A stretch of 46,103 nucleotides of DNA from an uncultured Bacilli bacterium (GCA_947625975.1 CANQQL010000004.1:1-46103); one strand, 5' to 3'; positions 1-46,103 are shown, counted from the stretch's first letter. The notes: generated from the sequence alone by a model not told the origin. Numbers and translations are program-made.

Positions 1-102
1 ACTTGATTTATTATACCATATTCATACTTATTGCCGTTTTCTATCTATAAACGGACTTCCAAATGTTAATTATCAAATAATTAACTCTTTCAAGAAGTTA
101 TC

Positions 103-131
103 TTGAAAGTAAGAAACGGTTGGTGTAATAT
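103..131 (+). promoter_or_regulatory. sigma-A promoter for tRNA-Arg
   Basis: TTGAAA (103-108), 17 bp spacer, TAATAT (126-131), just upstream of the tRNA 5' end; overlaps the inverted repeat CTTTCAAGA-N5-TCTTGAAAG (87-109). Confidence 0.6.
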
Positions 132-141
132 TAGTATGTGT

Positions 142-218
142 GCGCCCATAGCTCAGCTGGATAGAGTATCAGACTTCGAATCTGAGTGTCGTGAGTTCGA
201 ATCTTACTGGGCGCGCCA
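142..218 (+). tRNA. tRNA-Arg (anticodon TCG)
   Basis: Cloverleaf: acceptor GCGCCCA/TGGGCGC, D arm GCTCAGCTGGATAGAGT, anticodon arm TCAGA-CTTCGAA-TCTGA, T loop GTTCGAATC, encoded CCA. Confidence 0.96.
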
Positions 219-236
219 TTTTCTTAGGTATAAAGT

Positions 237-1115
237 ATGAATAAAAAATATGTACAAAATTATTTAAAAGCAATCAAATACATTTTTACAACTCTTGGAA
301 CAATGTTCTTAGGTATGATGATAGGAGTTTCTATATTAATTCCGGGACTAAAAACTGTTTTTGCTTCTTTGGCAAACGGGGTTACGTATTTAGTGAATAA
401 TGTAAATTTAGATGCACAAGTTTTGTTCAAAGATGTATGGAATTCTATTTTATCTTTGGATTGGAATAATCCTTTTAGGGCAATAAAAACTTTATTTTCT
501 TCAACTTGGCTGAATGAAAACATATTACAAATTTTAAACAATCTATTAGGAACTGATGTTGATATTTTTACAGCTGAAATAGAAACTTTAGTAAATAATT
601 TTGTAATTGGTGTGATAGTTTGTATAGTAGCATTTGTTTTATGTTGGATAATTGGATTTATTGTGGGTTATTTTATCACAGAGTTTCAAATTCGTAGAGA
701 TTTTGAAAGGAAGTCTAATTGGAAGCTTATTTTAGAAATATTATTAAATGCGTTTTTGACTGTGTTATTTATAGTTCTTGCGTTATTTTTATTATCTTTA
801 TGGAAATGGAGTGTTATCTTCTCCGTAATTCTTCTTATATCTTTTGCAAGCTGTTTTTCTTTATTTGAGGCTAATTTATTGCGAGGAAAAAATAAAATTC
901 CTTTCAAAACCATATTTAAATTTAAAAATATCAGTAAATACGGATTAAATATTCTAATAATATATGGTATCACAATAGTTATTACAATAATTAGTCTTTT
1001 AATCAATTATATGTTAGGTCTCTTTATCGGTCTATCACTTATTCAAATAACGCATATTGTTATACATTTGAATGCCGAGATGTATATTGATACCATTGAA
1101 ACCAATCTAAAATAA
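237..1115 (+). CDS. hypothetical multi-pass membrane protein
   Basis: 292-aa ORF with about six hydrophobic segments; no recognised family. Confidence 0.75.
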   Translation: MNKKYVQNYLKAIKYIFTTLGTMFLGMMIGVSILIPGLKTVFASLANGVTYLVNNVNLDAQVLFKDVWNSILSLDWNNPFRAIKTLFSSTWLNENILQILNNLLGTDVDIFTAEIETLVNNFVIGVIVCIVAFVLCWIIGFIVGYFITEFQIRRDFERKSNWKLILEILLNAFLTVLFIVLALFLLSLWKWSVIFSVILLISFASCFSLFEANLLRGKNKIPFKTIFKFKNISKYGLNILIIYGITIVITIISLLINYMLGLFIGLSLIQITHIVIHLNAEMYIDTIETNLK

Positions 1116-1209
1116 TCTTGTAAGATAGGTAATGGATATCAATAGTTACATTCCTTTCTTTTTATCAAATTTAATGACTTCTATTAAAAGTTTTAAGTAC
1201 AATAAGTAC

Positions 1210-1304
1210 AGAAAGTGTTTGGCTCGGTGTTAGCGGTTTACCGCTTTCGTTCTTGTAGCCCCCCACGGAATGAGGCTTAATTGCTCGTGGCACTTTCTTT
1301 TTTT
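1210..1304 (+). ncRNA. candidate structured small RNA, family unknown
   Basis: GC-rich island in AT-rich intergenic DNA; 5' AGAAAGTG pairs with 3' CACTTTCT followed by a T tract; internal hairpins AGCGG-TTTA-CCGCT and AGCC...GGCT; upstream ATGACT-18-TACAAT promoter-like pair. Confidence 0.45.
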
Positions 1305-1378
1305 ATGTATTTATTTTTTTAGAACTTTTCTTTCTATTGTAAAAAATGGTAATATAGGTAGTGTATATTAATAGTTTG

Positions 1379-1405
1379 TTGACTTTTGTAACACGTGTGT
1401 ATAAT
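1379..1405 (+). promoter_or_regulatory. probable tetR promoter with palindromic operator candidate ACACGTGT
   Basis: TTGACT (1379-1384) and TATAAT (1400-1405; spacer is a short 15 bp) flank the palindrome ACACGTGT (1391-1398). Confidence 0.4.
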
Positions 1406-1446
1406 AATATAAATATAAATCACTAAAATTTACAGGCGGATAATTT

Positions 1447-2040
1447 ATGGATGAAAAGATTGATCGACGAGTAATAAAGACAAGAAAGGCAATCCGAAAA
1501 GCCTTTGCCGATATGTTAAGGGTTAAATCTTTTGATTGTATAACGGTAAAAGACATTTCAGATGCTGCAGATATTAGTCGAAAAACTTTTTATACTTATT
1601 ACCATGGAGTTTGGGAAATAAAGAATGAGATTGAAAAAGAAATAATAAATCTTTTGGCTCAAGATGTACAAAATAATGATCCAATTAATTATATTAAAAG
1701 CCCTCAAACATTTTTTATTAAATTAAATTATTTATTTGGTGACTATTCGGATTTTTTTGATGCCATGATTACCAACTCGGATAATATGTATTTGATTAGA
1801 GAAATGGCAAAAATTGTAGGAGAAAGTATAAAAAAATTATTAAAAGAAAAAGCGGAGCAACTGAAAGTCGAAGAAAAAAAGTTAAATATAATTGTCCAAT
1901 TTATAATAACTGGTGTTTTTTTCGTCTATCAAGATTGGTATGAAAGCGGAAGAGTGGAACCTATTGAAAATGTTTGTGAAGCTTTAGGTGAAATAATATT
2001 TAAAGGACTAAATGGTCTTAAGGAAGAATTTTTTATTTAA
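1447..2040 (+). CDS. TetR/AcrR family transcriptional regulator
   Basis: N-terminus DRRVIKTRKAIRKAF...ITVKDISDAADISRKTFYTYY is a TetR HTH. Confidence 0.92.
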   Translation: MDEKIDRRVIKTRKAIRKAFADMLRVKSFDCITVKDISDAADISRKTFYTYYHGVWEIKNEIEKEIINLLAQDVQNNDPINYIKSPQTFFIKLNYLFGDYSDFFDAMITNSDNMYLIREMAKIVGESIKKLLKEKAEQLKVEEKKLNIIVQFIITGVFFVYQDWYESGRVEPIENVCEALGEIIFKGLNGLKEEFFI

Positions 2041-2934
2041 ATGATGCAAATAGATGATAAGAGTTTTTTATTTGTGCATATTAATGCACAATATGGTGCA
2101 GAATACGCTAAACTTATACAACAAGGCTTGACATCAAAGCGTATAAGTTCTTTTCGCATTAATACTTTAAAATCAAATTATCAAGAAATTGAGGAAGTTT
2201 TAAAAATTTACAAAATTCCCTTTGAAAAAATAAATTATATTCCCAATGCCTATATATTAAAAGATTTTGACAAAATACAAAATTTAGAGATATATAAAGA
2301 TGGGAAAATTTACTTGCAAAGTTTATCATCAATGCTACCACCCTTATTACTTTCGCCTAAAGAATCCGATCATATTTTAGATATGGCAGCTGCTCCAGGA
2401 AGCAAGACAAGTCAAATAGCGGCGCTTACTAACAACAAAGCTTGCATTACAGCCGTGGAAATAAATCCATTACGTGCAGAAAGACTAAAATACAATTTAG
2501 AAAAACAAGGTGTGACACGAGTTACTATTCTAATAAAAGATGCAAGATTTTTAGATGATTTTTATCGCTTTAATAAAATTTTACTGGATGCCCCTTGTAG
2601 TGGCTCTGGTACGCTTAATTTAAATATAGACACTAAGCAAAAAATTAATCAGGATATTATAAAAAAATGTCAAAATAGGCAAATAACGCTTTTAAAAAAA
2701 GCAATATCTCTACTTCCAAAAGGTGGCGAACTTATTTATTCGACTTGTTCGATTTTTAAAGAAGAAAACGAAGAAGTAATAAAAAAGTTCTTAGATAATT
2801 GTGTTCAATTGGTCCATCTTGAAAAACTTAATTGCAATAATTTATGTTATCTTCCATCATTAGATGGTACATTAACTATCTTACCAAATGAATACTTTGA
2901 AGGATTTTTTATAGCTAAATTGCGTAAATTATAA
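2041..2934 (+). CDS. RsmB/RsmF (NOL1/NOP2/Sun) family RNA m5C methyltransferase
   Basis: Motifs LDMAAAPGSKT, ILLDAPCSGSG, YSTCS, EENE, EGFFIAKL. Confidence 0.93.
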   Translation: MMQIDDKSFLFVHINAQYGAEYAKLIQQGLTSKRISSFRINTLKSNYQEIEEVLKIYKIPFEKINYIPNAYILKDFDKIQNLEIYKDGKIYLQSLSSMLPPLLLSPKESDHILDMAAAPGSKTSQIAALTNNKACITAVEINPLRAERLKYNLEKQGVTRVTILIKDARFLDDFYRFNKILLDAPCSGSGTLNLNIDTKQKINQDIIKKCQNRQITLLKKAISLLPKGGELIYSTCSIFKEENEEVIKKFLDNCVQLVHLEKLNCNNLCYLPSLDGTLTILPNEYFEGFFIAKLRKL

Positions 2935-2936
2935 AG

Positions 2937-2965
2937 TTGAAAAGAAAAGATCTATTTGTTATACT
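2937..2965 (+). promoter_or_regulatory. sigma-A promoter of the riboswitch-antiporter transcript
   Basis: TTGAAA, 17 bp spacer, TATACT with extended TG. Confidence 0.7.
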
Positions 2966-2984
2966 TGATTAGACACAAACTCAA

Positions 2985-3067
2985 TGAGGGAGTAGTTGAC
3001 CTATTAGGTGATAAATCAACAGGCATGATTTATTTTAAATCTGGTTTATCTTAATTAACGAGACTCA
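2985..3067 (+). ncRNA. yybP-ykoY manganese riboswitch aptamer
   Basis: Hallmark GGGAGTAG ... TCAACA ... TGG ... ACGAGAC with P1 TGAG/CTCA and GATAAA/TTTATC helix; lies upstream of a cation antiporter. Confidence 0.85.
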
Positions 3068-3104
3068 GCATAGATGAATTAAGTATATGTCTGAGTCTGT
3101 TTTT
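3061..3104 (+). terminator. riboswitch expression-platform intrinsic terminator
   Basis: AGACTCAG...CTGAGTCT stem followed by GTTTTT; its 5' arm overlaps the aptamer P1 3' strand, as expected for an ON switch. Confidence 0.75.
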
Positions 3105-3117
3105 ATAGGAGGTCATT

Positions 3118-4134
3118 ATGTTTCTAGAAGGATTAGGTACTTGGACATTTGGGGGAATCTTTGGCGCTATTGCACTTTTAATTGCAGGTCTTATCTTAAT
3201 TATTAAAAGTGGTGATATATTTGTTGATGCATCAGCTTGGATGGCTGATGAATTTCACGTTCCTAAGTTTTTAATAGGCGTTACGATTGTCAGTTTTGCT
3301 ACAACTTTACCAGAATTATTAGTTTCGATTTTTGCGGTTATAGAAGGCTCTTATGATATGGGAATCGCAAATGCAGTTGGTAGCGTTACGGCGAATACTG
3401 GGTTAATTCTAGCAATTTCGGCAATATTCGTAGGTTGCAAAATTGATCGGAAAGATTTTGGCATTAAAGGTTTTATTATTCTTCTCACAAGTATCATTTT
3501 ATTTGCTTTTTGTTTGAGCAAATCGTTTGGAATTATACCATCAATCTTATTTTTAATTATCTTTGTGATTCATATGGCAATTACCATTAAGTCTGCTATG
3601 AAGAAAGATCGTGATGTAACGAAAGTAATGGAAATTGCCGAAGAAGTTACGGAAACAAAAAAATCTACAAAAAAAGATAAAGCGATTAATATTTTTAAGT
3701 TTATATTTGGTGCACTTGGTATTGCTGTTGGTGCAAAATTGCTTGTAGATAATGCAACAGAAGTGGCAAGTGCTTTAAATATTTCGGAAGGAATAGTTGG
3801 AATTACTATTGTTGCAATCGGTACAAGTCTTCCAGAATTAGTTACCACTATTACTTCAATTGTAAAAAAACAGGGAGATCTTGGAGTTGGCAATGTCATT
3901 GGGGCAAATATTATCGATTTAGTTTTAATTTTGCCTATTTGTTCTTTTATTGCCAATGGTAATCTAATTGTTTCTGAACAAGCGTATATGTTAGATATTC
4001 CTGTATTACTTGTTTTATCTTTAATAGCAGTTGTTCCAACTTTAATATTTAAAAAATTTAATAAAATACAAGGTATTGGTATGTTGGTAATTTATATTGC
4101 ATATGTTGCTTGTGCAGCAATATTTTTTGCGTAG
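3118..4134 (+). CDS. calcium/sodium antiporter (YrbG/CaCA family)
   Basis: Duplicated alpha-repeats IVSFATTLPEL / IVAIGTSLPEL and GNVIGAN; RBS AGGAGG. Confidence 0.92.
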   Translation: MFLEGLGTWTFGGIFGAIALLIAGLILIIKSGDIFVDASAWMADEFHVPKFLIGVTIVSFATTLPELLVSIFAVIEGSYDMGIANAVGSVTANTGLILAISAIFVGCKIDRKDFGIKGFIILLTSIILFAFCLSKSFGIIPSILFLIIFVIHMAITIKSAMKKDRDVTKVMEIAEEVTETKKSTKKDKAINIFKFIFGALGIAVGAKLLVDNATEVASALNISEGIVGITIVAIGTSLPELVTTITSIVKKQGDLGVGNVIGANIIDLVLILPICSFIANGNLIVSEQAYMLDIPVLLVLSLIAVVPTLIFKKFNKIQGIGMLVIYIAYVACAAIFFA

Positions 4135-4144
4135 GTGAAAATTT

Positions 4145-4657
4145 ATGAATAGAAATATTATTAAAAAAATGATTTATAGTGCGCTAGGAATTGCTTTGGT
4201 AACCATTTCTACCGCGTTTTTACAACTTAATTTAGGAAGTTCTTTTGTTTGTTTAGGAGATGTATTTATTTTTGTTATTTCCATAATTTTTGGTCCGGTT
4301 GTGGGCCTTTTATCTGGAGGTTTTGGCTCATTTTTTGGCGATATGATTTCTTACCCGCCTACAATGTTTTATACTCTTATAATTAAAGGCCTAGAAGGTT
4401 TATCGGTAGGATTATTAGCTTATCAATTAAGAAAACTTAATACAAATCTTTTTACGCGAAATGCTTTTTGGTTATTAGAGATGTTTGTGGGTTCAATAAT
4501 TATGGTTGGTGGATATTTTTTATGTAAAGCTTTATTTTATGGTACCTATGAAGGTGCCTTAGTTTCGATTGTTCCTAATATTATTCAAGCCATAGTTTGT
4601 ATGATTATTGCCTTAGGTATATTAAATATCTTCCCACAAGAAAAATTTAGGGTATAA
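4145..4657 (+). CDS. ECF transporter S component
   Basis: LGDVFI...GGFGSFFGD...TLIIKGLEG pattern; about six TM helices. Confidence 0.85.
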   Translation: MNRNIIKKMIYSALGIALVTISTAFLQLNLGSSFVCLGDVFIFVISIIFGPVVGLLSGGFGSFFGDMISYPPTMFYTLIIKGLEGLSVGLLAYQLRKLNTNLFTRNAFWLLEMFVGSIIMVGGYFLCKALFYGTYEGALVSIVPNIIQAIVCMIIALGILNIFPQEKFRV

Positions 4658-4666
4658 TAGTAATGT

Positions 4667-4740
4667 GCAGGTATAGTTTAATGGTAGAACTTTAGCTTCC
4701 CAAGCTAATAATACGGGTTCGATTCCCGCTACCTGCTCCA
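4667..4740 (+). tRNA. tRNA-Gly (anticodon CCC)
   Basis: Acceptor GCAGGTA/TACCTGC, anticodon arm TTAGC-TTCCCAA-GCTAA, GGTTCGATTCC, encoded CCA. Confidence 0.95.
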
Positions 4741-4804
4741 TTATAAATATTTTAAATAACTTTAGTTAGCAGAAAAAATTGTAGTTTTGGGGAAATAGAA
4801 CCAA

Positions 4805-5026
4805 ATGAAAAAAGAAAATTTATATATTTTTTAATATTGCATATCAGTGTTTTTAATATTTATATTTGCACTAATATTAGAATAGAGTATTACATTATAT
4901 AATTTATTATAATTCTGCACTTTTTTATGCTTATATTATTGTAAGAGGATTCGAGTTTCTATTTCCAAGTATTCTTGTTTTTGTACTAGGAAAATACTGT
5001 AAGAAAAAATTCAGAAAAGTAAGCTA
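4805..5026 (+). pseudogene. degraded small membrane protein remnant
   Basis: Interrupted hydrophobic reading frames ending ...YNSALFYAYIIVRGFEFLFPSILVFVLGKYCKKKFRKVS*; several internal stops. Confidence 0.35.
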
Positions 5027-5178
5027 AACTTTTCATTGAAAATACTATACATTGATTGCAATTTTTAATAATTGTAATGAAAAATTCGATAAAATAATAT
5101 AAATTATTTTAATTAGTTTATAAAAAAATTTAAGAAGATTATAAATCAAGAATTTAAAAGAGACAATTGAAATTAATT

Positions 5179-6021
5179 TTAATTAGATTGTAAATTATTT
5201 CTCTCAAATCTATTAATTTTATGATGTAGTCCTCGTTTTTCGATTGGAGGAAGTTCCATATAATTTCCATAAAGTGATTGAAGTATTTTCTCGTATTCAG
5301 TTGGTGCATAAACTTCTAATTCATCGAATTTCAATAATTTGGGAGTACCAAAATACGAACTAGGGAATATTGCTTTTTCAGCACCATATGCGCAAGCATA
5401 ATCTACTGAAAATTGACCGGGCTTATGATTGGCGACTAATAAATTATCTAAAAACAAAATTGCCCTAGTAGGTACTAATTTCATTAAAAAATTATTAAAT
5501 TTTTTGTCTGAACATTACCTTTTTTTAACTTCTAAAGCATAAGCTAATAAACTATGAATTTTTGCTTTCTTAAATAATCTTTTAGAAATTTTCTTCTCAT
5601 AGTCTAGCATAAAAATATCTATAAATACCCCTTTATGCATTGTTAAGTTTACTTCACTTACATTTTCTAAAACAGTGCCATTCCTTCTAATTTTTGGCCA
5701 AATTTGATAATACCCTTTATCCGTTAAATTGTTTTGCAAGAAATAATCTTTTGATAAAGCTTTTTTTGCGATTTTTTCAAATTTTTTATAATCGTTCCGA
5801 TACATTAATATATCTATATCATCATCCCAAGGAATAAATCCTTTATGCCTTACTGCACCTAATAATGTGCCACCATAAATATAATATTTTATATTATTAT
5901 TGACACAAATTTCATGAACAGCTTTTAAAATTTGTTTTTCTTCGAATTGTATTAATTTTAATTCACTATCTGTGAGAATATGTGGTTGCGGTTGTTTTGA
6001 TTGAGATTCAGTTGTTTTCAT
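5179..6021 (-). pseudogene. licD: LicD family phosphotransferase split by a single in-frame TAA (5515-5517)
   Basis: N-half has GGTLLGAVRHKGFIPWDDDIDI; C-half has APTEYEKILQSLYGNYMELPP. Both ORFs share one frame and the intervening codons are open (KKR*CSDKKFNNFLMKL), giving ~280 codons. Confidence 0.85.
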
Positions 6022-7577
6022 TTTTTACTCTCCTTTTTCTTGTGCTTGAACTTTTTTTTAAATAAACTTCCTAATTTTTCTAATAAAAATTTAAATGATT
6101 TACTTCGCCAAAAAATGATTAAATAAAGGGTATTAACCAAAATTGTACAAACAATCATTTTTAAAATCTCTAATACAAAGGTGCCACCAGGTATTAGTGA
6201 ATTAATAAAATAGCTTAATGATAAAGTGGCTGCAAATAACATAAAGTAGAGCAAATATTTGAAATAAAATATAAAAGGCGATTTTTTAAAACAATTTTTA
6301 TATGTAAAATATGGATCGGCTATTGTAACAGTAAAAATTCTAGAAATAGGCGTGGCAATAAGTACTCCAAATACACCCCAAGGCTTTACTAATAAAATAG
6401 AAAGTAGAATATTTATAATAGCATTGGCCAATGGAATCCATCCCGCATTTTTGAAATATCCTTTGGTAATTCTAAATGAATAACCTGCGAATTGCGTTAC
6501 ACCAACATAAAAATTTAATGCTATTGCTAGAACAACCCAAATACTAAAAGTATATTCATTTCCCCATACTAAAGTAAAAATTGGGTTAAAAAACAAAGTC
6601 ATTCCAATACTTAAAAAAGATCCACTCCAAAAAGATAGTAGAAGTAATGTATTAAAAACTTTTTCTTGCTTATCAATGTCATTATTTATATTTAGATTAC
6701 CAATACTTGATATGGTTGAGTTGCACACAGAATTTACTAAGGTTGTAACACTAGAGGAAATCATTTGATAATTCGAAAGCACACCAACTTCAGCTAAGCC
6801 GATAAAAGAAGAAATAATGATATTATCGGTTCCGGCCAATATTACAGCCCCAAGTTTATAGACAAAAATTGATAAAACATTTATAAAAATTGATTTTTTT
6901 TCTTCTTTAGATAAAGGCTTTATTGTTTTTTCTTTTAAAAATTGATTTTTTCGGCCAATATACAAATAAAAAATCAAATTAGCAAAAAATTCAAATACTA
7001 TACCGACTATTAAATAAATATAAAAATTGTGGGTTAAAAGCAAAACAATTGCGAGACAAATTTCTTTTAATAGTTTAATCATTTGCAGTGTAACATCAAC
7101 AATATATTGCTTTTGAGAAGCAATTAAAAAAGATTGCCTAGAAGAGAAAAAATAAGAAGAGGAAGTCTGTATTACATAAAGCATAAAAACAATGTATATG
7201 TTAACAGGAACTCCAATTTCTCCGTTTATTAAGTAAGGAATAAATGGAGTTAATACGCCACCGACTAAAATTACAATACAGCCAATTATTACATAGCATT
7301 TTTGATATAATTTGATTAAAGCATTAATTTTTGGAAAATCGTTCTCAGCGATAGGTTTATACATGCTATATAAAATTGCACTACCAATACCTAGTTCGGC
7401 AAAAGATAAAAGCATTAAAATATCACTGAATAAGCCATTTATACCTAGATATTCTTTGCCAAGCAAATTAATGAATATAGTTCTTACGACAAATGCTAAA
7501 ATTAAATTGAATACCTTCATAGATAGTCCAATTGTTGAATTTTTTAAAACATTTTTTGTCCTTGAAACTTCTTCCAT
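6018..7577 (-). CDS. polysaccharide/teichoic acid flippase (Wzx-like, MOP superfamily)
   Basis: SRTKNVLKN...LGKEYLGINGLF..LSFAELGIG..YSMYKP; TDNIIIS; 12-14 TM helices; overlaps the licD start. Confidence 0.88.
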   Translation of the reverse strand: MEEVSRTKNVLKNSTIGLSMKVFNLILAFVVRTIFINLLGKEYLGINGLFSDILMLLSFAELGIGSAILYSMYKPIAENDFPKINALIKLYQKCYVIIGCIVILVGGVLTPFIPYLINGEIGVPVNIYIVFMLYVIQTSSSYFFSSRQSFLIASQKQYIVDVTLQMIKLLKEICLAIVLLLTHNFYIYLIVGIVFEFFANLIFYLYIGRKNQFLKEKTIKPLSKEEKKSIFINVLSIFVYKLGAVILAGTDNIIISSFIGLAEVGVLSNYQMISSSVTTLVNSVCNSTISSIGNLNINNDIDKQEKVFNTLLLLSFWSGSFLSIGMTLFFNPIFTLVWGNEYTFSIWVVLAIALNFYVGVTQFAGYSFRITKGYFKNAGWIPLANAIINILLSILLVKPWGVFGVLIATPISRIFTVTIADPYFTYKNCFKKSPFIFYFKYLLYFMLFAATLSLSYFINSLIPGGTFVLEILKMIVCTILVNTLYLIIFWRSKSFKFLLEKLGSLFKKKFKHKKKESKK

Positions 7578-7939
7578 AAATTAAGATCCTACTTTGCAAA
7601 ATTTGGACATTAAGCCTTTTAATATTTAAGCATAACAATTAATATTTTTCAATAATTATATATTGAAATGACATTATATTTGTAGATGACGTGAAAGAAA
7701 AATATATAAAATTCATGTTGATACTGGATTAGTATAAAAAATCTTTTTAATGAAGTACAAAAAAATTTATGTTTAGTAAAAGCAGACAAAATGATAAAAT
7801 CAAAATGTTCTTTATGATTAAAAAAATTGCAAAAATGTCAAATTTTTTCTTTCTAAAAACGTTCTATGTTAATATCCAATATACGCAAGTAATATAGCCA
7901 AAACTTATTAAAGGCTAAATTTAACTCTGTTAACTAAAA

Positions 7940-8330
7940 ATGAAAGCACAATATTTTTATGAATACAAAATGGAACAAAGTTGGTGTAAATATTCCTAAA
8001 CAATTTATTGAAATACAAGGAAAACCTATTTTTACGTATACTTTTGAGGCATTCCAAAATGATTTTCAATTAGATGCTATCGAAATAATTTATCATAAAG
8101 ATTGGATGCACAAAGTTATGGATATTTGCCAAAAATATGATGTTAGCAAATTTAAATGGGGCACTAATGGTGGTACAACGTTTCAATAATCAACTATAAA
8201 GGTATTTATAATATTAAGGAAATATCTCTTCTGATGAATTGTAATTGAGTACCATTTTTGCACTAAAGATATCATCGAAGACAGTATAATGGTTGCAAAC
8301 AATATGATAATGGTATTAGTGAGAAGATCA
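7940..8330 (+). pseudogene. IspD/TarI family sugar-alcohol phosphate cytidylyltransferase pseudogene
   Basis: IPKQFIEIQGKPIFTYT...GGTTFQ* followed by frameshifted remnant PFCTKDIIEDSIMVA; N-terminal LAGG motif eroded. Confidence 0.75.
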
Positions 8331-8449
8331 ATCAAATTGATATCATTTACCTATTAAAAATAATAAAAAATAGTATTTGTGTATTTATTAATATTTAAAA
8401 AATATTGTAAAAATCAAATTTCATATTAATATATAATTTGATAAAGTGA

Positions 8450-9160
8450 GTGAGTAAAATGTCTTACATTGAGTTTAAGAATGTTGTTAAGGAATATGTA
8501 ATGGGACAAATTACAATACGAGCATTAGACAATGCTTCCTTTAGTATTAACAAAGGAGAACTTGTATGTATATTAGGTCCCTCAGGAGCAGGGAAAACAA
8601 CTTGTTTAAACATTTTAGGCGGGATGGATAACGTTACAAGTGGCGAAGTAATAGTGGATAATAATGTAATATCCAATTTATCAGATAAGCAACTCATCAA
8701 ATATCGTCGTTTGGATATTGGTTTTGTATTCCAGTTTTATAATTTGGTGCAAAATTTAACTGCTTTAGAAAATGTTGAACTTGCAGTGCAACTTTGCGAC
8801 GATCACTTATCTCCCGAAAAAGTGTTAAAAAGTGTTGGTTTAGAAAACCGCATGAATAACTTCCCTGCTCAATTATCGGGTGGCGAACAGCAAAGAGTGG
8901 CAATAGCAAGGGCTATTGCGAAAAGTCCTAAATTACTCTTATGCGATGAACCAACCGGAGCTTTAGATTATAATACAGGAAAACAAATTTTGAAATTATT
9001 ACAAGATACAGCAAGAAAAAACAAAATGACTGTTATTATTATTACACATAACTCTGCAATTGCTCCCATGGCAGACAAAGTTATAAAGTTTAAAAATGGT
9101 AAGGTAGAGAATGTGATATATAACGATAAGCCACTAGATATAGCAAAGATTGAGTGGTAG
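8450..9160 (+). CDS. ABC transporter ATP-binding protein (MacB/LolD type)
   Basis: Walker [38 protein letters not shown]. Confidence 0.95.
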
Positions 9161-9169
9161 AGTGGTAGT

Positions 9170-11881
9170 ATGAAAAACAAATTAGTAGCTACAAGTGTTA
9201 GAGAAATAAAGAATTCTTTTCCAAGGTTTTTGTCATTACTCATTATGAGTTTACTTGGATTGTTTTGTTTTGTGGGATTAAAGTCTACTGCTCCGGATAT
9301 GATTTATACTTTAGACAATTATTTAGATAAGCAAAATACCTATGATATAAGTTTAACATCACCCTTAGGATTCAATGAACAAAGTCTTGAAATATTAAAA
9401 TCCATTGCAGATATAAAAGATATAGAGGGCTTATATAGTAGTGATGTTTTAATAAAGAGTGATGATCACAAATTTGTTTTAAATATTGCAAATTTGCCGG
9501 AAAATATTAATAAATTAGAAATTCTTGACGGACGTTTGCCTACTTCCCCTGGTGAAATTGTTGTTGAGCAAGCTTTTATAGAAAAGAGTATTTACAAAAT
9601 CGGAGATACAATTTCATTTACTAGCAGTGATGTTGAAAATAATTTAAAAATTGTTGGGATAGTGAGAAGTCCACTTTATTTTGCCAGTGTTGAAGCAAGT
9701 AATAATCGGGGAACTAGTCAAATTGGGGCAGGGATTGTAAATTTTTATAGTTTTGCCCTTGATTCTTGTTTTAAAATGGATGGTTACTCTTCTATAGCAA
9801 TAACTATAAAAAACGCTAAAGAGTTGGAAACTAACTCCAATGAATATAATAATCTTATTGATGATACTATATTAAAATTAGATGAAACAACAAATACTAT
9901 AGCATTGCAAAGAAGAGATGAAATAGTTGAAAAGAGAGAAAAAGATCTTTCAGAAGCACGAAAACTATTGGATGATGGTAATTTAAAAATAGATGCAACA
10001 ATTAATTTTTTTAAAACACTTGGTGGAGATTTTTCTGAATTAACAAGAGATAATGTTTCAGATTTTATTGATAACTTAAAAGATACACCTAATTCCGAAA
10101 CTTTAATTAGTGCTCTTGAAGAAATTCAAAAGCAAATTGAAGAAATTAATAAACAAGAAATTATTTATCAAGATGGAATGCAAAATTTAAATAAAATCAA
10201 GAATTTAAGTGATAATGATTTTTTAAATAGCATTTACGCAACTAAAATATTAACGCGATTAGATTGGACAACCTATAAAGATTATATAACAGATACAGAA
10301 AGCGTTAATAATTTATCGCTTATTTTCCCTATTGTATTTTTTACCGTGGCTGTTTTAATAAGTTTGATTTCAATGAATAGAATGGTCGAAGATGATCGTG
10401 GATTAATAGGAACACTAAAGTCTTTGGGATTTAGTAATTATCATATAATGCTTAAGTATTTAATTTTTTCTCTTTTAGCTGTTTTTGTTGGGGGATTACT
10501 TGGTGCTGGATTAGGAATAATTATTTTACCAAATCTTATATTCAGCATTTATGGACTTCTCTTTGATTTACCATATTTTATTATTAAAGTTAACTATATT
10601 GCGACAATATTAGGATTTATGATTTCTGCAGTTTGCATATGTGGAACAACAATATTAACTTTACAAAAAGTATTGTATGAAAAACCATCAGCACTATTAA
10701 GACCTCGTGCTCCTAAAATCGGTAAAAAAATATTTTTAGAAAGATTTACAAAATTTTGGAGCAATCTTAAATTTTCCCAAAAAGTAACAATTCGTAATAT
10801 TTTTCGTTATAAAAAAAGGGTTTTAATAACAATTGGAGGAATAACTGGATGCACGGCTTTAATTCTCTGTGGTTTTGGTCTAAGAGACTCGATTGTGGAT
10901 ATTCCTCAAAAACAATATGAAAATGTCTTTCGCTATGATGCAATGACGTTTGTAAATCTCGATAATGAAGAAGAAAAAGATGCTCTTTTTAGTGATTTTG
11001 AGGAAATCAAAGAAGTTATCGCTTGCGAAACAATTAGTACTAAGGTTGATAAATATGATGTTTCTTTAGTTATACCTGAGAATATTGATAGCTTTAAAAA
11101 TGCCGTTAATTTTTCTTCTTTAGAAGGAGAGCATCTTGAGTTAGAGAAAAATAAAGTTATTATAAGTGACAAATTAGCGGAATTAACAAAACTTTCTAAA
11201 GGTGAAAAAATTACATTTTTAGATCAAAATAAAGAAAAACAATCTTTTGAGATATCTGGGATTATGGAAAATTATGCCCAACATTTTATTTTTATGGATC
11301 CAACCACATTTTTAGAGATGGATGGTGAATACAAAACAAATGTGATTTATTTAACATTTAATCGAGAGTTGGTAAAAGATTATGATGATTTAAACGAGAG
11401 ACTTATGAACCTTGATCAAGTAGTTAGTGTAACAATGATAGAAACTTTTATCGATATGGTAGATGATATGCTACAGTCATTAAATAAGGTTGTAATAATT
11501 CTCATAGTTCTTGCCTCTATTCTATCTTTTGTGGTTATGTATAATTTAAGCAATATCAATATTGCTGAAAGGAAAAGAGAGATTGCTACGTTAAAAGTTT
11601 TAGGATTTTACAATCGTGAAGTGGATAATTATATTACTAAAGAAAATATAATTTTAACTTTAATTGGTATGGCTTTAGGGTTAATTTTAGGATTATTTTT
11701 AACTAATTTTGTGGTAATGACAGTGGAAATCGAAAGCATTCGCTTTATTCATCAAATTTCGCCTTTTAGTTTTATTATATCGGGAGTAATCACAATTTTG
11801 TTTACTTATATTGTTAATTTTATTACACATTTTTCCTTAAAAAAAATTGATATGATAGAATCTTTAAAAAGTGTTGAATAA
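9170..11881 (+). CDS. FtsX-like ABC transporter permease (duplicated MacB-type)
   Basis: Two FtsX-type halves (MNRMVEDDRGLIGTLKSLGF; ERKREIATLKVLGF) with large extracellular loops. Confidence 0.92.
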   Translation: MKNKLVATSVREIKNSFPRFLSLLIMSLLGLFCFVGLKSTAPDMIYTLDNYLDKQNTYDISLTSPLGFNEQSLEILKSIADIKDIEGLYSSDVLIKSDDHKFVLNIANLPENINKLEILDGRLPTSPGEIVVEQAFIEKSIYKIGDTISFTSSDVENNLKIVGIVRSPLYFASVEASNNRGTSQIGAGIVNFYSFALDSCFKMDGYSSIAITIKNAKELETNSNEYNNLIDDTILKLDETTNTIALQRRDEIVEKREKDLSEARKLLDDGNLKIDATINFFKTLGGDFSELTRDNVSDFIDNLKDTPNSETLISALEEIQKQIEEINKQEIIYQDGMQNLNKIKNLSDNDFLNSIYATKILTRLDWTTYKDYITDTESVNNLSLIFPIVFFTVAVLISLISMNRMVEDDRGLIGTLKSLGFSNYHIMLKYLIFSLLAVFVGGLLGAGLGIIILPNLIFSIYGLLFDLPYFIIKVNYIATILGFMISAVCICGTTILTLQKVLYEKPSALLRPRAPKIGKKIFLERFTKFWSNLKFSQKVTIRNIFRYKKRVLITIGGITGCTALILCGFGLRDSIVDIPQKQYENVFRYDAMTFVNLDNEEEKDALFSDFEEIKEVIACETISTKVDKYDVSLVIPENIDSFKNAVNFSSLEGEHLELEKNKVIISDKLAELTKLSKGEKITFLDQNKEKQSFEISGIMENYAQHFIFMDPTTFLEMDGEYKTNVIYLTFNRELVKDYDDLNERLMNLDQVVSVTMIETFIDMVDDMLQSLNKVVIILIVLASILSFVVMYNLSNINIAERKREIATLKVLGFYNREVDNYITKENIILTLIGMALGLILGLFLTNFVVMTVEIESIRFIHQISPFSFIISGVITILFTYIVNFITHFSLKKIDMIESLKSVE

Positions 11882-11935
11882 AAGAAACGGCTTTCACGTT
11901 TTAAGTTGATATAAAAGTTATGTTATAATAAAAAT

Positions 11936-13042
11936 ATGATAGCATTTAAAGATTTTTTTAGATTATGTAACGAGCACCCTTGGGCATACATTGCTCTACT
12001 TATCAACTTTGGCGTTGTATTTGTAAATGGCTATACTGATGGACCAAGTGCAATTGCAACATCTGTCACTACCAGAGCAATTAAACCACGTTTAGCTTTT
12101 CTTATGTGTGCATTTTTTAACCTGCTAGGTGCACTTACAATAGGAATTTTTTCTAGTGCAATTTCACAATTTGCTGGTGGTGATGTTTCACGTACAATTG
12201 CTAACCTTGTCTCTTGGGGAAATGCAAGCACAGATGAAGTGTTATGCGCGATTGCCTGTGGACTTTTAGCAATAATTATTGTTTCGCAAATATGTACACA
12301 TCTTGGGCTTCCATCCAGTGAATCAAACTCATTAATAGGTGGTATAACCGGTGCAGGAGTCGCAATTATTTTATTAGGTGGAGGAGGCTCAATTGGCGTT
12401 GGACCATGGTTAAAAGTCGGCTTGGGTTTTGTGGGATCTTTAGGTGTTGGCTTTCTTCTTGGCTTTGGCTTTGTCAAGCTTATTCAAGTGATATGTCGAA
12501 AAATGAATAAGGCAAAAACAACGAAATTTTTTAATAAAGGACAGATTGTTTCTAGTGCTTTAATGAGTTATGCCCATGGTATTCAGGATGGTGGCAAGTT
12601 TATAGGTATAATTATCTTGATAACATCAACCCTCATTTCCAGCGATAGTGGTTTAGGAACATCAGAGATTGTTCCAATGTTATCAGGTATTTGGTGGATA
12701 TATCTTCCGGTAAGTTTGATTTTATTTGCAGGTTCTGCAGTCGGAGGAATACAAATATTAAACACTATTGGGAAGGGAATGGCTAATCTTAAAAAATATC
12801 AGGCTTTTGCCACAGATATTGCTGCAAGTATAGGCCTGATTCTTGCTTCTTTGTTTGGCTTACCATTATCGACAGGATCAATTAAAAATGCTGCAATTAT
12901 GGGTGGAGGATCTGCGAGATCATTCCGCCGAGTAAGATGGAAAAAAGCCGGAGAAGTTATTTTGTGGGGAGCATTGGCATTTCCAATATCTGCTTTAGTG
13001 GGATTTTTAGCAACGTTAATATTTATTTGGACAGTTAAGTAG
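11936..13042 (+). CDS. inorganic phosphate transporter (PiT family)
   Basis: NGYTDGPSAIAT and AHGIQDG signature repeats, GLPSSES. Confidence 0.88.
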   Translation: MIAFKDFFRLCNEHPWAYIALLINFGVVFVNGYTDGPSAIATSVTTRAIKPRLAFLMCAFFNLLGALTIGIFSSAISQFAGGDVSRTIANLVSWGNASTDEVLCAIACGLLAIIIVSQICTHLGLPSSESNSLIGGITGAGVAIILLGGGGSIGVGPWLKVGLGFVGSLGVGFLLGFGFVKLIQVICRKMNKAKTTKFFNKGQIVSSALMSYAHGIQDGGKFIGIIILITSTLISSDSGLGTSEIVPMLSGIWWIYLPVSLILFAGSAVGGIQILNTIGKGMANLKKYQAFATDIAASIGLILASLFGLPLSTGSIKNAAIMGGGSARSFRRVRWKKAGEVILWGALAFPISALVGFLATLIFIWTVK

Positions 13043-13053
13043 GAGGAGATATT

Positions 13054-13686
13054 ATGTTTAAATCAAAAAAGAAAAAATCAAACTATTATTTTGATGCCTT
13101 TCCTGTTTTGGCACATTTTTCAGTTGAATGCGGAGAAATGATTTTAAATTTTATGGAGAACTTTGAACATGAAAAATTAGTTGAATTTAAAACAGCAGTC
13201 CATGAAATCGAGCATAAAGCAGATGAACATAAACATGAAGTGACAAATAAATTGTTAACGGAGTTTATGACTCCTATTGATCGCGAAGACATTTTTGAGT
13301 TACTAAAATTAATTGATGAAGTGACTGATGCTATTGAAGAAATATCATTAAAATTATATCTTTATGACTATAAAGAATTACCGGTAAATACCATTGAATT
13401 TATGAAAGTTACCCTTGAATGTGTAAAAGAAACAGAAAATTGTTTGAGAAATTTTAATGAGTATTTAAATTATAAAACTTATCATCCTTTAGTAAATAAA
13501 GTAGTGCATTTAGAAGAAGAAAGTGATGCTATATATATTGAAAATACGCATAATTTATATTTAAAAGAGAGTGATGCATTAAAGATACATAAAGCTGAAA
13601 CTATATATACTCTTTTAGAAGAAGTATCCGATCGTTGCCGAGAAGTATGCAGGTTTGTACAAAACATTGCGTTTAAAAATATTTAG
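13054..13686 (+). CDS. DUF47 (PhoU-like) phosphate transport regulator
   Basis: EHKADEHKH, FMTPIDREDI, LEEESD motifs; adjacent to pit. Confidence 0.9.
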   Translation: MFKSKKKKSNYYFDAFPVLAHFSVECGEMILNFMENFEHEKLVEFKTAVHEIEHKADEHKHEVTNKLLTEFMTPIDREDIFELLKLIDEVTDAIEEISLKLYLYDYKELPVNTIEFMKVTLECVKETENCLRNFNEYLNYKTYHPLVNKVVHLEEESDAIYIENTHNLYLKESDALKIHKAETIYTLLEEVSDRCREVCRFVQNIAFKNI

Positions 13687-13727
13687 TTATCAAATAATGA
13701 AAAATATTTAGCAAATTTTAAAAAGTA

Positions 13728-13756
13728 TTGATAAATTTTTTAATCTATTGTAAAAT
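13728..13756 (+). promoter_or_regulatory. tracrRNA promoter
   Basis: TTGATA, 17 bp spacer, TAAAAT. Confidence 0.7.
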
Positions 13757-13762
13757 CATTAC

Positions 13763-13862
13763 GTAGAAGATAACACTACATTTGTTCAAATAAGCTTTAG
13801 CTACAAGGCTCGTAAGAGTGACCATTGTGTCTTAATTAGTCCAAATGAAATTTGGACTTTTT
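13763..13862 (+). ncRNA. tracrRNA
   Basis: Anti-repeat TAGAAGATAACACTAC-ATTTG-TTCAAAT (13764-13791) pairs with repeat GTTTGAG-A-GTAGTGTTATCTTTTA with the typical bulge; followed by a GCTC-GTAA-GAGT hairpin and terminator AGTCCAAAT-GAA-ATTTGGACT-TTTT. Confidence 0.9.
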
Positions 13863-13913
13863 ATTTCGCGTATTTTTGGTATAATTTACTTAAAGTGAAA
13901 AGAGGGCATAGTT

Positions 13914-16900
13914 ATGAATGATTATTATATTGGCTTAGATGTCGGTTCAGATTCTGTTGGTTGGGCAGTTACCGATGAAAATTACAATCTAAAGCGCCTT
14001 AAAGGAAAAACTGCATGGGGTGCAAGACTTTTTTCTGGTGCAACAGATGCAAAAAAAAGAAGAATGTTTCGTACTTCAAAAAGAAGAATGGCTAGAAGGA
14101 GATATAGAATTCATTTAATAAATGAAATTTTCGCTAATCATCTGCGTGAAGTTGACGAATACTTTTTGATAAGGCTTGCTGAGTCCCAATTGCTTTTAAG
14201 CGATAAGAAAAATAAAATGCCCTTTTATCTTTTGGGTTCAAAAGAGCAAGATAGGGCATATTATAAGAAATATCCAACTATTTGGCACCTAAGAAGCGCT
14301 CTTGTTCATGGAGAGGAAGACGCTTATAAAGATTTACGACTCGTTTATTTAGCTATACATCACATAATCAAATATCGTGGTAACTTTTTAATTGATGGGA
14401 AGTTTGAACGTAAATTCGATACGGACCGGCTTAAAGATTTAAATAGAATTTTTGAAAATATTATTATTGATGGTGATGAAACTTATGATGAATCCTTTGA
14501 ACTTTTTACTAGTGATTCTTATTTAGAAGTATTAAATATTCTTCAAGACGAAAAATTAAATACATCAGATAGGAAAAAACAGTTAAAAAAAATTGCAAAT
14601 AGCAAAGAAGAAATTTCAAATTATGTAGATTTATTTATTACATTAGTTAGTGGTGGATCTTTTGCTTCAACAAAAATCTTTAAAGAAGATGAAAAAATAG
14701 ATATTAAATTTGATTCTTCATATGATGAAAATGAAGATAAGATTAAAACACTTTTTGGACCATATTTCGAAATAATTGAAATAGCGAAAGCCTTGTATGA
14801 TTATGTTTATTTAAATAAATTGATTGGTACGTATGATTATTTATCTGATGCATTCAAAAATGTTTATGATGTACATCGCAAAGAACTTCATTTATTAAAG
14901 GGATTTTTAATTGATATTGATCGATTTCATGGTTTGAAATCCACAGACAAAGAAAGCTTATTTTATAAAGTGTTCCGCGATAAGGATAGCAAAGATAACA
15001 ATAATTATGTTTCTTATATTCGTGCTTCAAATTTAGAGAAATCAAGAGCAAGCATTCATGATTTTAATAAATTTTTGTATACATATTTAAATGAAGAAAA
15101 AGATTTATTTTTAGAGAATACTGAATATAAGCAATTGTTAGAACTTGCTAACAAAGGTGAATTGTTGCAAATTATCGCTAATGTTTCTAATAGTACAATA
15201 CCACATCAACTGCATGAACAAGAATTAAATGCAATTCTGGATAATGCGGAAAAATATTTTCCTTTCTTAAAAGCGGAAAAAGAAAAAATTTTAACTATAT
15301 TTAGATTTAAAGTACCTTATTTTTATGGGCCATTAGATAATAGATCAAAGTATTCAAATGTAGTAAGGAAAAATAATGAAAAGATTTATCCATGGAATAT
15401 AGACAATATTATTGATAAAGATAAAACCAGAAGCCGATTTATGGAAAATTTAACTAATGAATGTACTATACTGAATGGCGAAACAGTTTTACCGGCCGCA
15501 TCAATTTTATATATGGACTATATAATTTTTGATCGTTTAAATCGTATTATAATTAATGGCGATTTAATTACCCAAGAGATTAAACTAGATTTGTTTAATA
15601 ATCTCATATCTAAAAGAGCAAAAACTACGGTAAATAATATTAAAAAATATTTAAAAGACAAATATGATATTTATCGAACAGATGACGTTTCAATTTCCGG
15701 TTTAAATCCTAATGATTCTTTTAATGCTACGAGTAGATTTATATTATCAAAGTGTTATGATATTGATGGTAAAGATTTTGATATCGTAGAAGATATAATT
15801 TTTGCTTTAACAATTTATACTGATAACAAAAAAGATGCACTCGAATATATTAAGAAAAATTATAATTTGACCGATGAGCAAGAAAAAACAATTATGTCTT
15901 TAAATTGTAAAGGATGGGGCACTTTTTCACGTAAATTTTTGAATTTAAGATCAGTCGATAATAATGGCGAAATTCACAATTCAATTATTGAATTACTGCA
16001 TGATACAACGCTCAATCTTAACAAGATACTATTTAGTAACAAATACAATTTTGAAGAACTGATTAATCAACACAATCGGGAATTTATGGGATTAAGAACT
16101 AATAAAGATATTGCTAATGAACTTATAGAAAAGATACCTCCTCTAATGCGTAGAAGTACGATTCAAACAATGCGTATAGTAGAAGAGATTACAAAAATCT
16201 CAAAGTGTGCACCTAAAAAGATTTTAATTGAAGTTACGCGTGAAAACGATATAAGAAAAAAAGGAAAGCAAACAGATTCCAGAAAACTAGAGTTACGTAA
16301 ATTTTTAGAATCATTTTTAGCTGAAAAAAATGAAAATGCTGAAAATTTACTAAAAGAACTTGAAAGTATATCATTAGATAAATTAAGAGCTAAAAGTCTT
16401 TATTTATATTTCAAGCAATTAGGATTAGATATTTATACGGGGGAAAAAATCAAGATTGAAGATGTTTTTGACAGCACAAAATATGATATTGACCATATCG
16501 TTCCTCAATCATTAATAAAAGACGATTCCATTGATAATACAGTTTTAACTAGTAAGCATATTAATGAAGTGGTTAAAAAGGATTTATATCCTTTACCAGA
16601 AAACATAAGATGCACTAAAAAAGTTATGGCATTATGGACGATGCTTCATAAAAAGAAAGCAATTAGTGATAAAAAGTTTAATGCTTTGGTGCGCAAAACA
16701 GAAATTACTGAAGCGGAATTAGCAGACTTTATAAATCGACAAATTAATGTTGTAAATCAATCGAATAAAATTCTTAAAGATGTATTTGAAGTATTATATC
16801 CTAATACAAAAATAATATTTTCAAAAGCCCAGTACCCAGCACATATTAGACAAGAACTTGATATACCAAAAGTTCGTGATCTCAATGATACACACCATGC

Positions 16901-17975
16901 GATTGATGCATACTTAAATATAGTTGCAGGCGATATCTTAATAACAAAATTTGGTAATATGCGGTTAATAAAAGCTAAAGAAAAAAATGATAAAATTTCA
17001 TTTAATTTAGATCGAGAACTTGAGAGGAAATTATTAATAAAAGATAAGGATAATAAAGTTATTGATTATACTAATTTAGGAAAATTAGTTTATAATACTT
17101 GCTTTAGGCATGACTTTTTACTTACCTATAGAAATACTTATCAAGATGATGCTTTTTATAAGCAAACAATTTTTAAGAAAAATTCAACCGGTTTAATTCC
17201 TTTGCATACTAAAAATCCACAAATGGACACCGAAAAGTATGGTGGTTATAAAAGTTTAAGTACTAAATATTTAGTAATTGCAACAAAAACGAATCATAAA
17301 AACAATACTATTTCAAAGGTTTTAGTTAGAGTTCCCGCGCTCTATGTTGCCTTATATAAAAATGAAGAGGAATTGAAAAATAAATTATTAGAACAATTAG
17401 AATTAAAAAAATATGAAACTGCTGAAATTAATTTAAAAATTAAAATTTGCAACGATCAAAAAGTTTTTGTTTGTGGTAGTAATTATTTATTATGTTCTAA
17501 TAATGAGTTTCAGATATCATTAAAACCTTTTTCGCCAATATTTTTAAGTGTAGATTCGTATAAGTATTTAAAAAAGATAGAGAAATATCGAGATGTTTGT
17601 AAGAATAGCACTGAAGATGTAATTAAAATCCAAACAGATAAAAATGCTACGAAGTTTGTTGAAATTTCAAAAAAAGGCAATCTAAAAATAGTTGAAGAAC
17701 TAATCAATATAGCTACAATGAAAAAATATGACTATTGCACAATAATTTGCCGGTTGCGCACTTATGACATAGAAGAATTCAAAGTAAAAACAATTTATAA
17801 TCAAATAGGAGAAATACTTGAAATGATAAAAGTATTTGGGAGAAATCAAAGCACTGCAAATTTAGAGATTGTAAAATCAACTTTTAGAAAAGCTATGAAT
17901 TGTTTTTTAGAAGATGAAGTTTATTTAATTGATGACTCAATTACCGGATTATACTCTAGAAAGATAAGATTATAA
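13914..17975 (+). CDS. cas9: type II-A CRISPR endonuclease Cas9
   Basis: RuvC-I YIGLDVGSDSVGWAV, Arg-rich bridge helix, YPTIWHLR, HHIIKYRGNFL, RuvC-II IEVTRE, HNH DIDHIVPQS..DDSIDNTVL, RuvC-III HHAIDAY. Confidence 0.98.
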   Translation: MNDYYIGLDVGSDSVGWAVTDENYNLKRLKGKTAWGARLFSGATDAKKRRMFRTSKRRMARRRYRIHLINEIFANHLREVDEYFLIRLAESQLLLSDKKNKMPFYLLGSKEQDRAYYKKYPTIWHLRSALVHGEEDAYKDLRLVYLAIHHIIKYRGNFLIDGKFERKFDTDRLKDLNRIFENIIIDGDETYDESFELFTSDSYLEVLNILQDEKLNTSDRKKQLKKIANSKEEISNYVDLFITLVSGGSFASTKIFKEDEKIDIKFDSSYDENEDKIKTLFGPYFEIIEIAKALYDYVYLNKLIGTYDYLSDAFKNVYDVHRKELHLLKGFLIDIDRFHGLKSTDKESLFYKVFRDKDSKDNNNYVSYIRASNLEKSRASIHDFNKFLYTYLNEEKDLFLENTEYKQLLELANKGELLQIIANVSNSTIPHQLHEQELNAILDNAEKYFPFLKAEKEKILTIFRFKVPYFYGPLDNRSKYSNVVRKNNEKIYPWNIDNIIDKDKTRSRFMENLTNECTILNGETVLPAASILYMDYIIFDRLNRIIINGDLITQEIKLDLFNNLISKRAKTTVNNIKKYLKDKYDIYRTDDVSISGLNPNDSFNATSRFILSKCYDIDGKDFDIVEDIIFALTIYTDNKKDALEYIKKNYNLTDEQEKTIMSLNCKGWGTFSRKFLNLRSVDNNGEIHNSIIELLHDTTLNLNKILFSNKYNFEELINQHNREFMGLRTNKDIANELIEKIPPLMRRSTIQTMRIVEEITKISKCAPKKILIEVTRENDIRKKGKQTDSRKLELRKFLESFLAEKNENAENLLKELESISLDKLRAKSLYLYFKQLGLDIYTGEKIKIEDVFDSTKYDIDHIVPQSLIKDDSIDNTVLTSKHINEVVKKDLYPLPENIRCTKKVMALWTMLHKKKAISDKKFNALVRKTEITEAELADFINRQINVVNQSNKILKDVFEVLYPNTKIIFSKAQYPAHIRQELDIPKVRDLNDTHHAIDAYLNIVAGDILITKFGNMRLIKAKEKNDKISFNLDRELERKLLIKDKDNKVIDYTNLGKLVYNTCFRHDFLLTYRNTYQDDAFYKQTIFKKNSTGLIPLHTKNPQMDTEKYGGYKSLSTKYLVIATKTNHKNNTISKVLVRVPALYVALYKNEEELKNKLLEQLELKKYETAEINLKIKICNDQKVFVCGSNYLLCSNNEFQISLKPFSPIFLSVDSYKYLKKIEKYRDVCKNSTEDVIKIQTDKNATKFVEISKKGNLKIVEELINIATMKKYDYCTIICRLRTYDIEEFKVKTIYNQIGEILEMIKVFGRNQSTANLEIVKSTFRKAMNCFLEDEVYLIDDSITGLYSRKIRL

Positions 17976-18850
17976 TGGCATTTCGCACAATTGTTATTGA
18001 TACCCATTCTAAAATCGAATATTCGCTTAACTATTTGGTTTTTCGGACGGTTGATGAAATAAAAAGAATTCATCTTGATGAAATTCATACAGTAATATTT
18101 CAGTCAACGGCAGTAAGTGTTACAACCAGTATTTTGGTTGAGCTCATTAAAAGAAAAATTAAAGTAATTTTTTGTGATGAAAGAAAAAATCCATTATCAG
18201 AATTAGTACCTTACTATGGATCTCATAATACTTCGAAAAGAATTAGTGAACAAATCAAATGGTCAGAGAATTTAAAAGGATTAGTGTGGCAAAAAATAGT
18301 AAAAGAAAAAATCTTAAACCAATCTATAACATTAGAATTAGAAAAGAAAATAAGTGCAGCTCAGCAACTGAAACAATATTTTAATGAAGTTGAATTTGAT
18401 GACATAACCAATAGAGAAGGTCATGCGGCGAAAGTATACTTTAATAACATTTTTTATGAGGGATTTACACGAAATGACTCGAGTTTTTGTAATGCTTGTC
18501 TCGATTATGGTTATACAATTTTATTATCACAAATAAATCGTGCGGTAGTTGCTGCAGGTTATATTACACAAATAGGCATTCATCATCGTGGCGAATTTAA
18601 TGAATTTAATTTATCTTCTGATTTAATTGAACCATTTAGATTTTTAGTGGATGAAGAGGCCTTAATATTAAATAGCAATGATGATTTTAAAGAAAGAATG
18701 ATAAAAATTTTATCAAAAAGTGTACTTATTGATGGAAAATTGCAAAGTGTTACTAATGCATTAAATATTTATGTTTTAAGTGTTTTTAATGCTCTTGAAT
18801 CAAATAATATAAATAATATTAAGTTTATATCTCATAATGGAAACATCTAG
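17975..18850 (+). CDS. cas1: CRISPR-associated integrase Cas1 (type II)
   Basis: NREGHAAKVYF, LDYGY, GIHH, NLSSDLIEPFR. Confidence 0.97.
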   Translation: MAFRTIVIDTHSKIEYSLNYLVFRTVDEIKRIHLDEIHTVIFQSTAVSVTTSILVELIKRKIKVIFCDERKNPLSELVPYYGSHNTSKRISEQIKWSENLKGLVWQKIVKEKILNQSITLELEKKISAAQQLKQYFNEVEFDDITNREGHAAKVYFNNIFYEGFTRNDSSFCNACLDYGYTILLSQINRAVVAAGYITQIGIHHRGEFNEFNLSSDLIEPFRFLVDEEALILNSNDDFKERMIKILSKSVLIDGKLQSVTNALNIYVLSVFNALESNNINNIKFISHNGNI

Positions 18851-19160
18851 ATTTATGCGAATGATATTATTTTTTGATTTACCATCGGTTAGTAAATCGG
18901 AACACAAAGAGTATTCTAAATTTATAAAAATGATAAAGTCTAAAGGTTTTTGCATGATGCAAGAAAGTGTTTATACAAAACTAGCATTAAATGAATCTGT
19001 TGTTATTTCGACAATGAGAGATATAAAAAGCAAATTGCCTAAAGATGGAATTATTTCAGTTTTAACAATTACTGAAAAACAGTTTTCTTCAATTGAGCAC
19101 ATTCTAGGCTCTATTAATACCGATGTCATTATTAATGAGGATAAAATAATTGTACTATGA
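18837..19160 (+). CDS. cas2: CRISPR-associated Cas2
   Basis: FMRMILFFDLP, MMQESVY, ITEKQF. Confidence 0.97.
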   Translation: METSRFMRMILFFDLPSVSKSEHKEYSKFIKMIKSKGFCMMQESVYTKLALNESVVISTMRDIKSKLPKDGIISVLTITEKQFSSIEHILGSINTDVIINEDKIIVL

Positions 19161-19834
19161 GATATTTGAGATTTTCTTTTTTAGATGAAGATATAAATAT
19201 AGATTCGGCAGAATTTATAGATCTTGTTATTGAAAATAAAAAATTGAAATATGAGTTTTTAAAATACTGTTATTTTTGTTTTAATGGAAATACAAATTTT
19301 ATAGTTTTGCAATGCGGAAGTGAAATACAAAACAATGAAAAATTAATATTTTTTGTTTGTAACTTGTTTGATTTGGATTTAAATACAAAAAAGAATATAA
19401 ATAGTTTATATAAAATACTTAAATTAAAATATTATGATGAATTAAAGGATGAAATTTTAAACTTAACAAATAAAACAAAGCAATTAATTGAAGATATATC
19501 ACTTGATTTTGATATGCCTTTATATTCTAATTCGGAGATAAAAGAAGAAGATATTTTTAGGGCATTTGACTTAAGATTTTTAGACGATGACAGTTTATCT
19601 CTTAAAGAAAGGATTATTAAATATTGTACCTTAATTTATGAACTCCAAAAAATTGATATTTTTATTTTTAAGGACTTACATCAATATTTGAGTGAAGAAG
19701 ATATTGAGTCATTATTTTATGAATTAAAATATTTAAGAATAAAAATTATTAATGTAGAATCGAATAATAATTTTACATTTAATAGTTACTCTAAAAAAAT
19801 TATTATTGATGAAACATTGTGTTTAATTAAATAA
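19157..19834 (+). CDS. csn2: type II-A CRISPR-associated Csn2
   Basis: Position after cas2, 225 aa, DLNTKK and C-terminal IIDETLC. Confidence 0.88.
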   Translation: MRYLRFSFLDEDINIDSAEFIDLVIENKKLKYEFLKYCYFCFNGNTNFIVLQCGSEIQNNEKLIFFVCNLFDLDLNTKKNINSLYKILKLKYYDELKDEILNLTNKTKQLIEDISLDFDMPLYSNSEIKEEDIFRAFDLRFLDDDSLSLKERIIKYCTLIYELQKIDIFIFKDLHQYLSEEDIESLFYELKYLRIKIINVESNNNFTFNSYSKKIIIDETLCLIK

Positions 19835-19884
19835 GTATATAAAATAATATCGTAAAAGTAACTCTACAAAACCTTATATTTGAG
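19835..19884 (+). promoter_or_regulatory. CRISPR leader ending in ATTTGAG leader-anchoring sequence
   Basis: AT-rich 50 bp ending ...TATATTTGAG directly before the first repeat, matching the conserved type II-A leader end. Confidence 0.8.
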
Positions 19885-22163
19885 GTTTGAGAGTAGTGTT
19901 ATCTTTTATTACTCTTAAACTAAAATTCCACTTGCTAAAATCAATATTATGTTTGAGAGTAGTGTTATCTTTTATTACTCTTAAACTTATTTATTACTTA
20001 CAAAGAACGAAACAAAGTTTGAGAGTAGTGTTATCTTTTATTACTCTTAAACTTTGTATACTTTTTATTACCCTTTAACTTTAGTTTGAGAGTAGTGTTA
20101 TCTTTTATTACTCTTAAACCTAGTAGATGAAAACGAATCATCAGAACAAGTTTGAGAGTAGTGTTATCTTTTATTACTCTTAAACTTATGATGTATTAAT
20201 AAAATATAACCCCGCGGTTTGAGAGTAGTGTTATCTTTTATTACTCTTAAACAATGAATATAGATTTAGATTACGCAGATTGGTTTGAGAGTAGTGTTAT
20301 CTTTTATTACTCTTAAACATTTACAAACCATAAATTGTCATTATAAGTGTTTGAGAGTAGTGTTATCTTTTATTACTCTTAAACAATGAATATAGATTTA
20401 GATTACGCAGATTGGTTTGAGAGTAGTGTTATCTTTTATTACTCTTAAACATTATAAACTTTAAAACCCATAAAATTAAGGTTTGAGAGTAGTGTTATCT
20501 TTTATTACTCTTAAACAAAGTAAATACTGCTGTACAAGAGACTGATGTTTGAGAGTAGTGTTATCTTTTATTACTCTTAAACTTCCACATAACTATTTAA
20601 CCTCCTTATTATGTTTGAGAGTAGTGTTATCTTTTATTACTCTTAAACTTAAAATACTTTCAATGTAGTTTCTATCTAGTTTGAGAGTAGTGTTATCTTT
20701 TATTACTCTTAAACTAAGATTTCCATTAAATTACATAGAGACAAGTTTGAGAGTAGTGTTATCTTTTATTACTCTTAAACCGCCGTTGAGAATGCTATTT
20801 TAATGGCAAAGTTTGAGAGTAGTGTTATCTTTTATTACTCTTAAACATAATAAACTTTAAAACCCACAAAACTAATGTTTGAGAGTAGTGTTATCTTTTA
20901 TTACTCTTAAACACCATTTGATGAGAGATAAACTAGAGGGCTTGTTTGAGAGTAGTGTTATCTTTTATTACTCTTAAACATACTTGCGATTGATGAACCT
21001 AACTCACTTGTTTGAGAGTAGTGTTATCTTTTATTACTCTTAAACGGCGCGCGTACATCTTGAGATTGAGGGAATGGTTTGAGAGTAGTGTTATCTTTTA
21101 TTACTCTTAAACGCTGTAAATTGATTTAATGTTCCACTAAAAGTTTGAGAGTAGTGTTATCTTTTATTACTCTTAAACTTTGTTACTACTAATGGTTTAA
21201 CTACAACAGGTTTGAGAGTAGTGTTATCTTTTATTACTCTTAAACTGTATCAACTTTTTCATTTATTGATGTTTCTGTTTGAGAGTAGTGTTATCTTTTA
21301 TTACTCTTAAACCCGAAATTATGGCGTTTTGGCGCGAAACATGTTTGAGAGTAGTGTTATCTTTTATTACTCTTAAACTTTTCTTCGTTATAATAATTAA
21401 CATCGTAAGTTTGAGAGTAGTGTTATCTTTTATTACTCTTAAACATTCTTACAAGATTTTAACAATGGTATTTGGTTTGAGAGTAGTGTTATCTTTTATT
21501 ACTCTTAAACCTAAAATTTCTATAAAACTGCGTTTTCTATGTTTGAGAGTAGTGTTATCTTTTATTACTCTTAAACCTGATAATTTAGAAGAACATATTG
21601 GAACGAGTTTGAGAGTAGTGTTATCTTTTATTACTCTTAAACATTACCACCACTTTTTGACAAATAGCCCACGTTTGAGAGTAGTGTTATCTTTTATTAC
21701 TCTTAAACTAAGTTTCAGGCTCTAATTCCTGCAATTCGCTGTTTGAGAGTAGTGTTATCTTTTATTACTCTTAAACTTTAATTTAACTGGCGGATTGTTG
21801 CCAAATGTTTGAGAGTAGTGTTATCTTTTATTACTCTTAAACTTTTAACATTGTCTGGATTTGCTAACCAAGGTTTGAGAGTAGTGTTATCTTTTATTAC
21901 TCTTAAACATATTGGGCTAATTTAATTAAAGTTTCTAAAGTTTGAGAGTAGTGTTATCTTTTATTACTCTTAAACTCAAAATAGCGATTTATTTAGAGCG
22001 GTTAAGTTTGAGAGTAGTGTTATCTTTTATTACTCTTAAACATGCTTTGAATTAAATCTCCACCTACGACTGTTTGAGAGTAGTGTTATCTTTTATTACT
22101 CTTAAACCAAGTAAAGATATTAAAATTCTTTGGGATTGTTTGAGAGTAGTGTTATCTTTTATT
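19885..22163 (+). CRISPR. CRISPR array: 34 full 36-bp repeats GTTTGAGAGTAGTGTTATCTTTTATTACTCTTAAAC, one truncated terminal repeat, 34 spacers of 30-32 bp
   Basis: Repeats counted by eye from 19885 to 22107; terminal repeat 22138-22163 diverges after 26 nt. Confidence 0.98.
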
Positions 22164-22605
22164 TTGAACGAAAAAATATATTTTTTAACAGAATCCAAAT
22201 GGTATTTTGGAATTCAAAATGAAGTTTTTTATTATAGACTTTTATTTTAGATATTTAAAGGCATTCAAAAATAAACAAGTAAGTAATGAAGATATAGAGG
22301 ATTTAAAAAGATTTTTAGATTCAAAAAAAAGAAAGTAGCGCTAGGCAAGAAACAAAGTCTTGCGTCCTACTTCCATAAGTATTTTGGAATAATAAAATAA
22401 TTATTCAGCACTTAAAAAATTTTTTATGCGTAGCAAAAGAAAAAATCAGTAAAATGAGATTGTTAGAAAAATTTATTTATACTCTGTTTTGAGATTAATG
22501 TTAAATGAGTATATATTCATTAAACTTTTGTTCATTTTTTTCTTACATAAAAAGTTACAAATAGAGACAGATATGATAAAATCAATACGAGGTGTAAATT
22601 TTTTT

Positions 22606-23130
22606 ATGAAAATTTGGAAAATCATTAAATTTTTTGTGTATATAATCTCCGCTATTATGATAGCGATTTTTAATCTTGAAATAGTGGAAAATTTGAAGTA
22701 TTTAATTGGCTTTTTAATGATAATTTATGGCTTAGAACCTGTAATTATACATTTTGCAACTAGAAAAAAGTTTACTGAGCATACAAAATTTTATTGGGGA
22801 GCAATTGAAATTTTATTGGGATTTGTAGTTTTGTTTTTAGTTTCGGACTATGCAACTATTTGTGTTATCTGGGGAATTTGGTCCATTTTAAGAGAAACAC
22901 ATGAAATTGAAGAGTGCGTTCATATGTTTATACATAAAAATCCAGTTGCTGTTATTAGTCTTGTAGAATCTATAGTAGTAATAGTTTTTTCAATTACATT
23001 AATTCTTGAGCCAGGAGAGCACCATGCTTTAATACATGTTTATCTACTATGTGCTGAATTGTTAACAACAGTAACCTTGCCATTACTTGAAGATTTGTAT
23101 TTAAAACAAAAAGAGAAAAATAAAAAATAA
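22606..23130 (+). CDS. membrane protein, DUF308/HdeD-like
   Basis: Start moved to ATG 22606 (RBS GAGGTG upstream); repeated TM hairpins, WGIWSILRE. Confidence 0.65.
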   Translation: MKIWKIIKFFVYIISAIMIAIFNLEIVENLKYLIGFLMIIYGLEPVIIHFATRKKFTEHTKFYWGAIEILLGFVVLFLVSDYATICVIWGIWSILRETHEIEECVHMFIHKNPVAVISLVESIVVIVFSITLILEPGEHHALIHVYLLCAELLTTVTLPLLEDLYLKQKEKNKK

Positions 23131-23156
23131 GGTAGTGCATAGCGCATTGCCTTTTT
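23129..23156 (+). terminator. intrinsic terminator
   Basis: AAGGTAGTGC-ATA-GCGCATTGCCTT stem with G-U pairs followed by a T tract. Confidence 0.6.
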
Positions 23157-23216
23157 AAAAATTATACTTTATTTTATTTATTCTAATGAATAAAATAGTA
23201 ACAAGGAGTTTGAATT

Positions 23217-24428
23217 ATGGATAAAGAAATATTTGATCTCATTGAGAAAGAAACTATTAGACAAAATGATGGAATAGAACTTATTGCTTCAGAGAATTAT
23301 ACAAGTAAAGAGGTTAGAAAAGCCTGTGGCTCTATTTTAACAAATAAATATGCTGAAGGTTATCCGGGAAGAAGATATTACGGCGGTTGTTTATATGTGG
23401 ATAAAGTTGAACAAATTGCAATTGATAGAGCTTGTCAATTGTTTCATGCTAAATTTGCCAATGTTCAACCACATAGTGGTTCTCAGGCTAATGCTGCAGC
23501 TTATCGTGCCTTGCTTCCAGAAGGTGGAAAAATCTTAAGTTTGGTTTTAAATGACGGAGGCCATTTAACACATGGATCTCCTGTCAGTTTTTCATCTCAT
23601 CTTTATAACTTTGTATACTATCCTTTAGACAAAAATGGGAAATTAGATTATGAAAGTATTTTACAAATTGCTGAAAAAGAAAGGCCGGATCTTATTTTAG
23701 CAGGATATAGTGCCTATCCATATAGTATTGATTTTGAAAAAATTAAAGAAATTGCCGATAAAGTTAAAGCAAAATTTATTGTTGATATGGCTCATATTGC
23801 TGGTTTAGTTGCAGCAGGTATTCATCAAAATCCGATAGAGTATGCAGATGTTGTAACTACAACGACACACAAAACATTAAGAGGCCCAAGAGGTGGATTG
23901 ATACTTACTAATGATGAAGGTTTAAGCAAGAAAATTAATAGTGCGGTTTTCCCGTACTATCAAGGAGGACCATTAGAGCATATTATTGCCGGTAAAGCAA
24001 TTTGTTTTAAAGAAGCCTTAAGTGAGGAATTTAAAGAATATGCAAAAAGAATTGTAGAAAATACTAAAGCCTGTCAATCAAAATTAAGGAGTTTAGGGGC
24101 GCTTACAAGTGGAACGGATAATCATTTATTTTTGCTTAATACATTAGATAGTTATCATTTAACTGGTTTAGAGGCACAGATTATCTTGGAAAAAGTTGGC
24201 ATAACCACAAACAAAAATATGATACCGAACGATACTCTGACTCCAAAAGAAACAAGTGGATTAAGAATTGGCTTTGCAGCAAGTACTACAAGAGGTTGCA
24301 CTTTAAAAGATGCTCAAGATATTGCCTTAATCATTCATAAAGTTTTAAGTAAAACTATTGATGATGAACAAGCGAAAATCGAAGTTAGACGCATAACTTC
24401 CACATGGCGAAAAATTGAAGACATCTAG
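23217..24428 (+). CDS. glyA: serine hydroxymethyltransferase
   Basis: LIASEN, KYAEGYPGRRYYGG, NVQPHSGSQAN, TTTTHKTLRGPRGG. Confidence 0.98.
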   Translation: MDKEIFDLIEKETIRQNDGIELIASENYTSKEVRKACGSILTNKYAEGYPGRRYYGGCLYVDKVEQIAIDRACQLFHAKFANVQPHSGSQANAAAYRALLPEGGKILSLVLNDGGHLTHGSPVSFSSHLYNFVYYPLDKNGKLDYESILQIAEKERPDLILAGYSAYPYSIDFEKIKEIADKVKAKFIVDMAHIAGLVAAGIHQNPIEYADVVTTTTHKTLRGPRGGLILTNDEGLSKKINSAVFPYYQGGPLEHIIAGKAICFKEALSEEFKEYAKRIVENTKACQSKLRSLGALTSGTDNHLFLLNTLDSYHLTGLEAQIILEKVGITTNKNMIPNDTLTPKETSGLRIGFAASTTRGCTLKDAQDIALIIHKVLSKTIDDEQAKIEVRRITSTWRKIEDI

Positions 24429-24449
24429 CATAGTTTGGCTATGCTTTTT
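24427..24449 (+). terminator. glyA terminator
   Basis: AGCATAG-TTTGG-CTATGCT-TTTT. Confidence 0.7.
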
Positions 24450-24477
24450 ATTTTCATTTTCAAAATAATTTACTTGA

Positions 24478-24562
24478 AAAAAATTACTAAATATTTTATT
24501 TGTTTTTTAGTAATTTTTTGTTGACTATTTATATATAAATAATTAAACTATTAACTAGTTAA
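24478..24562 (+). promoter_or_regulatory. marR-operon promoter with operator candidates
   Basis: TTGACT (24521), 17 bp spacer, TAAACT (24544); perfect palindrome TTAACTAGTTAA (24551-24562) over the expected start site; 14-bp inverted repeat 24478-24491/24506-24519 just upstream. Confidence 0.6.
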
Positions 24563-24593
24563 CATTTTGAGTTAATTAGAAAAAGGTGACTTT

Positions 24594-25079
24594 ATGGAAG
24601 AAATAAAAAAACAAATTATTTTTCGTTTAAAATTAATTGACTTATATCGAAGATTTTCTTTGCAAAAATCTGATACAGGAGTATTTCGCGGTCAATTCCC
24701 TATATTAAAATATTTAACGATGAATGATGGATGTAGTCAAATAACGCTTTCAAAAGAATTTAATATTTCGGCTGCGGCAATTACTAAAACCATTAATCGT
24801 TTAGCAAAAGAAAAACTAATTATTAAGAAAGCGGATAAAGCAAATAAGCGAGCAAACCTTATTTTTATCACTGAAAAAGGGAAAAACGCTTTAGAAAAAG
24901 CCGAAGTGTATTTCAAAATGCTTGATGATAAATCGTTTGCAAATTTTAAAGATGAGGAAATCATTGAACTTAAAAGATTACTTGATAAAGTCCTAATGAA
25001 TCTCTATGAAACAAATGATGCGAATGAAGAAAACATTTGTATTAAAATGAAAAATTTATTTAAGATGGAGGCAAAATAA
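24594..25079 (+). CDS. MarR family transcriptional regulator
   Basis: GQFPILKYL...SQITLS..ISAAAITKTINRL..DKANKRANLIFITEKG. Confidence 0.92.
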   Translation: MEEIKKQIIFRLKLIDLYRRFSLQKSDTGVFRGQFPILKYLTMNDGCSQITLSKEFNISAAAITKTINRLAKEKLIIKKADKANKRANLIFITEKGKNALEKAEVYFKMLDDKSFANFKDEEIIELKRLLDKVLMNLYETNDANEENICIKMKNLFKMEAK

Positions 25080-26875
25080 TGATTAAGAAAATAAAACTTA
25101 TTCTAGCAAGCGTACGCGAATATAAAAAGTACGCAATATTGACACCGATTTTTATGATTGGTGAAGCTGCAATGGAATGTACCATACCATTTGTTATGTC
25201 ATTATTTCTTGATGAAATAGAGAGAATGGGTTTTGGCATTAATTTTGTTGCTTTGCTTCCTTATATTATTAGTCTAGTCCTTATGGCAATGCTCTCGTTA
25301 GCTTGTGGAATTCTTGGTGGAAGAACTGCTGCTATTGCATCAACGGGACTTGCGAAGAATTTGCGTTCCGATATGTATAAAAAACTTCAGTCATTTTCAT
25401 TTGAAAATATTGATAAATTCTCCAATTCATCTTTAGTTACGCGTATGACAACAGATATAAACAACACCCAGATGTCATTCCAAATGTGTATAAGAATTGT
25501 TGTGCGGGCACCTTTAATGCTCTTGTTTTCAATAATTATGGCTTTTATCAGTGGAGGTAATATGGCTTTTATCTTTGTTGGTATTATTCCATTTGTGGTC
25601 TTTGGCTTTCTTTTAATTATGCGCCTTGCAATGCCTATATTTAAAAGAGTATTTAAGCGCTATGATGCTTTAAATGAATCAGTACAAGAAAATATTTCCG
25701 GTATTCGGGTTGTTAAATCATATGTTCGGGAGGATTATGAGCAGAACAAATTTAATAATGCCAGCAATAGCATTACAAAAGAATTTATTAAAGCTGAAAA
25801 GATTTTGGCCTTTAATAATCCAATTATGAATTTTGCCATTCATACCTCTAATATTTTAGTCTGTTCAATCGGAGCTTGGGTCATTGTGAATTCTGCAAGT
25901 TATACGATTGATAAAGAGGGACAAAAAGTAATTGCATGGGGTAATTTAACGCTACCAAAATTGTCATCTCTATTAACTTATGGCGTACAAGTACTTATGT
26001 CTTTAATGATGATTTCGATGATAATTGTTATGTTAACAATGTCCGTCGAAGCAGTTCGTCGTATTGCCGAAGTTTTAGAAGAAGAGCCCACAATTACTAA
26101 TCCACAAAATCCTCTTTACGAAGTAAAGGATGGATCAGTTATATTTAAAAATGTGAATTTTAAATATAAAGATACTTCCGAAAAATATACTTTAGAAAAC
26201 ATTAATTTTGAAATAAAAAGCGGACAATTTGTGGGAATTATTGGTTCGACAGGCTCAGGTAAAACATCTCTAATAAATCTTATTTCTCGTTTATATGATA
26301 CTAAAGAAGGAGAAATTCTTGTTGGTGGAAAGAATGTTAAAGATTATGATTTAGACACCTTAAGAAATAATGTTGCCGTTGTATTACAAAAGAATGTTTT
26401 ATTTTCGGGAACAATAGAAGAAAATTTGCGTTGGGGCGATTTAAATGCATCTATGGAAGAAATTATAAGAGTTAGTAAAATAGCTCAGGCTGATGAATTT
26501 GTTTCTGGTTTTCCTGATGGTTATAGCACATATATTGAGCAAGGTGGTACTAATGTATCCGGAGGACAAAAACAAAGGCTTTGCATTGCAAGAGCACTAC
26601 TAAAAAAACCAAAGATTTTAATACTTGATGATTCAACTTCTGCAGTTGATACTAAAACAGATAAGCTTATTAATTTAGGGTTAAAATCACAAATGCCGGA
26701 TACAACAAAAATTGTTATTGCACAAAGAATTTCCTCGATAGAAGAAGCTGATCTCATCATTGTGATGGAAAATGGTCATATCGACCAAATTGGAACGCAT
26801 GAAGAACTTTTAAAAACTAATAAAATTTATCAAGAGGTTTATAACACGCAAACAAAGAATGGAGGTAAGGAATAA
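25079..26875 (+). CDS. heterodimeric ABC exporter subunit (TMD-NBD, degenerate Walker B)
   Basis: GSTGSGKT, VSGGQKQR, ILILDDSTS (D for catalytic E), IAQR. Confidence 0.93.
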   Translation: MIKKIKLILASVREYKKYAILTPIFMIGEAAMECTIPFVMSLFLDEIERMGFGINFVALLPYIISLVLMAMLSLACGILGGRTAAIASTGLAKNLRSDMYKKLQSFSFENIDKFSNSSLVTRMTTDINNTQMSFQMCIRIVVRAPLMLLFSIIMAFISGGNMAFIFVGIIPFVVFGFLLIMRLAMPIFKRVFKRYDALNESVQENISGIRVVKSYVREDYEQNKFNNASNSITKEFIKAEKILAFNNPIMNFAIHTSNILVCSIGAWVIVNSASYTIDKEGQKVIAWGNLTLPKLSSLLTYGVQVLMSLMMISMIIVMLTMSVEAVRRIAEVLEEEPTITNPQNPLYEVKDGSVIFKNVNFKYKDTSEKYTLENINFEIKSGQFVGIIGSTGSGKTSLINLISRLYDTKEGEILVGGKNVKDYDLDTLRNNVAVVLQKNVLFSGTIEENLRWGDLNASMEEIIRVSKIAQADEFVSGFPDGYSTYIEQGGTNVSGGQKQRLCIARALLKKPKILILDDSTSAVDTKTDKLINLGLKSQMPDTTKIVIAQRISSIEEADLIIVMENGHIDQIGTHEELLKTNKIYQEVYNTQTKNGGKE

Positions 26876-28824
26876 TGCCACCAGTACGTTTACCAAAAAA
26901 TGCCAATCACTCAAAGGCAAAAAAAGGAACTTTGTTCAGACTTATCAAAATGCTTTTTAAGAATTATAAATGGCAAATAATTCTCGCACTTATTTGTATT
27001 ATTTTAGTATCAATAAGTAATTTTACATCATCAATATTTGTTAAAAATATTACTAATACAGTCAACGCAATTGTCGAAGATAAAGTTCTAAATAATAAGG
27101 AACCAAATTTTGCACCATTAATTCAATTGCTTATAATTATGGGTTCGATTTATTTTGTAGGAATGATTGCATCTTTTACATTTAATTACACCCTAGGAAT
27201 TACGACACAAAAATTCTTAAATACTATACGAAAAGAAATGTTTGGTCATATGGAGACTTTACCTATTAAATATTTTGATACTCATGCACACGGCGATATT
27301 ATGTCTATATATACAAATGATACAGATACTATTCGTCAATTAGTAAGTCAATCGTTGCCAAGTTTATTTCAAACTTTCTTTACACTTATAGCGTTACTAT
27401 CTATAATGCTTTATTATTCAATCTGGCTAAGTCTTGTAGTTTTATTCGGCTCGTTGTTTATGATTTTTTGCACTAAAACAATTGGAGGGAAATCTGCGAA
27501 ATTTTTTGTTAAGCAACAAAAAGCTTTAGGTGTAGTAGAAGGTACAATTGAAGAATCAATCAACGGACTAAAAGTTATTAAAGTTTTCTGCCATGAAGAT
27601 AAATCGATTCAAGATTTTGATAAACTAAATAACCACTTATGTGAAGTGGCTACTGTAGGTAATATAAATGGTAATATTGTCGGACCAATTATCGGTAATA
27701 TTGGTAATATTCTCTATGTCTTAATAGCGGTTATTGGCGGATTATTTATAATGTTTCCTAATAATCTTCATAACATAAACATTTTTGGTCAAATTACGCC
27801 TAAAAGAGAATTAATTGGCATTATTTTGTCTTTCTTAATGATGGCTAGAATGTTTTCTAATAATATCAATACTTTATCTCAACAAGTAACTTTTATTGTT
27901 ATGGGTATGGCCGGAGCTTCACGTATTTTTGAATTATTAGATGAGCAAAGTGAAGTTGACGATGGCTATGTTACTTTAGTAAATATTAAATACAAAGAAG
28001 ATGGATCTTTCGAGGAAAGTAATGAACGAACAAGATATTTTGCTTGGAAACACCCGCATAAAGAAAGTGGTACTATTACTTATACTGAATTAAAAGGCGA
28101 TATTGTTTTAGATAAAGTGGACTTCGGTTATGTACCGGAAAAAATTGTTTTAACGGATGTTTCGATTTATGCTCGCCCCGGACAAAAAATTGCTTTGGTG
28201 GGGGCAACAGGTGCAGGTAAAACAACCATCACAAATTTGATTAATAGATTTTACGATATAGCCGATGGTAAGATAAGATACGATGGCATTAATATTAATA
28301 AAATTAGAAAAAGTGATTTAAGAAGATCTTTAGGTATCGTCTTACAAGATACAAATTTATTCTCGGGAACTGTTATGGATAATATCCGTTACGGAAGATT
28401 AGATGCTACAGATGAAGAAGTCTTTGAGGCTGCTAAGATTGCTAATGCCTATGACTTTATTACGCGCTTACCGCAGGGCTTTAATACTATGTTAAGTGGT
28501 GATGGTGCAAACTTGTCGCAAGGACAAAGACAATTACTCTCTATTGCACGTGCTGCAGTTGCTGATGCTCCGGTTATGATATTAGACGAAGCAACTTCAA
28601 GTATTGATACTCGAACAGAAAAATTAGTGCAAAAAGGTACAGATAGATTGATGAAGGGACGCACAGTATTCGTCATTGCTCATCGTTTGTCAACTGTTAT
28701 GAATTCTGATGCAATTATGGTACTTGAGCATGGTAAAATTATTGAACGTGGCAGTCATGATGATTTAATTAAACAAAAGGGTAAATATTATCAGTTATAT
28801 ACCGGAGCGTTTGAATTAGAATAA
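26875..28824 (+). CDS. heterodimeric ABC exporter subunit (TMD-NBD, consensus Walker B)
   Basis: GATGAGKT, LSQGQRQ, ILDEATSSID, IAHRLST. Confidence 0.93.
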   Translation: MPPVRLPKNANHSKAKKGTLFRLIKMLFKNYKWQIILALICIILVSISNFTSSIFVKNITNTVNAIVEDKVLNNKEPNFAPLIQLLIIMGSIYFVGMIASFTFNYTLGITTQKFLNTIRKEMFGHMETLPIKYFDTHAHGDIMSIYTNDTDTIRQLVSQSLPSLFQTFFTLIALLSIMLYYSIWLSLVVLFGSLFMIFCTKTIGGKSAKFFVKQQKALGVVEGTIEESINGLKVIKVFCHEDKSIQDFDKLNNHLCEVATVGNINGNIVGPIIGNIGNILYVLIAVIGGLFIMFPNNLHNINIFGQITPKRELIGIILSFLMMARMFSNNINTLSQQVTFIVMGMAGASRIFELLDEQSEVDDGYVTLVNIKYKEDGSFEESNERTRYFAWKHPHKESGTITYTELKGDIVLDKVDFGYVPEKIVLTDVSIYARPGQKIALVGATGAGKTTITNLINRFYDIADGKIRYDGININKIRKSDLRRSLGIVLQDTNLFSGTVMDNIRYGRLDATDEEVFEAAKIANAYDFITRLPQGFNTMLSGDGANLSQGQRQLLSIARAAVADAPVMILDEATSSIDTRTEKLVQKGTDRLMKGRTVFVIAHRLSTVMNSDAIMVLEHGKIIERGSHDDLIKQKGKYYQLYTGAFELE

Positions 28825-28965
28825 TGTAGTCTTAAAAACCATTTGAGAGCAATCTTACCACATGGATGCGCAACAAAGACATCTTATGTTATATTTGGGC
28901 TTTTGGAGTTGCCTCTCACTAAGTACTATAATTTTAAAAAAATAATATATTTTAAAACGCTTCTA

Positions 28966-28997
28966 AGGAAGTTTTACAAATTTGAACTTCCTTTTTT
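28966..28997 (+). terminator. probable intrinsic terminator
   Basis: AAGGAAGTT...AACTTCCTT followed by TTTT. Confidence 0.55.
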
Positions 28998-29621
28998 ATT
29001 TTGATAAAATTTAACGCATCGATAATAATATACGTACTTTACAAAAGGTCCAAACTCAACGCGGGAAGGATAATTTTTACGTTTTAACATAGTTAATATC
29101 TTCTTGAATATTAGCTAAAAGGAGAACATTTTACTATACAAAAGAAATTTAGAGCGACAATAATTAGAGGTATTTTTAAATACTTGCAGATCTTACAAAA
29201 AATACCGATTAGAATTCTTTGGAAATATTTGGTGACAAGTAAAAACTTTAACTATATTGTTTCAATTTTTAGGCATATAAAATTTTACAATTTTATAAAT
29301 GTTTAGGACAAAAAAATAGGTTTAAGCCTATTTCTGAAGATTAACCATATAGTCGATTTGTTCTTTAAAAAAGTATCAAAGTGGTATTTATCAAATACGA
29401 AGGTAGTACATTCTTTGTTGTTTAATAAAATTTTAGATTTAATAAAAAATTGTTCTGAAATAAGTATTGCTATAAAAGAACTTTACAAAAAGAAAACTTT
29501 AAAACTCAATTATGCGATAAACAGGCTTTAGAATTTAAGCTTACTGCTTTGAATGAAGAATATGCATTCAAAAGTAATTGAAATCAACATCCTTTATAAA
29601 TTTGCAAAAGTTTAAACTCGT

Positions 29622-29717
29622 TTGAAAAAGTTTTATATTTTGTAAAAAGTCGCTTGAAAAAGTTTAATAATTTACATAAACTTCATTAAAAAAGTTTTAA
29701 ATATGCGAAATAATATT
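29622..29717 (+). repeat. degenerate ~32-bp direct repeats upstream of the AAA ATPase gene
   Basis: TTGAAAAAGTTTTA (29622), TTGAAAAAGTTTAA (29654), TTAAAAAAGTTTTA (29686); related copies at 29602 and 29641. Confidence 0.5.
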
Positions 29718-29743
29718 TATGAAAAAGATAAAGGTGACAAATT

Positions 29744-29937
29744 ATGTTAAAAAGAAAAATTGAAAAAGTGTTAAAAGAATGGAAAAACATGCCTAATAAA
29801 AGTTCTCTTATCATAAAAGGGCAAAGACAGTGTGGAAAAACTTTTTCTGTTCTAAAGTTTGCAAAAGAAAATTACAAACACGTAGTTTATTTGAATTTTT
29901 GGAAAATCCCAACTATAGTGCCATTTTTAATGGTTCC
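29744..29937 (+). pseudogene. 5' fragment of an AAA family ATPase (AAA_14/DUF4143-type), frameshifted and truncated
   Basis: MLKRKI...LIIKGQRQCGKT...VVYLNF; one more T in the T5 run (29896-29900) gives LENPNYSAIFNGS, then similarity ends at a GC-richer segment. Confidence 0.8.
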
Positions 29938-30300
29938 CATAGGTTAGTCATGAGAAATGCGTTTTGGCGGGGTATTTTGCAAAAGCTTTGTTTTTTTTGT
30001 AAAAATCCCTCCACTTATAATTCAATCGGACGGGCAATCGTCAACAGCCCTCCATAAGTTAGCCACGGGAAAGGAGGTTTGACAGGGTATTTCACCAAAA
30101 AATATCATGCAAAAAGAAAATGCCACGGAAGCAAGCGGACTGCCCGCCACCGCTTCGTGTGGCTTTGATTGATTTCTTTTTTCGGTTTTGTAGGTTTGGT
30201 GATCAAGCACCGCCAAAGTTTCATTTTGGAAAATCTTGGCTATTCGTCTTTAATATTTAGGACCCAATATAAAACTGCAGAATTAAAATTCCCGCTGTTC
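29938..30300. other. GC-richer, hairpin-rich foreign segment (mobile-element end or ncRNA)
   Basis: Abrupt composition shift; stems GTCAA..CCTCC/GGAGG..TTGAC, GCCACG-GAAGC/GCTTC-G-TGTGGC, closing TCAATCGGA/TTTGATTGA. Confidence 0.45.
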
Positions 30301-30319
30301 TAATATATGTGTTAATTAA

Positions 30320-31435
30320 TTATTCTCTTTCTCTAATGGATTTTATATATTCTTCTAACTCTTTTGTCATAAAAATAAAGTTCTTCACAAATTGAGCAAG
30401 TTTCTGGGAGACAATATTTGATATACGTGAATAATCACTCTCATGAAAAGTATAGTCACTGCAATTTCTTCCTTGTAAATCAAAGGCGATTTCTTCTTTC
30501 TCCTGTTTTAACATCAAAATTTGTTCAGTTCGGTGTGTTTCGTCCGCAAGCTCAAGTTCATAATAACAATTAGGACGAGATAATGTTAAGTCAACGATAC
30601 AAACAAGTGCACGATTGATTGAATCCTTTATACTATCCATTATCTTCGGATTATTTTTGTCGTCTTGTCGTTCGGCGATAAATCCTTGCAACCTTGCGCC
30701 TTTTATTATCGCCTTTTTTACCTCGTTAAAGTGTACCCATTCCCGACCAGCAGTCATAGGCATTATAATAAATGCAGTCAATTCTGAAAATCTGCTATTG
30801 TCCTTTTCGCATCGACTTTTTATGTTTTTCATGCATCTGTGATATTCTTCATAACCTATGTCATTCAAAATCACATAATCATATAGGTTTTCACCTATTG
30901 TCCCAATATATGAATTCAAACACTCGGCATTTCTTTGTAGCCTCTTTGATATATTTTCTTCAATCCTACTTATATCTGTAATGTTCCTTTCACGACATTG
31001 AGCCGTAACGCGCTCTCTTAATCGTACGCTATCGCTATAAATAAAAATGCTTACCACCTTTATATTGAGGTAGGATGCATATACCTCTTTAATAGTTCTT
31101 ATTGTTTCGGCATTGCGCACAATTAGATAAACATTGTTGTATTCATAAAGTTTGGAATCTATGTCCTTTTTTAAAACCATGTATCGACAACTTGCTTCAT
31201 TTTCGGGATAATTGTACTCAAAATAGTCGTAATCTTTTCTTCCTCTTTGGTGTGCGTCATATACATCTTTAGTACAATACTCTAAATCGGGACGTTCAAT
31301 CCCATCAAAATCTCTGGGTTTCGTAGTATATTTTTTTATATAAGTATCTCTTTGAGATGCTTCGTCACAAAAATGTTGTATGAAATCGGTTTTTCCCGAA
31401 CCAGCTGCGCCATCAACTAAAAATAAAGTTGGCAT
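30320..31435 (-). CDS. guanylate kinase-like P-loop domain fused to a nucleoside 2-deoxyribosyltransferase-like (NDT/N-glycosidase) domain
   Basis: N-terminal GAAGSGKT, KYTTKPR, YDYVILND; C-terminal AFIIMPM...ERQDD...INRALVCIVDLT..RPNCYYEL..A...FDLQG; RBS AGGAG. Confidence 0.8.
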   Translation of the reverse strand: MPTLFLVDGAAGSGKTDFIQHFCDEASQRDTYIKKYTTKPRDFDGIERPDLEYCTKDVYDAHQRGRKDYDYFEYNYPENEASCRYMVLKKDIDSKLYEYNNVYLIVRNAETIRTIKEVYASYLNIKVVSIFIYSDSVRLRERVTAQCRERNITDISRIEENISKRLQRNAECLNSYIGTIGENLYDYVILNDIGYEEYHRCMKNIKSRCEKDNSRFSELTAFIIMPMTAGREWVHFNEVKKAIIKGARLQGFIAERQDDKNNPKIMDSIKDSINRALVCIVDLTLSRPNCYYELELADETHRTEQILMLKQEKEEIAFDLQGRNCSDYTFHESDYSRISNIVSQKLAQFVKNFIFMTKELEEYIKSIRERE

Positions 31436-31764
31436 AGATGTTTCTCCTAATTGTATTTATTTAAATATACCATTCTTTATTAAAAAAGTAAATTTTAATT
31501 TTACCCTGAATTATCATTTGTTAATCTCAATTGAAAAAGCAACACATGATGAGAACAGGTGTTGCGATATGAATTGTAATGAATAAAATGTTAAAATCAA
31601 ATAAGGTGTTTCAAGAGGTAGAAAGAAGTGAAACAACTGAATCAAAGTGAACCGAATAAAATTTCTTTAATTGCTAAAAAATTAACATTTTATTTGAGAA
31701 ATTAACATTAGAATTGAACATATGTGAATTATAATTTGATTGAGATTTGGAGGATGATATATAA

Positions 31765-32397
31765 ATGAAGTTTAATGAAAAGTTAAAAGCATTAAGAAAA
31801 AAGCATGATTTAACGCAAGTTGAACTTGCAGATCGACTTTATGTCAGTCGTTCACTGGTTGCAAGATGGGAATATGGAGATGTTTATCCCACCATTGATA
31901 ATCTTAATAAAATATCATCTTATTTTGATATTCCGATAGGTGATCTATTATGTGATGATGAAAAAACAGAAATATTAGTTCGCCAAGTAAACTTAGAAAG
32001 CAAAATAAAGAAAGTATTGAGAATATCATTGTTAACATTGATTATAGTTTATTCAATTGTTATGCCAATACTATATTGCTTAAAGATATTTTCTATTATT
32101 GGATATGGTTATTCAGGAGACAATTATACAGGTAGTGATGTAGATTTTAATATTTTTCATTATTCTGTTTTAGATTGTATTTTGCCAGAAGATTCATGGC
32201 TATTAGTTGTCTCACCATTGTTAAATTTCATATTAGCAATTTTTACTATTTTAGATTTTGTTTTTAAAAGAAAAAGATTAAAAAACATTTTGGGAGGAAT
32301 TACTGGTATTCTGTTTGTTATCTCATTGATTTTTGTGATTTTGACATTTGTGCTTGGAACAAAGCATCCGATTGGAATACTTCCCAAATTCATGTAA
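31765..32397 (+). CDS. XRE family HTH regulator with C-terminal transmembrane domain
   Basis: LRKKHDLTQVELADRLYVSRSLVARWEYG..YPT plus 3 TM helices; RBS GGAGG; direct repeat AAATTAACATT at 31679 and 31699 upstream. Confidence 0.88.
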   Translation: MKFNEKLKALRKKHDLTQVELADRLYVSRSLVARWEYGDVYPTIDNLNKISSYFDIPIGDLLCDDEKTEILVRQVNLESKIKKVLRISLLTLIIVYSIVMPILYCLKIFSIIGYGYSGDNYTGSDVDFNIFHYSVLDCILPEDSWLLVVSPLLNFILAIFTILDFVFKRKRLKNILGGITGILFVISLIFVILTFVLGTKHPIGILPKFM

Positions 32398-32495
32398 GTA
32401 GCAAAAAAAGAGATATACTTGAATTAATATTAACTGAATTTGCTTAGTTAATATGAAAGATAAGTTATTAAAATAAAAAATAAGGAGAAAATGTA

Positions 32496-32723
32496 GTGAA
32501 ATTCAAATTTGGCGATATCGTTTATCATGTTCCGTTTGCAAAAGCATATCCAAGCGGAATAGATTATTTGCAAATTCTTGGATATGATTCGGTTAAGCAA
32601 ATGATTTATATTATGAAAACAATGATTTCGATGATTACAACAAAAATTAATCCGAAAAGCAATAAGACATCGAAAAAAAAGATAGCGATAATAAATGATA
32701 ATTATTACATTTGTAGAAAATAA
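32496..32723 (+). pseudogene. short ORF or gene remnant of unknown family
   Basis: Good RBS (AAGGAG) before GTG; N-terminus looks protein-like, the rest looks frameshifted. Confidence 0.3.
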
Positions 32724-33340
32724 AATATGAAAAAGGTATAAATATTATGGAAATTTCTATATTATTATGTGGAATCTTTATATGATTAATTGAAAGAATA
32801 TTAGGGCAACCACTATGCTTATTTAATGTCCAATAAGATTAGTTGTCGGAGTACTAATGTTTACCTAATATATGCTTCTGATAAACTATTTTTAATATTT
32901 TGTGGTAATAAAAAATCAAGCACTTTTGATAGGCGATAATTCGCTTATTGAAGGTTTTTTTAGTTAATTAGAAAATTGTATTTTAAGGAAAAAATTAAAA
33001 AAAGGATTAAAGGATGAGTTCTGAGTAGTAAAATTCTGCTTTTTATGTTCGGGAAAGGTAAGTTTATTGAGTAAATTGCTTTTTTGCTGTTTAGAAAGCA
33101 AAATATTCAGAGTGGGTTGTCGTTTCGGTTATAACAAAATATTGAATTACAAAATTTAGTAGCGACATTTTATAGATATAATTTGAGACAAAACGAGTGC
33201 GAATATTATAAGCAAGTCAAAATATTAAAATTTTCAAAAATACAATTTATTTTGAAGCCTGAATTGTGAGAAAACATAAATTTATTATAAAACTTAAATA
33301 CATTTTGAGTCCTAGACAAAGTTATTTCTCTTTTATTCAT

Positions 33341-33400
33341 AAAAAAGGATGTTGTTTCACCCAAATTTTTAATTGGGTTTTTCAACATCCTCTTTTTTTT
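33341..33400 (-). terminator. terminator downstream of the 988-aa gene (possibly bidirectional)
   Basis: AGGATGTTG...CAACATCCT with inner ACCCAA/TTGGGT stem, flanked by A and T tracts. Confidence 0.6.
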
Positions 33401-33404
33401 GCTT

Positions 33405-36371
33405 TTAACGAGTGTGAGTGGTGCTTAACCACTCATTTAATGCATCACTCTCATGAGCAAGAATGAAATCTTCTAAGTCAGTAATTCTATTTGAATCATC
33501 GGCAACCAAATTACGATCTGCAATATTTAAATTTAAATCAACATTAATGGTAAGACCTACAGAAATACCTAAATGTGCATCTAAGCCGACCAATTGCTCA
33601 TTACTATTATCGGTTTTAACTTTTAAGGTAAGCGCAGTTAAACGATCGTTATTTGCTAATGCAGCTATATCAATATCGAAGAAGAAGTAGTGATCAGTAG
33701 CGTTATAGATGAAATCCTTTAAGATTTTCTCATAGTGTATTTGTGCGCCTTTGTCACTAGTTGCCGAATTTTCAATCATATTCATAATTGAATCTTTAGC
33801 TCCAACAACATCTTTTAAAAGAATTTGTAGAATATTTGCGCTCATGTAATCTAAATCAAAGCGACGAGTATAATTTGTTTGGTAATATACTTTTTTGGTA
33901 AAGAAGAGACCACTTCTCTCATAATAATTATCAATACGATTTAGATAGAACATCTTATTATGATAATAAATGCTAGCAGTTCTACTTTCGTCTACATGAG
34001 TGAAATTTAAACTTGATTCAGAGTTAAGCAATCCATTTAATGGAATATTTACAAAATTAATAGCAAGTTTAATGTCACCATTCTTGGAATGAAGTTTGAT
34101 GTCAAGTGGAATTTCAAAGTCTATGAGAGAGATTGAACCGATATTTAATTTAGCTGTAGCATTAAAGTGATAATAATTAAACTTTGAAGTGTTAATGCCA
34201 AGTAGTAGTAATACTTTTATATCTGAAAAGTCTATGTATTCAACATAAGGATCTAATCTTGTTATGTCTTTTGCTTCATCGTAATTATCTAAACGAATGT
34301 TAAATTCGACATTTTCAGCACCAATTTTACAATTTGATACTTTCAAAGATTTTATAACAGGATTATAAACGACTGTATCTTGTATTTCGGTTTCTCCGGC
34401 AGTGTATTCTAATCTAAGTGTAAATCCATATTCAGAAAAACTAATAATATCTAATGCGAGATCCATTTCGACGTAATAAGTACCATCTTTTTGACCTGTT
34501 TCAAATCGATTAATAATATTAGTGGATAGAAGTTGCGTATAGTCGCCATCCATTACTTGTTTAATCGGCATCGAGTTTATTTTTTCAATAATTTCGCCAA
34601 ATAGTTCGTTAAAATGTTCATCAGGGTTTTTAATGATATCAGTAACTACTCCAACTAATTCTTTAAGAGTACGAATTTTGGCTTTGCCATTCATTGTATC
34701 GTTATATGTAAATAAAATTTCTTCCGATGATTTCATATCAGCTTTTATATTATGCTTATATTCATTGCGATCTGTAACGTTGAGATAACCATAACCATAA
34801 CTATCATCAGTCTCAACATTGGCATCAGGATTTAATTCAAATTGAATATTACCATCCATATTTACTGGTTTAACTAATTCATCATCGTTTTTAACCTGAC
34901 CATCAAAATCAATTTGAAATTTTTTCTCTGGCCAAGAGGCATAATTTTCGTAAACATCAACCAAGCCAAGAAGCGGATCAACTTCAGCATAATCTTGTTC
35001 CACAATGGTAAATGGTTTATATTCGCTAAAAGTTAATACTAAATCAGCAAAATAATTTTTTATAGCTAAGTTTGTCACAGTCATAGATTTTAAACCATTA
35101 GTATCAAATTGTAGAACTATTTTAAATGCACCAATGCTTTCCAAACCGGCTTTACTTGGATCAAGAGTAAAATCTAAAGATTCATCTTTTAATTCAATAT
35201 TTCCTAACATTTTATCTGCGTTATTGAGTATTTCAAGAATATTCGAAGATTTGATTTTTTCCGTTAAAGTATTAATAGTCTCTTCAATTTTACTTTCTCC
35301 GATTTTACTTAATGCATAATCGAGTAAGGTACTGACGGAATCCATTTTTAGCGATACTTTCAAATCCGAATATTTTGCATATATTTTCTTTTCGGATAAA
35401 GCAAAGTTAAATGGTGATTGCTTTTGGTTTGCAGTTAAATTTCCGTCTAAAGAATATTTACTATTGTCAAAGTCGTAAGATAAATCTAAATTTAATCCGA
35501 TAAGATCTTTTCGCTCTTTTTTTACTAAATCTTCTTCCGTTGAAATATCTTTCTTTAAATCTAAATCTACTTTTACAGTATTTTGCTTTTTCTTTGTTAA
35601 GTTATAGAAACCATCGAAGATTGTAAAAGCTGGAGAAAAATTTTGATATTTTGCTAATTCTAGTGTTCTAAAACTTACAGATTCTTGTTGACTTAAATTA
35701 ACATCAAGATGATAGAAATTGCCATTATAGATAAATCTATCCGTTCGAATTCCTTTAAAATTGTTATTTGGGTCAGTTTTAATGTATAAATCAATATTAT
35801 TTAATTGTAATTTAAAACATAAGTCACCAGATGGAGTCACTTTTTTATCTTCCATATTTTGAATAGTGTCCAGTAAAGAATTTGTGTCGAGATTTTTTAA
35901 CTCTTCGGGCATTTCTACCTCCATACCATAAATGGTAGGTAATGCTTCAACAAATTCGAAAACAGAATTTGTATCAATTCTAAAGTGCGAATCGCGATAT
36001 GAAAAATAGGCAGTTGAGTTTTGATAAGATAAATCAAGAGGAATTTTATTTCCATCAATATCGGCGATACCTGTTCCATCTAATTTAAAGTCCTCTAAAT
36101 TAGAAATATCTCCCACACCATCAAAAGTAAGACCAAAATTATATTTTCCATCCATTGTTATATCAAGTTTAGCATCAATATCAAATGCTTTAACATTCAT
36201 GATATTGTTAAAAAGCTTTTGTTGATTTGTAACTAGGGGTGTAAGTCTATTATTATTTCCCTCATCACTTATTTCTGGATCAGTATTTTTTTTGTATTGA
36301 GAAATAAACCCAATGCCAAAACTAAGTCCAAATAGCGATAAAAATATTGCACCTTTTTTAAATTTTTTCAT
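33405..36371 (-). CDS. large membrane-anchored/secreted beta-rich protein with four internal repeats
   Basis: N-terminal MKKFKKG plus hydrophobic segment; four similar modules; RBS GGAGG. Confidence 0.8.
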   Translation of the reverse strand: MKKFKKGAIFLSLFGLSFGIGFISQYKKNTDPEISDEGNNNRLTPLVTNQQKLFNNIMNVKAFDIDAKLDITMDGKYNFGLTFDGVGDISNLEDFKLDGTGIADIDGNKIPLDLSYQNSTAYFSYRDSHFRIDTNSVFEFVEALPTIYGMEVEMPEELKNLDTNSLLDTIQNMEDKKVTPSGDLCFKLQLNNIDLYIKTDPNNNFKGIRTDRFIYNGNFYHLDVNLSQQESVSFRTLELAKYQNFSPAFTIFDGFYNLTKKKQNTVKVDLDLKKDISTEEDLVKKERKDLIGLNLDLSYDFDNSKYSLDGNLTANQKQSPFNFALSEKKIYAKYSDLKVSLKMDSVSTLLDYALSKIGESKIEETINTLTEKIKSSNILEILNNADKMLGNIELKDESLDFTLDPSKAGLESIGAFKIVLQFDTNGLKSMTVTNLAIKNYFADLVLTFSEYKPFTIVEQDYAEVDPLLGLVDVYENYASWPEKKFQIDFDGQVKNDDELVKPVNMDGNIQFELNPDANVETDDSYGYGYLNVTDRNEYKHNIKADMKSSEEILFTYNDTMNGKAKIRTLKELVGVVTDIIKNPDEHFNELFGEIIEKINSMPIKQVMDGDYTQLLSTNIINRFETGQKDGTYYVEMDLALDIISFSEYGFTLRLEYTAGETEIQDTVVYNPVIKSLKVSNCKIGAENVEFNIRLDNYDEAKDITRLDPYVEYIDFSDIKVLLLLGINTSKFNYYHFNATAKLNIGSISLIDFEIPLDIKLHSKNGDIKLAINFVNIPLNGLLNSESSLNFTHVDESRTASIYYHNKMFYLNRIDNYYERSGLFFTKKVYYQTNYTRRFDLDYMSANILQILLKDVVGAKDSIMNMIENSATSDKGAQIHYEKILKDFIYNATDHYFFFDIDIAALANNDRLTALTLKVKTDNSNEQLVGLDAHLGISVGLTINVDLNLNIADRNLVADDSNRITDLEDFILAHESDALNEWLSTTHTR

Positions 36372-36373
36372 AA

Positions 36374-37291
36374 TTAATTTTCCTCCGTTTTTGTATAATT
36401 TATATCCTCATTTAAACTAGGTATGGAAATGTTAGAATTGTAAGTGTATTCTTCTACAATTGTTCCCTTAGTGTCTACTGCTAAAAAGCCATAGGGAACA
36501 TTGTATTCTTCATAAATTTCATTTTTCAGAATAAAAAGGTCACTTGACAGTGTTAACTTTAGATTCACTAAATTAAATGTAGGAAAAGCAGATAATTCAG
36601 AAGTCATCTTCATTTGCTTAGCATAATTTGTTGTGGCCAAATCCGGTTCAAGAGATAAATTTACAATAAATTTGTTGTCTTCGACTTTACTACTTTCTTC
36701 TTTGATCGTAAGTCTGTTTAATGTATAGATAAAAGGCCTTTTCATACTTTTACCCCAAGATTCTTTGAATGACACTTCGCTAAATGTATCTGTCGCATTA
36801 TCTGCCCATTTTGCCGTAGATGATGTTTTTAGTCCTTCGCTTTTATAAACTTTGATTTCATTATCAGTTTGATAAAATCTCCAACCGATTTTCATCAATC
36901 CATAAGACAAACTTTCCGAAAAATAAGAATTATTTTCTTTAATATACTTTGAATAAACTTCTTGATTAGCAACAGAAGCATTAACTACTCCCGTATTAGT
37001 AATTTGTGCATAAGATGATTTTTCAAAGTTAAGAAGTCCAAGTCTTACTAATTGATAAGGGCGAAATTCATTAGTATAGCGATTTAACTCAACTTTCATA
37101 GTTTTTAAATTTGTAAACTTTTCGTAGAGCTCATTATCTTTTTCATCTACTTCAATATTAATAGTTGGAAGTGCGCGATTATGGCTAAAAAAGTTTCGTC
37201 CTGCTAAGAGGCCAATCGTTGTACCACTGCCAACTATTGCAATAGTTGCGATAATGGATAAGATAGGTTTTTTCTTTGATTTCGTTTCCAT
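36374..37291 (-). CDS. membrane-anchored hypothetical protein (beta-rich)
   Basis: Start moved to ATG 37291 (METKSKKK plus TM helix); ends 2 bp before the 988-aa gene. Confidence 0.75.
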   Translation of the reverse strand: METKSKKKPILSIIATIAIVGSGTTIGLLAGRNFFSHNRALPTINIEVDEKDNELYEKFTNLKTMKVELNRYTNEFRPYQLVRLGLLNFEKSSYAQITNTGVVNASVANQEVYSKYIKENNSYFSESLSYGLMKIGWRFYQTDNEIKVYKSEGLKTSSTAKWADNATDTFSEVSFKESWGKSMKRPFIYTLNRLTIKEESSKVEDNKFIVNLSLEPDLATTNYAKQMKMTSELSAFPTFNLVNLKLTLSSDLFILKNEIYEEYNVPYGFLAVDTKGTIVEEYTYNSNISIPSLNEDINYTKTEEN

Positions 37292-37527
37292 ACAACATAA
37301 TTTTATTTTTAGCAATTGGTAAAACAACCTCTTAAATTAAGAAATGTTAAGAGAGTTAATTCTCTATTAAAGATAGTCGAATTCTTTTCTCTCTTTTTAA
37401 GAGAATACAAGCAAAATAATTACAATTTGATGATAAAAATTGATTTTCAACTCCTTTATGCTATAATAAAAAAGTAAAAATTAATCATTTATTTCAATTT
37501 TTATTTTTAGAGGTTTTATAAAGTTTT

Positions 37528-38121
37528 ATGGAAAACATTCGAGAAATTATTGGTGAAAATTTGGCTGAATTAAGGAAAAAAAAGGGCTTAACTCAATTTG
37601 AATTAGCGGAAAAATTTAATTACTCAGATAAAGCAATCAGCAAATGGGAAAATGGATCAACTTTACCAGATATCGAAATTTTATATCAGCTTTGTGAATT
37701 TTATGATGTTAGTCTTGATTACTTGACCCATAAGGAAGATAAGCAAAAATATATTAAAGATACGAATAAAACTTTATTAAAAAATCGTATAGCAATCAGT
37801 TGTTTGCTTGTTTCCATTGTCTGGATGATTGCTACTATTATTTTTGTGTATACATTAATGGACAATCCTACATCTCCAAACTGGGTAGCCTTTGTTTGGG
37901 CTGTTCCAATATCGTGCATTATATTAATTGGGTTGAATAAAATTTTTTTCCGCAATAGAGCAATGTATTTTTATGTTTGTTCAATTCTTGTTTGGTCTGG
38001 TATTACTTCCTTTTTTTGTCAGTTTATCAGTTACACACCATGGCCAATTTTTATTGTAGGATTACCTATGCAAATATCTTTAATACTTTGGTACTGCATA
38101 ATATTTACAAAAAGAAAATAA
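37528..38121 (+). CDS. XRE family HTH regulator with C-terminal transmembrane domain
   Basis: LRKKKGLTQFELAEKFNYSDKAISKWENG..LPDI plus 4 TM helices. Confidence 0.9.
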   Translation: MENIREIIGENLAELRKKKGLTQFELAEKFNYSDKAISKWENGSTLPDIEILYQLCEFYDVSLDYLTHKEDKQKYIKDTNKTLLKNRIAISCLLVSIVWMIATIIFVYTLMDNPTSPNWVAFVWAVPISCIILIGLNKIFFRNRAMYFYVCSILVWSGITSFFCQFISYTPWPIFIVGLPMQISLILWYCIIFTKRK

Positions 38122-38161
38122 AAAAAGTCCAAACCTTCAAAAAAAGAGGTTTGGGCTTTTT
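38121..38161. terminator. bidirectional terminator between convergent genes
   Basis: AAAAAGTCCAAACCTT...GAGGTTTGGGCTTTTT. Confidence 0.7.
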
Positions 38162-38163
38162 AT

Positions 38164-39459
38164 TTAATTAGTTTCAAGAGGATCTATTAATTTTTCTATA
38201 GGAAACACTTTCCAACCATGATCTTGAGAATAAAATTGATCAATGGTGAAATATAGGCTAACTTCTTTGCTAGATAAGAAGTAATTGAAAAGTGGAGAAT
38301 AACTAAATGTTTTTTCAGAAATATTATAGTGATTTATTAAAAATAGTCCTGAAACTGATTTTATTCCTGTGGAAGATGAATCAGAAATTAAACTTGCTTT
38401 ATTTTCCTTAGCAATTCCCAAATGATAATTGGCATTTGCATTATATTTACTATTATCAACAATAAATCCTTTTGTTTGATAGAGAGTTAAGTATTCTTGA
38501 ATCGAAGGGGAATAATACTTATCACTTAAAATATATTTTGATTTTAAGAAATCGGGTTCGACAGTTTGTGAATGATTGACATTGATAACACTTTCTTCAG
38601 TGCTAGATTTTATAACGTACTGATTATGTAAATATAAGATTGCGGGATTTGTAGTTTTAATATTCATAATTCCCGTAATTTCATAGAACTTTCCAACATC
38701 CTCACGATTAACAAACTTTTTATCATTGATAACATTTATTACCCCAGTTCCATCACTGAACACCGCTTTTTTATTTGCATCTTCATACTCGGTGGCAATT
38801 AATTGGCCAGTAAATGTGACTATTTTTCCAGTTCCACATTTCTTATTATCGAGTCTAATATTTTCAAAGTCCTCGACCAATGAAATAATTGATTCCTTTG
38901 CTTCAGTAATGTTGTTTAAGTTAACAGATACCTCTTCACTAAGATTAACTACACTTTCTCGACTATCTAAGTCATCGTTATATTGAAGCTCGATATTAGC
39001 ATCAACTTTAGCTATATTCGCCGTAATCAAATATTCATAATTAGTATATCTATTGTCCAAATAATCAGTGTATTTTGAAACGGGAACTCTTAAATATATT
39101 GATGATTCAGCATCGGCAAAGTACATTAAATTGGAACTAGTCGTTTTTATAACTTTTAAAAAGGTTGCTTTTATTTTTATAAGTTCGCCGATTTCGTTAT
39201 CACCCAAATCTTCTGCAAGTGTGCGAGCTTCTTTAATAGTTAATTGCTTTATAGAAGGCTTGGAAGCACTTGTAGAATTAGAAACTGATGAAGTACTTGC
39301 ACTTTGTAAGATACTAGGATTTTCACTAATTGGATTATCAGAACTAGGAGATGCTGAACTAGATGAAGTATCTAAGCTATTATTTAAAGAAACTGAAGGC
39401 GTTGTGCTACAACTTACTAACAAAATAGATAATAAAAATATAAAGTATTTTCTTTTCAT
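38164..39459 (-). CDS. lipoprotein with Ser-rich linker and possible OB-fold repeats
   Basis: Start moved to ATG 39459: MKRKYFIFLLSILLVS-C lipobox, Ser/Thr-rich spacer, repeated (F)xDxxGxIxV modules. Confidence 0.75.
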   Translation of the reverse strand: MKRKYFIFLLSILLVSCSTTPSVSLNNSLDTSSSSASPSSDNPISENPSILQSASTSSVSNSTSASKPSIKQLTIKEARTLAEDLGDNEIGELIKIKATFLKVIKTTSSNLMYFADAESSIYLRVPVSKYTDYLDNRYTNYEYLITANIAKVDANIELQYNDDLDSRESVVNLSEEVSVNLNNITEAKESIISLVEDFENIRLDNKKCGTGKIVTFTGQLIATEYEDANKKAVFSDGTGVINVINDKKFVNREDVGKFYEITGIMNIKTTNPAILYLHNQYVIKSSTEESVINVNHSQTVEPDFLKSKYILSDKYYSPSIQEYLTLYQTKGFIVDNSKYNANANYHLGIAKENKASLISDSSSTGIKSVSGLFLINHYNISEKTFSYSPLFNYFLSSKEVSLYFTIDQFYSQDHGWKVFPIEKLIDPLETN

Positions 39460-39554
39460 AAATCTCATCACCAATTTTATTTTACAAGAAATTAAATTAA
39501 ATGCGTAGCACAAATTGGTTAATGTGTTAAAATAAGCCAAGAGGTGTGATTTTT

Positions 39555-40214
39555 ATGAATTTTTCAAAGAAACTATTATTATCATTTCTTGCTGGCATTG
39601 CCATCGCTTGTGGAGGACTAATATTTTTATTAATTAAATCATTGGATTCTTCTAGTATAGTTTCAATCATTGCCTCATATTCCTTTAGCGTTGGGTTGTT
39701 GCTTGTTTTATTTTTTGGCCTTTGGCTTTTTACCGGAAAAATTGGATATGTATTTGAAGGAAAATTTTCTATATTTGATTACTTAATAATGTTTTTAGGA
39801 AATTTTGTCGGTGCAATGTTAATTGGATATTTAGCTTATTTTATTTTAAAAAATACAAGTATTTACGAGCTTAATTATATTAGTACATTTGATAAAACAG
39901 AAGGCTTTAAATTTTGGAATTTATTACAAAGTGGTATTTTTTGCGGTATGTTTGTTTATGGAGCAGTGGAAGCCTTTAAAATTAAAAAGCTCCATGTATC
40001 AATTAGAATTATTCTTGTGGTTGCTTTAATAGGAACATTTGTAGTTTTAAAATTAAATCACTGTATTGCCAATATTTTTTATTTTAGTTTTGCAAATCTA
40101 TGGAGTTGGAAAGGACTTTTGTTCATATTTGTTAATACTTTGGCAAACTCTATCGGTGCAATTATTTTAAATAGTTTAAAATTACTAGTTTTAAAATTTG
40201 TTCATAAAAGTTAG
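39555..40214 (+). CDS. formate/nitrite transporter (FNT) family channel
   Basis: FSVGLLLV...LFTGKIG, GNFVGA, GIFCGMFV, HCIAN. Confidence 0.88.
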   Translation: MNFSKKLLLSFLAGIAIACGGLIFLLIKSLDSSSIVSIIASYSFSVGLLLVLFFGLWLFTGKIGYVFEGKFSIFDYLIMFLGNFVGAMLIGYLAYFILKNTSIYELNYISTFDKTEGFKFWNLLQSGIFCGMFVYGAVEAFKIKKLHVSIRIILVVALIGTFVVLKLNHCIANIFYFSFANLWSWKGLLFIFVNTLANSIGAIILNSLKLLVLKFVHKS

Positions 40215-40255
40215 CATAGTAGTCTTTAAAAGATGATTAATAGAAATTTATTTTC

Positions 40256-40284
40256 TTGACAAATTATTCTATCTTTTTTATTAT
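40256..40284 (+). promoter_or_regulatory. sigma-A promoter for tRNA-Ala
   Basis: TTGACA, 17 bp spacer, TATTAT. Confidence 0.75.
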
Positions 40285-40301
40285 TATGTAGCAATGTAGA
40301 T

Positions 40302-40377
40302 GGGGCTGTAGCTCACCTGGGAGAGCGCTTCCATGGCATGGAAGAGGTAGCGAGTTCGATCCTCGTCAGCTCCACCA
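40302..40377 (+). tRNA. tRNA-Ala (anticodon GGC)
   Basis: Acceptor GGGGCTG/CAGCTCC with G3-U70, anticodon arm around GGC, T loop GTTCGATCC, encoded CCA. Confidence 0.96.
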
Positions 40378-40384
40378 TCTTAGA

Positions 40385-40436
40385 TGAACATGCTCCCAAA
40401 AATTGAACCAAAAATTGGTGCAAAACAAGGGAGCTT
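40385..40436. mobile_element. possible IS3-family terminal remnant
   Basis: TGAACATGCTCCCAAAAATTGAACC resembles IS3/IS150-type ends; also forms a GCTCCC/GGGAGC hairpin, so it may simply be the tRNA terminator. Confidence 0.3.
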
Positions 40437-40597
40437 TTAATATGGAAAGAGCATTAGCTGAGAAGAAACTTCCTTTAGTTGTGCTTTAAAAATAGGTCTT
40501 GCAAAATATCGATTTATTTTTAAATCTGAGTTACGATAAAATGTTAAATAGTTTAATAAATTTAAACTTGGATGATTGTCCAAGCTCTTATCGATTG

Positions 40598-40830
40598 TTA
40601 AATCGATTTTGCAGCATAAGGCAAATTCGTTAATTTTTTCATTAATCTATCGTATACCTTAGCAACAGAGACATTAATAACCGGGTCAGATTTAACTATG
40701 TGATAAATAGATTCTTTATTATCTACACCATTTTTAATTGTTCTCTTTAGATAGGAAAATTCTTTTTCATTCATCTTAATACCAGTTCTAGATTCCATGA
40801 GATTATAATCAACTTTTTTGAGTCTTTATA
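40598..40830 (-). mobile_element. IS30-like transposase internal fragment
   Basis: ESRTGIKMNEKEF..L...I...ESIYHIV....INVSVAKVY resembles the segment preceding the DDE domain of Firmicutes IS30 transposases; no DDE domain or ends present. Confidence 0.55.
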
Positions 40831-40841
40831 AAACCAAAATC

Positions 40842-40871
40842 TTGACATTTTGCTACGGGGGGGGGTATAAT
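40842..40871 (+). promoter_or_regulatory. consensus sigma-A promoter with a G9 homopolymer in the spacer (probable phase-variable promoter)
   Basis: TTGACA (40842-40847), TTTTGCTAC-GGGGGGGGG (18 bp), TATAAT (40866-40871). Confidence 0.85.
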
Positions 40872-40901
40872 TTTTCTTGATTTTAGCTAGGAGAAATATT
40901 T

Positions 40902-42410
40902 ATGCTTTTTGTATGGCCAAAATTTGGAATTTTAACTCTTTTCTTTCCTATATTTGTTTTAATAAGTGTTCTTGTATATTACACAATACAAAAAAAATAT
41001 AGATGGATCTCATTATTGATTTTTTCTCTTGGCTTTTACGCACTTATTGATTGGAAAGGGTTATTATTTCTTTTTCCAACTTCACTTATAGTTTATTTGT
41101 TTTCATTTCTTATTTCTAAATATAAAGTTATTGATGCGAATAAGAGGAATAAGGGACGCAATAAGTTACCAAATATATTTTTAATAATAGCCATAGTATT
41201 AATTGGGAGTGTATTATTTATATTAAAATATTTTAATTTTATAGGTTCAACTTTTACTCGAATTGTCAATAAGCCTTTTTCTGCGATAGATTTTATAGTG
41301 CCATTAGGTTTATCATATTATACTTTTCAATCAATAGCTTATTTAGTAGATGTAAAAAAAGCTAAGACAACTTTCATACATAATCCATTTAAATTAATTT
41401 TATTTCTATCTTATTTTCCAATAATCTCAATGGGACCAATATGTAGAGCGGAGCAAATTTGCTCAGCATTATTTGAAGGCAATGATTTTGATGAAGATAA
41501 TATCTGGGAAGGTATAAAAAGAATATTATTTGGTTATCTAAAAAAGATTGTAATTGCAGATATGTTAGCTATACCAGTAACCTTAGCATTTGCGAATCAT
41601 GGCAAGTACTTTGGAATTCCGTTAATGTTGGCGGTGATTTTATATGCAATAGAATTATATTGCGATTTTTCTGGTTGTGTGGACATATGTATAGGAGTTT
41701 CAAAATTATTTGGAGTAAAATTGCCAGAAAATTTTGATAAACCATATATTGCTCCAACTTTACAAATCTTTTGGAGAAAATGGCATATGACACTTACCGG
41801 GTGGTTTAAAGATTATATTTATATTCCTTTAGGTGGAAATAGAGTTAAATTGCCAAGATATTTATTAAATATAATGATTGTTTGGCTGTTTACCGGATTA
41901 TGGCATGGAGCCAATTGGACATTTATACTATGGGGTATATATAATGGTATTTTGCTTATTTTGGCAGCACTATTCAGAAAATGGAAACCAAATTTGGAAG
42001 AAAAATATCCCAAACTCTATACAAATCCTTTTATTAATCTTTTAAGAATTCTCCGAACCTTAATGCTAGTGTGTATTGGATGGGTAATATTTAACTCAGC
42101 ATCATGGAAAGATGCTTTGCGATATCTATACCATTGTATGTATTTTTGGAAACTAACCGGAGGAACTGAATTATTTTTGTCATTGCCACTATGGGGATGG
42201 GTATCAATAATATTAGCAATTATCTTCTGTATACTTCTTTATACTCCCTTTACGGGTAGAGAAGGCTATTTTAGGAATATTAATTTTAAAATAAAACCAT
42301 TTGCATTACCTATAATATCTATGTTAATAGTTACATTTGTTATATTTATAAAACTTTATCAATTCTCAACAGGCAATGGATCAAATTCATTTGTATACTC
42401 GGACTTCTAG
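40902..42410 (+). CDS. MBOAT family O-acyltransferase (AlgI/DltB/PatA type)
   Basis: PLGLSYYTFQ, FFP-like YFP..GPI, YCDFSG, ENFDKPY, FWRKWHMTL, GLWHGA (catalytic His). Confidence 0.95.
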   Translation: MLFVWPKFGILTLFFPIFVLISVLVYYTIQKKYRWISLLIFSLGFYALIDWKGLLFLFPTSLIVYLFSFLISKYKVIDANKRNKGRNKLPNIFLIIAIVLIGSVLFILKYFNFIGSTFTRIVNKPFSAIDFIVPLGLSYYTFQSIAYLVDVKKAKTTFIHNPFKLILFLSYFPIISMGPICRAEQICSALFEGNDFDEDNIWEGIKRILFGYLKKIVIADMLAIPVTLAFANHGKYFGIPLMLAVILYAIELYCDFSGCVDICIGVSKLFGVKLPENFDKPYIAPTLQIFWRKWHMTLTGWFKDYIYIPLGGNRVKLPRYLLNIMIVWLFTGLWHGANWTFILWGIYNGILLILAALFRKWKPNLEEKYPKLYTNPFINLLRILRTLMLVCIGWVIFNSASWKDALRYLYHCMYFWKLTGGTELFLSLPLWGWVSIILAIIFCILLYTPFTGREGYFRNINFKIKPFALPIISMLIVTFVIFIKLYQFSTGNGSNSFVYSDF

Positions 42411-42425
42411 TGAGGTGTTAAATTT

Positions 42426-43877
42426 ATGAAAAAGAAATACATTGCATTAAATTTGTTATTATCGGCTGTTGCTTGTTTAACACCAATATCGATATATTAT
42501 TCGACAATACTAGGGATGCCTAATATTTATGAAAAAACTTATTATGCCGCTTTAGTGGACAAATTAGAATTATTAAAAAACACCAAGGGTAAAAAGTTAG
42601 TCTTAATTGGAGGAAGTAACGTTGCGTTTGGTTTTGATGGAAAGACTCTAAAAGAAGAATATTTCAAAGATTATGAGATTGTTAATTTTGGTTTATATGC
42701 AGCATTGGGAACAAAAATTATGATGGACTTGGCAAAGCCATATCTAAAAGATGGTGATATTGCCTTAATTGCACCAGAAATAAATGAGCAATCAATGTCT
42801 CTATACTTTTCTGGCACAGAAACATGGAAAGCTATTGAGACGGAGAAAAACATATATTGGTCGATACCGACGGATAACCGCGAGACATTAAGAGGATCAT
42901 TATTGGAATTTGCTAGAGAAAAAAAGAAATATAATGAACCAATTGTTCCAAAGGATGTTTATCAGAGATCATCATTTAATGAATTTGGTGACATTAAATA
43001 TGGAGAAGAACTAGAAGGCCAATGGGCATCAAAAAGGGACAAGAATATACTTGCACTTCATTATGATCCATCTATGACTGTTAATTATAAAATTTCTATG
43101 GATAATGATTTTGCAAATTATTTAAATGATTATTATAAAGATTTAAGGAAAATCGGTTGCACAGTCTACTATGGATTTTCACCAGTAAATGACTTATCAA
43201 TTACAAGCACAGAACCGGCGTTTACCTCATTATATTGGGATATTCGAAACAAGCTAAATATGAATATTATAGGAAGTCCGGAAGAGTATGTTTTAGACTC
43301 GCACTATTTTTATGATTCAAATTTTCATTTAAATGATGCAGGATCAATATTTCGAAGTTTGCTTTTTATTGAACATTATGCTCGAGATGTAAAAGGAGAA
43401 TATTTGACTTTAAAGGAAAAATATCCTGATAGGCCAGAATATGAAACAATAAATATCGATACTTCAATAAATTCAGAAACAGCAGATTGTTTTACCTATA
43501 CATTAAATGGCAATTATTTAGAAATATCAGGAGTAGCGGAAAAAGGACGAAATTTAAAGACTGTAATATTACCAGCAGTTGCTAATCATAGTTTAGTGAC
43601 CGGAATATCAAAAAATGCTTTCTCAAATTCTGAAATAGAAACACTAACTATACCGGCCACAATTAGTTATATAAAAGATGGAGCGTTTGGTGATTCTTTG
43701 ATTGAGGCCATATATATGGAATCAAGCGATCCCTCATCTACTAATGTTTCATATGATGGTAGTTTAGTTAATGGGGTTAAAGATGACTTTGCTATTTATG
43801 TTCCTAGTGATTCTTTTGGAGATTATTCTTCTAATTACTATTGGGGTGCGTATAGTCAATACTTAAGGAGGTATTAA
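42426..43877 (+). CDS. membrane-anchored SGNH-like acyltransferase with C-terminal BspA/LRR_5 repeats
   Basis: LIGGSN (block I Ser), NFGL, YDSNFHLN (Asp/His); C-terminal LP..VTGISKNAFSNS.IETLTIPATISYIKDGAF. Confidence 0.75.
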   Translation: MKKKYIALNLLLSAVACLTPISIYYSTILGMPNIYEKTYYAALVDKLELLKNTKGKKLVLIGGSNVAFGFDGKTLKEEYFKDYEIVNFGLYAALGTKIMMDLAKPYLKDGDIALIAPEINEQSMSLYFSGTETWKAIETEKNIYWSIPTDNRETLRGSLLEFAREKKKYNEPIVPKDVYQRSSFNEFGDIKYGEELEGQWASKRDKNILALHYDPSMTVNYKISMDNDFANYLNDYYKDLRKIGCTVYYGFSPVNDLSITSTEPAFTSLYWDIRNKLNMNIIGSPEEYVLDSHYFYDSNFHLNDAGSIFRSLLFIEHYARDVKGEYLTLKEKYPDRPEYETINIDTSINSETADCFTYTLNGNYLEISGVAEKGRNLKTVILPAVANHSLVTGISKNAFSNSEIETLTIPATISYIKDGAFGDSLIEAIYMESSDPSSTNVSYDGSLVNGVKDDFAIYVPSDSFGDYSSNYYWGAYSQYLRRY

Positions 43878-43879
43878 AC

Positions 43880-45895
43880 ATGAAAAACAGAAAATTACTT
43901 ACGATATTTTTCTTATTATCTGCTTTTACGATATGTGGGTGCGCCAATGCTTTAGAACCAAAAAATGATTTTGTTTCCGTAACTTTACTTGAAGGTAATC
44001 ATTACCATGTATTAAATAATAACACTCAAAAAATTAAACGCGGAGAGGATGCAATATGGAAAGTGTCGGTTGATGAAAATTACGTTTTTGCATCTTCAAG
44101 CGATGGAACCTATGAGGATGAAGGAAATGTAGGAAAGTTTATAGTCAAAAATATTCAAATGCCGAAAACTGTATCTTTTGATACAAAAGGAATAGGTGAT
44201 TATACATTAGAAATTGTTAATGATTCTGCTTTAGGAAGTGTCAAGGTAATTCCGGATAATTTTAGTTTTAAAAAGGGAGAATCTATTACAATTTCAGTTA
44301 CACCTTATTATGGGCAAGAGTTTATGTGTTTTACTAAAACTTATCCATTCAGAGCATCTAATAGTTATTTGCCTTCTGGAAAACCCGTTTCATTTAAGTC
44401 AACGTATACTTTTAATATTGAAGATGATACGACTTTATATGTAAACTATTTTACACCAGGGTTATTAAGAATAAATTATGATGCAAATGGTGGAAAAACG
44501 ATAGATGAGGAATCTTCCTTGACTCTTGATTATACTATACCGGCTCAATTTACAAAGCCATCTACACTTCTAGGCACACATTATTTAAAAAGAAATGGCT
44601 ATACATTAACGACATTTAATACAAAACCGGATGGAAGTGGAACTTCTATAGGAATAGGATCAAGTGTTGACACGTCTTTTGCAATAGATAATGAGATAAA
44701 ATTATATGCGCAATGGTCAATGTGGAATAGTAAAAGTGATTTCGAATACACAATGAAAGATGATGGTTGCCATATAACTAAATACATTGGCAATGTCGAT
44801 TGTGAATGCCTAGTAATCCCCGATAAAATAGATGATGAAACTGTTACTTCAATTGAAAAAAAGGCAATTGAGAATGTAAACTCAAGAGTAATTGTCTTAA
44901 ATGAAAATCTTTTGCAATTAGATGAAGAGGCCGTATCTAATTGTGAAAGGTTAACAGATATTTATGTATTTACAAATTTGTCAAATGTAAAATCATCTTC
45001 TATTGCATCAAATTCATTAGAAAAACTCCATATTAATTCTACGTTATATGCTTATAATTCAACACAACGTGATCGGGATATTTCAGGTCAAATTCAATTG
45101 TTAGAAAAAATGGAAAAAAATAGAGTAGTATTTTTTGGACCATCAACGACACGTTATAATCATCCCTTAGAGAGTTTGATTGAGATGTGGCCAGAAAAAA
45201 ATTTTTTTCTAGCAGGATGTATACATGGAGCGAATCAAAGATTAGCATTTGATTTAATCGTTAGCATTTTAAATAATACTGACTATATATTGCCTACTAT
45301 GTATGAGGGGGTTGTCGCACCAAATTCCGGTAGTCAAGTTACTTTTGTTTTTTTAGAATTTAATTTTGATTTATTATTAAAAATAAATTATCAGTATTAT
45401 AAAGACTATATCTTAGATCAGTTTTGCCAATATGTTATTGATTTTAAAAAAAATCAAGGGGAGCAAATTTTCACAAATCAAGTATTTTCGGGATACAATA
45501 ATTACGGAATGTATAAATTTGGCTCGGACCAAGTAGAAGAAGGAAATGTAGATTTATCTTATAAACTTACTTTGAAAAATTACTTAGATAAAAAAAATTT
45601 TATTTATTATGAAGAAATAATAGACAAATTTTTATTTCCTAAAGATCATGTAAGAATCATATGGAGTACTTATAATAAAAATTCTGTAAAAGATGATGAT
45701 ATAATACAATTTGATCAATATGAAGAGTTTGTTTTAAACACAATACCATTTGAAGAATTAGAGCCATTAAAAGATAATATAATGGATGGTATTTTATTTA
45801 GAAAAAATGATAGTATGCACCTATCTCTAGAAGGAGGTGAAATTAGGGTAAATAGATGGAAAAATATTTTTCAAAAAATACGTATTTTTGATTAA
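43880..45895 (+). CDS. lipoprotein with InlB-B-like repeats, LRR_5 repeats and a C-terminal SGNH-like domain
   Basis: Lipobox ICG-C; YDANGG...GYTLTTFNTKPDGSG...LYAQW; IPDKIDDETVTSIEKKA; VVFFGPST and DSMHLS. Confidence 0.72.
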   Translation: MKNRKLLTIFFLLSAFTICGCANALEPKNDFVSVTLLEGNHYHVLNNNTQKIKRGEDAIWKVSVDENYVFASSSDGTYEDEGNVGKFIVKNIQMPKTVSFDTKGIGDYTLEIVNDSALGSVKVIPDNFSFKKGESITISVTPYYGQEFMCFTKTYPFRASNSYLPSGKPVSFKSTYTFNIEDDTTLYVNYFTPGLLRINYDANGGKTIDEESSLTLDYTIPAQFTKPSTLLGTHYLKRNGYTLTTFNTKPDGSGTSIGIGSSVDTSFAIDNEIKLYAQWSMWNSKSDFEYTMKDDGCHITKYIGNVDCECLVIPDKIDDETVTSIEKKAIENVNSRVIVLNENLLQLDEEAVSNCERLTDIYVFTNLSNVKSSSIASNSLEKLHINSTLYAYNSTQRDRDISGQIQLLEKMEKNRVVFFGPSTTRYNHPLESLIEMWPEKNFFLAGCIHGANQRLAFDLIVSILNNTDYILPTMYEGVVAPNSGSQVTFVFLEFNFDLLLKINYQYYKDYILDQFCQYVIDFKKNQGEQIFTNQVFSGYNNYGMYKFGSDQVEEGNVDLSYKLTLKNYLDKKNFIYYEEIIDKFLFPKDHVRIIWSTYNKNSVKDDDIIQFDQYEEFVLNTIPFEELEPLKDNIMDGILFRKNDSMHLSLEGGEIRVNRWKNIFQKIRIFD

Positions 45896-46103
45896 ATGTA
45901 TTTTTCTTATTAATAAAATAATTTAAATAGCATACTAAATGGCATTAATAATGCCGTAATAGAAGGAAGTTTGCAGAATGATTTTGTAATAGTAAATGCT
46001 ACTTTACTACTTGATTGTGGCATTTACTTTTTTTATTAACTAGGAAATTGTATTTTAATGAGAAAAGTAAAAAAAGGACTCAAAGAAGAGTTGCAAATAT
46101 AAA

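Follow-up and report, generated by a model that had tools for sequence, protein, structure and literature searches.

The 46,103-nucleotide window analyzed here (that is, the whole stretch of DNA under study) is an entire contig of the 1.27-Mb genome, 89% complete, of an uncultured Bacilli bacterium from the gut. Within a strain-specific island, it carries a gene for a protein in which a guanylate kinase (GK) fold domain is fused to a TIR/NDT-like domain (hereafter, the GK-fusion gene; Table 1). We estimate at about 0.5 the probability that this gene is an accessory, horizontally moving effector of conflict or defense, in which a glycosidase drains a nucleotide pool while the GK-fold domain gates the glycosidase or acts by phosphorylation. 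The role of a conflict or defense effector as such is probable; the substrate, the function of the kinase-fold domain and the anti-phage effect are what we infer from the comparisons below.

Table 1. Features of the GK-fusion gene, its product and the surrounding island, in window coordinates
Feature	Residues	Position	Strand	Remark
ORF, GK-fold domain fused to TIR/NDT-like domain	1-371	30320..31435	-	371 aa, stop included in span, ATG start
GK-fold P-loop domain	1-213	30797..31435	-	Fold match to guanylate kinases
P-loop	9-16	31388..31411	-	G9, G12, G14, K15 invariant in 21/21 family members
GAAGSGKT	9-16			In ORF translation
YTTKPR	36-41			In ORF translation
YDYVILND	185-192			In ORF translation
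TIR/NDT/DNPH1/MilB-type domain	218-353	30377..30784	-	Fold and profile matches
AFIIMPM	221-227			In ORF translation
RQDD	256-259			In ORF translation
IVDLTLSRPNCYYEL	280-294			In ORF translation
Y-Y-E-L-E	291-295	30551..30565	-	Glu293 invariant; residue 295 Glu here, Gly in 22/22 other aligned relatives
Variable base	295	30552	.	T: codon GAG, Glu295; C (runs X3, X5 and X8): codon GGG, Gly
FDL	318-320			In ORF translation
Ribosome-binding site AGGAGA		31443..31448	-	7 nt upstream of ATG; read from sequence
Promoter-like site TTTACT-17-TATATT, TG before -10		31464..31492	-	Consensus match only
Terminator-like hairpin		30277..30295	-	25 nt past stop codon; consensus match only
Strain-specific 4.6-kb island		28825..33404	.	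Between ABC-transporter gene and gene for 988-aa protein
AAA_14-type ATPase gene fragment, N-terminal 67 aa		29744..29947	+	Pfam AAA_14 match at 1.3e-7, covering positions 3-39 of the 129-position profile
XRE-type HTH protein, hydrophobic C-terminal half		31765..32397	+	Pfam HTH_3 3.5e-14; transcribed divergently to GK-fusion gene

Domain architecture and conserved residues

A word-indexed search identified 21 relatives of 269-377 amino acids that share 33-85% identity with the window protein; the family alignment consists of the query and 20 of these 21 sequences, the 269-aa fragment P0004 being left out. The AF2 model of the full protein built on this alignment has a pLDDT of 87.2 and a pTM of 0.85. 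The two-domain architecture that the earlier note had read from the sequence is supported, for both folds, by the AF2 model along with the Foldseek and VIA-align searches, and all the motifs quoted there are present in the translation of the ORF (Table 1). In a Pfam scan, the window protein reached no family cut-off and yielded only sub-threshold P-loop matches.

The N-terminal domain (residues 1-213) aligns with the structure 2qor with a Z score of 16.7 and an rmsd of 3.3 over 188 residues (VIA-align), and its best Foldseek matches are guanylate kinases, with TMt up to 0.75 (8egl). The lid arginines R142, R165 and R168 are, like the P-loop residues, invariant in all 21 aligned sequences; because of this invariance, the domain is expected to retain nucleotide binding and, probably, phosphotransfer. 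The GK hallmarks noted previously in residues ~1-205 are thus borne out by the fold and the P-loop. The NCBIfam guanyl_kin model (TIGR03263) matches the window protein with 25.2-26.6 bits, below the curated cut-off of 160.45, and PF00625 gives no match at E<=1. Given that a genuine gmk gene is located elsewhere in the source genome (C1:5708-6253; 233 bits, compared to 26.6 bits for the GK-fusion gene), GMP is an unlikely ligand of the domain. In a weak profile alignment to the solved guanylate kinase 3tr0 (E = 8.3e-5), K39 is aligned with the first Arg and L51 with the Tyr, so that the T-T-R...D-Y-F positions, which we take to be the GMP-binding site, read T-T-K...D-L-x-Y in the window protein; this alignment shows a nucleoside monophosphate (NMP) site that appears to be remodeled relative to guanylate kinase. 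The ribose-bisphosphate kinase PhnN is a secondary NCBIfam match of some relatives (6.5e-8 for the L010 protein and 7e-4 for P0010). A reading of the two folds as an IPT-LOG (cytokinin) combination was rejected, with isopentenyltransferases reaching Z 10.6-11, compared to 16.7 for guanylate kinase.

The C-terminal domain (residues 218-353) aligns best with the TIR domain of SfSTING (7un8; VIA-align Z 14.8, rmsd 2.2, 120 aligned residues), followed by MilB (Z 14.4), TIRAP (13.4), NDTs (13.2-13.3) and RCL (12.6). When this domain is modeled alone (AF2, pLDDT 88.1), the best Foldseek matches are the NMP N-glycosidases MilB, DNPH1 and BcmB; because the scores of MilB (3.2e-5), DNPH1 (1.6e-4) and TIR-STING (1.7e-4) differ by less than a factor of ten, the fold does not distinguish an NADase from an NMP N-glycosidase. 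Comparison of a profile of 13 C-domains, with identity down to 17%, to the solved structures detected Cap12/SfSTING (2.3e-5), NDT (0.0044) and DNPH1 (0.3). The motif L-T-x-x-R-x-N-V-x-x-E-x-G is common to this profile and Cap12/SfSTING, and Glu293 is opposite the Glu of the E-x-G motif in all three alignments, i.e. those with Cap12, NDT (6qai, F-E-L-G) and DNPH1. All 13 C-domains have D282, L283, N289 and E293 in common.

The PADLOC model 'Effector TIR' (PDLC00733, CBASS) matches the window protein in part (1.6e-6, residues 253-324) and other family members with E-values down to 6e-14, and in the ESM Atlas cluster closest to the C-domain, 30% of the members carry PF05014 and 27% carry PF10137. 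We accordingly denote the domain TIR/NDT-like and assign it to neither family; the window protein itself has no match to PF05014 (gathering threshold 28.8 bits) at E<=1 and none to PF10137 (24.7 bits) in the Pfam scan. An NDT/TIR-like fold had been predicted for this half of the protein and is present, with Z scores of 13.2-14.8. The narrower claim, that the domain is NDT-like, stands insofar as the fold and the E-x-G glutamate match NDTs, but the similarity is not specific to NDTs: by sequence, the domain is at least as close to the Cap12/Pycsar-type TIR-like domains, and by fold, it is level with MilB and DNPH1.

The window protein departs from its family in the motif itself, which reads YELE (residues 292-295) instead of YELG, as the earlier note pointed out; the codon of E295 (30551-30553, minus strand) is indeed GAG. 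Gly295 is found in 20 of the 21 sequences of the family alignment, with the window protein as the sole exception, and also in both members of its 90% cluster (95% and 94% identity); in the wider family, 12 of the 13 C-domains have it. Among the contigs of four public runs, T at position 30552 occurs only in X1, which is probably the source sample, at a word depth of 4.5, whereas the other three runs encode Gly; the contig from X3, a run of another study, differs from the window in 6 of 923 bases and yet has the Gly codon. With T confined to X1 and Gly present elsewhere, Glu295 is either a recent, private change or an error of low-depth assembly. The replacement affects a residue that is conserved across Cap12, NDT and DNPH1 and lies two positions past the catalytic-type Glu, and the window allele may be weakened or dead. 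As a natural variant, G295E is a ready-made probe of the E-x-G motif.

Apart from G295E, the ORF is intact and is accompanied by its own promoter-like site, ribosome-binding site and terminator-like hairpin, all of which are consensus matches, not proven to function. The ribosome-binding site and extended -10 element claimed earlier are among these. The GC content of the gene, 0.341, exceeds that of the remaining island (0.27) and of the window (0.288) and is the third highest among the 29 ORFs of the window; hence the gene is GC-richer than its island neighbors, as previously noted, but still within the range of the window.

Island location and genomic neighborhoods

In the same-genus genomes G006 and G083, the matches to window positions 23000-28824 and 33436-38133 are only ~254 bp and ~164 bp apart, and the alignment breaks directly after the stop codon of the ABC-transporter gene. 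Because both flanks adjoin in these two genomes, the intervening segment is an island specific to the source genome. Three of the 101 same-family genomes, including the source genome G000, contain any match to the GK-fusion gene; the match is full-length only in G000 and distant or partial in the other two. The GK-fusion gene is an accessory gene; the housekeeping role against which the earlier note proposed to check it is at odds with the true gmk located elsewhere, with the matches in 3 of 101 genomes and with the lack of the island in G006 and G083.

Apart from the GK-fusion gene and the HTH gene, the island contains one recognizable gene fragment (AAA_14), with no match in the frames downstream of it, and the remaining small ORFs have no Pfam match; the description of the surroundings as broken genes is accurate for this fragment but does not extend to these ORFs. 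The HTH gene was provisionally rejected as a conserved partner, given that its likeness to an HTH gene near the homolog L002 is confined to the HTH (36% of 61 aa). A search of the island borders for att-like direct or inverted repeats returned only short AT-rich, chance-like matches. Rfam and ARAGORN detected no RNA near the GK-fusion gene, and Rfam found just three tRNAs in the window. A GC-rich stretch (30083-30260) contains a terminator-like hairpin on the plus strand. At a distance of 6.7 kb lies the end of a type II-A CRISPR-Cas locus, which has ~34 repeats. Genes for reverse transcriptase, cyclase (CD-NTase/PycC) and TIR proteins are absent among the 18 ORFs scanned between positions 17975 and 45895.

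An HMM search with a profile over both domains retrieved 20,135 representative proteins with E<=0.001, a number that falls to 4,779 at 1e-10 and to 57 at 1e-30. The family is accordingly large (taking the 1e-10 set) and spans bacteria and archaea: the search of the species-genome collection returned 68 loci, distributed over many phyla of both domains of life, and in the metagenome collection, 157 relatives were found, of which 80 were kept. Carriage by phages or plasmids was considered and rejected, the family being represented by only two loci among the viral contigs and a single weak partial match in 72,556 plasmid records, and not found in 50,697 phage records. In a Pfam scan of 70 relatives among the 150 matches listed, Guanylate_kin was matched by 14 proteins, Nuc_deoxyrib_tr (PF05014) by 35 at E<=0.001, some of them above the threshold (e.g. 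P0041, 37.3 bits), and CAP12-PCTIR_TIR (PF10137) by 2, one of them above the threshold (P0067, 27.4 bits). Eleven of the 70 have a REC plus NDT-like architecture, and several include CHAT, EAD7/8 or bacterial Death-like domains.

The six loci closest to the window (L002-L007) share neither a conserved neighbor nor a conserved metabolic operon. Calling and clustering of the neighboring ORFs, with 99 unique kinase-domain proteins, revealed, at 23 loci, a recurrent module that consists of a GK-fusion protein, a Nudix protein of ~443 aa that has its Nudix domain in the center, and a double kinase of ~440-470 aa with two GK-like domains. Some copies of the module additionally encode a second GK-NDT protein, a TIR-TM protein (L029, 4.2e-33) or a CBASS-type 4TM effector (L105, 6e-32). 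Canonical TIR genes adjoin the relatives at L029 and L077, and the distant GK-fusion gene of the same-genus genome G006 is flanked by a TIR_2 gene downstream and another upstream. The earlier proposal of a one-gene system with no reverse transcriptase nearby is consistent with the stand-alone gene of the window and the scanned ORFs, but many distant relatives belong to the Nudix/kinase module.

These findings raise the alternative that the GK-fusion gene has been orphaned from a multi-gene system, that its product would normally act in nucleotide processing or signaling together with the Nudix protein and the double kinase (in some cases also a TIR or 4TM protein), and that, alone and with G295E, it is non-autonomous and perhaps decaying. 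The 23 Nudix-linked loci with the double kinase alongside are compatible with such an origin, as are the failure to find the Nudix partner in the source genome (89% complete), the adjoining AAA_14 gene fragment and the restriction of G295E to the source sample. In a quick, midpoint-rooted maximum likelihood tree of 74 rows (SH-aLRT support only), the window protein belongs to an 8-row clade (SH-aLRT 91), and the sister group of this clade includes two module-linked rows, L027 and L119. However, all members of the 8-row clade are solo or of unknown context, and the clade spans 33-78% identity with every key residue kept, which indicates purifying selection on the stand-alone form; moreover, the ORF is otherwise intact with its own expression signals, and the near-identical strain in X3 retains Gly295. 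We regard the orphan scenario as unlikely, albeit worth keeping in view.

The neighborhoods of the solo relatives were scanned at 11 loci, with up to 6 genes per side and ORFs of at least 80 aa (98 flanking ORFs). PADLOC models are matched at <=1e-10 by 10 of the 98 ORFs (7 loci), or by 8 ORFs (5 loci) after the generic HTH and cold-shock matches are set aside; being raw counts, made with models that also match non-defense homologs, these figures are suggestive only. The matches include the Gabija genes GajA and GajB directly downstream of the relative at L021, a type II methyltransferase and restriction endonuclease pair (L011), PDC-S15 (L025), PDC-S35-like and SIR2-like proteins (L059) and a partial pVip-like radical-SAM protein (L007). 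None was detected at 1e-10 for L004, L005, L006 and L024, with weak matches only (3e-8 to 9e-8) in the flanks of L005 and L004, and no convincing known defense gene was found at 1e-10 among the neighbors of L002-L007. At 16 module loci, 13 of the 82 flanking ORFs (8 loci) match at <=1e-15, again a raw and only suggestive count; these include Avs4 (1.7e-263), a type III methyltransferase (3.7e-295), a type II restriction-modification pair, PDC-S31 and a CBASS-type 4TM effector, but TnsB and TniQ (L012), which make up two of the 13, are proteins of transposition. Co-localization with defense genes, a check suggested in the earlier note, is thus weak for the six closest loci and clearer for the more distant relatives.

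Known systems and remaining alternatives

No full-length model of PADLOC 2.0.0 (2023) matches the window protein, and full-text literature searches yielded no named system with this fusion, in agreement with the earlier note, which did not recognize one, although a survey of nucleotide-centric conflict systems that appeared in NAR in 2015 may describe it. Cap12 and the Pycsar TIR-like domains are NADases. Of the known systems, Cap12 (TIR-STING) and the Pycsar TIR effectors (PF10137) resemble the GK-fusion protein in the fold of the C-domain and in the combination of a nucleotide-binding domain and a glycosidase domain on one polypeptide, and Cap12 is the nearest solved relative by sequence profile, with the motif around the Glu in common. 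Here, however, the sensor would be the N-terminal P-loop domain, not a STING or cNMP-binding domain, and unlike CBASS and Pycsar loci, the scanned ORFs of the window include no cyclase gene, nor do the small island ORFs match anything. Thoeris differs in that no ThsB-type TIR gene is encoded among the scanned ORFs, the TIR genes that flank L029 and L077 belonging to distant relatives.

AvcD is a one-gene combination of a P-loop kinase-like domain and a dCMP/dCTP deaminase. Its likeness to the GK-fusion protein, as a single-gene fusion of a nucleotide-kinase-like and a nucleotide-destroying domain, is one of analogy only, given that the C-domain does not have a deaminase fold, and no homology is claimed. 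The NDT-like effectors of the retrons Ec86/Eco1 and Sen2 (RcaT) resemble the GK-fusion protein in having an effector domain of the NDT superfamily type. There is no reverse transcriptase domain in the scanned ORFs and no msr/msd RNA in the window by Rfam; the partner domain is a kinase fold, and control by msDNA cannot apply. The Ec86 preprint describes depletion of adenine nucleotides by the NDT-like protein in defense. The only related statement returned by the literature searches concerns SLOG-guanylate kinase fusions in phages (PMC9503650). Gmk and PhnN share the fold, the P-loop and the lid arginines with the N-domain, but the score of the window protein is far below the Gmk cut-off, and the source genome carries a separate, real gmk. 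We rate the protein, from these comparisons, as a putative TIR/NDT-like effector with a previously unreported kinase-fold partner.

Another possible function, which we consider distinctly improbable, is that of an enzyme of nucleotide metabolism or pool sanitization, i.e. a DNPH1/MilB-like (d)NMP N-hydrolase joined to an NMP-kinase-like domain, which would clear or recycle unusual nucleotides without a role in immunity. Such an enzyme would fit the Foldseek ranking of the isolated C-domain, headed by MilB, DNPH1 and BcmB, and both domains would then bind nucleoside monophosphates; the PhnN match of the relatives, the kinase plus NDT clusters in phages and bacteria (Atlas scores of 0.79-0.81, leads only), with a metabolic role being likely for such fusions in phages, and the phage GMP kinases and hydroxymethyl-CMP hydrolase found in BFVD point in the same direction. 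DNPH1/Rcl and MilB/BcmB themselves have no kinase domain and act as single enzymes in metabolism or biosynthesis; a Y/F-E-L-G motif is aligned between the C-domain family and DNPH1, with a marginal sequence relation (E = 0.3). The nearest solved relative by sequence, however, is the TIR domain of Cap12, and a metabolic enzyme is also hard to reconcile with the very patchy distribution and the strain-specific island, the lack of a conserved metabolic operon around the close homologs, the defense genes among the neighbors of relatives and the occurrence of the C-domain family in fusions with conflict domains of the CHAT, EAD and Death-like types. A selfish toxin that stabilizes the island or another mobile element as an addiction module, with no protection against phages, is very unlikely, notwithstanding the island location, the potentially toxic type of the effector domain, the serine recombinase and NikA-like gene next to the homolog L002 and the TnsB/TniQ genes next to the module locus L012, because no conserved antitoxin-like partner accompanies the gene (the HTH genes of the window and L002 being alike in the HTH only) and the family is nearly or entirely missing from the plasmid, phage and viral collections.

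Proposed mode of action and implications

Under the preferred reading, a conflict or defense effector, the C-domain would be an N-glycosidase of the TIR/NDT superfamily, in which Glu293, assisted by the invariant Asp282 and Asn289, would sever the bond between base and ribose in a nucleotide. The substrate might be NAD+, as for the TIR-like domains of Cap12 and Pycsar, or a nucleoside 5'-monophosphate, as for DNPH1 and MilB. The N-domain, with its P-loop and lid arginines kept and its NMP pocket changed, would bind ATP and a nucleotide-like ligand, and could either gate the glycosidase as a sensor of an infection-born nucleotide or phosphorylate the substrate or product. Upon activation, an essential nucleotide pool would be drained and phage growth would stop.

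A broader reading, which we offer tentatively and with more doubt than conviction, is that the GK-fusion gene represents the minimal version, reduced to one protein, of a nucleotide-centric immune module that is widespread and seemingly undescribed, and in which a nucleotide present only during infection would be sensed or phosphorylated and thereby license the glycosidase to attack NAD+ or that same nucleotide. The full module would then comprise the fusion protein, the Nudix protein and the double GK-like kinase, sometimes with the TIR or 4TM protein; candidate triggers could be the surge of dNMPs released when host DNA is degraded, or a modified dNMP that is specific to the phage.

Glycosidases of the TIR and NDT types are recurrent executioners of bacterial immunity, and each known case is switched on in its own way, by STING, cNMP-binding domains, retron msDNA or STAND sensors. 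A GK-fold switch, if true, would be a new coupling of nucleotide sensing or phosphorylation to the destruction of NAD+ or nucleotides, and the module of Nudix and multiple kinase proteins hints at an unexplored nucleotide pathway in defense islands.

A recurrent Nudix and double-kinase module

The window gene encodes a guanylate kinase (GK)-fold domain fused to a TIR/NDT-like domain, and more distant relatives of it belong to a same-strand gene module that recurs in 23 loci from bacterial and archaeal phyla (L008, L009, L010, L012, L015, L023, L030, L031, L037 and 14 more). The module consists of a GK-fusion protein of ~367 aa, a ~443 aa protein carrying a Nudix domain at its centre, and a ~440-470 aa protein built from two GK-like domains; some copies also include a second GK-NDT protein. 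Our search of the full-text literature found no published description of this Nudix/GK-like kinase module. The copy in L012 lies directly downstream of TnsB- and TniQ-like genes, so a Tn7-like transposon may carry it as cargo.

4TM and TIR genes adjoining the GK-fusion family

Several members of the GK-fusion family, the relatives of the window gene, directly adjoin genes for 4TM or TIR proteins: a CBASS-type 4TM effector in L105 (6e-32), a TIR-TM protein in L029 (4.2e-33) and two canonical TIR_2 proteins in L077, a locus whose genome belongs to the same genus as the window.

Features of the window and of related loci
Location	Coordinates	Strand	Feature
L010	9986-13798		Module example
L012	3621-9573		Module copy
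L105	4790-5668		4TM effector
L029	2454-3632		TIR-TM protein
L077	2780-3754; 6047-7120		TIR_2 proteins
L002	11923-12606		XRE-type HTH protein
Window	31765-32397	+	XRE-type HTH protein
Window	31517-31610		Intergenic element with short hairpin, 75-90 nt
Window	30083-30260		GC-rich stretch (~0.37), just downstream of window gene
Window	30146-30163	+	Terminator-like hairpin inside GC-rich stretch
Window	13914-22163		Type II-A CRISPR-Cas locus: Cas9-sized 1353-aa ORF, Cas1, Cas2-sized ORF, Csn2
Window	19885-22163		CRISPR array, ~34 repeats of 36 nt

Surroundings of the window gene

The window also carries a CRISPR-Cas locus; a 148-aa ORF (21279-21725) falls within its array and was dismissed as spurious. 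No ORF or RNA-family match was found in the GC-rich stretch. The window gene and its homologue in L002, which are 44% identical, each have a gene nearby for an XRE-type HTH protein whose C-terminal half is hydrophobic; the likeness between the two HTH proteins is confined to the HTH itself. Between the promoter-like site of the window gene and the HTH gene lies the intergenic element, which has 15 matches within the window's own genome, at least five of them at contig ends, and a word depth of 47-100x in two runs, compared with ~5x for the window gene. It might represent a promoter-like repeat or a miniature mobile element.
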